Shown: positions 1-52,328 of the stretch, piece after piece | Position numbering within the stretch: position 1 is the first letter of the stretch | Layout of the letters: every line of letters begins with the position of its first letter | Virus record (IMG/VR): IMGVR_UViG_3300025103_003050 | Coordinates: 1-52,328 of that record | Length of the DNA: 52,328 nt | Origin: a virus | Taxonomy: Duplodnaviria > Caudoviricetes | Reading direction: 5' to 3' (one strand) | Position numbers and translations under genes: made by a program | Notes under the pieces: generated by a model | What the model saw: the letters and a program-made list of their open reading frames with translations, nothing else | Databases searched by the model: none | What the model was told of the DNA's origin: nothing

Positions 1-15
1 TAAATTGATAGACAT
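1..15 (-). CDS. 5' end of a gene continuing beyond the left edge (MSINL...)
   Basis: ATG at 15-13 preceded by AGAAAGGAGAAAT, the same strong RBS context as the gene starting at 5553. Confidence 0.6.
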
Positions 16-127
16 ATTTCTCCTTTCTTTTTTTTATTTATTATATTAACTTTAACTTGCTGAATATACTATATATACAATAAAATTAAACAATAAACAT
101 TAAAATTAAGTTCTTGCGGCAGCCTCG

Positions 128-218
128 GGTATTGGCGGTATTGGCATAAAATAAGCTCCAATACCAGTTATTATCATTGGTATAATTGAATAGTAGTCGA
201 AAAGGTATTGGTATTGGC
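128..218. repeat. GGTATTGG(C) repeat cluster, iteron-like
   Basis: Direct copies at 128-136, 137-145, 204-211, 210-218 and inverted CCAATACC at 158-165, in a non-coding AT-rich region. Confidence 0.75.
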
Positions 219-404
219 TCTTTTTATATTTTTTCATTTTATTTTTTTCAAAAATATTTCCTATATAGTAATAATGATATAAAGAATAATTAAAAGTATT
301 GCCAGAATTAATTTCCTAAAAAACCATAGAATCATTTGAATTTCCTTATAATTAGATTAAAAATATTCTTTTATATTATATATTTAAATCTAATACAAGT
401 ATCG

Positions 405-731
405 TTATTGCTCGTTCCTATTTATTTCTAGCACAGATAGAACTCCAGAAATAACATTAGCAGTTCCTGCACTCATTGAAAGTGTTTGGGATTCCTCTAG
501 GATCAAAGGTCCTTTCAACATGTTTACTGCAGTATTAGTCAATACATCTTCAATCGCTGCTTTATAACTCGTGATCGTATTATTAGCACTAACTGTTACA
601 ACAGTATTAGCTCCATCATTTGTAGTTTGTAAAGTTTTAACAATAGCACGTGTATCAGAAGGGACTGTATAAATTAAATTAGCTCCAGTATTAGATAGAG
701 CAAACATTTCATTTTTATATATATTAGCCAC
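405..731 (-). CDS. Beta-rich virion-type protein, resembling 42150-42506
   Basis: GTG start. Resembles 42150-42506 in layout (AIVKTL vs VFKINSI; PLILEESQTLS vs GFYLEENEKIS; SVLEI vs SYEVI). Confidence 0.65.
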   Translation of the reverse strand: MANIYKNEMFALSNTGANLIYTVPSDTRAIVKTLQTTNDGANTVVTVSANNTITSYKAAIEDVLTNTAVNMLKGPLILEESQTLSMSAGTANVISGVLSVLEINRNEQ

Positions 732-894
732 TTAAAAAAAACTCCTTTCTATCTTGTTCATCGTTTTGATCTTTAGGGTAAGTAGAATTTAAAATCTTAA
801 CCATATCTTGTAAATCTTCAATTAATTGGTTAAAATCGTTTTGTACATACTTTTCAGGTGCAGAATTTAAACGTGAGATAGGTACTTTAGCCAT
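724..894 (-). CDS. Small hypothetical protein, 56 aa (MAKVPISRLNSAPEKYVQNDFNQLIEDLQDMVKILNSTYPKDQNDEQDRKEFFLSG)
   Basis: Translated by hand (below ORF-track cutoff). Its 3' end contains the AAGGAG RBS and GTG of 405-731. Confidence 0.7.
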   Translation of the reverse strand: MAKVPISRLNSAPEKYVQNDFNQLIEDLQDMVKILNSTYPKDQNDEQDRKEFFLSG

Positions 895-940
895 ATTACT
901 ATGGTATTTTAATTACTCAATAATGTACAGCGAACTATGG

Positions 941-1102
941 TTATTTTTCGCTATCTTCTTTTATTTCCTGTTCTAGTTTCTTTACCTCTTTAGAGATATT
1001 AACCATTTCAACAGTAACTGCTCCATTAGCTATAAATTCACTTGCCCATTTCGCCTCCAGGCTTCGCTTCTGGTTCAGTTTTTCCATCAGAGCTAGGCTC
1101 AT
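941..1102 (-). CDS. Small coiled-coil hypothetical protein, 53 aa (MSLALMEKLNQKRSLEAKWASEF...)
   Basis: Translated by hand. GAGGAG RBS upstream of the ATG at 1102; overlaps the end of 1038-1283. Confidence 0.7.
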   Translation of the reverse strand: MSLALMEKLNQKRSLEAKWASEFIANGAVTVEMVNISKEVKKLEQEIKEDSEK

Positions 1103-1283
1103 ATTTGTACTCCTCTATAGTTAGTGAATTTGCATCATCAGGAATATAATTTAATTGTGGTTCCCAACGAAATGTTCCAACATGCTCAGACCAGAGAGCC
1201 TTCTCAGCTACATCTAAATTGTCAGCTTCGATAAGTCCCTTTGCGTAATAACCGTAACGCCTGAACTGAAAATACACCAACAT
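1038..1283 (-). CDS. Hypothetical protein, 81 aa
   Basis: ORF track; co-directional and overlapping the next gene. Confidence 0.65.
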   Translation of the reverse strand: MLVYFQFRRYGYYAKGLIEADNLDVAEKALWSEHVGTFRWEPQLNYIPDDANSLTIEEYKYEPSSDGKTEPEAKPGGEMGK

Positions 1284-1390
1284 TTAAAGAAGGGTTAGCA
1301 TACTTTATCGTGTTTGTAAAGTGTATTTATCTAATAAAGGTCGCTCAGGAACGTGAGCTTAAAAAATTTTAATCGACAAAGCGAATGAGC

Positions 1391-1531
1391 TTAATTTAGG
1401 AAATCGAATAAAACTGAAGATTTATTTTCTTTTTTAGAAGGTCTACTTCCTATTTCATAAGCTATATATAATCCAATTATAGTAATTATTAATCCTATAA
1501 AACAAAGTAATATTCCATAATTTACTGTCAT
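1391..1531 (-). CDS. Small single-TM membrane protein, 46 aa (MTVNYGILLCFIGLIITIIGLYIAYEIGSRPSKK...)
   Basis: Translated by hand. ATGA overlap with the stop of 1528-1710; hydrophobic stretch followed by a basic tail. Confidence 0.7.
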   Translation of the reverse strand: MTVNYGILLCFIGLIITIIGLYIAYEIGSRPSKKENKSSVLFDFLN

Positions 1532-1710
1532 TTTTGATTTTTATGTATCTCAAAGAGTCCTTTTACTCTTACATCTATATCATTTATTTTAGAGTACAAA
1601 GCATCTGGAAATTTATTATGAATAAACTCCAATTTTAATTCATGTATTCTTTCTATCACTTTATTAAACTTTAATGAAGTCTTTAGAGATGTTTTCTTAT
1701 TCAATGCCAT
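1528..1710 (-). CDS. Hypothetical protein, 60 aa
   Basis: ORF track; overlaps both neighbours in operon fashion. Confidence 0.6.
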   Translation of the reverse strand: MALNKKTSLKTSLKFNKVIERIHELKLEFIHNKFPDALYSKINDIDVRVKGLFEIHKNQK

Positions 1711-2128
1711 GTTTATCTTTCAACTCTTTCTTTGCTAATACTTCCGTATAATATTCGTCATTAAGTATTTCAGTAACCAACTCGTGATCTTGCTCTGGTA
1801 TTTCTACAAACTCTTGTTTTAATACAGCTTCATCTATCGCTTCAACAGCAAAGTCATGAAATTTATCACTTTCTTGAGTCATAAAAGCAGATATAATTTG
1901 AGTTCTAATAGTATCAATATATAAACCTTTAAGAAAATACTTTTCCTTTACTTGATCATAAGTAAGTTTAGGTTCTAACTTAAAACTTCCATCAGAATTT
2001 CTTTCATAATCTACATTATAAGATTTAATAGTTCCTAATAAACCTAGACTTGTATCCATTGATAAGCCATCAATAGCCATATCATCTTCTATCTCCATCT
2101 CAGCAGTTACTTTTATTTTTTGAGTCAT
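1697..2128 (-). CDS. Hypothetical acidic protein, 143 aa
   Basis: ORF track; tightly packed with neighbours. Confidence 0.75.
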   Translation of the reverse strand: MTQKIKVTAEMEIEDDMAIDGLSMDTSLGLLGTIKSYNVDYERNSDGSFKLEPKLTYDQVKEKYFLKGLYIDTIRTQIISAFMTQESDKFHDFAVEAIDEAVLKQEFVEIPEQDHELVTEILNDEYYTEVLAKKELKDKHGIE

Positions 2129-2239
2129 TTATTTCTCTTCAGCATTTTCTAACCAATCTACAAATATGTATAGTCCAATACCGCCACATATAAATAAGAC
2201 ACCGGTAGTTATTAACATAGTTATTATTATGCTAGTCAT
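2129..2239 (-). CDS. Small single-TM membrane protein, 36 aa (MTSIIITMLITTGVLFICGGIGLYIFVDWLENAEEK)
   Basis: Translated by hand. AAGGAG RBS, ATGA overlap with 2236-2439, and stop abutting the next ATG. Confidence 0.7.
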   Translation of the reverse strand: MTSIIITMLITTGVLFICGGIGLYIFVDWLENAEEK

Positions 2240-2439
2240 AGTTCTCCTTTCTTACAGATATATCCAGCTATATATGTATCTTTATATTTTGAAGTATAGC
2301 CGTGTTTTTCTGTATATTTATATATTATATTTTTTTCTATCCATTTACTACAACTTAATATTTCGTTACTTGTAATTTTATGTAACTTATAATCATTACC
2401 GTTGTTTAGAATGATTATAAGGTAAAGTACCATTTTCAT
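2236..2439 (-). CDS. Hypothetical protein, 67 aa
   Basis: ORF track; hydrophobic N-terminus and two Cys. Confidence 0.6.
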   Translation of the reverse strand: MKMVLYLIIILNNGNDYKLHKITSNEILSCSKWIEKNIIYKYTEKHGYTSKYKDTYIAGYICKKGEL

Positions 2440-2545
2440 AATAATATTCTCCAGTAATTAAGTGTTTAATAACAGTAGTATAGGGATTTAAATCATAATC
2501 TTTAACACAACTCACAAGTAGAAAAAATATCAAAATATATTTCAT
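2396..2545 (-). CDS. Small putative lipoprotein, 49 aa (MKYILIFFLLVSCVKDYDLNPYTTVIKHL...)
   Basis: Translated by hand. MK + hydrophobic core + LVSC lipobox; ATGA overlap with 2542-2952. Confidence 0.65.
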   Translation of the reverse strand: MKYILIFFLLVSCVKDYDLNPYTTVIKHLITGEYYYENGTLPYNHSKQR

Positions 2546-2952
2546 TTTAATAATTCGTTTATATCTCCTACAATCCGTCTTAACTCACTATCTTTTTTCC
2601 ATTCTTTTTCGTAGAAAAATTGTGGATTATTTCTATCTTTTATCTTTTGATCTATGTATATAGAGTAATGTTCAGCGTGTGGTAATGGAATATAACTTTG
2701 ATTTCCATATATCTTTCTTGATCCACGACCCTTTAGTCTTATACTATATCTTCCTTTATGTAGATACTTCTTCATTAACTTAATGAATTCCCAACCTTCT
2801 TTAGAGTTAGGAATACCAGTCATAAAGTGTATACACTCATTAGCTTTAGCTTGTCTTTCTTCTTTAGAAAGTTTAGGTTTACTCCAAAATTTTTTAGGTT
2901 TCATTGGAGTTCCACATAGTCTTATGGCTTTAATTACATCTTTGTTATTCAT
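2542..2952 (-). CDS. Hypothetical basic protein, 136 aa
   Basis: ORF track; AGGAG upstream. Confidence 0.7.
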   Translation of the reverse strand: MNNKDVIKAIRLCGTPMKPKKFWSKPKLSKEERQAKANECIHFMTGIPNSKEGWEFIKLMKKYLHKGRYSIRLKGRGSRKIYGNQSYIPLPHAEHYSIYIDQKIKDRNNPQFFYEKEWKKDSELRRIVGDINELLK

Positions 2953-3007
2953 ATTATATCGCTCCTAAGAGTAATAATATAATTAATACTTCCATTTTTA
3001 TACCTTT

Positions 3008-3352
3008 CTATTTATTTAAATAGGGTTGTTTAATTAAAATTACATTTCCCCATATATTTCTCCTATTTATATCAATTTCACTACGAGCATCATCTGGTAC
3101 TTCTTGATTATACCAGTGCCAATAACTTCTATATGCCATCGTTGCTTTTTGATTTAATTGAACATTATTTTTACTTAATGCGTTTTCGTCACAAAGCATT
3201 TCGTAGTTTTCTCCATCCCATCTAGCTTGTGCTACTTCCACAGTCTTGTCATTAATTATAGCTCTTACATGCTCCCAATCTACTGGTGTAGCATGCATAA
3301 AACTAAAATGGAATCCAGTCTTTAATATTACTACATGTTTAATTATAGACAA
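3008..3352 (-). CDS. Hypothetical protein, DUF3846-like
   Basis: MLCDEN...N.KAT...IWGNVILI pattern. Confidence 0.55.
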   Translation of the reverse strand: MSIIKHVVILKTGFHFSFMHATPVDWEHVRAIINDKTVEVAQARWDGENYEMLCDENALSKNNVQLNQKATMAYRSYWHWYNQEVPDDARSEIDINRRNIWGNVILIKQPYLNK

Positions 3353-3626
3353 TCGGTTTTACCTCCTCCTCTATTTTTAAAGTTAGTTTTTCATAAATAG
3401 AGTTAGGTATATCTAATTGATATAACTCTCCATTTGCATGTTCGAAAAGAATACGCCAACAATCTTTTCTCATCTTAATCGAGAAATGAATCGGCCACTC
3501 TTGCCTCTTATCGAATTTTTTAATATCTTCAAAGTTATGTTCTTTAAAATGTCTAGGCCAATTATTGGCTCTCGCTATTGTATTAGAATAAATTAAATCA
3601 CTTCTTTTAATTAATAAGTGATTCAT
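3339..3626 (-). CDS. Hypothetical protein, 95 aa
   Basis: ORF track; ATGA coupling with the upstream gene. Confidence 0.7.
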   Translation of the reverse strand: MNHLLIKRSDLIYSNTIARANNWPRHFKEHNFEDIKKFDKRQEWPIHFSIKMRKDCWRILFEHANGELYQLDIPNSIYEKLTLKIEEEVKPIVYN

Positions 3627-3817
3627 TCTCTACCGTCCAATATATCTCTTAATTCATCTATATCAGAACCATCATCGCTAAAATCAGAAGTTTCTAAATC
3701 AACAGATGCTGCAACTTCTTTATCAGACATAATTTTATCTTCTTTCTTCCAGCCACCAGGTGGCTCGTTTTCTTTATTAACTTTTTTAATTATTGTACTT
3801 AATTTTTCTTTCGACAT
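3623..3817 (-). CDS. Hypothetical acidic protein, 64 aa
   Basis: AGAAAGGA RBS; AT-rich promoter-like gap upstream. Confidence 0.7.
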   Translation of the reverse strand: MSKEKLSTIIKKVNKENEPPGGWKKEDKIMSDKEVAASVDLETSDFSDDGSDIDELRDILDGRE

Positions 3818-3954
3818 ATTTTTCCTTTCTATTTTTTACTTAATATATAATTTTTAAAATAAAAAATAATCCATAAAAACAAGAAAAAAATCAACGATAC
3901 TTACTATCTAAAAGACTAAAACCTGCGCTCTAAAGCGTCCTACGTCACACTATT

Positions 3955-4242
3955 TTAATGGATTGTATACTCTTTCTCTAAATCTACTTGATAACGAGGA
4001 ATTTCATTCTTATATTCAATTACTTCATAATCTAAAAAATTAAACATTTTCATTTTCTTTATACAAAATTCATAGAACCTATTTACTCTAGGAAAATAAG
4101 GTTCACTATCATATTGTGGAAATTCTAATAGTAATTTTTTTTCAGGATTTAATTTATTTGTATATATAAATTTCACCCAATAATTTTTTGTAGGTAAACT
4201 CATTAACTCTGTCATTAAATGATGATGAGCTTCTTTAAACAT
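3955..4242 (-). CDS. Hypothetical protein (probable start MFKEAHHH)
   Basis: ORF track gives 3955-4284; the internal ATG at 4242 overlaps the end of the upstream gene. Confidence 0.6.
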   Translation of the reverse strand: MFKEAHHHLMTELMSLPTKNYWVKFIYTNKLNPEKKLLLEFPQYDSEPYFPRVNRFYEFCIKKMKMFNFLDYEVIEYKNEIPRYQVDLEKEYTIH

Positions 4243-4480
4243 GTTCTTGTACAGGTTTAGGTTTAGGAAGAATAAGAGTTTCATCTATACACATAAATTT
4301 AATAATAGTTCCATATTTATTAACTTCTTCTGCTCCTATCTCTTCAGCTTTTTTAATAGATTCCTTATATCCAGAAATCATACATTCATAATGAGAGTTA
4401 TATACTTCGGGCATATTATGAGGAGGTAAACAGCTATTATATACTGAACTACATATTATCATACTTAATATAAATTTCAT
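4235..4480 (-). CDS. Small Cys-containing exported/hypothetical protein
   Basis: Hydrophobic N-terminus and four Cys. Confidence 0.65.
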   Translation of the reverse strand: MKFILSMIICSSVYNSCLPPHNMPEVYNSHYECMISGYKESIKKAEEIGAEEVNKYGTIIKFMCIDETLILPKPKPVQEHV

Positions 4481-4779
4481 TTATCTTTTAAACACCTCAC
4501 TATTAAATTTTTTAAAATAGGATTACTTTTTAAAACAGTATAATATTGTTCTGTTAAAGTTGCTACTTTTTCTTCACCATGCGGGCCTACTTGAAAATCA
4601 TTTAAAGCCATTATAATATGAAAAATTTCATGAAATAAAGTCTTACCTAACATTTGTTTAGTAAGTCCTTTTCTAATAATTAAGGTATTAGTATTGTAAG
4701 TATATAAAGCATAGTCATCTATCTTTTTAAAGATGACTTTTGTTGTTGTATTTTTGTATTTAATTTCAGTTAGTTTCAT
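4477..4779 (-). CDS. Small zincin-like metallopeptidase (HExxH)
   Basis: TLFHEIFHII plus downstream EE motif. Confidence 0.65.
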   Translation of the reverse strand: MKLTEIKYKNTTTKVIFKKIDDYALYTYNTNTLIIRKGLTKQMLGKTLFHEIFHIIMALNDFQVGPHGEEKVATLTEQYYTVLKSNPILKNLIVRCLKDK

Positions 4780-4809
4780 GGGGCCAATCTTCTGACCCCA
4801 TTATAACAT

Positions 4810-5553
4810 TTATCTCCCAAGCATTCTACTTTTTGTTTGAGCATTTACTTGAGTATTTAGACCAATACCACCTCCTGCGGCTTTACCGTTATGATAAGCG
4901 GCTCTATCTCTTATATTCATACTGCTTTTTTTCGATACAATACGAACACCTTGACTAACGAGCCACTCCGAAAGAGCCTTCTGTTCATTCTTATAAAGCA
5001 TTGGTAATCCATCTGGATTTTTTATACCTTCATAAGGTGGAGCTATTTCTTCAAATCTATCTTTCAATCTTTTAGATAGACGACTTGCGCAACCTAACTT
5101 AAAAGCTTGTTTCATTCGATTAATAGCTGACTTACTACCAGGTACAGTTTTAAACTCATTCTCTGCTAGTCTTACAACTGTACTTATAAAGTAATCGCAC
5201 ATTGATTTAGCTACTATTCTATTGGATTTTCTTCCAACAAAAGTAGCTTTTTTCACTCTACGATAATTAGCATCTATACCTGACGAAGTATACATTTGAC
5301 AAAAGTATAATTTAGCAGTAGCTGATTGAATCCAACCACGCCAATTATCTCTTGCGACATCAACTGATTCTTTATCAATTGGTTCTACTTCTGTATCATC
5401 TTTTATATCAGACATAGATAGATTATGTTCCGAAAGCAATTGTTGAGCTTTATTAGCAGCAAGCATGGCTTCGTTCTCTGATGCACCATTTTCTTCTGAC
5501 ATCTTTAAAAGCTTTTGTATTCGCTTCAGAATACTCTCTTTTTCTTCTGGCAT
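4810..5553 (-). CDS. DUF2786 domain protein
   Basis: N-terminal ILKRIQKLL...NEAMLAANKAQQLLSEHNLS. Start moved to 5553, where the AGAAAGGAGAAAT RBS lies. Confidence 0.8.
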   Translation of the reverse strand: MPEEKESILKRIQKLLKMSEENGASENEAMLAANKAQQLLSEHNLSMSDIKDDTEVEPIDKESVDVARDNWRGWIQSATAKLYFCQMYTSSGIDANYRRVKKATFVGRKSNRIVAKSMCDYFISTVVRLAENEFKTVPGSKSAINRMKQAFKLGCASRLSKRLKDRFEEIAPPYEGIKNPDGLPMLYKNEQKALSEWLVSQGVRIVSKKSSMNIRDRAAYHNGKAAGGGIGLNTQVNAQTKSRMLGR

Positions 5554-5578
5554 ATTTCTCCTTTCTTTATTATTAATT

Positions 5579-5717
5579 GAATCAGTAAGACCGCTTCGGC
5601 GACACACTAGTATTGAGCCGTCTCAGAATTCTGTGTCTCATAAGTCTTACTGATCCTAGGCAAATAACTACCTGTCTCTGTAGACCCACGGCTTAACGCC
5701 CTGCGATAATTACTTGC
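5579..5717 (-). ncRNA. Putative structured RNA or leader with two 13-bp-closed multibranch domains
   Basis: 5705-5717 pairs with 5660-5672 and 5644-5656 pairs with 5579-5591. G-U pairs work only on the - strand. Confidence 0.6.
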
Positions 5718-5725
5718 TATTCTTA

Positions 5726-6130
5726 CTATATATTATTTTTTTCTTTTTTAGACAAGATTATTCGTATTGTGTTCCAATCTTTCGCTATCGCTTTTTGCTC
5801 CCATTCTTCCCGAGTTACACCAATCGCTAAAGCTTCACCTTCTGAACTTGGAAATAAATAAATTTCTTTATCCTTTTTCACAATTATATAGACAAGTCCT
5901 CCGTGATAGGTATAAGACTTGTGCCATGCGATTTGTTCTATACTCAGCTTTAGCTTTAATTTGGTTTTTTCTCTTTTGGGGGACCGCACATACTTACCTT
6001 CTAGCCAACCACTTTGACCAGCTGAACAGTAGTGCACATCAGGAATTCCTCGTTCAATCTGTGTCTCAATTCTCTGAATAAAAAAATCGTTTAATTTTGA
6101 TCTAATCGTCTGCCAAATTTGCTTTTCCAT
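5726..6130 (-). CDS. PD-(D/E)XK nuclease (VRR-NUC / resolvase-like)
   Basis: E.QIWQ...RIET...GIPDV...WLEGK...LSIEQIAWH. Confidence 0.8.
   Translation of the reverse strand: MEKQIWQTIRSKLNDFFIQRIETQIERGIPDVHYCSAGQSGWLEGKYVRSPKREKTKLKLKLSIEQIAWHKSYTYHGGLVYIIVKKDKEIYLFPSSEGEALAIGVTREEWEQKAIAKDWNTIRIILSKKEKNNI
5727..5755 (-). promoter_or_regulatory. Sigma70-like promoter for the structured RNA and DUF2786 gene
   Basis: TTGTCT-N17-TATATA; predicted start about 5720, at the 5' edge of the structure. Confidence 0.45.
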
Positions 6131-6866
6131 TAAACTTACATACAGGGATTGATTTCATTTTATGTAAATTCTTCTTTCTTAATTTTAAATATTTTTGATA
6201 ATCAGGCTCTGTTGGATTATTCATTAAATATTCTATTTTGGAATAAGACATTCCTAATTGATCTACATCTTTTCTTCCATCATTCCATAAACCATCGGTA
6301 GGTTCAGCATTTATTATTTCATCTAAAATTTTTAATTCTCGTGCCATATCCCATACTTGAGTTTTTGTACAATCTGCGATTGGTGAAATATCAACTCCAC
6401 CATCACCATATTTTGTAAAAAAACCTACACCAAAGTCTTCAATTTTATTACCTGTTCCTACCACAATACCCTTGGTACTAGCGGATATTTGATATAAACA
6501 CATCATTCTCATTCTTGCTCTAGAATTTGCTAAACCCATTTTATCTGTAAATTTCATATCTATCATTTGATTTTCAAAACTTAAAAAAGTATGAGTTAAA
6601 TCTAAATTAACACCATAACAATTTTGAAATTTAGTAGTTAACCAATTTTTATGTTTAATAGATAAGTCATGATCTTCGGGTCTTTGGGAAATAGGCATTG
6701 ATGCCACAAGTGTTTTAATTCCAGTTAGTCCACAAATTGTACTAACAACTGATGAATCCACTCCTCCTGAAATTCCTACTACTAAACAATTAGCAGGCGT
6801 ATCCATACTTTCAACATAATCAATTAGCCATTTTCTAATAAAATTTAGTCGTTCAAAAGGAGTCAT
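6102..6866 (-). CDS. nadE: NH3-dependent NAD+ synthetase (or homologous ATP-dependent amidating enzyme)
   Basis: SGGVDS PP-loop, NSRARMRM, GTGNKIE.GVGFFTKYGDGG, PTDGLW, D.DQLGMSY. Probable start is the ATG at 6866. Confidence 0.9.
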   Translation of the reverse strand: MTPFERLNFIRKWLIDYVESMDTPANCLVVGISGGVDSSVVSTICGLTGIKTLVASMPISQRPEDHDLSIKHKNWLTTKFQNCYGVNLDLTHTFLSFENQMIDMKFTDKMGLANSRARMRMMCLYQISASTKGIVVGTGNKIEDFGVGFFTKYGDGGVDISPIADCTKTQVWDMARELKILDEIINAEPTDGLWNDGRKDVDQLGMSYSKIEYLMNNPTEPDYQKYLKLRKKNLHKMKSIPVCKFNGKANLADD

Positions 6867-8124
6867 TATTTTTTCCAATCGGTATATATTTTACATCTTT
6901 ATTTACTTTTAAATATCTAAAAGGATCAATAACTATTGAACCTGACATAAAATAAAATTCTTTCCAAGCTTCATGTTTAGTTCCTATAAAAAATAATTGA
7001 GGTTCTTTATCCCATTTATAAGTATCCTTTACTTTCATAATATCATTATCGTCAACCCAAGGATCCCACATAGTAACTTCTTTACCTTTTTCTTTTAGAA
7101 TATTTTTCAACAAGATAGAAGGACTTCCTACTGTTAAATTAGTTTCAGGTTTAAAACATTTACCTAAAATATTTATTTTTTTATCTTCAGCATATTTTAT
7201 ACATAGATTAGCTAACCATTCAGTTTGTACTTCTCTTTGTTTCATTATATTATCATACCAATTATATGATAAATTTAATTTTTGAGCTAAATAACTCAGA
7301 GCTATATTATCTCTAGGATGACAACCTCCTCCATCTCCCATTCCCCCTGTTAAATATTTAGGACTTATAATTCTATCTGTACATAAAGCAAGAGCTTTAG
7401 TAACATCATCAACATCTGTATTAGGTAAATAATGACAAGTTTCCATAATAGTATTTATCATTGCTATCTTCGTTGAAATAAAAGTATTATAGACTACTTT
7501 AATTAATTCAGCATTTTCTAAAGTAGTTTCATGAAAAGGAGCATTATTAATTGTTTTATAAAATTCTTTAGCTTTTTTAGCAGCAGACTTATCATCTACT
7601 CCAAATAAAATAACTTCGCTATTTAAGAAATCAGTAATAGTTGTTCCCATTGCTATAAAAAATGGATTATAACAAAGTTTTAAATGTGTGCCTAAAATTG
7701 GTTTAATAAGTTTTGTAATAGTACCAGGAAGGACAGTAGATATAATAACCACAACTTTATCTTTCCCTTGTTTTTCGATTTCTTCATTTAAATCTTTTAT
7801 TCCTTTCACTAAATAATCATAATTAAAATCTGCTCTTTCTTCTGGAATACGAGTTATACCTTCATATTTTTCTTCATGCGGAGTTTGAATAGGAACAAAT
7901 ATAATATCACTTTCTTCCACAATTTTATCTGTAGTTTTTAATTTTAATTGAGATTTTTGTAATAATTTATTAGCACCTTCTTCTTTATAAGTTAAACTTT
8001 TAAATCTAATATCACGAAGTGTACGATCATTAATATCTGTACCAATAACAGTATGACCTTTACTTTCACACGCTAAAGCTACTGGTAAACCTAGTTTTCC
8101 TAACCCGATAAAACCTATTTTCAT
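6853..8124 (-). CDS. ugd: UDP-glucose/GDP-mannose 6-dehydrogenase family
   Basis: GLGKLG Rossmann motif, AELIK..YN, catalytic GGGCHPRD. Confidence 0.85.
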   Translation of the reverse strand: MKIGFIGLGKLGLPVALACESKGHTVIGTDINDRTLRDIRFKSLTYKEEGANKLLQKSQLKLKTTDKIVEESDIIFVPIQTPHEEKYEGITRIPEERADFNYDYLVKGIKDLNEEIEKQGKDKVVVIISTVLPGTITKLIKPILGTHLKLCYNPFFIAMGTTITDFLNSEVILFGVDDKSAAKKAKEFYKTINNAPFHETTLENAELIKVVYNTFISTKIAMINTIMETCHYLPNTDVDDVTKALALCTDRIISPKYLTGGMGDGGGCHPRDNIALSYLAQKLNLSYNWYDNIMKQREVQTEWLANLCIKYAEDKKINILGKCFKPETNLTVGSPSILLKNILKEKGKEVTMWDPWVDDNDIMKVKDTYKWDKEPQLFFIGTKHEAWKEFYFMSGSIVIDPFRYLKVNKDVKYIPIGKNNDSF

Positions 8125-9966
8125 TTATTTTGCGTTACCCCAATTATCTCCTTTCTCGACATCCACCTTTAAGGGCACTTTCAACTTTACGCAAGTTTTC
8201 ATGATTTGTAAAGCTTCTTCAAAACATTTTTGTTTATTCCAAGGAATTGAAAAATCTAATTCATCGTGAATAGTTAGTTTTAAATCTATTTCATCTAAAA
8301 TTCCTGCTTCATAAATTTTTAACATTGCAGCTTTTGTAATATCAGCTGATGAACCTTGAATTAAAGCATTTAATGCTGTATGAGTATAAGCTCGTTTTAA
8401 TTCTTGTTTAGGATACTGTGCGTGTGCTTCGGAAAGTGTATATGCTCTTTCTCCCCAACTATCTCTAGGTTCCCACATATCAAATCTTCTTTTACGACCA
8501 AGTAAAGTTTTAATATAACCCCTACTCCCTGCCACATTTGATACTTGTCTTGATAATTCTTTAACAAATGGTACTTTATTATGATATTGATTAAATAATT
8601 CATAAGCTTGATCTTGTTCTAATCCTAATTGTGCAGCTAATTTTTTATTTCCCATACCATAGAATAATCCTAAATTAATAGTCTTGGCTTGCTTTCTTTC
8701 TATTCCTGCCATATTAGCAACCATTTGATGAAAATCTGTTTTATCATTTCTACAAAATTCTTTTTGAACTTGTAAAGCACTTTTCATATCTTTAAGACTA
8801 GCATAATGTACTAATACTCTAGGTTCTTGTTGAGAGTAATCCGCACAATACCATTCGGAATCTTCTTCTGGTATAAATAAACTTCTGATCATCGGACCAA
8901 GTTCAGGGTCTCTAGCTGGTACTTGTTGAAGATTAGGATATTGAGAACTAAATCTTCCTGTAACTGTACCCATTGGATTAAAACTACAATGTATACGACC
9001 ATTAACAGATTTATCAATAATCATGTTTTTAATAAATGTATTTCGTATCTTGTCTAATTTACGAATATTTAAAATACTTTGACTAACATCATCCACTTGA
9101 GTTTCCAGCCAACTTGCAGTGAAAGATGGAGTACCTTTTGCGGTGTAGTTATATTTAATGTTATTTTTATCATATGCTTCCTTTAAAGAGGCGTTTGCCC
9201 ATACATTAACTATGGTTCCTCCTAAAGTATTTAGTCGTGATTGCATATGAATTTGTTTTTTTTCTAACTCTACATATAATTTATGGGCTTTATCAACATC
9301 AACTCTTACTCCTTTTTTTCTCATTTCAAATAGAACTTGAATTAACTTTGATTCAAATTTAATTATATCTTCAATACCTTCTCTCTTTATTCTTTCTTGT
9401 TGTTTTTGATATATTTGTAAAGTAAGTAAAGCATCTTCTTTAGCATATTCACTTACTTCATTTGCGTGTAGTCTCCATAAATTTTCTTTTACTTTAGCAC
9501 GTTTACCAAACTTATATAAGACAGCTTGTTCGAGTTCAACTTCATATTTAGATTTTCTTAAATAAAACTTTGCTAATGAGTTTAATGAATACTTTAATTT
9601 ATTTTCATCAAGTAGATGTTCTATTGCAAGTACATCTAAAATCTCGTGACTACGAGTAAGGGTAAGTCGCTTATCCAGTGAATAAAGCCACTCTACGTCA
9701 TACATTGCGTTAGCAAATACGAGCTTTTTCTTCTTTGAGTAAATATATAATAAAAAACTAATGACTTTTTCTTTATTTAAATTTCCACCACCTTGGTGTT
9801 TAATTGGAAAATATTCGTTATATCCACTATCAGTTGCAATAGAAATACCTGCTATGAAACCATCTTTTCTAAAACCACCAGGACCCATTGTTTTAAGATT
9901 AGGATCATAGGTCTCGGTATCTATTGCTATTAAATTTGCTTCATCTATTTTATTTACATTAAACAT
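8125..9966 (-). CDS. polA: Family A DNA polymerase with 3'-5' exonuclease
   Basis: DTET exo I, TGRFSS..PNLQQVP, motif A DYSQQEPR, motif B RKQAKTINLGLFYG, motif C HDE. Confidence 0.95.
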   Translation of the reverse strand: MFNVNKIDEANLIAIDTETYDPNLKTMGPGGFRKDGFIAGISIATDSGYNEYFPIKHQGGGNLNKEKVISFLLYIYSKKKKLVFANAMYDVEWLYSLDKRLTLTRSHEILDVLAIEHLLDENKLKYSLNSLAKFYLRKSKYEVELEQAVLYKFGKRAKVKENLWRLHANEVSEYAKEDALLTLQIYQKQQERIKREGIEDIIKFESKLIQVLFEMRKKGVRVDVDKAHKLYVELEKKQIHMQSRLNTLGGTIVNVWANASLKEAYDKNNIKYNYTAKGTPSFTASWLETQVDDVSQSILNIRKLDKIRNTFIKNMIIDKSVNGRIHCSFNPMGTVTGRFSSQYPNLQQVPARDPELGPMIRSLFIPEEDSEWYCADYSQQEPRVLVHYASLKDMKSALQVQKEFCRNDKTDFHQMVANMAGIERKQAKTINLGLFYGMGNKKLAAQLGLEQDQAYELFNQYHNKVPFVKELSRQVSNVAGSRGYIKTLLGRKRRFDMWEPRDSWGERAYTLSEAHAQYPKQELKRAYTHTALNALIQGSSADITKAAMLKIYEAGILDEIDLKLTIHDELDFSIPWNKQKCFEEALQIMKTCVKLKVPLKVDVEKGDNWGNAK

Positions 9967-10430
9967 TAATTTAATTTTCCTAAAATAAAATTAATATTAA
10001 TATAAGCCCAATCTCTATCTGTCATACCCCATAATCTTTCAGCATCTTTTTGAATATATTTTTCTCCAAATACAATTCTTTTAGCTGAAGTATTTAAAAG
10101 TAATTTAACACAATGAATACAAGGACTTACTGTACAATAGACTGTATGTATATCATATACATCTTTACATTGAAGTAATGCGTTTTGCTCAGCATGTATA
10201 GCTTCACATTTATCTAAATCTTTTCCACTTGTAGAGTGTGCTCCTTTGCAAGGATTATCTAAACAATGAGTAAACCCACTTGGATTTCCATTATAACCAG
10301 TTGCTAATACATGATTTTTTTTATTTACTAAAATACAACCAACTTTTCTTCTGACACAAGTTCCTCGTTCTGATACTAACAACGCCATTCTTAAAAAATA
10401 AAAATCAGCAGGTTGTCTATAATTATCCAT
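9966..10430 (-). CDS. dCMP deaminase
   Basis: TGYNG, HAEQNA, SPCIHC. Probable start MDNYRQ at 10430. Confidence 0.9.
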   Translation of the reverse strand: MDNYRQPADFYFLRMALLVSERGTCVRRKVGCILVNKKNHVLATGYNGNPSGFTHCLDNPCKGAHSTSGKDLDKCEAIHAEQNALLQCKDVYDIHTVYCTVSPCIHCVKLLLNTSAKRIVFGEKYIQKDAERLWGMTDRDWAYININFILGKLN

Positions 10431-10614
10431 ATTTTTTAAATTTATAAATTTTAGCTGAATCAAATCTTGAGGATGTTACTACTCTTTTTATTAATAGATA
10501 TTCTTTTAACTTTTTATAACATTCCTGACAATAAAAAAAATTATTTTCAGTTTCAATAAAACTAAAAATAAGTCGATCACAAGTTTTACAATTATATGAT
10601 TCTTGATTAGCCAT
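10423..10614 (-). CDS. Small zinc-finger protein
   Basis: CKTC...CQEC. Confidence 0.55.
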   Translation of the reverse strand: MANQESYNCKTCDRLIFSFIETENNFFYCQECYKKLKEYLLIKRVVTSSRFDSAKIYKFKKYG

Positions 10615-11440
10615 ATATTAAATAATCTAATCTTTCAGAGAGTAATCCATTAGGTCTTAACTCTGTGCCTTTTAAATTTGCCATTTCCCATAAAATATCA
10701 ATAAATTTAGTAGGAGTTTTTTTATACTTTTCAATAAGATTATTTAAATTAAAATCTTCATCTTGATATGTACTTGTAAATATATTATCTAATTTACTAA
10801 AATCATTTTCATAAAGATGTCTACTTCCTGCTTGTATATTTAATTCACCTAACTTACATTTTAATCCACGAAAATTTAACCAACAAAGTATATAAAAAGA
10901 GATTGCACTAAAGTTAAAAGTATCATAAGGAGTACCTAACCAGGCGTCATTACTTCTCATACTAGCAATCGTATGTAACCATAACTCATCACTTGCTTCT
11001 CTTAATAAAAATTGTAAAGATAAAGTACAAGGAATATCTTTACTTGATCTAGGATTCTCTCTCCATATGTTTATAACAGCTTGTCTACTATCATTATCTT
11101 TTATTAAAGTATTAATTACATAAGATGTTTGAGTAATAATTTTAGGACCATAAGCTCCAAAAAAAGTTACACCATCATCACTAAATCTTTTAACTCCATC
11201 AACATATTTAGCTACACTTGCAACATCATTTCTACCACTTAACATCCAGGCTGCTTCACCAAACATAAAACTATAAGATAATTTTCTTTCAGGTATCGTT
11301 ATAATAGGGTCTTCCATACCTATTTTAAAAGAGTGATTAATTTTTTCTTTTATATTTAATCCTCTAGGTTTACACATAAACTCAGGAAGATTATAAATAT
11401 CCCATAACATTTTTTTATATCTGATATTAGTTTCTTTCAC
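10607..11440 (-). CDS. Thymidylate synthase superfamily enzyme, probable dCMP hydroxymethylase
   Basis: GAYG, DSRQA, DIPC (catalytic Cys138), MRSND.WLG.PYD with Asp173 at the base-specificity position, GSRHLY. Confidence 0.8.
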   Translation of the reverse strand: MKETNIRYKKMLWDIYNLPEFMCKPRGLNIKEKINHSFKIGMEDPIITIPERKLSYSFMFGEAAWMLSGRNDVASVAKYVDGVKRFSDDGVTFFGAYGPKIITQTSYVINTLIKDNDSRQAVINIWRENPRSSKDIPCTLSLQFLLREASDELWLHTIASMRSNDAWLGTPYDTFNFSAISFYILCWLNFRGLKCKLGELNIQAGSRHLYENDFSKLDNIFTSTYQDEDFNLNNLIEKYKKTPTKFIDILWEMANLKGTELRPNGLLSERLDYLIYG

Positions 11441-11441
11441 T

Positions 11442-11636
11442 TTAATCTTTCACTTTAATTTTATTTGTATCTATAATTTTTTTAATATCTTTACCTTTTT
11501 TATTTACATATGCACATATAATTTTTGTTTTTGGAAATTTTAAAACTAATTTTTTTAACATTTTTTTAAATGACATCGCTTCTATTGTTTCTTGTTTTTC
11601 ATCTGTTAAAGAAGTAATTATATAACTATATCGCAT
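11442..11636 (-). CDS. Small basic hypothetical protein
   Basis: ORF track; operon-packed. Confidence 0.6.
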   Translation of the reverse strand: MRYSYIITSLTDEKQETIEAMSFKKMLKKLVLKFPKTKIICAYVNKKGKDIKKIIDTNKIKVKD

Positions 11637-12189
11637 TTAAAACCTTATCTGTAAATTGATCTAATTTATAGCCATCTTTAAACATATCGTATCTGATAAA
11701 ATCTTTTCTTTCTCTTAAAGGAGATAAATTTTTAATAAAAACATTTCTTTTACATTTACCAAACCAAGAAAAATAATAATCATCTATTACTGAATCTATA
11801 TTATCATATTCTTCGTGTCTTAAAGTTTTATTTAATCTATGATTTTCTTTTACTCTTGCTGTATCTTCTGGAATACACCAAATATATTTTGCACCTCTTT
11901 CTTTTAATCTAGTATATAAAAAACCCGGATTATAACTTGGACCACTACTTCTTATATAAGAATAAAATTGTTCACTAGGCCAATGTCTATCTATTAAAAC
12001 TAATTTACCTTCAAGTTGTTTTCTTACTGCTAATCTTGCACTAGCTGTATGCCACAATTTCATATTTTTATGAACTCTTAAATGCATATAATAAGAGTTT
12101 TTAAATTTTTTTTTAATATGATTTATTAATGTAGTTTTACCTACACCATCAGGTCCTTCAAATATTAAGATTTTTCCTTTAATAAACAT
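11626..12189 (-). CDS. dNMP (thymidylate-like) kinase
   Basis: IFEGPDGVGKTT P-loop and IDR...SE motif. Confidence 0.85.
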   Translation of the reverse strand: MFIKGKILIFEGPDGVGKTTLINHIKKKFKNSYYMHLRVHKNMKLWHTASARLAVRKQLEGKLVLIDRHWPSEQFYSYIRSSGPSYNPGFLYTRLKERGAKYIWCIPEDTARVKENHRLNKTLRHEEYDNIDSVIDDYYFSWFGKCKRNVFIKNLSPLRERKDFIRYDMFKDGYKLDQFTDKVLNAI

Positions 12190-13199
12190 TTAAAAAATTC
12201 TTTCGTTCTTTCTTTCGACCAAAATTTATTTTTTAAAATTTCAGCTTGACTATTAAATACTTTAGTTAATTCATCATTACTACATTTTTCTAAATTTTCA
12301 GGTTCATGATAAAAACCTAATACTTTAGTTTCTTCAGGATGACCATAGATAATACATCCTGCATCTAATGCCATTTTATATCTTACTCTCCACCAGCCAC
12401 TTCCTTGTAAAGTATGATAATGAGGCGGACTTATTATTCCCCATATTTTACAATACTCTGCAAATAATTCATGTTCTTTTAATCTTGTTTGTCCTTCTTT
12501 TATATTTCCAAAAGTTTTTACAGGCCAATTAAAATATTGTTGTTTTAACCAATTTTGTTTACTTACTAAACTAGCACAAGCCCATTCTTTTTTTCTTTCA
12601 TGAGATTGACTTGAAAATAAATTTATTAAATCAGGATGATTTAAATGTAAATTACAATAAATTGAAGGATCCCAATTTATAATTTCTTTAGCTCTCATCC
12701 CTAAAGTTTCATAATTACCACCATCATAAGCTGGAATTAAAAGTTTATAAGGCCATTCTTCAAAAGCAAATGTATCTACAAAATCTTCTATTTCTTTTTT
12801 ATAATCTTGAGCCTCATCCCAATTAACTTTTCCTACTGGATTTCCTGCTTTACTTAATTTTTTCCATATTCTCCAATGACCTCTACTAAAAGTTCCAAAA
12901 CCACTTACTGAATCTTTAGTTTGCCAATCATCTATTGATACAATTGCATCTGGTCTTTTAATTAAAGTATATGCTGCACCATACCAAAAACGTGCTGATA
13001 AACTATTAGGACCAAATACAAATACAAAAACTTTATCATATTGAGAAACATCTTCTCCCGGGACAATTGCTTTTTGAGTAACATCATGTCCTAAATCTTT
13101 TAAAACTGTAGGTAATATTCTAGCTGATGTAGATATATTTAGTGTACTTCTTGCTGTTCCTACAGCTAATGCATTAAAGCCTGTTATTAGTATTTTCAT
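12165..13199 (-). CDS. GT-B glycosyltransferase, T4 DNA beta-glucosyltransferase-like
   Basis: Probable start MKILITG (344 aa). Blocks DVSQYDKVFV, IDDWQ, KTFGN, WRVRYKMALDAGCII and SQAEILK parallel remembered T4 BGT segments. Confidence 0.65.
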   Translation of the reverse strand: MKILITGFNALAVGTARSTLNISTSARILPTVLKDLGHDVTQKAIVPGEDVSQYDKVFVFVFGPNSLSARFWYGAAYTLIKRPDAIVSIDDWQTKDSVSGFGTFSRGHWRIWKKLSKAGNPVGKVNWDEAQDYKKEIEDFVDTFAFEEWPYKLLIPAYDGGNYETLGMRAKEIINWDPSIYCNLHLNHPDLINLFSSQSHERKKEWACASLVSKQNWLKQQYFNWPVKTFGNIKEGQTRLKEHELFAEYCKIWGIISPPHYHTLQGSGWWRVRYKMALDAGCIIYGHPEETKVLGFYHEPENLEKCSNDELTKVFNSQAEILKNKFWSKERTKEFFKCLLKEKS

Positions 13200-13629
13200 C
13201 TTGTTTTTCTTTTTCTTCTTCAATTATTTGTTCTAGATCAGGTGGTCTCCATCCTTTAGGCTTTACTACATCAAAAGATGTACCACGTTTTTTAGATTTA
13301 CTTTTAGTTCTTATTTTACTCATATTGGCTTTTTGTACTTCATTCCAAGCTTTTTCAAAAGGTAAATTAAAAAGCCACGCAGTTCCTAATGCAATATAAA
13401 CTATATCAACAAGAGCATCTAAAGCACCAGCTGTATCTTTTTTAGTTATTGCTTGAGTATATTCTGTAAGTTCTTCTAATAAAAAAGAAGTTCTAAAATT
13501 AACTAATTCATTATTTTCTGGTATACCAACTTTATCATTTTTTTCAAATCCAAATTTTTTATGAAAAGCATCAATATCTTTTATTAAAGTATCTTTATCC
13601 ATATCTTCAAACATATCTTCATAAGTCAT
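13174..13629 (-). CDS. MazG-like / PRA-PH all-alpha NTP pyrophosphohydrolase
   Basis: EELTE...DALVDIVY...EVQKANMSK...KPKGWRPP. Confidence 0.85.
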   Translation of the reverse strand: MTYEDMFEDMDKDTLIKDIDAFHKKFGFEKNDKVGIPENNELVNFRTSFLLEELTEYTQAITKKDTAGALDALVDIVYIALGTAWLFNLPFEKAWNEVQKANMSKIRTKSKSKKRGTSFDVVKPKGWRPPDLEQIIEEEKEKQDENTNNRL

Positions 13630-14045
13630 AAGTGATATTCAAAATTCCTTCCTTCTTGATGAGTTTTTAATTCTACAGCTCCTTTTCTTAAATGAAATTT
13701 TCTAGCCATTTCTGTTAAAGGAGAAAGAGTAACTAATTTTTTTACTTCTTCTTGATGAGCATAAAATTTTAAATGATTTATTAATAAACTTCCTGCTCCT
13801 TTTTTATTACTCCATAAACTATAAGCTACTAATATATCTCCTCCTAAATTGGTAAGTGCACTTAATTCTCTTATATTTCTAGGAATTCCTAAAGTTCTTG
13901 CTATACATACTACTCCTATAATATCTCCATTTAATTGTTCTAATCCAAATATTTTTCTTCCATGATTTAATCTCCATTTTAAATCTAATTCAGGTCTAAT
14001 AGGATCCTCTTTAATATTAATAGTTTTTAATTCTTTAAAGATCAT
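13626..14045 (-). CDS. GNAT-fold acyltransferase-like protein
   Basis: YSLWS.KKGAGSLLI and ARKFH.RKGA acyl-CoA-binding-like segments. Confidence 0.6.
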   Translation of the reverse strand: MIFKELKTINIKEDPIRPELDLKWRLNHGRKIFGLEQLNGDIIGVVCIARTLGIPRNIRELSALTNLGGDILVAYSLWSNKKGAGSLLINHLKFYAHQEEVKKLVTLSPLTEMARKFHLRKGAVELKTHQEGRNFEYHL

Positions 14046-15100
14046 AATAATGTAGCTTGTTCTGGTACCTTTCTAAAATCTATAATTTGTAATTCTTCTT
14101 CTTTTTTATTCTTTTCTTTAATACTATTTTTTATTATTCTTGCTACATATTCAGCGACAGGAGGCATTACTCCACGTGCGATTTGTGATCCTATACTAGA
14201 ACTTGGTCCTTCCCATTTATAATCTACTGGAAAACCTGCCATATAAGCTAATTCTTTATGACCAAATAATCTATCTTCATTAGGATGTATATAGAATCCT
14301 CCTGCTATAACTGGTATATGTGCATTATCTTTTAATCTCCATTTCATAAATTGAGGTCTACCTTTTACTCCTCCACGCATTCCTCCTCGTACCCAAGTTT
14401 CTGGTGGATTATATCTTTCCCATGTTACTCTTAAACTTTCTCCTTGTTTACAATGTTTAAGATAAGGTTTTTCATTTTCTCCTAACTTCATTAAATGTCC
14501 TATATCGGATCCATGTTCTTTTTTAAATTCACTTAAAACTTCTCCCGCTGTTGGTAATGGTTGAAAATTTAAAATATGCGGATTTAATCCATATTTAGTT
14601 GCTATAAAAAAAAATCTTTTTCTACTATGATTTAAACCAGTAAAGCCTCCATCAATTAATAAATGGGTAACTTGATAATTTAATTTATTTGCTTCTTTAG
14701 TTAATTCCATAATCATTGGATATCCTCCATTTTTAGAGTAAATTCGAGGAACTGATTCAATAGCTAAAGCTGTGGGATTTAATTCTTTTAAAAGATTAAA
14801 GCTATTTCTCCAACATGCAATTCTAGGATCATCTCTCCATGCTCCTGCTCCTTTCTGTGCTCCTCCTAAATTAGACCAAGGAGCACATGGTGGATTGCAA
14901 TAAACAAAATCAATCTTATTTTTAAATTTTTTTCGAGGCCATTCTTCTTCACCTTCATATACAGGAATATTTGGAAAATTAGCTTTAAAAGTTTTTTTAT
15001 ATAAACCTGGTTTCATTTCGAAATGAGCTTCAACATCAAAATGTTTACTTACTCCAAGAGTAAAACCGCCAGCAAATATATAAGTTCCTAATGCTTTCAT
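14042..15100 (-). CDS. C5-cytosine DNA methyltransferase homologue, possibly a carboxymethyltransferase
   Basis: PPC (IV), ESV (VI), HSRKR (VIII), KEL..MAGFP (IX). Altered motif I (YIFAGG) and motif X (QIARGV). Confidence 0.85.
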   Translation of the reverse strand: MKALGTYIFAGGFTLGVSKHFDVEAHFEMKPGLYKKTFKANFPNIPVYEGEEEWPRKKFKNKIDFVYCNPPCAPWSNLGGAQKGAGAWRDDPRIACWRNSFNLLKELNPTALAIESVPRIYSKNGGYPMIMELTKEANKLNYQVTHLLIDGGFTGLNHSRKRFFFIATKYGLNPHILNFQPLPTAGEVLSEFKKEHGSDIGHLMKLGENEKPYLKHCKQGESLRVTWERYNPPETWVRGGMRGGVKGRPQFMKWRLKDNAHIPVIAGGFYIHPNEDRLFGHKELAYMAGFPVDYKWEGPSSSIGSQIARGVMPPVAEYVARIIKNSIKEKNKKEEELQIIDFRKVPEQATLL

Positions 15101-16608
15101 CGTAATTCGTAACTATACTTCGTTTCTGGATGCAACAAGAACAAATTTTTTTTAGCTCGTGTTACAGCTACATAAAAAACTCTATGTTCATCATCTGGTT
15201 CAACATTAAATTTTCTCCAAGTTTTATAAGAAATATCGGAAATAACCACAACATTATCACTTTCTCCTCCTTTTATTCCATGAATAGTTGATAATCTTAT
15301 CCTCGCTTTATTTTTAAAAATATCTCCTGATTTAATTAAAGATTCAAACATTAAAATATCTTCGGGATCTAGACCAAAAATAACTTCTTGCCATTCTCCT
15401 TTAGCAATTAATCCTACATTTTCTCTTAAATCTTGAAGAGAAAATTCTTTATTTTGATCAATACCTTCTAATTTTTTAAAACCTCTAGTGATTCCTGTTT
15501 TACTTTTAATACACTGATATAATTTTTTTAATTCATCAAAAGAAATAGTTTCACCTCTATTTAATTTAATCCATGATCTAATAGCAATAACAAATTTATT
15601 AGTTTTAAATTCGTGGTAACCTTTTTCATAAAACCAACCCATTCTTTTACAATAAGATTCAGCTTTAAATAATTGATAACCTGATCGAGCTAATATAAGC
15701 CATTCTCCTTCTGACATATCTACATCTTCAATGGAATAAATATCAGTTATTGATCCTTGATCCTTTCTTGAAGTCCAATTTTTTACTTGTCTTAAAGAAA
15801 TTTTATGAGAAATATCACAAGCTAATTTATGAATAGTTTTTGGCAATCTATAACTTATAGGTAATACTTCAATATTACCTTTAATATTTAAAAATCTTTT
15901 AACATCAGCTCCTGCCCAACGATAGATAGCTTGATCATCATCACCTGCTATATATCTAAATTTACAATATTCATTTATTCTTTCTATTACTTTCCATTGT
16001 TTAGTTGTTAAATCTTGAGCTTCATCTACAAAAATAATATCTAATTGTGGAATAGTTTCTTCTTTTATAAAAATATCTAGCATATCAGTAAAATCTAAAA
16101 GATTTTTAGATTTCTTAAAATTAATTAATGCTTTAGAAAAGTATTCTTGTTCTTCCCAAGTATGTTCACATTCTAATTCTTTCCACACGTCTTTTAAATC
16201 TCTTTCACTTGATCTTGAAACTTCATCACAGAATAAAAGTAAATCACCTCTTTTATTTCCGACAGATAATCCAGATGTATCTTCTTCAGATACTCCTGAC
16301 ATTTCTACTCTAGCAATTTCACTAAATTCTTTTACACGTTCTCCTTTAAAAACTTGACCACTATTTATATTTAAAGTTCGATAACATAAACTATGGATAG
16401 TCCTAAAATATTCTAAATCATCTTCTGAAAGATTAAATTTTTTAATAACCCTACTTCTTGCTTCTCTAATTGCTCTACGAGTAAAAGAAAAAAATCCAAT
16501 TTTTTCAGGTTTATATCCTTCTGCAATTTTTTCTTCTAAAAGTTTTAAAAGAGTTGTAGTTTTTCCTGTACCAGGACTACCAAAAATTTTAATTGTCTTA
16601 CTTTCCAT
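15097..16608 (-). CDS. UvrD/Rep-like SF1 helicase
   Basis: GSPGTGKTT, DEAQD, GDDDQAIY, STIHGIKGGE, YVAVTRAK. Confidence 0.92.
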   Translation of the reverse strand: MESKTIKIFGSPGTGKTTTLLKLLEEKIAEGYKPEKIGFFSFTRRAIREARSRVIKKFNLSEDDLEYFRTIHSLCYRTLNINSGQVFKGERVKEFSEIARVEMSGVSEEDTSGLSVGNKRGDLLLFCDEVSRSSERDLKDVWKELECEHTWEEQEYFSKALINFKKSKNLLDFTDMLDIFIKEETIPQLDIIFVDEAQDLTTKQWKVIERINEYCKFRYIAGDDDQAIYRWAGADVKRFLNIKGNIEVLPISYRLPKTIHKLACDISHKISLRQVKNWTSRKDQGSITDIYSIEDVDMSEGEWLILARSGYQLFKAESYCKRMGWFYEKGYHEFKTNKFVIAIRSWIKLNRGETISFDELKKLYQCIKSKTGITRGFKKLEGIDQNKEFSLQDLRENVGLIAKGEWQEVIFGLDPEDILMFESLIKSGDIFKNKARIRLSTIHGIKGGESDNVVVISDISYKTWRKFNVEPDDEHRVFYVAVTRAKKNLFLLHPETKYSYELR

Positions 16609-17410
16609 TATGTTTATTATATATTTTTCTTAAAGTAGCACGTTGTTTATCTGATAATAAAATATGTTTATCACCATTTTTATTTGTTTTTTCAATTACT
16701 GATTGACAAAAACTATTTTCCCAATCATTTAATTTATTTTTATTAATATTATTTAAAAAATTAATTAAGTTTTGATATTTATTTCCTTCTATTCTATTTA
16801 ATAATTCTTTAGGAATAGCTTGATGAGTAACTTCTTCAATACCTATTCTTTTCATATGAAAATATAATTCTCTACATAATTGAACATCTAATAAAGCATC
16901 GTGATAATTATGAATTCCTCTATGAAAAAAATGTTTAAAACATTCTTCTAATTTAGGAAATTTATAATCATTATAATCAGCTTTTAATTTTAATTGATCT
17001 TTAGCCATCATCATAGTACAATGTAATTTTTGAGGCTGTTTATAAATAAAATTTAAAAGTGTTAATTCTCGTTCTAATATTTGTAAATCAAAAGCTAAAT
17101 TATGAGCAACCATTGTATGACACTTACTTATAAAGTAAGTCATCATAGCTAAAGGATACTGTAAAGCTATTCCTGTATCTTGGGCTTCTTTAGTAGATAT
17201 TCCATGAATATCTTCAACTTCTTTAGGAATAATAAAATCAGGTACATCTCTTGATTTTGGCTCTATTCGACTAGAATATTGAGCTATAATTTTTTCTTTA
17301 TCATCGCATACTTGAAAAGCTATACTTACAAGTCTAGGTTGATCTTTATGATTAGAAGGTAAATCCCTTCTCCATAACCCATTAGTTTCAGTATCAAAAA
17401 ATATATACAT
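16598..17410 (-). CDS. DEDDh 3'-5' exonuclease (DnaQ-like)
   Basis: FFDTETNG, HNLAFD, HDALLD. Confidence 0.9.
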   Translation of the reverse strand: MYIFFDTETNGLWRRDLPSNHKDQPRLVSIAFQVCDDKEKIIAQYSSRIEPKSRDVPDFIIPKEVEDIHGISTKEAQDTGIALQYPLAMMTYFISKCHTMVAHNLAFDLQILERELTLLNFIYKQPQKLHCTMMMAKDQLKLKADYNDYKFPKLEECFKHFFHRGIHNYHDALLDVQLCRELYFHMKRIGIEEVTHQAIPKELLNRIEGNKYQNLINFLNNINKNKLNDWENSFCQSVIEKTNKNGDKHILLSDKQRATLRKIYNKHNGK

Positions 17411-17598
17411 TATACTCCTTTTGTTAATTTAAATTCAAGACCTTTAATTTCTACTTTGCTATCTTTTTTATTTTCTTTAATATAAGTATCCATAAATAAA
17501 ACTGCAGCAGTTAAACCTTGTATATCTGCTTTATAATGTGGATCATTATATTTTTTAGCATGTGTTAATAAAATATTAATAGCTCTATCTTTATTCAT
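17410..17598 (-). CDS. Hypothetical protein, 62 aa
   Basis: AAGGAGG RBS; coupled to neighbours. Confidence 0.65.
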   Translation of the reverse strand: MNKDRAINILLTHAKKYNDPHYKADIQGLTAAVLFMDTYIKENKKDSKVEIKGLEFKLTKGV

Positions 17599-19096
17599 AC
17601 GCCTCCTTATTTATATTTGGTTGTTTAAATTCTTCAGTTTGTACTTGAAAACTTGGAATAGACCAAGTATTCGTAAATTTTCCTTTTATCTTTTTTCCGC
17701 TATGAGTAGCACCTAAATTTTTCAAATAGGCAGTAATTTCATGTAATTTAAATTCTTTAAATCGATGTCTATCTAAAAATTCCATAAAATCATTTATTCT
17801 AAATTCTGTTATTTTATCTTGAATAATAGATTTTCCTCTTAATAAATCTTCTATTTCTGTAGAAGAAGTGGAACCAGTACAAAATCTTTCTAATAGATCA
17901 AATAATCTACCTTCATTACTACTATCTTTAGGTGCTTCAACAGCAATAACTCTAGACATTAAATCATTAACAGTTTCAGTCCATAATTTATCATTTATTT
18001 TAGGAAGAAGCATATCTAAATTCTCAAATACAACTTGTTTAAAATCTAAAAAATTATAAATTTGTTTACTAGATAATGGACCAATTTTTTTCTCACTTAA
18101 AGTTAAAAAATATTGTGGTGGATTAGTTAATATTTTAGTAATACTATTTAAAGTAGGCATTGTACCATCATCATTAATACCATATTCACATGTAATACAT
18201 TTAGTTTTATTACAAACTGAATTAATTGGTGAATCTTTACATTTATAATTATAAGTTTTTTTATCTAAACTTTGTAATACTGTTGTAAATTCTCTAGGTT
18301 TAAGGGGAGGATCAATGTATTCATCATTATATTCTTCTAATTTATCTTGCCAATCTTCTGGAAATCTTTTCCTTAAATAAACTCCAATATTAAAAAGACC
18401 ATTATTTCTACTACCTTCTCCTAATGCTCCTTTAGAAAGTAAATCTTGGAGGCAAGGTGGCCCGCCTGGTAAAATTTCGTTGGATTTATTAAGTTTTTTG
18501 ATAAAAGTTAGATCCAGAGATTCAAGTGAATCTAATGAAAATTTTTCTACCCATTTAATAAAGTGTTCAGGTGTTAATACTTGGCCATCATAAAGAGCAT
18601 ATCTATCAGTGGATTCTCCACCAAAGTATGGCATATTTAACCAACTGCCACAATCATTATCATCAATTAATTTAGTTTGCTGTGGTCTTAAATCATATTT
18701 AACAAAACCAAATGCTTTTACAATTTCTTTTAATTTATTAATCATTGAAGAAGCAGATACAAAATTTTTAGTAAAAATAAAAATATGGGCTCCTCCTGAT
18801 TTTGATCTACATACTATTAAATTCTTTTTTATAAACTGTTTACTAATTTTTTCTATATCAACAGAATAATCATCGACATCTAGACAACCCCATTTACATT
18901 TATTTTCTTTATTAATTGGAATAACACCTAGACCAGTTTTACCATCTAGGTGTTGTTTCCAAAGTTCAGCGACATAATTTTCCCTTATGGTCTTTCCATA
19001 GCCATCAAGTTTAGGACCTTTTCTTTCTGTTATAAAAAATTGGCCATAAGCTCTGGTTAGGCCTGGAAAGACCTTGAAAAAATCTTCATAAAGCAT
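17591..19096 (-). CDS. Archaeo-eukaryotic-type primase with PriCT-like domain
   Basis: GCLDVD, RSKSGGAHIF, LNMPYF, PPCL...GSRNNGLF. Confidence 0.8.
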   Translation of the reverse strand: MLYEDFFKVFPGLTRAYGQFFITERKGPKLDGYGKTIRENYVAELWKQHLDGKTGLGVIPINKENKCKWGCLDVDDYSVDIEKISKQFIKKNLIVCRSKSGGAHIFIFTKNFVSASSMINKLKEIVKAFGFVKYDLRPQQTKLIDDNDCGSWLNMPYFGGESTDRYALYDGQVLTPEHFIKWVEKFSLDSLESLDLTFIKKLNKSNEILPGGPPCLQDLLSKGALGEGSRNNGLFNIGVYLRKRFPEDWQDKLEEYNDEYIDPPLKPREFTTVLQSLDKKTYNYKCKDSPINSVCNKTKCITCEYGINDDGTMPTLNSITKILTNPPQYFLTLSEKKIGPLSSKQIYNFLDFKQVVFENLDMLLPKINDKLWTETVNDLMSRVIAVEAPKDSSNEGRLFDLLERFCTGSTSSTEIEDLLRGKSIIQDKITEFRINDFMEFLDRHRFKEFKLHEITAYLKNLGATHSGKKIKGKFTNTWSIPSFQVQTEEFKQPNINKEAYE

Positions 19097-19098
19097 AA

Positions 19099-19881
19099 CT
19101 AAAATGGTGTTTTAGTATCTTTTTCTTCTGAAGATGTATCAGTATCAACAGGGTCTGAAGCTTTTACTTTACCTTCAGATATTGAATCTGAAAGACTTTC
19201 TGCCTGTTTAAATATATCTTTACTTGATACTGTACCTATTTCTTCTATTTTATATTTATACCAACTACCTAAATCATTTTCAGCATTAATAGTTGATAAG
19301 TTAAACATAAAAAGAAAAGAAGGTGGTTCAACCATCTGTCCTTTTACATTCATCTTTTTCATTTTAAGAAGTGTATTCCACTTTCTTGAAACTGAAAGAT
19401 TACTAGATGTCATCGTTAAAACCGCAGGTTCAAACGATTTATCTTTTTTAACTAAAACGAAATGTTCAGCTGTATCAACTATTTGATTTTCACCTAACAT
19501 TGACTTTCTAGTTTTTGGATCAGTTTTAGTTCCATCAGGTTTCATATCATGTACTGCTACAAGACCTCCACCTTTTTCTCTAGGTACCCATTCTACATAG
19601 GACTTTCTGTATCCACAAGGTATAACTGTAATCGAATCACTATATAATTGATTAGTAACTGTATTAAAGATATTACCTTCTTCAGCACCCTCAATATATT
19701 TTTCATCTTTCTTTTTTCTTTGAGGTGAGCCGGCTTGTACTATCGCTAATCTAGGAATAGTAATATCATCATTAGTGACATTTTCTAAACCACGACCAGC
19801 TGATTTAATAATCAAATCAGGTGAAATATCGCCTGTTGCGAGTTCATTATTTGATTTGACTTCTACTTGTTTATTCGCCAT
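19099..19881 (-). CDS. Putative ssDNA-binding / replication accessory protein
   Basis: Position in the replication module; acidic tail ending in PF. Confidence 0.55.
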   Translation of the reverse strand: MANKQVEVKSNNELATGDISPDLIIKSAGRGLENVTNDDITIPRLAIVQAGSPQRKKKDEKYIEGAEEGNIFNTVTNQLYSDSITVIPCGYRKSYVEWVPREKGGGLVAVHDMKPDGTKTDPKTRKSMLGENQIVDTAEHFVLVKKDKSFEPAVLTMTSSNLSVSRKWNTLLKMKKMNVKGQMVEPPSFLFMFNLSTINAENDLGSWYKYKIEEIGTVSSKDIFKQAESLSDSISEGKVKASDPVDTDTSSEEKDTKTPF

Positions 19882-19882
19882 A

Positions 19883-20467
19883 TTATTTCTCCTTTCCGAG
19901 TTTAACTTTTGCTATACTGGCTTCGTATACAGAAAAATATTCTTCTGGTAATGTTTCACCAAGACTATATCTTTCTTTAGCAAAAGCTTTTAATGTGCCA
20001 GCATGAACTGAAGATTTTTCGTCATAAGGTATATTTTTAAAATTTTTATTTAATACCTTAATTAGTTTATCAGCTTCATCATACTCGCCTTTTGCGAAAC
20101 TAACTTTAACATCATGTTTAATTAGTTCACTATGTCCATTTTCTTCTAACCATTTAAGAGCACCTGCTCTTTTATCTTCTGGTATAGAACAAAATAAATC
20201 ATCTTTAACTGAAACTTGACTGCCATCGGCTAAATCAAATCTAGTCATATTATTACATGACGCCATAGCATCAGGTAATTCTTTTTCTTCAATCTCACGA
20301 ATTTCAGCTTTTAACTCTTTAAGTTTTTCTTCTTCCTTCATAAGATTTTTCTTTTTCTTTATAAGTTTATTTCCAATAGCTGTAACTATTTCTAATCCAC
20401 CTTTTGGTAAACTTTCTTTCTTCTTGTGTTTTTCGACTGAATCGAATATCCACTTTTCTTTACTCAT
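19883..20467 (-). CDS. Conserved phage replication-module protein (coiled coil)
   Basis: Start moved to 20467, which follows AGAAAGGAG; contains a VHAGTLKAF motif. Confidence 0.7.
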   Translation of the reverse strand: MSKEKWIFDSVEKHKKKESLPKGGLEIVTAIGNKLIKKKKNLMKEEEKLKELKAEIREIEEKELPDAMASCNNMTRFDLADGSQVSVKDDLFCSIPEDKRAGALKWLEENGHSELIKHDVKVSFAKGEYDEADKLIKVLNKNFKNIPYDEKSSVHAGTLKAFAKERYSLGETLPEEYFSVYEASIAKVKLGKEK

Positions 20468-20789
20468 TACTTTCTCCTTTCTGATAAAGATCAATATTCA
20501 CATTATAATAACATTGATTTTCTCTATCCCATTTTAACATATTTACTTTTCCATTATTAATATCCGAAGCTACTATCGAAGCAATTCCAATAGCAACTGG
20601 ATCACCCATTGCAAGTAAGTAATCATTATCACTAAAATCTTTTAATTTAGTTTTTAATAATTTTACAACTGGTGATGATGAAAGAGTAATTTGTCGACCT
20701 GGTGGTAGTAATGGAATTAAATCTCCAAAACGACCAGCCCCAATAACATTTACATTTGGATTTTCTTGTACTATGTAAACTTTAGCCAT
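20460..20789 (-). CDS. Hypothetical protein, 109 aa
   Basis: AGAAAGGAG RBS; first gene of the leftward replication operon. Confidence 0.8.
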   Translation of the reverse strand: MAKVYIVQENPNVNVIGAGRFGDLIPLLPPGRQITLSSSPVVKLLKTKLKDFSDNDYLLAMGDPVAIGIASIVASDINNGKVNMLKWDRENQCYYNVNIDLYQKGESNE

Positions 20790-20816
20790 AAAGTTTCTCC
20801 TTTCTCATTTTTATTA

Positions 20817-20849
20817 TTTACTTATATATTAAAAACTATATAAAGTAAA
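20817..20849. promoter_or_regulatory. Quasi-palindromic divergent promoter region
   Basis: TTTACTTATATA-N8-TATATAAAGTAAA; the - strand reads TTTACT-N17-TATAAG. Confidence 0.5.
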
Positions 20850-20877
20850 ATTATAATTAGAAAACAGAAAGATTTAT

Positions 20878-22359
20878 ATGCAAGTAAAATTTATAAATGA
20901 AAAGAAATTTTTAAAATATAATTTTAAAACTAAACCTTATCAACATCAATATGATGCATTTGATAAAAGTAAAGAAAAAAAATATTATGCTTTATTTATG
21001 GAACAGGGTACAGGAAAATCTAAAGTTATTATTGATAACATTGCTTATCTTTATCGAAAAGGTAATATTGATACTGCTATTATTGCTGCCCCTAAAGGTG
21101 TATATCGTAATTGGTATGCTTCAGAATTTAAAGCTCATATGCCTGCAGATGTGGTTAGTTTTACAGATATATGTATTTGGAATCCAATAGAAACTAAAAC
21201 TAATATTGAAAGATTAACTAAATTTTTAGAATTTTCTCATAAATTAAAATTTTTTATTATTAATATAGAAGCTCTATCTACAGAGAAAGGTAAAAACTAT
21301 TTACAACGATTATTAAATATTTCTAAATCTTTTTTCTGTATAGATGAAAGCACTAATATAAAAAATAGAACTGCTAGAAGAACTAAAGCATGTATGAAGT
21401 TAGGTAAATTAGCAACTTATCGAAGAATATTAACAGGAACTCCAGTGACCCAAGGTCCATTAGACTTATGGTCTCAAATGCATTTTCTAGATGAGTTTAT
21501 ACTTCAATCGAGTTTCTATGCTTATCGAAATACATTTTGTGTTATTCAAAGAAGAAGAACATCTAGTCATAGTTTTGATGAAGTAGTAGGTTATCAAAGA
21601 TTAGATGAACTTCAAAAAATATTAGATGAACATTCTTTTAGAGTAACTAAAGAAGAATGTTTAGATTTACCACCTAAACTACGTCAAATAAGACATATCG
21701 ACATGACACCGGCTCAAAAGCGCATGTATGTCATACTTAAAAAACGTGCTATACTAGAACTAGAACGTGAGAAATTAGTGACGGCGCCTCTTATTATCAC
21801 ACGAATATTGAGATTACAGCAGATATTATGTGGATTTATTAAATATGATAATAAAACTGAAGAAAATATAGAAGGTGAGAATCCAAGGATTCAGGAACTA
21901 TTAAGTGTAATAGAAGAAACTCAAGGCAACATAATTATATGGGCAACTTATAGAAATAGTATTAAATTAATTAGAGATACATTAGCTAAAAAATTTGGAG
22001 CAAGTAAAGTTGCAGCTTTCTTTGGTGATACTAAAGCAGAAGATAGACAAGGTATTGTTGAAAGATTTCAATCAGGAGAATTAAGATTTTTTGTAGGACA
22101 ACCTAGAACTGGTGGATATGGACTTACATTAACTAATGCTAAAACTGTAATCTATTTTAATAATACTTATGATATGGAAGTTAGACTTCAATCTGAAGAT
22201 AGAGCACATAGAATTGGACAAAAGGATAAAGTATTATATATAGATTTTATATGTCCTAATACTTTAGATGAAAAGATAATGAAAACTTTAAATACTAAAA
22301 AGAAACTCGCTGATCAAATAACTGGTGATAATTGGAAAGAATTATTTAAAGAACTTTAG
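20878..22359 (+). CDS. SNF2-family (SF2) helicase
   Basis: MEQGTGKS, DEST, LTGTP, GGYGLTL, QSEDRAHRIGQ. Confidence 0.92.
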   Translation: MQVKFINEKKFLKYNFKTKPYQHQYDAFDKSKEKKYYALFMEQGTGKSKVIIDNIAYLYRKGNIDTAIIAAPKGVYRNWYASEFKAHMPADVVSFTDICIWNPIETKTNIERLTKFLEFSHKLKFFIINIEALSTEKGKNYLQRLLNISKSFFCIDESTNIKNRTARRTKACMKLGKLATYRRILTGTPVTQGPLDLWSQMHFLDEFILQSSFYAYRNTFCVIQRRRTSSHSFDEVVGYQRLDELQKILDEHSFRVTKEECLDLPPKLRQIRHIDMTPAQKRMYVILKKRAILELEREKLVTAPLIITRILRLQQILCGFIKYDNKTEENIEGENPRIQELLSVIEETQGNIIIWATYRNSIKLIRDTLAKKFGASKVAAFFGDTKAEDRQGIVERFQSGELRFFVGQPRTGGYGLTLTNAKTVIYFNNTYDMEVRLQSEDRAHRIGQKDKVLYIDFICPNTLDEKIMKTLNTKKKLADQITGDNWKELFKEL

Positions 22360-24244
22360 TCTTATATCTTGCTATTCTTCTACCAAACCATAAAGTATTT
22401 TTAGCCCATTCATATAGATCATCATAAGTTTTACCAGTAAAAGTTTGTACATTTTTTTGCTCTTTAAAAGATTTATTATTTTCTATAACATCATGTATAT
22501 TAAAATTAAAATATTGATAAATAGGATATTGTTTAAAAGGATGATGTAAACGAGCTTTTTGATAATTAATTATATCTCTTAAAATAAAGTCATCTACATC
22601 ATATTTATCTCTTAAATATTTAGAAATTTGATTATAAAATATTTCTTTATTTTTAACTAATCGAATACATGTTGCTTCATCTACTTCCCAATTAATATTT
22701 CCTACTCCTGAAATAACATCTCCCCAATGTCTTTTATTCTTTAATATTTTATTTAAATTTTTTTTTATAGTTAAATATTCTTTTCCTATATAAGTGTTAG
22801 ACTTTTTTTCACAAAAAGATAAGAGATCAGTATAAAAATCTTTATAATTAATATTATATATTTTTTTCATTGCTCTAGCTATAAATTGTAACGGACCTAA
22901 ATAATGGCCAAAGATAACTAGCCATCTAAATTGATGACCCTTGATCCAATCTTTATGATTACATTTTCTTGTTGCTATAACAAAAGAAACTAAATCATCT
23001 ACTAACTTTTCTGGATTGGATCTATGTGAAAATCTAGGTTGAGCATTTACTGATTTAATTCCAAATTGATCTTTATATCCTGGTTCATTAATAGGTGCGT
23101 TAGGTAATAACATCATTAAATGTACATCTAAATAAGTATGATAACCTTCTTCCATTATATAAGTTACACCATCTATAAAAGAATCAATAGTTTCTTCAGG
23201 TAATCCCCATATTAATTCTACATAACTTCCTATTCCTTCTTTCTCATACATATCTATAAATTCTTTTAATTTACCACTATGTACATTTTTTCTTTTTACA
23301 GCTTTTAAAACATCAGGATTAAAAGACTGTAAAGCAATAGTCATTCCTTTTTGAATATCATGCTTTTCAAATAATTTAGCTATTTGTAAAACTTTATCAG
23401 CTTGTCCTTTTGCCCAAGTAACTCTAAAAGCATGTGGATATCCTGTTTTCTCTTTTACTTTAACAACATATTCTGCTAAATTCATATCTTGATCAAATAA
23501 AATACCAAAATTAGAATTAGCATCAGTTACATATTCTATTTTATTTTTAGCAATCCAATCTATTTCTTTTTTAGTTTTTTCATAACTTGTTTTTAATTTT
23601 TGATAATATTTATCTCCAATTTCACAAAAAGCACAACTAAAAGGACAACCTCTTGCTGATTCTACTGTTGCGTGAAAATTATAATTTTTATCTTTTTTAT
23701 TTTTTTCTACTACCCAATCAAAACTACCATCAAGAAAAGGACTAGGATTATCATGTATACCTTCTAATCTTACACGTGGAGGATTTCTTACTTCTTTATT
23801 ATTTATATTATAAGTTATACCTTTTATTTCTTCATAAGGTTTTTCATATAATAATTCTTTTACTGTTTCTTCACCTTCACTATGTATTAAAACATCTACA
23901 TAAGGATGTTCATTAAAAAAACCTTTGGCTCTATCAGCTAATGGTTGATGTTGTCCTCCAAACATTATTTTACAATTAGGATAATTTTGTTTTATAGTTT
24001 TAGCTATCTCACAATTTAAATTCCAATTCCACATGAAACAACTAAAAAGTAATATATCTGGATTTTCTATTTTATTAATAATATTTTTAGCTTCATCACG
24101 AGCATAAAACCAATCTTTTAATTTATAGTGATCTTTAATATAAGGATTATTTTTAACATAAGACCATACTACACCGCTACAATAAGGAAGATAAACTTGA
24201 TTAGCAAATACATCGCTTAATTCGAATAAATATATATTTTTCAT
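22346..24244 (-). CDS. Cobalamin-binding radical SAM enzyme (class B methylase-like)
   Basis: N-terminal B12-binding-like domain (FSCFMWN...FGGQH...SEGEE) and RGCPFSCAFC CxxxCxxC motif. Confidence 0.85.
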   Translation of the reverse strand: MKNIYLFELSDVFANQVYLPYCSGVVWSYVKNNPYIKDHYKLKDWFYARDEAKNIINKIENPDILLFSCFMWNWNLNCEIAKTIKQNYPNCKIMFGGQHQPLADRAKGFFNEHPYVDVLIHSEGEETVKELLYEKPYEEIKGITYNINNKEVRNPPRVRLEGIHDNPSPFLDGSFDWVVEKNKKDKNYNFHATVESARGCPFSCAFCEIGDKYYQKLKTSYEKTKKEIDWIAKNKIEYVTDANSNFGILFDQDMNLAEYVVKVKEKTGYPHAFRVTWAKGQADKVLQIAKLFEKHDIQKGMTIALQSFNPDVLKAVKRKNVHSGKLKEFIDMYEKEGIGSYVELIWGLPEETIDSFIDGVTYIMEEGYHTYLDVHLMMLLPNAPINEPGYKDQFGIKSVNAQPRFSHRSNPEKLVDDLVSFVIATRKCNHKDWIKGHQFRWLVIFGHYLGPLQFIARAMKKIYNINYKDFYTDLLSFCEKKSNTYIGKEYLTIKKNLNKILKNKRHWGDVISGVGNINWEVDEATCIRLVKNKEIFYNQISKYLRDKYDVDDFILRDIINYQKARLHHPFKQYPIYQYFNFNIHDVIENNKSFKEQKNVQTFTGKTYDDLYEWAKNTLWFGRRIARYKTKVL

Positions 24245-24245
24245 A

Positions 24246-25799
24246 TTAAAATGTTTTAGTATATCCTATTGTAATTTGTCTATCTTTACCTGTAAAGCCA
24301 TGTGGCATTTCGTAATTTTTATTTAATAAATTATTAATATTTAAAGTAAATCCATATTTTTCTATTCCTAGATTAAATAAATGAAGTTCTTTCATATCTA
24401 TAATAGACCAATTAGAATTATGAATATCTTTACTTTCTCCTATATAATTATAACTGGTAATTAAATTAAAGTCATTTATATTATAAATATAATTAAATCC
24501 TCCTGAAAATTTAGGTCTCCTTAATTGTACTACTCCATTTTTTTTACTATTTAATTTAGAAGCAAATATTTCAAAATTATCAATTTTATAAGATAGCTCT
24601 ATTCCATCTTGATTCTGTATTCCTGTTTCTGATTCAAATAAAGCAAGAGTAATATTATTATAATCAAAAATTAATTCATTAGTTTTACTATCTTCTTCTA
24701 ATGTCCATATAGTTCTTTTTTTATATCCAGTAGAATGATTAGCTCTTATATTTAAATCATTAAACTTTTTAAATAATCCGATATTATAACTATTAAAATC
24801 TGAATCTTTTCTTGCTCCTAAAGATATAAGTCCGTTAGTATAATTTGTAAATAAACTTACATTATCATCATCTTGAGTATGAGATTGATCATACTTATAA
24901 TCTAAACCTAACCCAAATGTATTATTTTGATGACCGAGTTTTATGAAATAATTTTCAGATTTATATTCATCACTTTCATATTTTCTATCATATTCGTGTG
25001 TATGTAAGTAAAGATAATTATTACCATTTTTTAATTGTTGTTCTAATCCTGTTTGTAAAGCGAAAAACGTATTATCACTAAATCCATTTTGAATATCTAA
25101 GGAATGACCATCAATATTTGTAAAAGTATTTCTTGAAAAAAAGGTTGTTTTAAAATTAATATTATCATACCATTTACTTAAATTAATTCCTATTGATTTA
25201 TTATTAACACTATCTTTATCAGTTCCGTGTTTTAAGGCGGAGGATTCTTTTTCTTTAAATTGTCCTCCTTGAATACTTATATCCCAATCATTTATATTTG
25301 TATAGTAATTTCCATTAATACTTTTATTTGTAGTAGATATTTTAGTTTCATAATCAGTTATTGTAATTATATTAATAGCTCCGCCTATTGCATCCACTCC
25401 AAACTTACTAGCTGATGCTCCTTTATAAACTTGAATAAAAGATACATTATACATAAAGTCTTGACCAAAATCAAAAGCTCCTGTAGGTGTAGAAAAATCA
25501 TTTATAGGAATACCATTAAGTAAAACTAAAGTATTATTACTATTTGTTCCTCTTAAAAATAATGATGAGTGTTGACCTATAGGTCCAGATTGTACTGCAT
25601 TAGATCCATTTATAAAATTTAATACTTTAGTTAAAGTATTAAGACTAAAAGTTTGTATTTCTTTTTTAGAAATAATAGAAGTAGGTTTAATTTTATAATC
25701 TAAAGAATTAGCATTAATAGTAAGACAAGGAATATCATCTTTCCAATTACAAGCTTGAGCTGATGTTGTTATTAATAAAAATATTATAAACCACCTCAT
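24246..25799 (-). CDS. TonB-dependent outer-membrane receptor, BtuB-like
   Basis: Signal peptide ending AQA, LTINAN TonB-box-like motif, plug QSGPIGQHSSLFLRGTNSNNTLVLLNG, GGAINIIT, INNLLNKNY, C-terminal Phe. Confidence 0.85.
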   Translation of the reverse strand: MRWFIIFLLITTSAQACNWKDDIPCLTINANSLDYKIKPTSIISKKEIQTFSLNTLTKVLNFINGSNAVQSGPIGQHSSLFLRGTNSNNTLVLLNGIPINDFSTPTGAFDFGQDFMYNVSFIQVYKGASASKFGVDAIGGAINIITITDYETKISTTNKSINGNYYTNINDWDISIQGGQFKEKESSALKHGTDKDSVNNKSIGINLSKWYDNINFKTTFFSRNTFTNIDGHSLDIQNGFSDNTFFALQTGLEQQLKNGNNYLYLHTHEYDRKYESDEYKSENYFIKLGHQNNTFGLGLDYKYDQSHTQDDDNVSLFTNYTNGLISLGARKDSDFNSYNIGLFKKFNDLNIRANHSTGYKKRTIWTLEEDSKTNELIFDYNNITLALFESETGIQNQDGIELSYKIDNFEIFASKLNSKKNGVVQLRRPKFSGGFNYIYNINDFNLITSYNYIGESKDIHNSNWSIIDMKELHLFNLGIEKYGFTLNINNLLNKNYEMPHGFTGKDRQITIGYTKTF

Positions 25800-25820
25800 A
25801 TGGTAGTTTATAATAACTAA

Positions 25821-25913
25821 TTATTTACTAGAACAATTTTGTGATTTATTTCCACACTTACAACGTCTTCCAAAAATTTTATCTATAAGTTTTTCAAATA
25901 ATTTTTTTATCAT
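25821..25913 (-). CDS. Small cationic amphipathic peptide, 30 aa (MIKKLFEKLIDKIFGRRCKCGNKSQNCSSK)
   Basis: Translated by hand; ATGA overlap with the holin stop. Confidence 0.6.
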   Translation of the reverse strand: MIKKLFEKLIDKIFGRRCKCGNKSQNCSSK

Positions 25914-26302
25914 TTTGGTTTTTTCATTATATCAGCACCTTTTAATCCGTATATAGCTGATACTACACCAATAAATAAAGCTTGATACCAAAATGGCATA
26001 TTATTAAATTGTTCAAAAAACTTTTCAACTTTCATCATAATGTCAGGATCATCTGAAAAGATAGACCAAATTAATAACATCACTGGGGCTGACACCAGGA
26101 TCAACACGAACTCGTCTTTCCATCCCTGTTGATTATTAGTTATTACTGCTTTCTTATATTCTAATTCACCTGAAGCCATACGTTCAGCATGTTTCATTTC
26201 AGCCACTGATTCTAATTCTTTAGTTCTTCTTCTATTTGTTGCTATACTCATTCCAGTTTTAATGATTCCCGGTACAAGTTTTGATGCTATACTAAGCCAC
26301 AT
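25910..26302 (-). CDS. Holin (3TM / GTA-holin-like family)
   Basis: WKDEF..IL, PFWYQ.LFIGVVSAIYGLK; TM segments; adjacent to the amidase. Confidence 0.75.
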   Translation of the reverse strand: MWLSIASKLVPGIIKTGMSIATNRRRTKELESVAEMKHAERMASGELEYKKAVITNNQQGWKDEFVLILVSAPVMLLIWSIFSDDPDIMMKVEKFFEQFNNMPFWYQALFIGVVSAIYGLKGADIMKKPK

Positions 26303-26735
26303 TTATATCTTCCTTAATTAACCATTCTTTTAAATTAAATCCAGGACAATTTGGTTTATTATCTTGAACATCACAATGTCCTACTACTTCTACAATATTA
26401 GGATTAGTCATTTTAATTTTTTTAATTAAATCTTTTAATGATAAAAATTGTTCTAAAGTAAAATTATTTTCAGCACCACCATCTTCTGCCATACCACCTA
26501 CTAGACAAATAGCTATACTTTTAGAATTAACAGCAGGAGCATGTGCTCCTTGAAAAGCTTCAGCTCTAGCTACTTCTACAGTACCATCACGTTTTATAAT
26601 GTAATGATAGCCTACATCATCCCAACCATTATCTTCTACATGCCATTTACGAATTTCTTTATAACCAATATCCATAGATGGTTTAGTTGCAGCACAATGT
26701 ACTACGATCATTTCTGTTTTTTTTCTTAACTCCAT
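26292..26735 (-). CDS. N-acetylmuramoyl-L-alanine amidase endolysin (T7 lysozyme-like)
   Basis: VVHCAAT, GW.DVGYH, GAH, GHCD, K.CPGF. Confidence 0.92.
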   Translation of the reverse strand: MELRKKTEMIVVHCAATKPSMDIGYKEIRKWHVEDNGWDDVGYHYIIKRDGTVEVARAEAFQGAHAPAVNSKSIAICLVGGMAEDGGAENNFTLEQFLSLKDLIKKIKMTNPNIVEVVGHCDVQDNKPNCPGFNLKEWLIKEDINVA

Positions 26736-27022
26736 GTTGCTTTCCTTTTTGGGACTATTCTACATTTTTTATTAATTAAGTCTACCGATAAAATATGTAT
26801 ACGTTTGTCTTTAATTCTAGGTGAACGAGCTATAATACTCCCATCTTTTCTTTTACCTAACATTTTTACATCAAAAAATTTATGTTCTAATGTTTTAGGA
26901 TCCACGGCAATTAAATCAATAGCACAATGTGTTTGACTTCCTTTAAACACATAATAACCTTGTTCTTGTAACCACACTGTTGCTAAATTTTCACAAAGAC
27001 ATCCTTTATTTTTAGCCAGCAT
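26726..27022 (-). CDS. Small PD-(D/E)XK endonuclease (Hjc-like)
   Basis: KG..CE.LA..WL...GYYV, IDLIA, FDVK. Confidence 0.7.
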   Translation of the reverse strand: MLAKNKGCLCENLATVWLQEQGYYVFKGSQTHCAIDLIAVDPKTLEHKFFDVKMLGKRKDGSIIARSPRIKDKRIHILSVDLINKKCRIVPKRKATWS

Positions 27023-30000
27023 TATTGAACAAATTCTTCTTTTAGTATTCTTTTCTTTTTCAAATCTTGTTGTAATTCTTCATCATCTTTTGTAAGCTTT
27101 CTCCATTGTGTTAGTAATTGATTTACAATTTTTTTAGAGTTATCAGCAATTGTAATTCCTAATTGATCAGCAATTTCTTCAATTATATCTGCGGGATCCA
27201 CATCAAATTGTTCATCAGCTCGACTTTCTTCTAAAGATGTACCAAATGGAAGAAGTCCTGATGCTGCAACTTTTTCTTCAAGATCAGTAAAATCTTCAGA
27301 AAGTTCTAATCCAGCTGCAGTTTTCCATTTCATTGGATTATATAAAAGACCTTTAGGTTTTTCAAATTTTCCATATTTTCCTAAAGTGGATGTTTTAACT
27401 AAAGCATCCCATAAGGATCTCCATAATCCCCTAACTTTAGCACTTTTAGAATTTCCTAATTGATCTAAAATTTTAGGATAATTTCCTCCTAAAAATTTAT
27501 TTCTAGCAGCTTCAATAAATTTTTTATAATCCATTAATAAAGCTAAACTATCTCCACCTAAATCAAAGCCATCATGTATTCTTGCTACTCTATTTAAAAT
27601 TAATCTCTTATGATTTAAAGGACCTGCGAATATATCAATTAATAATCCTAATCTATTAGCTGATTGAGTAAGAGTAGGAGCTCCTGGACTTCCAACTATA
27701 TTCATAGTAGCTTGTAATTCTTTTAGTGCTACAGCTATATCTCTATATGCCGCAGTAAATTCTTTACTATATAATTCATCTAATACTGGTTTATATTCAG
27801 TTAAAAAATCATCTAAAATTCTACCATCTAAAAATCCCTGTGGTTTAGTTTTAGTTATAAAATCATTTAAAAAAACTTTTCTAATATCTTTTAATAAAAG
27901 AGGATTAATTTTTTCTAAATTTTTTACCAGTGCTCCAACATCATTAGTTCTCATACGTGAAAATAAATGTGATACAATCGCTTGAGCATTATCTCTTGCT
28001 AATACTTCAGGAGCAAGACCAGGTAAAGTTCTAGTAATTGTTTCAATAGTATCAGTTTGAAATTTAACTGATTTTTCAAATGATTCCATTGCTGCTTTAT
28101 TGGAAGTAGCAAATTTATTATATAAATTATCACCTAAAATTAATCTATAATTTTTTCCAAACTTTGCCATAAATTGACTATGTGACATTTCTGCTGGTTG
28201 TAATTTACCATTAACCATTTTAGGAATAACTTTATTATAATAATTTTCATATAAAGCATTAGTTATTTTATTAATATCTTGTTGTTTAAATAACATTCCT
28301 TTAAGATCACCTTTAGTAGTAAGTTTTTGTAACTGTAATAAGTTACCTAATTTTTCAGCATTAACTAATCCCTCATCAGTATTATTAATAAACCGTTTAA
28401 ACATATTTTGAACATTTCCTTCTAACTTCATGTTAAATCCGCCATCACGTTTTAAAGCTATTTTAAATTCATCAGCAAATTGAGTGAGAGCTGATCCTTG
28501 ATAATTATTTACTAAATCTCCCCATGTTTGATGAGCATTAATAAGTTTTTGATTTCCGGATGCTTCAATTGCATTATCCATTCCATCTTTTAAAACACCT
28601 TTCATATGAGTTAATACATTCATTTCTGAAGATGATATTTTTCCTGATAATTGAGTTTCAGCTTCTTTAATATAAGCATGCCAAGCTTTAGCTTGTGAAT
28701 AATTTAATTTATCACCTTTTGACATTTGATTTATTGCCTTTTTAAAAATACTAAGTCCTTTTGTTTGATTTACAGGAACTACTCCACCATTAAGAAATTT
28801 AAGAAATGTATGATAATGTTCATATTCATTTAATTTTGCATTATAATTTTTAATTTCTTCAACTGATGCATTTTTTTTAGGTTTTTTAGGTTTTTTAGGT
28901 ACTACTTTTACATCTAAAGTTTTTTTCAATTTATTAATTAATTTTACACTATCTTTTCCTGACATTACGACTGGAATATTTTTTGCTTGTGTAGTAAGTA
29001 TAGCGTCCGCTGTACTCCACACTGCTTTTATTTCTTTTTGTAAATTATTAAATACTACACCTAATTCATCAATCTGTCTTATTTCTGGAGCTAGCCAATT
29101 TTCTTCCCAATTTTTAGCTAATGTTTGTTCAGCATTTTGTATTTCTAATCTTGCTTTTTCTATTTCAAGTTTTCTTATACTTTTAATTTCATCACCTATT
29201 TTTATAATTATATCATCTTTTACTTTAGGAGATAGATTTACATCATCTAGTCCAGATAATTTTTTAATTACTTTTTCTTCAACTTTATTTGCAGTTAATT
29301 TTTTTTCAAGAGCTTCTAATTTTTTTGCAAAAATTTTATCTTCTTTAGTTCCCTTTGAAATAATTCCTGATTCAGGTAAAGCTCTTGCTACACTTATAGC
29401 TGTATATTCATTAGCTAAATTTTCAGGAACTCCTAATTGAACAATTTTATTTCTAGCTACTTCTATTTTTTTAATTAAATCATCATCGAAAGTTATTTCT
29501 CCTTTTAATACTTTTTTAATAGAGTCATAAGAAAGTCTTTCTTTACCCATTGATAATATAGATTTTTTAATTGCTGAACCAGCCACTAACATTGCTGGAG
29601 TTAAAACTAAATCAACCCCTGTCATTACTAATGCACTATTTCTAGCATATTTTTCAAATTCTTCATCATTCATATATGATGAACTTTCTGGATCTGTATT
29701 TAACTTAAATACATGTCTTCCTATCAACAATCTTCCATACTCTCCTACATATGTTCCACCAGCTGAACCTGCAACTAATCCATAAGGTCCTCCAAAACTT
29801 CCTATAATAGCACCTGTAATTGCAGTTGCAACTGGAAGTAAATCTCCACTTATTGAACCTATATCTCCTAAATTAGGAATTAAACTAGGAGTATTAGCAG
29901 CGACCCATTTATTATCTCCTCCTAATTCTTCTGGTGTTCTATAAATTAAAGTATTAAATTCACGATATCCTAATGATTTATTTCCTACTGTTTGCCATTT

Positions 30001-30525
30001 AAATTGAATTTGATCATCTAAAGATTCAACTAATTCTTTACTATATCCTTTTTCATCTACTAGCCATTTTTTATATAAATTTTTAGATTCAGCTAAAGTT
30101 ATATCATCATTTGGAACAGTAAAACTTAATTTAGTTCTAATAATAGAAGGAAGTTCTTTATTTTTATCAGTAGTAATTCCCCATACATTTAATGTCTCTG
30201 CTGAAGAAGGAGTATATTCATCCATATATAAACTTTCTCCACTCCAATCATCTGCCGCTGGACTATTTTCAACTTCAAATCTTTTTTCCGCTACTTTCTT
30301 TTTTGTCTCTTTTATTAAATTAACATCGTAACCTTCATTTTCTACAAATGACTCTGTATTTGTTACTTTACTTAATTTTTCATCTTTTAATTTTTCTCTA
30401 TTTTCTAAATAAGTATCTAATTCAAGTTCACCTGTAACTAAACCTATTGCATCATTTTTATCAATTTCGTAAGTCGAAATAAGTTTATTAACTTTATCTT
30501 TTTGAATTTCATTAAGTTCTGCCAT
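27022..30525 (-). CDS. Large internal virion / DNA ejection protein
   Basis: 1167 aa, helical, with a glycine-zipper hydrophobic segment; last gene of the tail module. Confidence 0.65.
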   Translation of the reverse strand: MAELNEIQKDKVNKLISTYEIDKNDAIGLVTGELELDTYLENREKLKDEKLSKVTNTESFVENEGYDVNLIKETKKKVAEKRFEVENSPAADDWSGESLYMDEYTPSSAETLNVWGITTDKNKELPSIIRTKLSFTVPNDDITLAESKNLYKKWLVDEKGYSKELVESLDDQIQFKWQTVGNKSLGYREFNTLIYRTPEELGGDNKWVAANTPSLIPNLGDIGSISGDLLPVATAITGAIIGSFGGPYGLVAGSAGGTYVGEYGRLLIGRHVFKLNTDPESSSYMNDEEFEKYARNSALVMTGVDLVLTPAMLVAGSAIKKSILSMGKERLSYDSIKKVLKGEITFDDDLIKKIEVARNKIVQLGVPENLANEYTAISVARALPESGIISKGTKEDKIFAKKLEALEKKLTANKVEEKVIKKLSGLDDVNLSPKVKDDIIIKIGDEIKSIRKLEIEKARLEIQNAEQTLAKNWEENWLAPEIRQIDELGVVFNNLQKEIKAVWSTADAILTTQAKNIPVVMSGKDSVKLINKLKKTLDVKVVPKKPKKPKKNASVEEIKNYNAKLNEYEHYHTFLKFLNGGVVPVNQTKGLSIFKKAINQMSKGDKLNYSQAKAWHAYIKEAETQLSGKISSSEMNVLTHMKGVLKDGMDNAIEASGNQKLINAHQTWGDLVNNYQGSALTQFADEFKIALKRDGGFNMKLEGNVQNMFKRFINNTDEGLVNAEKLGNLLQLQKLTTKGDLKGMLFKQQDINKITNALYENYYNKVIPKMVNGKLQPAEMSHSQFMAKFGKNYRLILGDNLYNKFATSNKAAMESFEKSVKFQTDTIETITRTLPGLAPEVLARDNAQAIVSHLFSRMRTNDVGALVKNLEKINPLLLKDIRKVFLNDFITKTKPQGFLDGRILDDFLTEYKPVLDELYSKEFTAAYRDIAVALKELQATMNIVGSPGAPTLTQSANRLGLLIDIFAGPLNHKRLILNRVARIHDGFDLGGDSLALLMDYKKFIEAARNKFLGGNYPKILDQLGNSKSAKVRGLWRSLWDALVKTSTLGKYGKFEKPKGLLYNPMKWKTAAGLELSEDFTDLEEKVAASGLLPFGTSLEESRADEQFDVDPADIIEEIADQLGITIADNSKKIVNQLLTQWRKLTKDDEELQQDLKKKRILKEEFVQ

Positions 30526-30536
30526 ATCATTTCATT

Positions 30537-31868
30537 TTAATTAGAAGTTGAAGAAGTATTTCCAGTTATAATTTCTTGAATTCCTTTTTTAATATCTTCT
30601 TCTTTTCCTATTTCTTTTTCTAACCAAGCTTCATAAAAACCACCTTTAGCTTCCATGTCTGCATATTTAGGTTGTAATTTATTATAATAATAAGCATTAA
30701 TAAGTTGAAAAGAAGTTTGAGCTTCTTCAACACCATATAATTCCATTAAAGCTTTTGATAATACCTCTGGTTTCATTTCTGATTTAAATTTTTCAGCTAA
30801 TTCTAAAGCCGCTGCCTCTTGTGAATCTTGTCTAAAAGTAGTATTTAACTCTCCATCAGCAGGAAAAGCTATGTCAAAAGATTTACTATGAGCTAATTTT
30901 GCAATCTCTGATATTGCTTTATCAGCAGAAACCATTACTCTTAAAGCATCGGGATTTGTACTAATATCTCCTTTTGTTGCTTTTAAAATTTCCAAGTCTT
31001 TATTAGATACTGGATATAGTTTTTTAGCTTCTCCTACGACTTGTTCAAAAGTAGCTGCCTGAAATATTTCTTTAAATAGATTTTTTTCATCCAGAGTTAA
31101 TTCATTATCTTTTCGATTTTCTTTTCCTAACATTGTTAATAAATCATTATATTTATCATCCATCTTTAATTCACTTATAATTTTCTCTAAAGGTTTTAAA
31201 GCTGATGCAATAATACCAGTAGGTGGATCTTTTCCTTGAAGTGCTAATTTATATATAGCATCAAAACGAGTGTCAATAGATATCTGTTTATCAAGATCAG
31301 ACTCATAAGCTTTGCTATATGCATCATATTTACTAACATGAGATAGTTCTTTTCCACCCATAAATTTTTTCTCAGGATTTTTAGCTTTATACCAAGCTAT
31401 ATCTTCAGCAGTGAATTTTCCTTCAGCTTTAAGTAGTCCTTCAGAAATCATGCCTAAAGGTGATTTAGCTTGACCTAGTGGTTTAATACCAGATGAAGCA
31501 GTTATAATTTCTAAACCTCTTAATATATTTCTTCTTTTCTTTTTATCAGACCATACTTCGTCAATTTTATTAGGTAACTCTGTAGCAATATTTTCAAAAG
31601 CTGATCCGATAACTTCTGTAAACTTGGATAAACCAGTTTTCTCTATATCTGGTTTTGGCTTTGGTAAAATAATTTTATCATTTAAAGCAGCTCCGCCTTC
31701 AACTTCTATTTTATCATCTACTACTATTTCATTTTTATCATCTATTATTTCAGTTGTATCTTTTAATTTATTAACTCTATTTCCGTCTTTATCTAAAATA
31801 CCAAGCTCTATTAATCTTTCTTTATTTTTTTCGTGATCTAATTCATCAAATTCATAAACTTCAGCCAT
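30537..31868 (-). CDS. Putative internal virion / ejection protein
   Basis: Position between ejection-type genes; helical composition. Confidence 0.55.
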   Translation of the reverse strand: MAEVYEFDELDHEKNKERLIELGILDKDGNRVNKLKDTTEIIDDKNEIVVDDKIEVEGGAALNDKIILPKPKPDIEKTGLSKFTEVIGSAFENIATELPNKIDEVWSDKKKRRNILRGLEIITASSGIKPLGQAKSPLGMISEGLLKAEGKFTAEDIAWYKAKNPEKKFMGGKELSHVSKYDAYSKAYESDLDKQISIDTRFDAIYKLALQGKDPPTGIIASALKPLEKIISELKMDDKYNDLLTMLGKENRKDNELTLDEKNLFKEIFQAATFEQVVGEAKKLYPVSNKDLEILKATKGDISTNPDALRVMVSADKAISEIAKLAHSKSFDIAFPADGELNTTFRQDSQEAAALELAEKFKSEMKPEVLSKALMELYGVEEAQTSFQLINAYYYNKLQPKYADMEAKGGFYEAWLEKEIGKEEDIKKGIQEIITGNTSSTSN

Positions 31869-32944
31869 TAAACCTCCTTAAAGTCTACATCAAGTTTATT
31901 ATAATCTACCATTAAATATCCAAATTGATTAGGAGTAGCCGCTTGTGGTACTTGATGAGCCATTACACCTTGATATGTTTTATCATCACCTAGATATTTA
32001 AAGTTATAAATTTTAATGCCTTTAGGAGATTTTCCTACTAATTTAATATCTTTCTTTAATCTTATATCAGACATAAATTGTGCTCCAGCTAATGCTGCAC
32101 CTGTTACTTGACCAAAGATACTTGGGCCAGCTACTGGTGTTCCTACTGATCCTGATCTTTCTTCTCCATAACTTCTTATAGGAGCACCTGATAAAGCTCC
32201 AACCATTTGTCTTATTTGTCCAGCAGGATATTCTCTTGCTTCTATAAAGTCACGATATCCTTCTGCTAATTTAGCTTGTTCTATTCCACGTGCTTGTGCA
32301 CCAAAAGCTTGAAGACCTTGCGCACCTGATTGTAAAGCTCCTATCTGAGTAGTTGCAGCACCTAGTTGTTGACCTAGTCCTGCCATTTGTGCTTGTCTAT
32401 CTTGAGCAAATCTACTTGCACCTGATTCAAAACCAGCTTGTCTTAATCTTGCTGTTGTATCAGCTACTGAATCTAAATATCTTTCTTGTCCTAATACATT
32501 TTCTATACCCTGTCTGGATCCACCAAAAGCACCTGCCCCTACAGCAGAAGCATCCATAGCTGTTCTACTTCTACCATAAGCATCACCTAAATCTCCTAAA
32601 GCTCCTGAAATAACTTGAGCTTCATAAGGATTAGCATAAGTTGCAGCTGTTGCTGTATCATAAGTTTGCGCACCAGCATTTGCTATTTGTTGACCTATAC
32701 CAGCTAATTGTCCAGCTTGAGGAATTACTTGTTGAGAATATACATTTTCTGCTGCAATTTCTTGAGGATCAAGTGCAGCTATACGTTGACCTTGATACGC
32801 AGTATAAGGTTGAGCAAATACATTTTCTGCTGTTCTTAAAGTTCGTTCTTGAATTTCTTTAAAGTATTCAGGTATATCATAGCTAGTCGATGACTGCGAT
32901 GGTGCCTGTACTACTGTTGTGCTTGGTTTGAATATACTACCCAT
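31868..32944 (-). CDS. DNA transfer (pilot) protein with C-terminal peptidase S74-like chaperone domain
   Basis: Gln/Ala/Gly-rich, YANPY and GAFGGSRQG motifs; SDIRLKKDI...GVMAHQV...VDY. Confidence 0.7.
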   Translation of the reverse strand: MGSIFKPSTTVVQAPSQSSTSYDIPEYFKEIQERTLRTAENVFAQPYTAYQGQRIAALDPQEIAAENVYSQQVIPQAGQLAGIGQQIANAGAQTYDTATAATYANPYEAQVISGALGDLGDAYGRSRTAMDASAVGAGAFGGSRQGIENVLGQERYLDSVADTTARLRQAGFESGASRFAQDRQAQMAGLGQQLGAATTQIGALQSGAQGLQAFGAQARGIEQAKLAEGYRDFIEAREYPAGQIRQMVGALSGAPIRSYGEERSGSVGTPVAGPSIFGQVTGAALAGAQFMSDIRLKKDIKLVGKSPKGIKIYNFKYLGDDKTYQGVMAHQVPQAATPNQFGYLMVDYNKLDVDFKEV

Positions 32945-33392
32945 TGACTATAAAAGTTCCTCCTATAACTTTAAAACCTAATTTAATAAAGGCATTGTTT
33001 TTTCTTTCAACATCTTTACCTTGGAATATTTCACATATAGCAGTAACTTTATGAGCTAATGCATATTCCTTAAATACTATCATTAAAGAACGAAAAATGC
33101 TAAATCTTCGATGTTGTGGACTTACATGTAACCATAAAGTTCTCATAAACTTTTTATCACTATACCACGTTTCATCTACTGTAGCAGCTAATGTTCCTAC
33201 AATAATATTTTCATATTCTACTACTATAACAAAACTATTCTTAATGTAAAATACTATATTTTCTAATGCTTTCTTATTATTAGTATTTCCAAAGTTAAAA
33301 GGAGCCTCTATTAACCATGTTTTTAATAATTCTCTTATTCGAACAGCATCAGAAATCTGTGCTTTTCGTATTTTATATTTATCTTTTTCCAT
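32937..33392 (-). CDS. GNAT acetyltransferase in the tail module
   Basis: IRKAQISD, LHVSPQHR, F.KLGF. Confidence 0.75.
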   Translation of the reverse strand: MEKDKYKIRKAQISDAVRIRELLKTWLIEAPFNFGNTNNKKALENIVFYIKNSFVIVVEYENIIVGTLAATVDETWYSDKKFMRTLWLHVSPQHRRFSIFRSLMIVFKEYALAHKVTAICEIFQGKDVERKNNAFIKLGFKVIGGTFIVNG

Positions 33393-35223
33393 CAGCTCTT
33401 AAATTCACTCTTAAAGTTCCAAATCTCCAATTGTCTCCTATCGCTGTATTTTCAATTTTAATATTAGATTGTCTACCACGGATTCGAGTATTAATAAACC
33501 CTGTTGTGTTACTAACAGTTACAGTTTCACCAACAGTGGTATTACCATAAGGATAATCTCGTGTAGTTAAAGTAATTAAAGCATTTCCAGTCTGATTTTG
33601 AAAATCAGGTATTATTTTGTTTATAAACATAAATTGTTCACCATCTGCTAAATCCCCATCACCAGATTGAATATATGCTGTTAAAGCAGAGCCATCAGCA
33701 TCTACACCATCTTCCATTCTATAAATTAAACTTCTTCCAGCTGTTAAACCATTTATTTGAGAAATCGTATTAGAAGTAGAATTAGCTGTATATGAAGTAG
33801 CTAAAGGATTTAATTCAACTCCGTTATCTTGATATGTACTTCTATTCATAGTTCCAAAACACCAGGAGTTTTCTAAATAATTATATATGACATATCTATC
33901 ATTTTGATCAGAGGAACTAGAAGGGTAATACCATATTACTTCAGAAAAATTAGAGTTTTGTGCAGCATAAACCTGCGCATATTGAACTTTATTTATATCA
34001 TCAAATATATGATTTAATACAGGACAAGGTATTTCTTGAACAGCACCAGCATATCTAAAGAATTGTCCATCGGACATCCAATAAGCTATATCATCTATTA
34101 CTATTGCAGAATTAAGACCTACAGCTCCACAATCATTACCTAATTGTCTAAAACCAAATATAAAAGGAGGACCAATAAAAGACATTGATTGCATTGTAGT
34201 ATCAGTCCATACTAGAATAGTTCCTTTAGCAGGACGTGCACATCTAATTTCACTTCCTCCTGCTATTCTTTGTGATCCAGCTGAATTAGTTACATTAGGA
34301 GTCCATTGATTATATTCTTCTTGATCAGACCAACGAATAAACATTTTATCTTGAGTTGAAGTATTACCAATAGAAGTTTCTGTACCCATACATACTACGT
34401 GTCTAGTTTCAGTAGATACCATTGATAAAGTTGATTTAGTTGGTGCATTAGCAATTATTGTAGCTCTATTACCTGTCATTCCACCTGATAAATCCCATTC
34501 ATAAGTTCCACCTTCTTTTTGAGTAATAATTAAATCTTCTCCCCAATTATTTATAGACCATAATCTTGCATCAATAGTTACATTTGAAGTTGTTCGAGGA
34601 GTTCCCCATGTACTTGCACTCCAAGCACCTGAACCCCAACCATATCCGAAAGTTTGAAGACTAGGACCTACATTTAATTGATAAGTTGCTGTACAATTAC
34701 CAGTAGGACCAACTGTTGAAGTAGCAGTAGCATTACTTTGAATTACATAAGCATCTACATTAGTAACTGATAAGATTTCATATTCAGCATCTAAAGTTGC
34801 AGCTGCAATTCCTCCAACTGAAGTGCTGGTACTACTTAAAGTTACAAAATCTCCAGTTGTAGCTCCATGATTTAAATCTGAAATAGTGACATTAGCACTC
34901 GTGTTAGTGGTTGTAAAAGCATTAACTAAATTAGCTGTTTCTCTTATAGGAGTAATATCTTGACTATCACCAGAAGCATAAGTATAGACTTTTCTATCTG
35001 TTCCTAAAGCTTCATATCTAGCTCCTGATAAAGAAAACCATTGTTCTAAAGCTCTTCCTACTCCTACATAATAAGCTTGACTAAATTTATTCCATCCTCC
35101 TAATTTTTGAGGAAGTCCTTTACGAAATCTGATTTTATCTCCGTCAATCCATCTACCTTCTGCTCCGGTTTCTGTATTTTCGGTGTCTAATCCAGGTTGA
35201 AAATTTAACTTTGTTAATGGCAT
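33379..35223 (-). CDS. Tail nozzle / stabilisation protein (tail tubular protein B-like)
   Basis: 614 aa beta-rich protein with IRWSDQE, CGAVG, EVIWYYPS; podovirus synteny. Confidence 0.7.
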   Translation of the reverse strand: MPLTKLNFQPGLDTENTETGAEGRWIDGDKIRFRKGLPQKLGGWNKFSQAYYVGVGRALEQWFSLSGARYEALGTDRKVYTYASGDSQDITPIRETANLVNAFTTTNTSANVTISDLNHGATTGDFVTLSSTSTSVGGIAAATLDAEYEILSVTNVDAYVIQSNATATSTVGPTGNCTATYQLNVGPSLQTFGYGWGSGAWSASTWGTPRTTSNVTIDARLWSINNWGEDLIITQKEGGTYEWDLSGGMTGNRATIIANAPTKSTLSMVSTETRHVVCMGTETSIGNTSTQDKMFIRWSDQEEYNQWTPNVTNSAGSQRIAGGSEIRCARPAKGTILVWTDTTMQSMSFIGPPFIFGFRQLGNDCGAVGLNSAIVIDDIAYWMSDGQFFRYAGAVQEIPCPVLNHIFDDINKVQYAQVYAAQNSNFSEVIWYYPSSSSDQNDRYVIYNYLENSWCFGTMNRSTYQDNGVELNPLATSYTANSTSNTISQINGLTAGRSLIYRMEDGVDADGSALTAYIQSGDGDLADGEQFMFINKIIPDFQNQTGNALITLTTRDYPYGNTTVGETVTVSNTTGFINTRIRGRQSNIKIENTAIGDNWRFGTLRVNLRADGKR

Positions 35224-35261
35224 AATAATAAGTATATAACAAAATTATTAAATTTATACTA

Positions 35262-35308
35262 AAAATTAAGGAGCATGAGGGGTGGTGTGGATATATATCT
35301 CATGCCCC
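35262..35308 (-). terminator. Hairpin with C-rich loop followed by U-rich tract
   Basis: GGGGCAUGAG/CUCAUGCUCC stem, then UUAAUUUU, after the last oxygenase gene. Confidence 0.55.
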
Positions 35309-35324
35309 AAGATTATGTTTTATA

Positions 35325-35960
35325 TTACTTTTTAGGTAAAGTAAAGCCTTTATACCAGGCAGGAACGCCTAGAAATGGACGTTTATCAAACTCATTTTCT
35401 TTAGCTAATTTAGAACCTTTTTTATTATAATGTAAAAATACTTGTGCACAATCTTTACCAGTAAATTCTTCTCTCCAATGTTCAAGATCACATCCGGAAT
35501 ATATTAACATGTCACCTGGTTCTAGTTTTACTTTAATACCAGCTTGACCTTCTTTACTTGTTGGGTCTAAATATATAGGCCAATCATCACCACCTAGATT
35601 TAAAGTAGTAGATATTTCACAACTAAATCTATCTTTGTGTCTAGCTAAAACATCTCCTTTTTTATATATTCTTGCATAAGAATATGTTTCACTTAATTTT
35701 AATTTAGTATGTTTCTCCATTACAGGTTTAACTTTCTGTAGTAAAGTCTCCATAACTAAATCACTATAATGAGAATAAGTATTAGGAACTTGTTGATCAT
35801 TCCATACTCCCCAATACTCTGTAAATGGTGATATATATTTTTGATTAAATAAAAATTGCGCAACCTTTCTTTTATTTAAGAAATAAGCAAAAGAAAAATC
35901 TGCTAATTCTCTACTAATAGCGCCTTTTAATACTGTATATTTATTTTTTTTGAATGACAT
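35325..35960 (-). CDS. 2OG-Fe(II) oxygenase
   Basis: HKD...HWR facial triad; QVFLHY. Confidence 0.8.
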   Translation of the reverse strand: MSFKKNKYTVLKGAISRELADFSFAYFLNKRKVAQFLFNQKYISPFTEYWGVWNDQQVPNTYSHYSDLVMETLLQKVKPVMEKHTKLKLSETYSYARIYKKGDVLARHKDRFSCEISTTLNLGGDDWPIYLDPTSKEGQAGIKVKLEPGDMLIYSGCDLEHWREEFTGKDCAQVFLHYNKKGSKLAKENEFDKRPFLGVPAWYKGFTLPKK

Positions 35961-36705
35961 TTAAATCTCCTTTTGTTGGTTGTCCATTTTGAATATTTAA
36001 TACTCCTTTGGGTATGGCTTGACAGTTCCAGTGTATAAATCTAAAAGGTTCATATCCCATATCTACTATATATTGATGAGGCATATAAGATGGAAAAAAA
36101 ATCATTTTTCCAGGTTTTACTTCATAATTAATTTGTGTAGTTGCATATGTAACTTTTGTTTTATCTTTTTCTGGTAAAAGATTCATTATATTACCAGGTC
36201 TTGGATCTTCAAAGAAAGGTCGTGATGTTTTTTCACTAGCTTTTAAAAAATAAAAACCAGAGATATGACCATTCCAATGAGTGTGTAAGGTATGATGTCC
36301 ACCACCTTTTTTAGCAAACTCTTGTACCCATAATTCTGTAGTAAATAACTGATGACCAGACATCTCAAAACCCATTTCTTCTAATAGATTATATGCCGTA
36401 GCACCTATATAATTTTGTAGTTCTAAAAAATTAGGATCTCCAATTAAAGAAGTCGAATGAAAAACATGTCCCATATCTCCTTTATCTCCAAACTTTTTAT
36501 TTCTTTTATCTATATCTTTTTTTAAATTTTTCTTGGCAGTTTCAATATATTTATCAGAAGCTTTATTCAATTCATCTACAAATGCCGGTTCATCTACATA
36601 CCATACAGGACATTTAAATAAATCTTCTCTGGCTAATTCTCGAGGAAAAGACTTAGCACTGCCACAGGATATTTTATCGAATTGTTTTTTACTTCTTTTT
36701 TTCAT
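35941..36705 (-). CDS. 2OG-Fe(II) oxygenase family protein (TIGR02466-like)
   Basis: HTH...ISGFYF, FEDPR, FPSYMPH. Confidence 0.75.
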   Translation of the reverse strand: MKKRSKKQFDKISCGSAKSFPRELAREDLFKCPVWYVDEPAFVDELNKASDKYIETAKKNLKKDIDKRNKKFGDKGDMGHVFHSTSLIGDPNFLELQNYIGATAYNLLEEMGFEMSGHQLFTTELWVQEFAKKGGGHHTLHTHWNGHISGFYFLKASEKTSRPFFEDPRPGNIMNLLPEKDKTKVTYATTQINYEVKPGKMIFFPSYMPHQYIVDMGYEPFRFIHWNCQAIPKGVLNIQNGQPTKGDLNVIQKK

Positions 36706-36709
36706 ATAA

Positions 36710-37243
36710 TTAATCTGTTGCGATATTAAGTACTATCCTTCTTTTTGTATCTGTTTGAACATAACCGTTGTGTTTTGAACTATTTTTAAAAATCAAAGCT
36801 TGATTTTTAATAGACTTATAATCTTTTTTATTAATAGTCGTACCACCATTACATGTACTAAAATTTAAAATAGTTGTATCAACATCATTCATAACTTTTC
36901 CTTTCGCATCCCTTATATCATAATGCTCAGCATGGTCAATTCTTTTCCCTTGGTTAGTATATAAGTTTAATTTCATTCTTCTCAATTGAGTTACTTTTAC
37001 ATGGGCGTCTATAAAATATAAAATAGGTTCAAAGGTTTCAAAATAAGGAGAACTTCTACCTTTTTCAAAATCCCATAGTATATGTGTAAACATAAAATTA
37101 TCATCTAAGGGTTTGTCATTCTTTTTCGCTGAATTTTCAATCCAGAACCAGTTAAAATTATTATTAAAAATATTATTTAATTTATTAAAAAATAAAGCTG
37201 GTAGAAAATTATCTTTTATTTGAATGGCCACCCTAAATTCCAT
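36710..37243 (-). CDS. 2OG-Fe(II) oxygenase-like protein
   Basis: HYD...NGGT...KH...RIVLN. Confidence 0.7.
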   Translation of the reverse strand: MEFRVAIQIKDNFLPALFFNKLNNIFNNNFNWFWIENSAKKNDKPLDDNFMFTHILWDFEKGRSSPYFETFEPILYFIDAHVKVTQLRRMKLNLYTNQGKRIDHAEHYDIRDAKGKVMNDVDTTILNFSTCNGGTTINKKDYKSIKNQALIFKNSSKHNGYVQTDTKRRIVLNIATD

Positions 37244-37842
37244 ATTACTAAACTATGTCTAGATCCTTTTTTAACTGGACATACTCTATGCCAAACAAAT
37301 CCAGGAAATACAACCAAGGATCCTTTAGGAAGTATTTCTGTACATTTTATAATATTACGTTTTTTATCAGGGTCTAAATTTCTAAAATCAAATTCGAGTT
37401 CCCCACCTTTATATTCTTTAGGATCTGATAATGTCACAGTTACTGATAGTTTTCTAATTTTACCATTTGAAGGATCACCTTGTTGTCTTTGATAAGGTTT
37501 ATCCCAACCATCACAATGCCAATCATAGTATTGACCTTTATTATATTTTGTAAATTGACAAGACTCAGAAAAATCCCATTGAAAATTCCAACCTGCACTT
37601 TGATTTGCTTGGTGAACATAAGGTTGTATTTCTTTATATATCCAACGATCATTCATCCATACAATATCTGAATTTCTTTTCTTTTTTAAATCTTTAAATT
37701 GTTGTTGATTTAATGGTTTATCTCCATATCCACCAGTAACGGCCATTTGATCTTGTAAAGATTTTCCATAACGAACAATATCATCACAAATCCTTTCAGG
37801 AATTACTGATTTAAAGTACCAATAATAATTAGTTAGGTTCAT
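37216..37842 (-). CDS. Prolyl 4-hydroxylase / PKHD-type 2OG-Fe(II) oxygenase
   Basis: YDWHCD, RKLS, YKGGEL, FP.FVWHRV.PV..G.R.SLV.W. Confidence 0.88.
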   Translation of the reverse strand: MNLTNYYWYFKSVIPERICDDIVRYGKSLQDQMAVTGGYGDKPLNQQQFKDLKKKRNSDIVWMNDRWIYKEIQPYVHQANQSAGWNFQWDFSESCQFTKYNKGQYYDWHCDGWDKPYQRQQGDPSNGKIRKLSVTVTLSDPKEYKGGELEFDFRNLDPDKKRNIIKCTEILPKGSLVVFPGFVWHRVCPVKKGSRHSLVIWNLGWPFK

Positions 37843-37889
37843 AATTTTAAATATACCTGGTTAAAATATATTTAAACAAAAATAAAAAG

Positions 37890-37907
37890 AATTGATCTAG
37901 ATCAATT
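37890..37907. promoter_or_regulatory. Perfect 18-bp palindrome containing an FNR/CRP-family box
   Basis: AATTGATCTAGATCAATT contains TTGAT-N4-ATCAA. Confidence 0.6.
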
Positions 37908-39714
37908 ATGTAATAGTGATTGTCCCACTAACTGTAAAGGTAGCTACTTTATAACTTCCTGCAGGCGCAGGTAAAGTTGTTACTGAATTACATCCTGGAG
38001 CAACAGCTACACCAGCATCAGCCGGTGTTCTTATAATTACAACTCCATCACCCCCTTTACCTCCATTATCACTACTACTTGTGCCAGCTCCACCACCGCC
38101 ACCACCTTTACCATCAGTTCCAGCTCCACCAGTACCACTACCAGAATAACCTCCAGTTCCGCCAGGATTACCAGTACCACCTGTTGTTTGAGTAGGGCCT
38201 TCATTTCCACCACCGCCACCACCAGCATAAGCAACAGGAGAATTTGTTATTGAAGTCGTTGCACCTGCTCCACCAGGAGTGGCAATACTATCAGCTGCAT
38301 TAGCTCCTGCAACAGTGGCTCCTCCACCTCCACCACCTGCATCTATACCTGATGGACTTGAACCGGGTGCTGCATTACCACCATCTGTTCCTTGAGCTGG
38401 ACTTGTAGGAGGTGTATTACCACTTCCTCCAGCTGTATTAAATCTTGATCCACCTCCTCCTCCAGAACCTCCATCTTGGCCTGGATTAGGACTATCATGG
38501 CCACCACCGCCACCACCACCTGTGGATGTTATACCTTCAAATATTGAATCAGTTCCATTTTGTCCTCTTTTTGTAGTAGGAGGTTGAGGTCCTATTCCAC
38601 CAGCACCACCTGCTCCAACTGTGACTGTAAGTGCTCCACCATATGTGGGAATTGCTACTACACACGCCCCTAAAGGAGACGCTGTATAACTACCTGTGCT
38701 CGTTCCACTTGATTCTCTAAAACCACCGGCTCCGCCTCCGCCGCCACCTTCGTGTCCCGCACCGCCGCCACCACCAGCGACTACCATATAATCTATAAGG
38801 TAAGCAGGTAAAACCCATGTACCGCTTTTTCTTGCTTGAAATTGACTTTGCATTGACCACACACCACTTGCTTTGTTTAATTCTTTTACTATAACTCGTC
38901 CTGATCCGCCTGTTCCTGCTGCAGCATTAGCTGGACCACCGCCTGATCCTCCGCCTCCACCACCAGTATTTACAGTTCCATTCGTTCCTGCAGTTCCAGT
39001 TGCTCCACCACCAGGTCTATCACCACCAGCACCTCCACCACCAGGTCCACCAGTTCCTCCTGTTGTAGGTCCATTATCTTCGGCGCCACCGCCGCCTCCA
39101 CCAGCAAATGTACAAGATGATAAAGATGATGCAGAACTTCCTATTCCACCTGGGCCAGCTGCACCGGGAGTTCCAGGTGTTCCAGCTCCTGCAGTACCAA
39201 CACCACCAGCACCTCCACCACCGCTTTTAGGACCACAACCACCAGGGTTTCCTTGACAAGCTGTTCCAGAACCTCTACCCCAAGGGTAACATCCTGGATA
39301 ACTACCAGGGTCTCCTCCGCCACCACCAGATCCTCCATCTTTTACACAAGTGGGAGTAGCACAAAATACGCCACCTCCACCACCTATTGCAGTATAACCT
39401 CCAAAAGTAGTATCGTCTCCTTTAGCTCCATAACTTTGAGGACTTCCAGGATTAGCATTACCAGCACCAATTACTGCTGCATAAGCTGTTGAACCACAAA
39501 CTGGAATAGATGCAACGCATAAATAACCACCAGCTCCTCCACCACCTCCTCTATCATTAGCGCCAGAGCCACCAGCACCTATAAGTAAAGCTTGAACAAC
39601 TCTTGTTCCTGCTTGTGTAGTGATATCTCCTGAAGCTGTTTTAGTTGTAACTGTGCACTTCCCGAAAGAAGTTTTATTACTTTTACCGATTATACCGCCG
39701 TTATTATTAGGCAT
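37906..39714 (-). CDS. Glycine-rich tail fibre / virion protein
   Basis: Two GGGG-rich modules separated by SGVWSM...SGTW. Confidence 0.75.
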   Translation of the reverse strand: MPNNNGGIIGKSNKTSFGKCTVTTKTASGDITTQAGTRVVQALLIGAGGSGANDRGGGGGAGGYLCVASIPVCGSTAYAAVIGAGNANPGSPQSYGAKGDDTTFGGYTAIGGGGGVFCATPTCVKDGGSGGGGGDPGSYPGCYPWGRGSGTACQGNPGGCGPKSGGGGAGGVGTAGAGTPGTPGAAGPGGIGSSASSLSSCTFAGGGGGGAEDNGPTTGGTGGPGGGGAGGDRPGGGATGTAGTNGTVNTGGGGGGSGGGPANAAAGTGGSGRVIVKELNKASGVWSMQSQFQARKSGTWVLPAYLIDYMVVAGGGGGAGHEGGGGGGAGGFRESSGTSTGSYTASPLGACVVAIPTYGGALTVTVGAGGAGGIGPQPPTTKRGQNGTDSIFEGITSTGGGGGGGHDSPNPGQDGGSGGGGGSRFNTAGGSGNTPPTSPAQGTDGGNAAPGSSPSGIDAGGGGGGATVAGANAADSIATPGGAGATTSITNSPVAYAGGGGGGNEGPTQTTGGTGNPGGTGGYSGSGTGGAGTDGKGGGGGGAGTSSSDNGGKGGDGVVIIRTPADAGVAVAPGCNSVTTLPAPAGSYKVATFTVSGTITIT

Positions 39715-39727
39715 GCTTTAAGTCTCC

Positions 39728-40162
39728 TTATGCGGATACCCAAGCTAATGTTGAAGCATCCCAATTAAAATTATTTGGTGGATCTGCTTTATCAATAGCA
39801 GTCCATTGTTGACCTGCTTCATCCCAACTTATAAACTTATCTGTAGTATCAGATGGATATGTAACTGGTGCTTGCCAATCATCATTTTCATCTAATGCCC
39901 AAGATGCATAAGGTTGAGGTGAAATAAATTTATTTTTTGCAGCATCAAAAGTATAACCTTTTCCTGCATATTGTTTTCTAAAATTTGAATTATAAGAAGT
40001 TTGTTTCCAGCTTCCACCTTTAAAGAAATTTACACACCATGTTTCTCCATCTACATGCATGTCATTTTCACCTAAAGGACCTGCTGCTGTTGTAATATCA
40101 TTACCAATAACAACTACTCTTTTTACTATATTATTATCATCTAATTCTGCAAAATGTGCCAT
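39728..40162 (-). CDS. Tail-fibre-associated protein
   Basis: MAHFAELD...WKQTSYN..FRKQYAG...PQPYASW; lies between the two fibre genes; AAGGAG RBS. Confidence 0.65.
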   Translation of the reverse strand: MAHFAELDDNNIVKRVVVIGNDITTAAGPLGENDMHVDGETWCVNFFKGGSWKQTSYNSNFRKQYAGKGYTFDAAKNKFISPQPYASWALDENDDWQAPVTYPSDTTDKFISWDEAGQQWTAIDKADPPNNFNWDASTLAWVSA

Positions 40163-40220
40163 ATTTTTACTCCTTAAAAGTTATAATTTATATTTTTTTT
40201 TACTTTTGTACATATTTAAT

Positions 40221-42137
40221 TTATTTAAATCTATATCTAATTATTACTACTCCTGAACCTCCACTAGCACTACCAATAGGATAATCACCATTAGCTGGAC
40301 CACCTCCTCCACCGCCAGTATTAGTTGTTCCATCTTGTCCTTTTGTAGCTGAACAAGATCCTGGAGAATAAGTTGCAGAAGTTCCACCTCCACCTCCTAA
40401 ACCACCATTATTAGGATCTGGTGTAGTAACTTGACTTGAAGCTCCACCTCCACCAGCAAAATAATAATAACCACCTGAAGATTGACCTGATGTACCAAAA
40501 GCACTAGGAAATCCACCACCAGCACCTCCTGGTGCACCTGTTGCACTGCCAGGTGTTGCATTTGTACCAGCAGCCATCATACCACCACCTCCAGCACCAG
40601 AACTATCCGGTCCACTTCCTGGTCTATCACCACCAGCACTACCTTGAGCTGGACTAACTGGCGGAGTATTTCCTGCTCCACCTGGTTTACCTAATCCACC
40701 TCCAGATCCTCCACCACCAGATCCTCCAGAGTTTCCTGGATTACCACCACCAGTGTGATAACCTCCTGCTCCACCACCAGTTGCTGTTAATCCTAAAGCT
40801 GATGAATCGGTACCTCTTCTTGTTCCTGGATTTGGTTGCGGACCTGTTTGTCCAGCATCTCCACCACCAACTACAATTGAATAATCTTGAACAGTAACTG
40901 TTATTGCAGAAACACCAGCTGTTCTTGGAGCACTTGGTCCTCCATTTGAATAAGTTGTTGCAGAAGCTCTAACACCTCCACCTCCACCACCTCCGGGTGA
41001 GTTTCCATTTCCATTTCCACTTGATCCACCACCTGCTACAATTAAATAATCAACAGCTAAATCTGCTGCTGGTATTGCTGATCCTACTTGAGTAACATTA
41101 AATGGACCTGAAGCATTAAATGTATGAATTTTATAATCTCCATCTTCTGTTTCTGTACCGCCAGATGCGATAGTATATTTTGCATTTGTCCAATTATCAC
41201 TTTTTACAAAATCATATACTGTATTTAATTTCCACATACCTGGTGCTTTATTACCACCTGCTTCTTGACATTTTTCTACAACTAAAACTACTCCGGAACC
41301 ACCAGTTCCACCATTAGCATTTCCTTGTCCAGCTCCAGCTCCACCACCAGTATTTGTATCACCATCATTACTTTCAGGCGCTGGTCTGCCATCAGGAGAA
41401 TACCAACATGATCCACCACCACCAGCATTAGCATCGCCACCTGGTCTACCCGCACCACCACCTGCATAAATTCCACAGTTAGGGACAGTATAAGGAGTAG
41501 CTGCACATGCAAAATAAGGTGTAATATCTGAACCAGCTCCACCTTGAATACCACAAGTTGGTGCAGATGGAACTACTGCTGTTTGTCCTACGGCACATTT
41601 TCCACCGCCTCCTCCAGCACCTCCAATACCTGGTAATCCTGCAGGTCCACCATTATTTCCTTGTCCCGGTGTTCCTGAACCACCACATCCTCCGGTTGGT
41701 GTAGCTGGATTCCATTCCATTCCTCCACCACCAGATCCTCCTGGTCCACCTACTCTATTATTTGCATAACCTCCACGTCCACCACCTGTTGTAGATAAAG
41801 GAGTTGCAGAACCAAAAGTTGAAGCTCCACCTTGACCAGATGCTCCACCTGGCCATGCTCCAGGACTTCCACCTGCACCTATTGTAACTGGAACTGTGCT
41901 TGCAGGTAAAGGATGACAAGTAGTAATAGTCATACCTCCCGCACCACCTGCTCCACCAGCATCAGCACCTGATCCTCCACCACCGGAAACAACTACTACA
42001 GTTGCTAAACCTGGCGATGCAGGATTAGTTGTAGCTTTGTTAAAACATCCTGAGGCTGTGATAGCTGTAACTTTATCTTTATTGTAATCTACTGAAACAG
42101 TATTCGTTGGTCCAATTATTCCGCCATTGCCAGCCAT
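40221..42137 (-). CDS. Glycine-rich tail fibre / virion protein
   Basis: Two Gly-rich modules, YKIHTF, ends GGSGVVIIRYRF. Confidence 0.75.
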   Translation of the reverse strand: MAGNGGIIGPTNTVSVDYNKDKVTAITASGCFNKATTNPASPGLATVVVVSGGGGSGADAGGAGGAGGMTITTCHPLPASTVPVTIGAGGSPGAWPGGASGQGGASTFGSATPLSTTGGGRGGYANNRVGGPGGSGGGGMEWNPATPTGGCGGSGTPGQGNNGGPAGLPGIGGAGGGGGKCAVGQTAVVPSAPTCGIQGGAGSDITPYFACAATPYTVPNCGIYAGGGAGRPGGDANAGGGGSCWYSPDGRPAPESNDGDTNTGGGAGAGQGNANGGTGGSGVVLVVEKCQEAGGNKAPGMWKLNTVYDFVKSDNWTNAKYTIASGGTETEDGDYKIHTFNASGPFNVTQVGSAIPAADLAVDYLIVAGGGSSGNGNGNSPGGGGGGGVRASATTYSNGGPSAPRTAGVSAITVTVQDYSIVVGGGDAGQTGPQPNPGTRRGTDSSALGLTATGGGAGGYHTGGGNPGNSGGSGGGGSGGGLGKPGGAGNTPPVSPAQGSAGGDRPGSGPDSSGAGGGGMMAAGTNATPGSATGAPGGAGGGFPSAFGTSGQSSGGYYYFAGGGGASSQVTTPDPNNGGLGGGGGTSATYSPGSCSATKGQDGTTNTGGGGGGPANGDYPIGSASGGSGVVIIRYRFK

Positions 42138-42149
42138 AATTTAAACCTC

Positions 42150-42506
42150 CTAATCTGCTATTACTTCATACGAAATCAAACATTCAAGATCACTATTTGC
42201 AGAAGCTAGTCCTGAAATTTTTTCATTTTCTTCTAAATAAAATCCGTTATTTTTATCTATTAAAGAAAGAGAAGCATCTGCAGGTACAGAAATTGTACTT
42301 GCTATTGATCTTGTAGCTGATCCATCAAAATATTTTATTGTAACATCTGCAGCATTAGTACCATCTATATTTGATATTAAAATTGAATTAATTTTAAAAA
42401 CAGTATTTGCTGTTGCAGTAACTAAATTAGCACTTGAAGTAGTCAATGCAAAAGTATCTGTTTTTCCATTAATAGTTGCTACATTAACTATATTAGGGTT
42501 TGCCAT
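42150..42506 (-). CDS. Virion structural protein
   Basis: Beta-rich 118 aa in the tail module. Confidence 0.65.
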   Translation of the reverse strand: MANPNIVNVATINGKTDTFALTTSSANLVTATANTVFKINSILISNIDGTNAADVTIKYFDGSATRSIASTISVPADASLSLIDKNNGFYLEENEKISGLASANSDLECLISYEVIAD

Positions 42507-42521
42507 ATTTTTTTTCTCCTA

Positions 42522-43136
42522 TTATCCAAATACTATCGCCATTGCAATAGCTTTTCCTGTTGTTATTCCAGCTGTAGAAAAAGATAGATTTTTACTTCCA
42601 TCAGTTACTAAAGCTTGTCCACTACTACCATCAGAAGCTGGTAAAGTAAAGTAATTTGATGATCCTGCGTTACCTATTCCAGTAACATTAATATCACCTA
42701 AATCTGCCATTACATCATTTACTGTAGACCCTGTGGTATATACTAAAGTTTTTGCTCCTTGTTTAAGAGCAACTCCATTCGCAGCATGTCCTGTATTTGC
42801 AAAAGTTAAAGTATATGAACCTGATGTATTATTAAATAAAGTATATTTAGATTCAACAGCATCTGTAAAAACATGAATATTAGCTGTTAAAGCACCTGTA
42901 AATTCTAATATAGCATTATGGACTTGATCATCTGTAGAAGAATCATCTGTGTTGGTTGTTGAATTAGCTGAAGTTAAAGTAACATTTGCATTTCCTGCAA
43001 CATTGGCTGCTTGATAACCTTTTACTGAACAGTCAACTCTATTGAAAACATAGTTAACAAGGTTACCCCAATTTCCTGAATTTTCACCTGAGGCTTGACG
43101 TTCTAATTTTAAACGAGCTGTATAAGTTGAAGACAT
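42522..43136 (-). CDS. Tail fibre proximal / structural protein
   Basis: GENSGNWG, TLPASDGSSGQALVTDGS, KAIAMAIVFG terminus. Confidence 0.65.
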   Translation of the reverse strand: MSSTYTARLKLERQASGENSGNWGNLVNYVFNRVDCSVKGYQAANVAGNANVTLTSANSTTNTDDSSTDDQVHNAILEFTGALTANIHVFTDAVESKYTLFNNTSGSYTLTFANTGHAANGVALKQGAKTLVYTTGSTVNDVMADLGDINVTGIGNAGSSNYFTLPASDGSSGQALVTDGSKNLSFSTAGITTGKAIAMAIVFG

Positions 43137-43141
43137 AGTTA

Positions 43142-43170
43142 TTTATACCTTATTAATTTATTTTTGTAAA
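43142..43170 (-). promoter_or_regulatory. Sigma70-like promoter, leaderless geometry
   Basis: TTTACA-N17-TATAAA ending 5 nt before the ATG at 43136. Confidence 0.5.
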
Positions 43171-43197
43171 TAATATATATTTGTAGTCATTTGTACA

Positions 43198-43962
43198 CTA
43201 AATAGTAGTCCAAGTATAAGTATTTCCATCAGAAATATCATCCCAAAATCTTAAATCTACAGGAGTAACATTAGCTTGTATTCCAGTCATTTGTAAGAAA
43301 TTATTAGAATCAGGAATTATAGTAGCTAAAGAAATAGTCATACTTTGACCAGTTATACTTAAAATTTGTTCTCCTTTAAATATAAAAGATCCAGCATTAG
43401 CATTAGCATGAATTCCAGTAATAGGAATATAATTTTCAGTATCAGTAGTAATACTACTTACATAAGAAGTTATTTCTTCACCTGTTATATCAATAATATT
43501 AGCTGATCCTGTAGTAATATTACCTAAATCTACTTCTAAATCAAAACCAGGTGTTACAATAGTAATAGCTCCACCTGCTGCAATTGAATAAGTTCCTATA
43601 AAAGTATTTGCTAATAAACCAGTAATAGAATTAATAGTTGCTCCGGTAGTTACTACACTTCCTAAATTTGCATTAGCATTAATTCCAGTTATAGAAGTTT
43701 GTGCTGAAGCTTGAGCAATTGAAAAATTTAAAGCTGTATTGGCTTGTTGACCAGTTGTAGAAAAAATAACACCATTACCAGTAAATACTAATCCTATATT
43801 AGTATTCCACGCACCTTCGCTCCATGATTCTCTACCCCAACCAAATCCAAAATTAACTGATGGTAAAATTTGTTGACCAGTTATTGCAGCTGCAACATCG
43901 GGTGATGTATTCCATGCACCTACATTCCAACCAAGTCTACCATATCCAACAACTGCACTCAT
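43198..43962 (-). CDS. Virion structural protein with ITG repeats
   Basis: GWGR..W..GAWN motifs and recurring ITG. Confidence 0.65.
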   Translation of the reverse strand: MSAVVGYGRLGWNVGAWNTSPDVAAAITGQQILPSVNFGFGWGRESWSEGAWNTNIGLVFTGNGVIFSTTGQQANTALNFSIAQASAQTSITGINANANLGSVVTTGATINSITGLLANTFIGTYSIAAGGAITIVTPGFDLEVDLGNITTGSANIIDITGEEITSYVSSITTDTENYIPITGIHANANAGSFIFKGEQILSITGQSMTISLATIIPDSNNFLQMTGIQANVTPVDLRFWDDISDGNTYTWTTI

Positions 43963-43975
43963 AAGGAGTTTCTCC

Positions 43976-44401
43976 TTATGCTATTCTAATTAAGCCAGCA
44001 GTCGAGTTAGCAGTAGGAAACTGTAATTCAAAAGTTCCGTTTGTAGAAGTTTTAACTCCTCCAAAATCTAAAACTGCAATTGCAGAGTTACTGTTATTTG
44101 CATTGTATAAAAGTGCAGCTTGAGCAGAAATAGTTGCGTTAGCGAATGTAACATTATCAGCATCAAAAATTGCAGTTGTTCCATCTACAGAAATTGCAAC
44201 ATTAGTTAAAGCATTTCCACCTGTAGTATAATTAGTACCAGATGAAGATACTTCGTTTGCAGTATCGTATACAGTTGTGTTAGCTGCTAAAGAAGCTGTG
44301 TTATCATACAAAGCACACTTTAAAGTTTGTGCTGCAAGGTTTCCACCAGGCGACATTAAGTCTTGTTTGAATACAGTGCAAATTGCTTGTGTTATTGCCA
44401 T
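43976..44401 (-). CDS. Virion structural protein
   Basis: LKCALY, YTTGG..L, VLDFGG; structural module. Confidence 0.65.
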   Translation of the reverse strand: MAITQAICTVFKQDLMSPGGNLAAQTLKCALYDNTASLAANTTVYDTANEVSSSGTNYTTGGNALTNVAISVDGTTAIFDADNVTFANATISAQAALLYNANNSNSAIAVLDFGGVKTSTNGTFELQFPTANSTAGLIRIA

Positions 44402-44403
44402 AT

Positions 44404-45063
44404 TTATTGTCCTCCAGTTAATGTATTTGTACCTAGTGGGCTACCAGGAAACTTATAGTCTGTTCTTCTTCTTCTACGAGCTTCATTATTTATAGTAGCT
44501 ACTTGTTCTTTATACAAATTTTTGTATATAGTATAGTCTTCCATGTTCTTTGTAAAGAGATTTGCTTCAGCTAAACAAGCATAAGTTAATGTACTTGGAA
44601 TATTTTCTGTATACCAATTTGTAGTATTAGTATTAGATAAAGGATTAATTTTACCTTGATATCCTAATTTCATTGTATATGCTTGATCTGGAGTAGGAGC
44701 TAAATAAACTCTATTATCATCAAAATTAGCAAAATATTTAGGTTGACCTTGAATTGATATATCTGGCCAATATTCTTGACAAAAAGCTAATGTTTTCATT
44801 TCTAAATAACTTACATTAGAACCTACTGTAATAGTTAAATAATTAAATAACATTGGTTCAATAGCAGTAGGAAGATTTACAAATCTATCTCCAGCAATTG
44901 AAGTAGTAGTTACATTTTCATTAAATCCAATAGGATCTATATCCCTAGATAAACTTTCAAAAGCATTTTGAATAAAATTTTCTATTTGTGCAGTAAAATC
45001 AGTTCCTGTATTTTCAGCCCAAACTTTAATATCATTTTGGAGACTGCTGTATGTCATTGCCAT
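44404..45063 (-). CDS. Head-tail adaptor-like protein
   Basis: GQPKYFA...LAPTPD..Y adaptor-like pattern. Confidence 0.6.
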   Translation of the reverse strand: MAMTYSSLQNDIKVWAENTGTDFTAQIENFIQNAFESLSRDIDPIGFNENVTTTSIAGDRFVNLPTAIEPMLFNYLTITVGSNVSYLEMKTLAFCQEYWPDISIQGQPKYFANFDDNRVYLAPTPDQAYTMKLGYQGKINPLSNTNTTNWYTENIPSTLTYACLAEANLFTKNMEDYTIYKNLYKEQVATINNEARRRRRTDYKFPGSPLGTNTLTGGQ

Positions 45064-45844
45064 CTTTAATTACCTCATTAACTTTAAATTTAGTCCATAC
45101 ATGTCCAGCAAATGGATAAGTTCCATAATGCGTTAAAGGACTTTGAAGATCAGCATATATCTTACCGCCTATTTTTTGCCATAATCTACAAAAAGCATAA
45201 TCTTCACTTAAATATCTATTACTTTTTTCATCAATAATACAGTCAAAAAATGCAAAGCAATTTTTACTTGAATATCTATCATTATTTATAATTTGATCAC
45301 TCGTATATTTAAGATTAGGATAAGCTTCTTTCATTTTATCAAAAACCTCTTTTTTTATACACATAAATCCGGTTGCTGCATCTAAAACTTGAGTAAATCC
45401 TTTTTCTACTTTAATATTGTTAGGATCAGCAAAATTTAAATTATAACCTAATGCTTTTTGTTCTAAATTTTTTGGATCTTCTTTTACAAAATCAGGAATT
45501 CCTTTCCAATCAATTGATTTTCTAGGATATATACCACAAGCAATATCATAATCTGATTGTAGTAATCTAGTTACAGCTTCTCCAGTAAATCCTATATCTG
45601 CATCAATAAACATTAAATGAGTAAAAGATTTTTCGTCTTTTTCACAATAATCTAAAAATTGACTTACTAATGTATTTCTAGCTCTTGTAACTAAACTTTC
45701 ATTTCCCATTGTATTTAAATGAACTTTAAATTTATTTTTAGCTGCAAATTGAGTTAGACTTAAAATACCGTGTAAATATCCTTCAGATAAAAGACCACCA
45801 TAACAAGGTGTTGCGACCATAACACCTAATTTTTTATCACTCAT
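45032..45844 (-). CDS. GT-A fold glycosyltransferase
   Basis: VATPCYGG, SLVTRARN, FIDADI (DxD), ATGFM, LSEDYAFC. Confidence 0.8.
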   Translation of the reverse strand: MSDKKLGVMVATPCYGGLLSEGYLHGILSLTQFAAKNKFKVHLNTMGNESLVTRARNTLVSQFLDYCEKDEKSFTHLMFIDADIGFTGEAVTRLLQSDYDIACGIYPRKSIDWKGIPDFVKEDPKNLEQKALGYNLNFADPNNIKVEKGFTQVLDAATGFMCIKKEVFDKMKEAYPNLKYTSDQIINNDRYSSKNCFAFFDCIIDEKSNRYLSEDYAFCRLWQKIGGKIYADLQSPLTHYGTYPFAGHVWTKFKVNEVIKDGNDIQQSPK

Positions 45845-46293
45845 AATATTACAACTGTAACATTTCCGAGCGCAGTTTGTAACAAATTTGTGTCAGTAGT
45901 ATACCAAGTTTCTGGTAAAGTAGCAACTCCTACATATAAAGGTTGACCTGATGTATTTTCAAAACCAGGTAAAGCTGTTACTTGATTAGGAACTCCACCA
46001 GTAGATGATCCAGCAATTCCTCCACCAGTTCTTGCTGCTTTAGTAGCAGAAACATTAGCTTGAAGTCTTGCATTTTCTAAACTTTGAGCATCAGTAAAAT
46101 AAGTTAAATCTAATTGAGGCTGTTTAGGTTCCCATTCTGAAGTATGAACTAACATACCTGTCCATTCAAATACCATTTCTTGATAAGGAAATCTTAATCC
46201 TGATCTATCCGAAATAGCATAAGCATATTTTCCACCTGCAAATTTATTTGAAGGGGCTCTATGTGGTCTTGTAGTAGCTGGTATTTTTGGCAT
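45841..46293 (-). CDS. Hypothetical structural-module protein
   Basis: AISDRSGLRFPY.EM..EW.G..V...EWEPKQPQL. Confidence 0.65.
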   Translation of the reverse strand: MPKIPATTRPHRAPSNKFAGGKYAYAISDRSGLRFPYQEMVFEWTGMLVHTSEWEPKQPQLDLTYFTDAQSLENARLQANVSATKAARTGGGIAGSSTGGVPNQVTALPGFENTSGQPLYVGVATLPETWYTTDTNLLQTALGNVTVVIL

Positions 46294-46982
46294 TAATTAT
46301 AAAACCTATTAGCTGTAGCTGGTAAAATTCTAGTAGAAGGAGTATCATCTCCTGCTATTAATCTTTCAAAAGCTTGTTCATAATCTATTCTTAATGTTTC
46401 TTGAGTTGCAGCAGGTATACCAGGTCTTTTTTTAGAAAGATAATAAGCTAGTCCTGCGCACATACATTCAAAAGCTCTAAAAGGTACATCAATATTTTGT
46501 TCTACTCCACTTACTGTTGAAGCAGTTATATCTTCAATTCTTCTCATTCGATAATATGTAATAGTATAAGATTGATCAGGTGCTGGATAAATTTTAAGAA
46601 TAGGAGAAATTAATCTTTGTAAATAATATTGTGTAGGTCTAGATTGAGTGGTTTTATTTGAAATAACAGCATAATCATTAAGACCTAAACGTGTCATTGC
46701 ATATTCAGATCCATCTGCTATTTTAATATTAGCATTTATAATATCTACAGTATCACTATCTAATGTATAGTCTGTAGTACCTTGAGTTACAGCTTGAGTT
46801 TTATATTCAACAGTCCATTGATTATAACCTCGATTAGCCCAATCACTAAACATAATATTTAAACTACGTCTAGCTGATCGTACATCATAACCTAAAATAG
46901 GATCTCCTCCTAATCTATCATAGGCTTCTTGTATTACATCATTTACTGTTAAAGTAAAAGTTGAACTTCCTGATAATGCCAT
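46293..46982 (-). CDS. Tail tubular protein A / adaptor-like protein
   Basis: ARRSLN...WANRG, RPTQYY, YPAPD, AGLAYYLS. Confidence 0.65.
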   Translation of the reverse strand: MALSGSSTFTLTVNDVIQEAYDRLGGDPILGYDVRSARRSLNIMFSDWANRGYNQWTVEYKTQAVTQGTTDYTLDSDTVDIINANIKIADGSEYAMTRLGLNDYAVISNKTTQSRPTQYYLQRLISPILKIYPAPDQSYTITYYRMRRIEDITASTVSGVEQNIDVPFRAFECMCAGLAYYLSKKRPGIPAATQETLRIDYEQAFERLIAGDDTPSTRILPATANRFYN

Positions 46983-46991
46983 ATTCCTCCA

Positions 46992-47294
46992 TTATGCATA
47001 AAATACTGTTACTGATATAGCACCATTAACTGAAGCTTTAGCTTGTAAACTTGTTCCAAATTTTATACCTTCTGCTGGAAGATTTAATTGAACAGTTGAA
47101 GCACCCGCACTTACATTTCCTGTAGTTACTTCAAATACATCAGTTCCACCATCTATAAAAGTAAGAGTTCCAGTAGTAACATTAGGTTCAATTATAAAAC
47201 CTTTAAGTCTAATGGGACCAGCAAATAAAGTTGCTGTAGCATTATTAATAGTAGCTCCACTTGCTGAATTTGCAAATATATCTGATCCTGCCAT
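46992..47294 (-). CDS. Small virion structural protein
   Basis: GGAGG RBS; beta-rich. Confidence 0.6.
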   Translation of the reverse strand: MAGSDIFANSASGATINNATATLFAGPIRLKGFIIEPNVTTGTLTFIDGGTDVFEVTTGNVSAGASTVQLNLPAEGIKFGTSLQAKASVNGAISVTVFYA

Positions 47295-47302
47295 TTTTTC
47301 TC

Positions 47303-47788
47303 CTATATTAAATTATATTTTTTTAAGTTATCATATAATAGAGCAATTCTGTCATCATGAACAGTACTTGGTTTTAAGTATTCTGCTTGATAAGCTTTAG
47401 CTTGAACATTTCCTAAATCTAATGGTATTTGATTTAAATTTACACTTGGAGCTTGTCCAATACCTTCACTATCTATTACTGTTGATCCTCCACTAAATGT
47501 GTCTATTACTTTTTCTATATTTTCTAATTTTTCTTCTAATGATTCTTCGGTATCTTTTTCTTTTTCTTTATCTTTGGTAGTAATAATTCCTTCATCTTTT
47601 TGATAAATTTCTTCAGCTTTTTTAGCATCACCGCCTTCTAATACTGTTGTAGATATATCAGTTTCTTCATCATCATCTTTTAATTCAGTTACTTTTTTAT
47701 CTTTAACTTTAATTAATTGATCATCTTCTTTACCAATATTTTTAAAAGCATTTCCAGTTTTATATAAAAAATCTAAATTTAATTCCAT
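47303..47788 (-). CDS. Acidic low-complexity hypothetical protein
   Basis: GGAG RBS; rich in D/E/K. Confidence 0.65.
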   Translation of the reverse strand: MELNLDFLYKTGNAFKNIGKEDDQLIKVKDKKVTELKDDDEETDISTTVLEGGDAKKAEEIYQKDEGIITTKDKEKEKDTEESLEEKLENIEKVIDTFSGGSTVIDSEGIGQAPSVNLNQIPLDLGNVQAKAYQAEYLKPSTVHDDRIALLYDNLKKYNLI

Positions 47789-47796
47789 AATTCTCC

Positions 47797-47822
47797 AATA
47801 AAAGGAGGCCCGAAGGCCCCCT
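47797..47822 (-). terminator. Rho-independent terminator
   Basis: GGGGGCC-UUCG-GGCCUCC followed by UUUUAUU. Confidence 0.85.
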
Positions 47823-47831
47823 AAATTATTA

Positions 47832-48308
47832 TTAAGCTATCGTAAATGTTCTTTGCAGATGATTATCTTGAACGTAAGTAACAGAAGTTGTTATAGCTCC
47901 TGTATTACCATCGCCATCTGTACCAGTAAATACACCTACTACTTTAATATCAGAAGCTCCAACATTTGCCATTAAACCTAAAGCTGCAGAAGATTGTGAT
48001 GTTCTTCCTAAAGCTTTACAGTTTGCAGCAGCAGTGAATGCTGTAGCATTCGAAGTTGTTCCTACTGAAAAAGTTGCAGCATTTGTATCATTTGATACTT
48101 CAGTAACATCTACATGCACAAATAAAATTTGTGAATTAGCAGGAATTACAGCAACATTTGTATTTGCTGTTGCTCCAGTAATTGTAACATCTTTACCTTG
48201 TGCCATTGTTACATAGCCAGTGTTTTTTACATTCGAGCCTAAAGTGCTACCAGTAGTTTCATTAATACTACCAGCTAATACCGGACCCGAAAATGTTGTT
48301 TTTCCCAT
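47832..48308 (-). CDS. Capsid-associated (decoration-like) protein
   Basis: MGKTTFSGPV start; directly after the major capsid gene; AAGGAGG RBS. Confidence 0.6.
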   Translation of the reverse strand: MGKTTFSGPVLAGSINETTGSTLGSNVKNTGYVTMAQGKDVTITGATANTNVAVIPANSQILFVHVDVTEVSNDTNAATFSVGTTSNATAFTAAANCKALGRTSQSSAALGLMANVGASDIKVVGVFTGTDGDGNTGAITTSVTYVQDNHLQRTFTIA

Positions 48309-48324
48309 AAGTCTATCCTCCTTT

Positions 48325-48380
48325 AAAAAATAGTCTGCTTGCGCAGTCGTTTGGGTTACTAGGCGCCGAAGCGCCTAGTA
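48325..48380 (-). other. Tandem hairpins downstream of the major capsid gene
   Basis: UACUAGGCGC-UUCG-GCGCCUAGUA, then CUGC-GCAA-GCAG, then a U run. Confidence 0.65.
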
Positions 48381-48391
48381 GTGATTAGTGA

Positions 48392-49300
48392 TTACGCAGC
48401 TCCTTCGGAACCGTATACACCTCTCCAGTCAGTGAAACCGAAAGAATATCTTTCTCTAACTTTGTATCTCAAGTTACCAGTTTCAAAATCGCCTTCTACA
48501 GCTTTTTTGATTGGTGCTCTAACAAAGTGTTTCATTCCATCTGGGCAATCAGTTAATATAAAATATGCATCAGGGTCAGTAAATCTTTGATTTACTACAA
48601 CACCTTCAGGGATCATACCCATATTTCTCATTGCGTTGATGTCATTGTCAGCAGTTCCCGGTCTTAAATTAGACTTAAGGATTCTTTCTGCAATAAACAC
48701 CAATTGAGGTGGAACCGCAAGTTTTCTTCCAGATAAAGCAACAGGTATACTTCTGTCATCAACAGCTGTTGAGATTTGAACTAAAATTGTCTCTAAAGAC
48801 GTTTCAGATAAATCTGCAGCAGTAGCTAATGTATTAGAAGCAGTACCGCCACCACCTAGTGGATGAGAACCATTTAATAATGATACTCCGTCTCCACCAA
48901 CTGATGTGCCAGTTGCGTTATTGAAAACATTTGCGCCTTTTACTTCTTTAGTTTGTTGCATTGATCTTGCTAGTGCTCTTGCGTATTTAGCGCCTAGAGA
49001 ACCGTACAAGCCATCTTCTTCAGCTTCCTCAGTTATTGCGAATGCTAAAGCGACAGTTTCATGCACATACCTAGAAACAAAGCCTTCTCTGCCAGAATCA
49101 TAATTGATCATGGCACCTTCAGCTTTGGTTGGTGCAGCACCGAATCCGATCATTTGTACATCTTCTTCGAATGCTTTCATTGATTGCTCAGTAGAATATA
49201 AAGCTCTCCATTGTTCAGGATATCTATCATATTCCATACCAAACACGGTATTTAAACCTAGATTGAGCTGTTTGGTAAATAGTGCTCTATTTAAAGCCAT
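48392..49300 (-). CDS. Major capsid protein (Mu gpT-like HK97 fold)
   Basis: HETVALAFAITEEA.ED.LY, ALARSM..TK, GGDG..L....HPL, RYKVRERYSFG..DWR. Confidence 0.88.
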   Translation of the reverse strand: MALNRALFTKQLNLGLNTVFGMEYDRYPEQWRALYSTEQSMKAFEEDVQMIGFGAAPTKAEGAMINYDSGREGFVSRYVHETVALAFAITEEAEEDGLYGSLGAKYARALARSMQQTKEVKGANVFNNATGTSVGGDGVSLLNGSHPLGGGGTASNTLATAADLSETSLETILVQISTAVDDRSIPVALSGRKLAVPPQLVFIAERILKSNLRPGTADNDINAMRNMGMIPEGVVVNQRFTDPDAYFILTDCPDGMKHFVRAPIKKAVEGDFETGNLRYKVRERYSFGFTDWRGVYGSEGAA

Positions 49301-49319
49301 TGTATTATACTCCTATAGG

Positions 49320-49886
49320 TTAAATACCAGCCGTACGAGTACCGTATAGAGATAGGTTAATTACCACTTCTACATCAGCATCTGCGCCAACTGCGTTGTT
49401 AGGATAATCAATTAACCGTAGAACTCTCAATGATTTTGCAGTTGCTGCAAGAGTTGAGATATCCAATTCGTCAGTTGAATGTCCGTATGTTGAGTTATAA
49501 GTTCCAATAGTAATATTCGCTAATTCGCCAACATTTGCGTTTGCGAAAGTTCCATTACATTGAATCTTGTATGTTATGTTTGGATCATCATAAACATATG
49601 CTTTAATCGAATCACTCGATTTAGCAGTTGTTGCATTGTTCCAAACTTTCTTAAATTTAACATCGCCTGTGTCATTATCGATGTACTCAACACCATGAAA
49701 AACTCCGAGCACTACTCCGCCCGCTGTTCCTCTGATGATTGTACCATCGGTATGAAGTGCAACAATATCACCACTTGCAAGATTAGCTGCATAGCCGTTT
49801 GCAATTAGATATTCATTACTTCTTATAACACCGCCTGTTAAATGTCTTAACGGTGTGAAACCGTTAGGTGCATCTACGTTTGCCAT
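49320..49886 (-). CDS. Capsid cement / decoration protein
   Basis: Directly upstream of the major capsid gene; V.DDPN motif. Confidence 0.6.
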   Translation of the reverse strand: MANVDAPNGFTPLRHLTGGVIRSNEYLIANGYAANLASGDIVALHTDGTIIRGTAGGVVLGVFHGVEYIDNDTGDVKFKKVWNNATTAKSSDSIKAYVYDDPNITYKIQCNGTFANANVGELANITIGTYNSTYGHSTDELDISTLAATAKSLRVLRLIDYPNNAVGADADVEVVINLSLYGTRTAGI

Positions 49887-49912
49887 AGTTATTTGTCTCC
49901 ATAGTTAGTTTG

Positions 49913-50368
49913 TTACTCTTTCATGCCGCCTCTAGTAACAGAACTTTTATAAGACCTTTGTATGGGTTGTCCCGGTGATTCTACTCTATTCATATCTTGT
50001 TGAACTGAACTCATTAAATTTTCAGTCATTTTTGCGTAATATTCATTACGTTGATTTACCATTGCTTCTGGCATTTCACAGAGTACCATTCCTTCTATAC
50101 CTATACATCCCACAAATTTACCATGTTCTATCGTTGGAAAGTGTTGAGCATTCTTGACAGTTTTAATGTCTCGTGGTTGCCAACCTTCTCTCAATCGTTT
50201 AGCTACATTTGTCGGCGTTTCCTGTCCCAAAACCATAGTGGCAATCCATCTTTGTTTCATGCCAGGTCGTGGATCAGGCGCTTCTAATAAGTTACTAGGT
50301 CGCCATTTTGAAACTGTTGCAGATTTTTCTACTCTAGTTTCGTTGTTTATTTTATTTGTTTTATTCAT
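49913..50368 (-). CDS. Conserved head-module protein
   Basis: WRP..LL.AP, RWI, LREGW.P pattern. Confidence 0.65.
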   Translation of the reverse strand: MNKTNKINNETRVEKSATVSKWRPSNLLEAPDPRPGMKQRWIATMVLGQETPTNVAKRLREGWQPRDIKTVKNAQHFPTIEHGKFVGCIGIEGMVLCEMPEAMVNQRNEYYAKMTENLMSSVQQDMNRVESPGQPIQRSYKSSVTRGGMKE

Positions 50369-50379
50369 GTCAGGCTCCT

Positions 50380-51381
50380 TTACGTTCCTGTATTTTGATC
50401 GCTAAAATCTTTTACTTCTTTAGCAAATCGTTTTAGTGCTGCTTCATCATTAATGTTAATACCAAAGTTTTTAGCAGTGGTAAGATCATCACTTGTGAGC
50501 TTAACTCTATTACTACTTGTTCCTTTTTTACGAGAAACTCCAGCAACCGGAGATTGCACTCTGTTAGTTTTTTGTACTACATTTTGATTACTTTTGGAAG
50601 TGTTTTCTTCTGATTTAGTAAAATAACCAAGACCACTTGCTTTTAGTCTTTTATTCATTTCATCATAATAACCAGGATCATGCACATCCCAACCTTCTTC
50701 AGTTAATTCAGCATCAATTCCATAAGCCATTGCAGTTTCTTTTCTAAAACCAGGCTTATTAAACCATTGTGAATTTTCTTTTACCCATTCAGAAGCTAAA
50801 GGTGGAGCTTTATCTTTTTTCTCCTTAACTTTAGGTACTCTAGCAGCATAATCTTCAGTTTTTGTCATTTGACTTCTAATTTCAGCAAGATTTTCATACA
50901 ATTTAACTTGTTTTTCTGTATTTCCTTCTTCAATTGCTGATTTTAATTCATTTGACACTGCAGTAGCTTGATTAGAAAGTGATTTATTAGCCATATCATA
51001 AGTTCTTTTTTCCATAGAATTTATTTTTTGTTCTAAATCAACTATTCTTTGTTCAGCTTCTGCTCTTTTTGCTACTTCTTTCTGAATTCTTTTACGAACT
51101 TTAACAGAATAAGGCATTTCTTCTGAATATGAAGGTATTTTTTCAGTAGGTTTAGTTTCTACATCATATTTTACTTCATTCTCATAAGATATATCTGTCC
51201 CATGATCTTTTTCTTTTTTATAAGTTCGTTTATGTTCTTCTTTTTCACTTTCATCAGAAGATTTTTCTTGTTCTTGTTGTAATTTCTCTAATGGATTTAA
51301 AGGTACCTCTACCTCTTGTCCTTCTACAACTTCATCAAGTTTAACTTCTAAATCTTTCTTTTCTTTTTCATTCTCGGGCAT
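50380..51381 (-). CDS. Putative capsid scaffolding protein
   Basis: Acidic N-terminus, coiled coil, W...N.WF; position before the head genes. Confidence 0.65.
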   Translation of the reverse strand: MPENEKEKKDLEVKLDEVVEGQEVEVPLNPLEKLQQEQEKSSDESEKEEHKRTYKKEKDHGTDISYENEVKYDVETKPTEKIPSYSEEMPYSVKVRKRIQKEVAKRAEAEQRIVDLEQKINSMEKRTYDMANKSLSNQATAVSNELKSAIEEGNTEKQVKLYENLAEIRSQMTKTEDYAARVPKVKEKKDKAPPLASEWVKENSQWFNKPGFRKETAMAYGIDAELTEEGWDVHDPGYYDEMNKRLKASGLGYFTKSEENTSKSNQNVVQKTNRVQSPVAGVSRKKGTSSNRVKLTSDDLTTAKNFGININDEAALKRFAKEVKDFSDQNTGT

Positions 51382-51420
51382 AGTATCTCCTATGTTGTCA
51401 TTAACTTATGTTAATGTTTG

Positions 51421-51789
51421 TTATAATTGTTGAGTTATTATATCTGGACTTTCCAGAGTTGCAATAATCTCATCATCATTTAATAACAGCATTTTAACCT
51501 TTTGTACAGAAATTCTTGCACCTGCATATCTACCAAAAATAACCCAATCACCTACTTTACACCACGGTTTTTTTCTATCACTATAACATTCTTCACCCAT
51601 TGCTATTATTTGACCTACACTATTTAAATAAGCTTGACTATCTTTGCTTGAATCAGTCAATATAATACCACCTTTTGTTTTTTCTATAATTCCTCTAGGT
51701 CTTATTAATATTCTATAACCTACTGGTTGAGGTACTTTATCAGGTGTAGGTATACTATTATCAGTTGCCCATGTATCATTATTAATCAT
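51421..51789 (-). CDS. groES: Co-chaperonin GroES homologue
   Basis: PVGYRILI...KTKGGIILTD, KVGDWVIFGRYAG, LLNDDEIIA. Confidence 0.88.
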   Translation of the reverse strand: MINNDTWATDNSIPTPDKVPQPVGYRILIRPRGIIEKTKGGIILTDSSKDSQAYLNSVGQIIAMGEECYSDRKKPWCKVGDWVIFGRYAGARISVQKVKMLLLNDDEIIATLESPDIITQQL

Positions 51790-51982
51790 CTTCTATTTCT
51801 CCTGTTTTATATTTTTCAATTAATTCATTAATTATTTCAAGTGATTTATCTAAACCTTGTCCATATCCGTAGACACGTTTAAATTCAGAAAAATTATCTA
51901 CACCTTTAGATAATAAATTATTACTTAATTCTTCTTTATGAGTTTTTATTTTTTGTTTGATCGCTTGTAGTAGGCGTTCCAT
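51782..51982 (-). CDS. Hypothetical protein, 66 aa
   Basis: ORF track; helical; coupled to groES. Confidence 0.7.
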   Translation of the reverse strand: MERLLQAIKQKIKTHKEELSNNLLSKGVDNFSEFKRVYGYGQGLDKSLEIINELIEKYKTGEIEDD

Positions 51983-52139
51983 TACTTCCTTTCATAAAAT
52001 AATCTAATGTTGCTGCAAAATTTTTTTTTAATCCATTTGAAGCAATAGCAAACAAATGTGGTTTAACTTTTTTAATAGAAATTTTTTTATTTTCTAAAAA
52101 TTTTTTAGCTTGTCTTATTGAATCTGCTTTGGCTCCCAT
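51936..52139 (-). CDS. Hypothetical basic protein, 67 aa
   Basis: TAATG coupling with the upstream gene. Confidence 0.55.
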   Translation of the reverse strand: MGAKADSIRQAKKFLENKKISIKKVKPHLFAIASNGLKKNFAATLDYFMKGSNGTPTTSDQTKNKNS

Positions 52140-52327
52140 TACCTTCTTTTATCTTTTCTAGCCACTTTAGAAGCTGTCTCTACTATTTTAGCTTTAGTCT
52201 CCGCATCTTTTCTAGCATCTTGTTTTTCACTTTGTTTTACACCTTGCATAAATCTTGCTTTTCTAATTTGAAGTTCTTCAGCTTTTAATTGAATATCAGC
52301 TTGATCTTTTTGAGCTTCCCTTTGTTG
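52139..52327 (-). CDS. 3' end of a gene entering from the right edge, probably the portal protein coiled-coil tail
   Basis: Open frame QQREAQKDQADIQLKAEELQIRKARF...RKDKRR*. Portal identity is inferred from synteny only. Confidence 0.55.
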   Translation of the reverse strand, partial: QQREAQKDQADIQLKAEELQIRKARFMQGVKQSEKQDARKDAETKAKIVETASKVARKDKRR

Positions 52328-52328
52328 T

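Follow-up and report, generated by a model that had tools for sequence, protein, structure and literature searches.

What does a compact structured RNA do between a promoter-like box and the ribosome-binding site (RBS) of a phage gene, and is it one RNA or more than one? The question arises at positions 5579-5717 of a 52,328-nt stretch of Caudoviricetes DNA (IMG/VR record IMGVR_UViG_3300025103_003050), the whole of which is referred to here as the window. A preliminary description, made from the sequence alone, had seen in these 139 nt a single two-domain, minus-strand RNA heading a DUF2786 gene, and had suggested a non-coding RNA, a riboswitch-like leader, a ribozyme or a protein decoy. The element does lie at the head of that gene and folds, as described, into two closed domains. 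On the minus strand the minimum free energy (MFE) is -52.7 kcal/mol, compared with -33.8 +/- 3.2 kcal/mol for shuffled sequences (z -5.90), and none of 200 shuffles is equally stable, whereas the plus strand gives a z of -1.79 and is equalled by 12 of 200 shuffles. The GC content is 0.468, versus 0.307 in the window and 0.34-0.35 in the 300-nt flanks, so the segment is GC-richer than its surroundings, as had been noticed. The element is present in single copy: neither the inverted-repeat list nor the folding of all 16 intergenic gaps of the window revealed a second one, and a comparable hairpin is absent from the other 15 gaps.

The first domain, D1 (5660-5717, minus strand), is a three-way junction supported by both the fold and its homologues. 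In the MFE structure, a 13-bp stem P1 (5717-5705 with 5672-5660), containing three G-U pairs, encloses P2, with 2+3 bp and a GUUAA loop (5703-5698 with 5692-5687), and P3, with 4 bp and an ACAG loop (5685-5682 with 5677-5674). These are the 13-bp stem and the GGC/GCC and GUCU/AGAC hairpins that had been proposed. The helices are joined by one nucleotide each, the junction strands being G, G and A. Folded alone, D1 reaches -22.8 kcal/mol with an MFE frequency of 0.83, and its z is -5.70 on the minus strand versus -0.13 on the plus strand.

When homologues were collected upstream of DUF2786 genes, as the preliminary description had advised, D1 was found without the second domain in eight other loci, one of which (L070) combines it with a different second module. 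The pairing is intact throughout (100% of cells in nine sequences, seven of them distinct), compared with 31-38% in slid controls. The only variation in the stem consists of three wobble toggles, that is, wobble-preserving transitions, all on the 3' arm, and base pairing survives these changes on the sense strand only. Of the 33-nt interior, a single loop base varies, while identity of the adjoining protein falls to 73%. Selection acts on the sequence as RNA, and the earlier view of a genuine non-coding, sense-strand RNA is borne out.

The second domain, D2 (5579-5656, minus strand), is separated from D1 by a 3-nt linker, CUA (5657-5659, minus strand). D2 is a long hairpin with a kink-turn-like junction and an invariant ACGG-capped hairpin. 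Its closing helix had been given as 13 bp; the stem is present, with a length of 14 bp in the MFE structure (5656-5643 with 5592-5579), two of its pairs being G-U as anticipated. It surrounds a conserved 46-nt core (5595-5640), which contains the kink-turn-like junction, where GA (5639-5638) faces a GCC bulge plus GA (5600-5596), and next to it a helix of 6 bp (5637-5632 with 5606-5601). The core also holds the palindrome GAAUUC on a loop strand (5631-5626) and the hairpin UGAG-ACGG-CUCA (5625-5614). Both the inner helix, GACAC(A)/(U)GUGUC, and the ACGG hairpin had been recognised from the sequence. A further hairpin that had been proposed, CGC-CGAA-GCG, appears in neither the MFE nor the centroid structure and is missing in four of the five other distinct D2 sequences. 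At the level of sequence, the junction matches the kink-turn definition given in PMC8191799, where this motif is presented as a common protein-binding and architectural element. Alone, D2 folds to -28.9 kcal/mol, with a z of -4.37 on the minus strand versus -3.63 on the plus strand. Since the contrast between strands differs in this way between the single domains, strand specificity is strong in the case of D1 but weak in that of D2.

In eight other viral contigs the D2 core is present without D1, and there unrelated sequences, again complementary to each other, take the place of the closing helix. Among six distinct sequences, 96.8% of cells pair, versus 85.0% in shuffles, none of 500 shuffles matching this value; slid controls pair in 31-49% of cells. 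Eight pairs are altered on both sides, and the 6-bp helix carries one compensatory A-U to G-C change. The kink-turn-like arrangement, with GCC then GA opposite GA, is invariant in all six, and the loop strand at the GAAUUC position is palindromic in all four of its sequence variants. The core is more than 90% conserved although the neighbouring proteins are only 30-43% identical and the closing helices unrelated. D2 sits between promoter and RBS before unrelated genes in L143/L144 and in L145. In L138, L139 and L146 the core appears as a single unit within arrays comprising at least four modules. The array modules share a bracket sequence, CTGATCC../..GGATCAG, which the window D2, closest to that of L146, bears in flipped order. 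After the L138 array come a stem with a 16-U run and then a new consensus promoter. A search of the D2-bearing contigs for a shared partner gene gave nothing beyond the syntenic ORF upstream, a DNA polymerase and some small ORFs. D1 and D2 occur together only in the window and in its identical twin, L085. The 139 nt are therefore two independent, self-contained RNA cassettes that lie next to each other in the DUF2786 mRNA leader of this marine phage.

The flanks define where these cassettes sit. Upstream lies a promoter-like box, TTGTCT-N17-TATATA (5727-5755, minus strand), which overlaps the preceding ORF in its final codons and stop; D1 begins 9 nt past its second hexamer. The claimed promoter stands insofar as the box is present and conserved across homologous loci, including five with a different upstream gene (L011, L037, L038, L105 and L111). 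It fails as a consensus promoter, scoring 8/12 and going uncalled by the promoter scan; nor does the window show any enrichment of the pattern (2 matches versus 1.25 expected). At the equivalent site, boxes of the consensus TTGAC(A/T)-N17-TATA type occur in syntenic relatives of higher GC content, and this positional homology, together with the conservation, makes a promoter function plausible. As no terminator-like site was found by a scan of 4700-6200, hence none between the element and the upstream gene, the 5' end may lie further upstream. That gene, a 134-aa ORF (5726-6130, minus strand; phrog_2165), is 30-35% identical to the ORFs directly upstream of D2 in the distant phages L143, L144, L145 and L146, and in cultured phages its homologues bear the annotation 'DNA helicase' or 'recombination protein U'.

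Downstream, an A-rich unstructured spacer leads to the RBS (5558-5578, minus strand; AAAGGAG at 5564-5558). In the fold of the whole intergenic region the RBS is unpaired, 14 nt beyond the D2 closing helix; like the ATG at 5553 it lies outside the structure, as expected, and both are conserved in all homologous loci, including relatives without the element. The gene (4810-5553, minus strand) encodes a 247-aa DUF2786/DUF7168 protein (Pfam PF10979, 1.3e-11; PF23771, 2.5e-12; phrog_421). A GTG at 5607, listed as the start by the ORF finder, falls inside D2 and was discarded in favour of the conserved ATG and RBS. The structure search returned no solved relative of the protein (best E 0.83), and the eight small ORFs downstream have no Pfam match.

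The interval from promoter box to RBS is a hypervariable cassette slot. The comparison covered 80+80 loci, and the slot count 81 distinct homologous ones, of which 44 are empty and 37 filled, with 16 different module combinations. The slot runs from approximately 5-9 nt past the conserved -10-like box, where modules begin in L143, L145 and the window, to 10-25 nt short of the RBS. Close relatives have no, one or two modules from at least 15 unrelated families (the sister modules are named E, U, X, Y, Z, W, V, T and S, plus others), each closed by its own helix of 8-20 bp and all sense-oriented. At least 30 state changes are required on the gene tree, versus a mean of 36.4 with shuffled labels, and within a group of proteins at least 94% identical the slot contains D1+D2, D1, W+X or nothing. 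Module cores are nevertheless near-invariant across phages with proteins only 30-75% identical; in family E, three of 22 predicted pairs show a compensatory change. These observations point to an exchangeable set of leader RNAs, and we infer that modules are traded between co-infecting phages by recombination in the promoter-box and RBS flanks.

These modules correspond to no catalogued RNA family in the searches made. The covariance-model check proposed earlier was run with Rfam 15 and gave no match at gathering score in the whole window; over 5400-5900 at E <= 10 there were five chance-level matches, none on the element, and at E <= 1 or 0.1 nothing was found for any marine module or array in 29 related loci. 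The element has no blastn match in the INPHARED cultured phages. Exact scans of IMG/VR place the D1 and E cores only at known DUF2786 loci, and an exact-match scan of one genome per prokaryote species gave no hit to either the D1 or the D2 core; no close cellular original is thus seen, a diverged one being beyond the reach of exact matching. In RNA data, the contigs of four runs contain no cover of D1, whereas a region identical to the D2 core (5595-5641) occurs in one 165-nt metatranscriptome contig with an L139-like context, i.e. from another phage. Contigs of one run of unspecified kind show the empty form of the slot.

A close published parallel is provided by the candidate structured RNAs (csRNAs), among which several distinct motifs precede the phage genes GP20 and GP32 (PMC10690425). 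As described there, they are likewise short conserved structures (~30-150 nt) just before a phage gene, with unrelated motifs fronting one gene family, and D1, D2 or E may already be among the 8495 csRNA models of that study. Unlike the csRNAs as that paper presents them, the motifs here swap at one exact slot among near-identical phages, pair up and form arrays, and about half of the loci are empty. PMC10690425 reads its motifs as cis-regulators of the downstream gene, a reading against which the turnover of the slot argues in the present case.

The explanation that we prefer, with a probability of roughly 0.35, is that the cassettes are accessory cis-acting elements of the 5' end, a function that we infer. 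As the first nucleotides transcribed, they would fold into compact closed domains in which the transcript 5' terminus is base-paired, and this pairing would govern the access of host RNases or pyrophosphohydrolase to the message. It might protect the mRNA, insulate it from RNA that reads through from upstream, or define a site for processing. Single-stranded 5' ends are the preferred substrate of bacterial RppH, and 5'-terminal stem-loops stabilise mRNA (PMC3997798). The cassettes resemble such stabilisers, as that source describes them, in having a closed helix at or near the predicted first transcribed nucleotides; the stabilisers differ in needing no conserved interior, while D1 and D2 have conserved cores. 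The sense orientation, the start 5-9 nt past a -10-like hexamer and the unpaired RBS speak for a cis-acting 5' end. Against it, the box fails the consensus scan, 44 of the 81 relatives manage without a module, and conserved cores are needless for a plain stabiliser. The conserved cores imply that a particular tertiary fold or partner is involved, rather than any hairpin. The put-type cis-acting antiterminator RNAs of the lambdoid phage HK022 are two adjacent stem-loops immediately past a phage promoter that act on the transcribing polymerase; the likeness to D1 and D2 is one of description, and half of the relatives here are without a module.

The main rival, which we regard as a serious if somewhat less probable possibility, is that the modules are accessory RNAs acting in trans. 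They would be made first, and in quantity, from the promoter-proximal slot, the leader being merely their site of expression, and each core would titrate a host or phage factor, for instance a defence nuclease, an RNase or an RNA-binding protein. The near-saturating turnover of the slot and the presence or absence of modules among close relatives recall accessory counter-defence loci, and a trans-acting role would also suit the free combination of modules, their arrays, and a D2 core with a kink-turn-like junction that is conserved amid diverged neighbours. In L138, the array with its terminal stem and U16 before a new promoter resembles a stand-alone ncRNA, which favours action in trans. RNA-only counter-defence has a precedent in the Racr repeat mimics, small non-coding phage RNAs carried as accessory cargo near variable loci (PMC10651486); Racrs are described there as copies of CRISPR repeats, and the likeness is by description only. 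Against action in trans, the exact-match genome scans gave no cellular RNA of which the D1 or D2 core would be a close copy.

It is improbable that D1, D2 or both cut the leader as self-cleaving ribozymes of classes not yet described. The idea draws on ribozymes found near other DUF2786 genes. A regular-expression search of 69 distinct regions upstream of distant DUF2786 genes located a hammerhead-like core, CUGAUGA...GAAA...UC, in four of them, where it lies 24-48 nt ahead of the ATG. In these, stem I is paired at 6/6 positions, stem II has 5 bp and stem III 5-7 bp, with stem sequences that differ between loci; the pairing was checked by script, a MAFFT alignment of the four having misplaced stem III. 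One further match to the core, in L196, looks like chance. Another DUF2786 gene has a Pistol ribozyme (67.9 bits) 1.2 kb upstream. Bacterial ribozymes cluster near one another, near certain genes and near phage genes (PMC6765202), and the patchy, often tandem, intergenic distribution of hammerhead and other small self-cleaving ribozymes in phages, a field that includes the RAGATH approach, is shared by the present modules. Unlike those ribozymes, D1 and D2 match no ribozyme model, even at E <= 10, and neither contains the conserved CUGAUGA/GAAA core of a hammerhead, although D1 is a three-way junction. The closing helices of 13-14 bp would keep the products of cleavage joined. The junctions of D1 are only single nucleotides, and, to our knowledge, it has no conserved internal loop as large as in known small ribozymes. 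As none of 60 distant DUF2786 loci carries any Rfam family at gathering score, ribozymes included, the parallel rests on one small clade. In terms of the cis-acting 5'-end explanation, the hammerhead-like ribozyme that distant DUF2786 phages have in the corresponding position would reach a comparable outcome by cutting.

We likewise see little chance that the modules are selfish or neutral passengers, spreading at the DNA level by a hairpin-recognising recombinase or by flank homology and bringing no benefit to the phage. Such spread would fit the insertion- or deletion-like pattern with sharp boundaries at conserved flanks, as well as the outer stems, which resemble terminal inverted repeats, the bracket shared by array modules and its flipped order in the window D2. 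However, the element is in single copy in the window and absent from the 91%-complete relative G001; among the loci compared, no module lies outside the slot and there is no consistent target-site duplication, so the features of a MITE or REP-type dispersed repeat are lacking. Moreover, the orientation to transcription is fixed, the changes in D1 preserve pairing on the sense strand only, and core conservation reaches far beyond the flanks. The PeSL units of T4-type phages, small promoter-plus-stem-loop units at points of genetic exchange (PMC4122927), are comparable in that conserved flanks serve as recombination anchors between related phages. As described in that source, PeSLs repeat through the genome and shuffle adjacent ORFs; here the box is single and the stem-loops are the variable cargo, holding conserved complex cores. 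With one copy of the element, a promoter pattern close to its expected frequency and no comparable hairpin elsewhere, the locus is not a PeSL cassette.

Control of translation by a riboswitch that senses a ligand, as the riboswitch-like leader suggested at the outset would imply, or by an operator to which the DUF2786 protein binds, is very improbable: the leader position and a conserved, complex, aptamer-like D2 core with its kink-turn-like junction are suggestive, but there is no expression platform, the RBS being unpaired and no terminator following, the closing helices are too long to switch, more than half of the loci are empty, and an operator is further opposed by the four leader states before DUF2786 proteins at least 94% identical and by the D2 core preceding unrelated ORFs. 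That the 140 nt form one two-domain non-coding RNA, as first described, is the least credible reading, the domains being adjacent in the window and L085 only and each occurring without the other in eight further loci or contigs.

Whichever way the cassettes act, D1, D2 and their sister modules would, if this analysis is correct, constitute undescribed structured RNA families under clear RNA-level constraint. A wider proposition, which we consider rather doubtful, is that marine phages draw on a common pool of at least 15 ancient RNA modules, each folding autonomously, to fill an 'RNA cassette slot' close to a promoter. These RNA 'morons' would be swapped by recombination almost as fast as phages diverge, would be capable of forming arrays and, being made before any protein, would each act on a host factor of its own, neutralising or recruiting it. 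In that case D2 would be a kink-turn RNA whose palindromic strand and ACGG loop permit pairing with itself or with a partner module. The compact self-closing modules could be used as leader insulators or protein-binding parts. Recombination in conserved flanks would be a route by which phages trade non-coding RNA cargo. Finally, near-isogenic phages that differ only in the module, or in having none, at the head of one message would provide a natural experiment, so that the role of phage intergenic structured RNAs and ribozymes would become testable by comparison of leader states.

On the minus strand, the region upstream of the DUF2786/DUF7168 gene comprises a 134-aa ORF (6130-5726), a TTGTCT-N17-TATATA box (5755-5727) that overlaps the stop of this ORF, a spacer of 9 nt, domain D1 (5717-5660, 58 nt), a CUA linker, domain D2 (5656-5579, 78 nt), an A-rich spacer of 14 nt and the RBS AAAGGAG (5564-5558), followed by the ATG at 5553 of a 247-aa protein. 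The promoter function of the box is putative, as the promoter scan did not call it and the pattern is not enriched in the window. The 139 nt of D1, linker and D2 fold on the minus strand at -52.7 kcal/mol (z -5.90), a value equalled by none of 200 dinucleotide shuffles, and the plus strand gives a z of -1.79 in the same test. D1 alone reaches -22.8 kcal/mol (z -5.70; complement -0.13), its MFE structure making up 83% of the ensemble, and D2 alone has a z of -4.37 (complement -3.63). All helices listed in the preliminary description are present in the MFE structure except CGC-CGAA-GCG, which is neither predicted nor conserved. An ORF finder places a GTG start at 5607, inside D2; the element is non-coding, since relatives lacking it keep the identical ATG and RBS.

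The GC content of the element is 0.468, versus 0.307 for the window, where it is present in a single copy; nothing comparable was found in the other 15 intergenic gaps. The sole other GC-rich intergenic stretch (48309-48391, minus strand, GC 0.46) contains a perfect 10-bp hairpin capped by a UUCG loop, together with another short hairpin and a U-run, and looks like a terminator between two ORFs. The Rfam comparison suggested at the outset matched no family to the element: Rfam 15 gave nothing at gathering score over the whole window and chance-level matches only at E <= 10 over 5400-5900. ARAGORN found no tRNA, and cultured phages gave no match to the element; NadE shows 76% DNA identity over 267 nt to that of a Pelagibacter phage. 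PMC10690425 presents a large catalogue of IMG/VR structured RNAs, in which a single gene family, such as GP20 or GP32, can be preceded by several distinct motifs. Judged against Rfam and the literature, exclusive of the models of that catalogue, D1 and D2 belong to no known family.

With regard to D1, nine sequences (seven distinct) exhibit a common 13-bp closing stem, P1, around a 33-nt interior that is invariant save one loop base (GUUAA or GUAAA). All 154 cells are paired, versus 31-38% when partners are shifted by 1-3 columns. Only three stem positions vary, all in the 3' arm and all by toggling between Watson-Crick and G-U pairs. The alignment contains no double compensatory changes, and the predicted inner helices P2 and P3 never vary among the nine sequences. 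Pairing is preserved on the sense strand only in all three changes, and the interior stays invariant beside a protein that falls to 73% identity, which argues for constraint at the RNA level. At L099:988-1033, the D1 closing stem persists with a single base change and encloses an AU-rich interior that is shorter and unlike that of D1; the locus holds either a D1 in decay or one whose core was swapped while the stem was retained.

Among DUF2786 loci, D2 is present only in the window and, identically, in L085. A metatranscriptome contig matched 5595-5641 exactly before continuing with unlike sequence, so IMG/VR was scanned with patterns of the D2 core, which gave eight contigs (L138/L141, L139/L140, L143, L144, L145 and L146). 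All D2 contigs keep the 46-nt core (5595-5640 in the window) within a closing helix of different complementary sequence, 8-20 bp long, and the core is more than 90% conserved between phages whose proteins are 30-43% identical. In the alignment of six distinct sequences, 96.8% of cells pair, versus 85.0% in shuffles (0/500 reach this value) and 31-49% in slid controls. Both sides have changed in eight pairs, one of them in the inner helix. These double changes lie mostly in the replaced closing helix; they show that D2 requires such a helix, and do not demonstrate gradual compensation. On the 3' strand, a three-nucleotide GCC bulge 3' of the inner helix is followed by G-A opposite a G-A of the 5' strand, an arrangement invariant in all six sequences. 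At the level of sequence, it matches the definition of a standard k-turn given in PMC8191799. In the internal loop, the 5' strand is palindromic in all four variants (GAAUUC, GGAUUCC, GGGACCC and GGAAUCC), with two positions changed on both sides. This is compatible either with a small alternative hairpin, such as the one in the MFE structure for the L146 context, or with two copies pairing with each other.

DUF2786 relatives with flanks comprised 15 from IMG/VR and 40 found by profile (13 duplicating the first set), together with the best 80 of 152 metagenome relatives. Homologous leaders conserve the promoter-like box and the RBS; the slot between these two contains either 63-68 unstructured nt or long-stem modules (one or two) that differ widely in sequence. 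After removal of rows in which the gene was truncated or was preceded by <150 nt of sequence, 91 usable rows gave 81 distinct loci, with the slot empty in 44 and filled in 37. The filled slots exhibit 16 different states, in which letters denote module families: D1, D1+D2, D1+another and the D1 stem with a different interior; E, E+V, E+another and U; X, X+W, W, Y and Y+Z; and T+T0, T0+another and V. At least 30 state changes are needed on the maximum-likelihood gene tree, versus 33-37 (mean 36.4) with shuffled labels, so turnover is near saturation. Even among phages sharing at least 94% DUF2786 protein identity with the window, the slot holds D1+D2 (window and L085), D1 (L058, L060), W+X (L059) or nothing (L002, L003, L061). 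The box is retained despite a different upstream gene in L011, L037, L038, L105 and L111, so it is part of the DUF2786 unit and not the mere tail of the upstream ORF. The slot is hypervariable, syntenic and promoter-proximal, and the element consists of two independent structured-RNA cassettes under RNA-level constraint.

The other module families, which have no Rfam match and are confined to the slot among the loci compared, are also real RNAs. In family E (six sequences), a 12-bp helix closes the module around inner pairs, and three pairs show compensatory change; family U has a compensatory change in its stem, and family X a variable expansion segment. The inner segment is replaced between the 90-nt form of X (L059:1092-1181, L117:1092-1181) and the 67-nt form (L069:45-111), as would be expected of a variable expansion hairpin in a structured RNA. 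The candidate motif CGUUAA is common to the otherwise unrelated D1, Y, V, second module of L070 and first module of L135; one V copy has CAUUAA.

The slot is syntenic in the D2 contigs: the ORF that immediately precedes it in L143-L146 is homologous to the 134-aa ORF of the window (30-35% identity), and the L146 DNA polymerase is 43% identical to that of the window. The 134-aa ORF (5726-6130) matches phrog_2165, labelled 'DNA helicase', and has homologues in Achromobacter, Xanthomonas and Pseudomonas siphophages. These cultured-phage homologues are variously annotated as helicase, hypothetical or 'recombination protein U', and the helicase label looks doubtful at that length. An NAD synthase and a UDP-glucose/GDP-mannose dehydrogenase-family gene (6102-8124, minus strand) and a dCMP deaminase (9966-10463) lie within the replication module, beside the DNA polymerase. 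In L145, a consensus promoter is followed by D2, the RBS and an unrelated small ORF; in L143 and L144, another module stands between the promoter and D2, and the RBS follows D2. These two otherwise near-identical contigs share the promoter and the D2 copy and differ in the first module (L143:6815-6900, L144:3700-3750), so the exchange of modules observed at the DUF2786 slot extends to this GC-richer group of phages. The distance from the -10 hexamer to the start of the modules is 5-7 nt in L143 and L145 and 9 nt in the window. In L138 (4660-5160), L139 (about 7090-7600, reverse strand) and L146 (6790-7175), D2 is one unit in arrays of at least four GC-rich long-stem modules directly after a consensus promoter, many bracketed by the common inverted pair CTGATCC../..GGATCAG; the arrays match no Rfam family and contain neither a tRNA nor a convincing ORF. 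In L138, the array terminates in a stem and 16 U, followed by a TTGACA-17-TATTAT promoter (11/12) that precedes a GP88-family gene. The D2 of the window is nearest to that of L146 and carries the bracket sequence in its own closing stem, as if it had recombined out of such an array.

We favour, with a probability of about 0.35, the reading that the modules are cis-acting accessory 5'-end cassettes. They would be the first nucleotides transcribed; they fold into closed structures and leave the RBS free. RppH-type enzymes act preferentially on single-stranded 5' ends, and messages gain stability from 5'-terminal stem-loops (PMC3997798). The main rival, only slightly less plausible, holds that the cores work in trans, as decoys or recruiters; it draws on the occurrence of modules in arrays, on the L138 array ending like a terminator, on slot turnover typical of counter-defence cargo and on the RNA anti-CRISPR precedent of PMC10651486.

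In the very distant DUF2786 locus L054 (= L147), a textbook-looking hammerhead core lies directly before the RBS (29.6 bits; gathering score of RAGATH-1 hammerhead, 56.3). At L056:216-284, 1.2 kb upstream of another distant DUF2786 gene, there is a Pistol ribozyme (RF02679, 67.9 bits, E 2.7e-10). Of 80 further distant loci fetched, 60 were scanned and none matched any Rfam family at gathering score; by this test, DUF2786 genes are generally not ribozyme-associated. The hammerhead core is present in 4 of 69 distinct upstream regions examined by pattern search (L147:616-676, L163:599-655, L164:597-655 and L183:596-652), 24-48 nt before the ATG and below every Rfam hammerhead gathering score. Stem I is fully paired (6/6), stem II has 5 bp and stem III 5-7 bp; stems I and III, with three and four kinds of sequence, respectively, covary. 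On this basis, one DUF2786 phage clade very probably has a self-cleaving RNA in the corresponding part of the leader.

Novel self-cleaving ribozymes and selfish DNA-level elements are unlikely readings of the modules. No target duplication, second copy or recombinase was seen, and modules are probably exchanged by recombination in the conserved flanks. This exchange resembles the role proposed for PeSL units of T4-type phages in PMC4122927; unlike those units, the stem-loops here are the cargo. A riboswitch or operator is improbable, and the single two-domain RNA first proposed hardly survives, D1 and D2 being independent cassettes found apart in other loci.

For the favoured reading of cis-acting 5'-end cassettes, a ribozyme at the same place in another lineage would likewise redefine the 5' end. 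The conserved cores mean that a specific fold or partner matters, and not just any hairpin.

Follow-up and report, generated by a model that had tools for sequence, protein, structure and literature searches.

The region described here lies in a 52,328-nucleotide stretch of phage DNA (IMG/VR record IMGVR_UViG_3300025103_003050, positions 1 to 52,328), referred to here as the window. Its ORF list contains all twelve overlapping or abutting minus-strand ORFs of the original prediction, spanning 6102-15100. These genes abut as proposed, but the predicted borders did not hold: the ORF list and profile matches show that the tight operon runs on upstream into helicase, exonuclease and primase genes and downstream into a 134-aa ORF.

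17591-19096: AEP primase, upstream continuation of the operon
16598-17410: RNase T-like exonuclease, upstream continuation of the operon
15097-16608: UvrD-like helicase, upstream continuation of the operon
14042..15100, minus strand: C5-methyltransferase (C5-MTase)-like enzyme of an uncharacterised clade (PF00145, 1.4e-27)
13626..14045, minus strand: weak GNAT-like 139-aa ORF (PF00583, E 0.0032)
13174..13629, minus strand: MazG/PRA-PH-type all-alpha NTP pyrophosphatase (PF01503, 1.9e-12; phrog_671, 2.2e-33)
12165..13223, minus strand: GT-B glycosyltransferase (GT), 352 aa (from predicted structure; no Pfam match)
11626..12189, minus strand: P-loop dNMP kinase-like protein (phrog_761, 1.9e-12; PF02223, 1.6e-5)
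11442..11636, minus strand: 64-aa ORF with no homologue and unsupported coding status (no family match)
10607..11440, minus strand: thymidylate synthase (TS) homologue with a dCMP hydroxymethylase signature (PF00303, 4.1e-15)
10423..10614, minus strand: 63-aa ORF with two CxxC pairs (no family match)
9966..10463, minus strand: zinc-dependent dCMP deaminase (PF00383, 5.8e-22)
8125..9966, minus strand: family A DNA polymerase (PolA) with 3'-5' exonuclease (PF00476, 4e-74; PF01612, 4.5e-8)
6853..8124, minus strand: nucleotide-sugar 6-dehydrogenase, UDP-glucose dehydrogenase (UGDH) type (TIGR03026; phrog_9148)
6102..6878, minus strand: NadE-family PP-loop ATP-dependent amidating enzyme, short form (PF02540, 2.6e-44; TIGR00552)
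5726..6130, minus strand: conserved 134-aa ORF after the UGDH-NadE cassette (no Pfam match)

The genome is 71% A+T and encodes SU10-type adaptor proteins, and its PolA is nearest to those of HTVC023P-like phages (023Pt_psg01, 45%; DSL-LC04, 43%; pelagiphage HTVC023P, 42%). The 134-aa ORF recurs behind PolA or NadE in the close and sister loci and in part of the distant ones, matches positions 10245-10421 of L003 (27% identical across 66 aa, E 4e-5), and weakly resembles a gene annotated VRR-NUC behind PolA in MW202510. The phage is uncultured, marine and low in GC, and the region is its operon for replication and nucleotide metabolism. The predicted families were recovered for the C5-MTase, MazG-like, TS, deaminase, PolA, UGDH and NadE genes, whereas the GNAT match is sub-threshold.

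For comparison, we used 18 close, 9 sister and 23 distant MTase-clade loci, each with at least 5 kb flanks. The best solved relative of the TS homologue is the CMP hydroxymethylase MilA (5.4e-27), with true TS at 3e-6, and in an alignment with E. coli ThyA and T4 gp42 its active site equals that of gp42 at 11 of 12 positions (Y94, D143, C146, T147, M165, R166, S167, N168, D169, G173 and D177). The changes N177D and L143D and the retained D169 fall on residues from which, in the accessible text of PMC13326640, substrate and product can be diagnosed; D177, D143 and D169 occur in 61, 61 and 60, respectively, of 62 distinct TS homologues from related loci. In most loci, and under several gene orders, the dCMP deaminase is a direct neighbor of the TS homologue, and TS, PRA-PH and dCMP deaminase form a trio described as enriched on cytosine-modified metavirome contigs by MetaGPA (PMC8670742). 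The MazG-like pyrophosphatase, present in 18 of the 23 distant loci, has no detectable similarity to T4 gp56 or any other T4 protein and is a putative dCTPase, which would make it a functional analogue of gp56. The predicted kinase matches thymidylate-kinase models (PF02223, phrog_761) around the P-loop only; it also adjoins the TS homologue in HTVC200P and MW202510, and is a putative 5hm-dCMP kinase analogous to gp1.

The GT-B call stands on predicted structure, the 352-aa ORF having no Pfam or NCBIfam match. The AF2 model (pLDDT 84) retrieved T4 BGT (1bgu/1qkj, E 4e-6) as the top Foldseek matches, and VIA comparison with T4 BGT (1nzd) gave Z 17.5 and rmsd 3.8 with 287 aligned, the top score, exceeding unrelated GT-B enzymes such as SenB and glycogen synthase by only 1-2 Z units. 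The GT-B fold alone is no proof of a DNA acceptor. No other glycosyltransferase was found in the window, where Pfam covered 40 out of 78 ORFs that reach 70 aa and two shorter ones, and all nine sister loci carry the same GT. The enzyme is a putative DNA 5hmC glycosyltransferase.

The clade of the C5-MTase-like enzyme has characteristic motifs (IV, NPPCA; VI, ESV; X, A-R-G-V-M-P-P with Arg309) that are kept across 114 homologues; NPPC occurs in 112 of 112 alignable ones, and at the motif X residue R (59), K (18) and Q (30) are all seen. The AF2 model (pLDDT 90) reaches Z 26-28 to DNMT1, HaeIII, HhaI and CmoX (8yf3), and Arg309 stands where SpCmoX has R350 and DNMT1 the Asn of its GNAV. Around the transferred group, Q is replaced by A, N by S and N by R, which suggests that this pocket may take a bigger or anionic group, or else a cytosine with a 5-substituent. 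A gene-neighborhood survey bore out the linkage of the MTase and TS genes, the TS homologue being present in 18/18 close, 9/9 sister and 22/23 distant loci in several gene orders, in the distant ones as a gp42-type gene beside the C5-MTase-like gene; the linkage did not extend to UGDH-NadE, found in none of the 9 sister or 23 distant loci. The MTase-like and GT domains form a single ORF in L043 (827 aa), L048 (870 aa) and five out of 16 long homologues from databases. Fusion to a 5-hmdU DNA kinase domain (HMUDK; PF18723, 3.6e-29) is seen in one of the long homologues, and the clade is also fused to a class-I methyltransferase domain. The enzyme is genetically tied to the hmC pathway and a DNA glycosyltransferase. 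In line with the original prediction, the combination of genes was found in none of the cultured phage records, and no member of the MTase-like clade was found among 50,697 phage records.

UGDH contains all three UDPG_MGDP_dh domains (6.4e-28, 1.6e-18 and 6.3e-9) and scores 222.8 bits against TIGR03026 (cut-off 189.8), with phrog_9148 at 1.7e-87. NadE scores 158 bits against TIGR00552 (cut-off 63.65), its best solved relative being 3fiu (1.3e-28); this score is above the curated NAD synthetase cut-off, so NadE may simply make NAD. The two genes are neighbors in 11/11 marine phages, and two relatives (L058 and L081) have UGDH without NadE. In two annotated phages, Bellamy and HTVC008M, they lie in glycan islands with nucleotide-sugar epimerases, GT25-type and other GTs, a Nol-like carbamoyltransferase and class-I methyltransferases. 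UGDH-NadE is a mobile two-gene accessory cassette, inserted behind PolA in the window's sub-lineage only, where it is co-oriented with the operon genes in overlapping reading frames. The sister clade and L043 carry instead an NDP-sugar epimerase/dehydratase (PF01370 at 5.7e-52 in L043, with which the genes of the sister clade group in one BLASTP cluster), implying that the DNA GT is paired with varying sugar-nucleotide enzymes. HexA on 5hmC was detected in reconstituted clusters, according to the available text of bioRxiv 2023.12.21.572611. From proximity, a uronic-acid or uronamide sugar on the DNA is plausible; the original prediction of such a sugar is weakened by the accessory nature of UGDH-NadE, its absence from the sister loci and its occurrence elsewhere without hmC genes.

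The GNAT-like ORF scores 18.2 bits against PF00583, below the 20.7 cut-off. None of 25 related loci and none of the 50 loci with full flanks carries a counterpart, its slot in L004 holds three unrelated small ORFs, and its only two homologues are in unrelated contexts. An insert specific to this strain, it occupies a hypervariable slot outside the conserved cluster, and the predicted acylated sugar is therefore without support. The 64-aa and 63-aa ORFs have no homologue, no family match in Pfam or PHROG profiles and no counterpart among the 25 related loci.

Glycosylated 5hmC DNA is predicted from the gp42-like active site, the pyrophosphatase, kinase, deaminase and PolA neighbors, and the BGT-like fold, in agreement with the T4-like hmC route proposed originally. 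Judging by the enzyme signatures, the MazG-like pyrophosphatase would remove dCTP to give dCMP, the TS homologue would convert dCMP to 5-hydroxymethyl-dCMP, the kinase would then phosphorylate this product, the deaminase would supply dUMP for the dTTP that the A+T-rich genome demands, and PolA would build 5hm-dCTP into DNA. After replication, as fold and linkage suggest, the BGT-like enzyme would glycosylate 5hmC in the DNA. UGDH would, most economically, make UDP-glucuronic acid, and the NadE-like enzyme would amidate the uronate carboxylate to leave a neutral hexuronamide on 5hmC. We consider 5hmC in the phage DNA highly probable and its glycosylation likely; use of the UGDH product for DNA is possible at somewhat under even chances, and a uronamide on the DNA is doubtful. 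The reading as a whole, a T4-style route to modified cytosine with hexuronamide made through UGDH-NadE, is the one we favor, with moderate confidence; the original interpretation is partly supported.

A serious competitor, to which we give a little less than an even chance, keeps hmC and the GT but places UGDH-NadE beside PolA by chance, as an unrelated auxiliary cassette that serves a host-surface or virion glycan containing uronic acid or uronamide, or else supplies NAD+, with a host-supplied hexose on the DNA. The mobility of the cassette and its other partners in Bellamy and HTVC008M agree with this, as do the sister clade's GT without UGDH and the NAD synthetase-level score of NadE. In 5/5 other phages examined, the 7-15 kb around the cassette contain no hmC gene of the window's set; cyanophage sugar genes are usually read as host-surface modification in the available text of PMC9602691. 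However, apart from the BGT-like enzyme no glycosyltransferase was found among the window ORFs run against Pfam, the cassette overlaps its neighbors within the same operon, a different sugar-nucleotide enzyme stands beside the same GT in sister and distant relatives, and phage UGDH with uronate on DNA has a reported precedent in SP-15 (PMC5977210). Ordinary nucleotide metabolism with an ordinary Dcm-like methylase and no hypermodification would fit families common in phage replication modules, but is very improbable given a hydroxymethylase-type rather than TS-type active site, the altered catalytic-pocket motifs and DNA-GT fusions of the MTase clade, and the predicted BGT-like fold.

The C5-MTase-like gene lies outside what the T4 model explains, because full replacement of C by 5hmC would leave a C5 transferase without an obvious substrate. 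It would gain one if both pyrimidines were modified, the deaminase converting 5hm-dCMP to 5hm-dUMP, the GT glycosylating 5hmU and the MTase-like enzyme acting on ordinary cytosines. The conserved TS-deaminase adjacency and the 5-hmdU DNA kinase fusion are in line with this scheme. T4 itself, which has gp42 plus dCMP deaminase, nevertheless has hmC in its DNA, and the TS homologues have no known dUMP-type signature, N177 being D in 61/62. The PolA relatives include T-hypermodified phages such as PaMx11 (T-modified per PMC11472151), but MetaGPA is reported to tie the same trio to modified cytosine (PMC8670742), and we regard the scheme as improbable. The MTase homologue might instead be a CmoX-type carboxymethyltransferase using host Cx-SAM, with NadE, a PP-loop AMP-forming amide ligase, as the CmoY counterpart turning 5-carboxymethyl-C into 5-carbamoylmethyl-C. 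Carboxymethyl-C was part of the original prediction, and Arg309 does align with R350, reported to bind the Cx-SAM carboxylate (PMC12783734); like SpCmoX, the clade has lost the Gln that follows the catalytic Cys (PPCA vs PPCS), E. coli's own CmoA is described as enough for SpCmoX in vivo (PMC12783734), and SpCmoY is a 271-aa PP-loop protein close to NadE in size. Yet CmoA was not found in the window, in the whole records of 4 relatives (one 91% complete) or in the 50 loci flanked by 5 kb or more, the clade has NPPC where the definition of CmoX in the accessible text requires SPPC (PMC12783734), and its motif X residue is not constant. NadE tracks UGDH rather than the MTase and matches SpCmoY in the PP-loop only (E 0.019), the clade's genetic partners are hmC-pathway genes rather than CmoA/CmoY, and no substrate is left if 5hmC fully replaces C; we hold this scheme unlikely.

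Among known systems, Synechococcus phage S-B43 makes 5-glycylcarboxymethylcytosine through CmoA-CmoX-CmoY, as the available text describes (PMC12783734; PDB 8YF3). The window enzyme shares with CmoX the C5-MTase fold (Z 26.0 to 8yf3), the Arg at the HhaI N304 position and the lost Gln, and both operons contain a PP-loop amide-forming enzyme. Identity to CmoX is, however, only 22%, with NPPC instead of SPPC; the partners are hmC-pathway genes with no CmoA found in the window, and the ligase, a NadE-family member that travels with UGDH, differs from the Asn-synthase-like CmoY. MetaGPA contigs with 5-carbamoyloxymethylcytosine (PMC8670742) share the TS, PRA-PH and dCMP deaminase core beside tailoring enzymes; the tailoring described there is by a carbamoyltransferase, in place of the window's BGT-like GT, MTase-like enzyme and UGDH-NadE. 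Phage MT-TET-GT clusters likewise combine a C5-MTase homologue with a DNA GT, and they are reported to place diverse sugars, HexA included, on 5hmC and to include some altered-motif-X MT clades without methylation activity (PMC8256090; bioRxiv 2023.12.21.572611, the latter for the sugars). No TET/JBP was found in the window, where the hydroxymethyl group is instead predicted to come from the nucleotide-level TS homologue. Bacillus phage SP-15 has a UGDH, 28% identical to that of the window, in its modification cluster and bears a uronic acid as glucuronolactone phosphate on hypermodified uracil; the accessible text describes a base derived from uracil and a phosphodiester linkage, and NadE is not part of the system (PMC5977210). 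The arabinosyl-5-hydroxycytosine system of RB69/DLP3 is described as joining a TS homologue, kinase, DNA GTs and phage-encoded sugar-nucleotide synthesis (PMC13326640), but with another sugar pathway and the diagnostic D169N, where the window keeps D169. The T4 glucosyl-hmC system (gp42, gp1, gp56, cd, alpha/beta-GT) resembles the window in the gp42-type active site, the kinase, NTP pyrophosphatase and dCMP deaminase, and the GT-B enzyme, to which T4 BGT is the closest match in structure. Unlike T4, the window phage is small and PolA-based, its MazG-like enzyme lacks detectable similarity to T4 and its GT has no sequence-family match. What is unusual versus T4 is the C5-MTase-like enzyme of an uncharacterised clade and the UGDH-NadE cassette, and the T4-like set plus these three extra enzymes, in their predicted roles, may yield a new DNA base.

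ORF calling bore out the twelve overlapping or abutting minus-strand ORFs between 6102 and 15100, and profile searches upheld most of the labels that the original prediction had given them. Among the weaker labels is the GNAT acetyltransferase, which scored 18.2 bits with PF00583 against a gathering score of 20.7 and had neither a PHROG nor an NCBIfam match. The window record is linear, 52,328 bp long and 85% complete by the CheckV estimate, with a G+C content of ~0.29 and nearly every gene on the minus strand.

Minus-strand proteins of the operon with family matches (family, E-value)
C5-MTase: PF00145, 1.4e-27
MazG/PRA-PH pyrophosphatase: PF01503, 1.9e-12
TS homologue: PF00303, 4.1e-15
dCMP deaminase: PF00383, 5.8e-22
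PolA with a proofreading domain: PF00476, 4e-74
Nucleotide-sugar dehydrogenase (UGDH): three domains; TIGR03026 over its cut-off
NadE: PF02540, 2.6e-44; TIGR00552 over its cut-off

The kinase ORF matched chiefly near its P-loop (phrog_761, 1.9e-12), and a search for homologues of the two small ORFs of the operon returned none. The operon extends downstream into a 134-aa ORF and upstream into genes for a UvrD-like helicase, an RNase T-like exonuclease, an AEP primase and Pam3 gp33/gp34-like proteins, and because it continues into helicase, exonuclease and primase genes, the region is a phage replication module. The remark that the genome is podovirus-like is compatible with two SU10-adaptor-like proteins in the window. 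The nearest phage relatives of PolA are those of 023Pt_psg01 (45% identity), DSL-LC04 (43%) and the pelagiphage HTVC023P (42%); the 9-kb region had no megablast match among phages, and the window holds no tRNA gene that could give a clue to the host. Profiles for CmoA (TIGR00740), Asn synthase (PF00733), TET/JBP (PF12851), HMUDK_hel (PF18723) and ThyX (PF02511) had no match in the window, which is no proof of absence since the window is only an estimated 85% complete. Outside the operon, the following genes were noted.

20878-22359, plus strand: SNF2-family helicase, the only sizeable plus-strand ORF with a family match; the other listed plus-strand ORFs (at most 127 aa, outside the family scan) overlap minus-strand genes
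22346-24244, minus strand: 632-aa B12-binding radical SAM protein (PF04055, 3.7e-11; PF02310, 2.7e-6) between the replication and structural modules; it could be another modification enzyme
24246-25799, minus strand: 517-aa protein carrying the Plug domain of TonB-dependent receptors (PF07715, 4.1e-17), unusual for a phage; one scan of genome contigs found no bacterial relative
35941-36705, minus strand: 2OG-Fe(II) oxygenase (PF13759, 5.3e-14) in the structural region, with no TET/JBP match
37906-42137, minus strand: two glycine-rich-domain proteins (PF21722, 1.8e-27 and 2.1e-22), probably tail fibres, that make up an island of G+C 0.44-0.47 against 0.29 for the genome

The best solved relative of the TS homologue is MilA, a CMP hydroxymethylase (5.4e-27), and true thymidylate synthases follow at ~3e-6. 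We aligned the protein with E. coli ThyA and T4 gp42, both sequences taken from genome records, and compared the twelve active-site residues within 6 Å of C5 that are listed in PMC13326640. They read V Y D C T M R S N D G D in the TS homologue and W Y D C T M R S N D G D in gp42. The same source gives as marks of a hydroxymethylase an Asp at N177 for cytosine specificity and an acidic residue at L143 for water access, and the window protein is a TS-family member with C146, D177 and D143 (ThyA numbering), so that it carries both N177D, which favors dCMP over dUMP, and L143D, which favors hydroxymethyl over methyl transfer. D169N, described there as the mark of a 5-hydroxy-dCMP synthase of the RB69 gp48 type (PMC13326640), is absent from the window protein because D169 is kept. 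Across 62 distinct homologues from related loci, D177 and D143 were each found in 61 and D169 in 60 (the other two having Glu and a gap), the exceptions being an incomplete row, which holds the gap, and one divergent row. A TS homologue, a PRA-PH protein and a dCMP deaminase form the co-occurring core that MetaGPA reported for contigs obtained from metaviromes by selection for modified cytosine (PMC8670742), and the trio of TS homologue, MazG/PRA-PH and dCMP deaminase in the window is identical to it. Judged by its active-site residues, the TS homologue is a putative gp42-type dCMP hydroxymethylase, predicted to form 5hm-dCMP from dCMP and methylene-THF.

The 352-aa ORF had zero matches in Pfam (E 0.01) and NCBIfam (0.001), and its family comprises 38 clusters, all metagenomic and without Pfam domains. 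An AF2 model built from a 19-row alignment (pLDDT 84, pTM 0.85) placed T4 beta-glucosyltransferase (BGT; 1bgu/1qkj) first in Foldseek at E 4e-6, and VIA-align superposed it on T4 BGT 1nzd with Z 17.5 and an rmsd of 3.8 over 287 aligned residues, followed by SenB, glycogen synthase, BshA and T4 alpha-GT at Z 15-16.4. Identity in these structural alignments was only 12-14%. From the model, the 352-aa ORF certainly has a GT-B fold, and its linkage and fusion to DNA-modifying domains suggest that its acceptor would be 5hmC in DNA. Residue 35 of the GT (12165-13223) is Arg in at least 95% of 26 distinct sequences of the close, UGDH-bearing clade and Asn in at least 90% of 12 sister-clade sequences; Arg35 might contact a carboxylate, a lead taken from a sequence comparison that is confounded by phylogeny.

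To ask how far the gene neighborhood is conserved, we scanned IMG/VR with the 352-aa GT ORF and obtained 25 loci with 70-97% identity, all 25 of them collinear with the window in MTase, MazG, GT, kinase, TS, deaminase, PolA, UGDH, NadE, the 134-aa ORF and DUF2786; NadE is present in all 18 of the 25 that are long enough to reach its place, the other 7 stopping short. Neither the GNAT ORF nor either of the two small ORFs occurs in any of the 25. The slot between MTase and MazG is hypervariable: the window has the GNAT-like ORF there (13626-14045), and the related locus L004 (8724-9597) has three small ORFs unrelated to it, of which inspection by eye marked two as hydrophobic and one as lipoprotein-like. 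Because L004, with a 98% identical MTase, has unrelated ORFs in this slot, the GNAT-like ORF is a strain-specific insert. Synteny among near kin says little about function, and therefore distant MTase homologues were searched as well; an IMG/VR search with their alignment gave 80 more loci. Linkage was counted in the 50 loci whose flanks reach at least 5 kb to either side (close 18, sister 9, distant 23), counts that may include some repeats as the 25-locus and 80-locus sets partly share contigs. Neighbors were detected by tblastn at 1e-4 with query proteins taken from the window, and diverged or non-homologous analogues are therefore missed.

Linkage of the MTase-like gene to hmC genes (loci with the gene/loci counted)
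TS homologue: close 18/18, sister 9/9, distant 22/23
MazG: close 18/18, sister 9/9, distant 18/23

In the distant loci, the hmC genes occur in several different gene orders. Within the window's family, the UGDH-NadE cassette is limited to the close clade, being found in 0/9 sister and 0/23 distant loci.

The original prediction had also called the MTase altered. In an alignment with DNMT1, IARGVMPP of the window protein stands opposite IGNAVPPP, and R309 aligns both with the Asn of the DNMT1 GNAV motif and with R350 of SpCmoX, using the S-B43 CmoX sequence from MN018232; the alteration is thus genuine. The protein's 114 homologues in the database form a sharply bounded clade, in which an N precedes PPC in the window protein and 112 of 114 homologues (2 gaps), an A follows the catalytic Cys in 111, ESV replaces ENV in 111, and the motif X position is R in 59, K in 18, Q in 30, D in 2 and G in 1 (4 gaps). 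The three altered positions correspond to HhaI Q82, N120 and N304, residues that form the wall of the pocket for the methyl group being transferred. An AF2 model (pLDDT 90) shows a complete C5-MTase, target-recognition domain included. Structural comparison gave no preference for CmoX, with DNMT1, HaeIII, HhaI and CmoX all scoring Z 26-28 against the model. A tblastn search of 50,697 phage records with the window MTase found no match at 1e-8, and with P0116, a distant member of the clade, the best 30 of 201 matches in phage records were generic C5-MTases of at most 28% identity.

One alternative considered for the MTase-like protein is the carboxymethylcytosine-type route of the Synechococcus phage S-B43, in which R350 of SpCmoX binds the carboxylate of Cx-SAM (PMC12783734). 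R309 occupies this position (HhaI N304), and the CmoX motif SPPC is replaced by NPPC in the window protein. CmoA (TIGR00740) gave no match in the window or in the whole records of four relatives, one of them 91% complete, and tblastn with E. coli and S-B43 CmoA found it in 0 of the 50 loci with full flanks; a CmoY-like gene was found neither in the window, nor in these four records, nor in any locus. CmoA accompanies only some of the CmoX contigs described in PMC12783734 itself, and a host CmoA could be the source of Cx-SAM. The class-I methyltransferase domains fused to some homologues were ruled out as clear CmoA, since their best NCBIfam match is UbiG (2.9e-10), with CmoB weak and CmoA none, and BLASTP against SpCmoA gave E 4e-5 over 75 aa confined to the surroundings of the SAM motif.

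Fusions tie the MTase-like clade to DNA modification instead. The MTase-like protein and a BGT-like GT form a single ORF in two IMG/VR loci, L043 (827 aa) and L048 (870 aa). Among the 16 long homologues examined (at least 617 aa), five carry a BGT-like GT domain, five a class-I (UbiG-like) methyltransferase domain, one the helical domain of a 5-hmdU DNA kinase (PF18723, 3.6e-29) and two inteins; three are ~980 aa long, and the C-terminal part of P0166, the one tested, resembles T4 alpha-glucosyltransferase (ESM Atlas), which we treat as a lead. The fusion partners are all enzymes that derivatize hydroxymethyl-pyrimidine in DNA. Burke et al. (PMC8256090) describe some phage C5-MT clades whose motifs IX and X are altered and in which no methylation activity was seen. 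The inteins, in P0156 and P0163 (PF03161/PF14890, precomputed), apparently split the MTase-like domain near the catalytic PPC, the BLAST match stopping at window residues 72-78 and resuming ~350-370 residues on. In the sister-clade loci L035 (9354-10022) and L039 (9308-9955), a class-I methyltransferase gene lies immediately upstream of the MTase-like gene, and the 8736-bp contig L102 looks like an inverted duplication with each ORF, including the MTase-like one, on both strands, probably an assembly artefact. Our literature searches turned up no account of the NPPCA clade, its fusions or a NadE-UGDH function, although supplementary tables (CmoX ligase SSN clusters, MetaGPA Pfam) may list NadE-type ligases or PF00145 associations.

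UGDH has all of PF03721, PF00984 and PF03720 and scores 222.8 bits with TIGR03026 against a cut-off of 189.8; the equivalog UDP-Glc DH models all fall far below their cut-offs, and the exact sugar is therefore not fixed. NadE scores 158.3 bits with TIGR00552 (cut-off 63.65) and 151.6 bits with PF02540, and contains the PP-loop SGGxDS as SGGVDS. Among solved structures it is best matched by the short NadE 3fiu (1.3e-28), which we take to be the Francisella enzyme that prefers NaMN. Our phage survey of NadE gave 15 rows with at least 77% query coverage, representing 11 distinct phages: HTVC008M, Bellamy, S-SCSM2R, P-TIM68, Sf-FS3, S-SSM7, S-SSM6a, the single-cell marine viruses AG-345-E15, AG-341-P01 and AG-345-O18, and a 642-kb uncultured phage (LR756502). 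A UGDH homologue adjoins NadE in 11/11, directly in ten and with one methyltransferase gene between them in Bellamy, a strong and new regularity that suggests amidation of a uronate; we infer from this adjacency that the NadE substrate may be a carboxylate other than NaAD or NaMN. No paper describing the conserved pair was found in the literature. The pair is mobile. Bellamy and HTVC008M carry it within glycan islands, where its neighbors are epimerases, further GTs, a Nol-like carbamoyltransferase and class-I methyltransferases, and in five such phage contexts none of the window's hmC genes was within reach of it. A 2OG oxygenase gene is likewise found two genes from the pair in HTVC008M. Within the close clade, UGDH occurs in 17/18 loci and NadE in 14/18, with L058 and L081 genuinely lacking NadE; the sister clade and L043 have an NDP-sugar epimerase/dehydratase instead of the cassette (PF01370, 5.7e-52 in L043, the sister-clade genes falling in the same BLASTP cluster). 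In L035, this gene (6915-7865) lies between exonuclease and helicase genes. The link from the cassette to DNA rests on operon position, on the BGT-like enzyme as the only GT detected in the window (Pfam covering 40 of the 78 ORFs of at least 70 aa plus two shorter ones) and on precedent: SP-15 encodes a UGDH and has glucuronate on its DNA, in a lactone form that, according to its authors, spares extra negative charge (PMC5977210), and HexA-5hmC was seen in reconstituted clusters (bioRxiv 2023.12.21.572611).

Sequence establishes the gp42-type active site, the GT-B fold, the PP-loop and the UGDH and MTase folds, and the linkage and fusion pattern is established across loci. In the pathway we propose, MazG would remove dCTP, 5hm-dCTP would be made and incorporated, and the GT would glycosylate 5hmC; more speculatively, UDP-GlcA might serve as the donor, with amidation by NadE. 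This pathway leaves the MTase-like protein unexplained, as a full-5hmC genome offers no usual substrate. A joint reading, which we regard as unlikely though worth stating, is that the C5-MTase-like proteins with NPPCA, ESV and Arg are a new DNA cytosine-modifying class in 5hmC pathways and not methylases, that the final base here is a hexuronamide-5hmC, and that the same UGDH-NadE pair leads to uronamide sugars in many marine phages. Under such a reading, the MTase-like proteins would work physically together with DNA glycosyltransferases or kinases, and might either use the C6-thiolate mechanism to exchange or extend the 5-CH2-O-R group or draw on a SAM analogue to place a group other than methyl on cytosines that escape replacement; the NadE-like protein would be a UDP-uronate (or DNA-uronate) amidase-ligase that neutralizes the uronate charge.

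Hypermodification of phage DNA decides which restriction, CRISPR and other defenses work, and its enzymes are a source for epigenome sequencing and DNA labeling. The locus offers three leads: an abundant marine phage lineage with predicted glycosyl-5hmC (at least 25 related IMG/VR contigs, the GT family being present in Tara and JGI samples); a C5-MTase-like clade with a rebuilt cofactor pocket, absent from the cultured phages searched, with DNA glycosyltransferases and a 5-hmdU DNA kinase domain among its fusion partners; and a UGDH-NadE pair in marine phages including T4-like cyanophages and HTVC008M, which predicts an unrecognized uronamide-sugar route via a NadE-family enzyme. Among known systems, the absence of a TET match in the window sets the locus apart from MT-TET-GT systems, and the retained D169 distinguishes it from 5hoC systems. 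With CmoX, the MTase-like protein shares the key Arg but departs in two of the three markers of PMC12783734, SPPC and CmoA. The locus would work like that of T4, and belongs to the same sequence family for the hydroxymethylase only.
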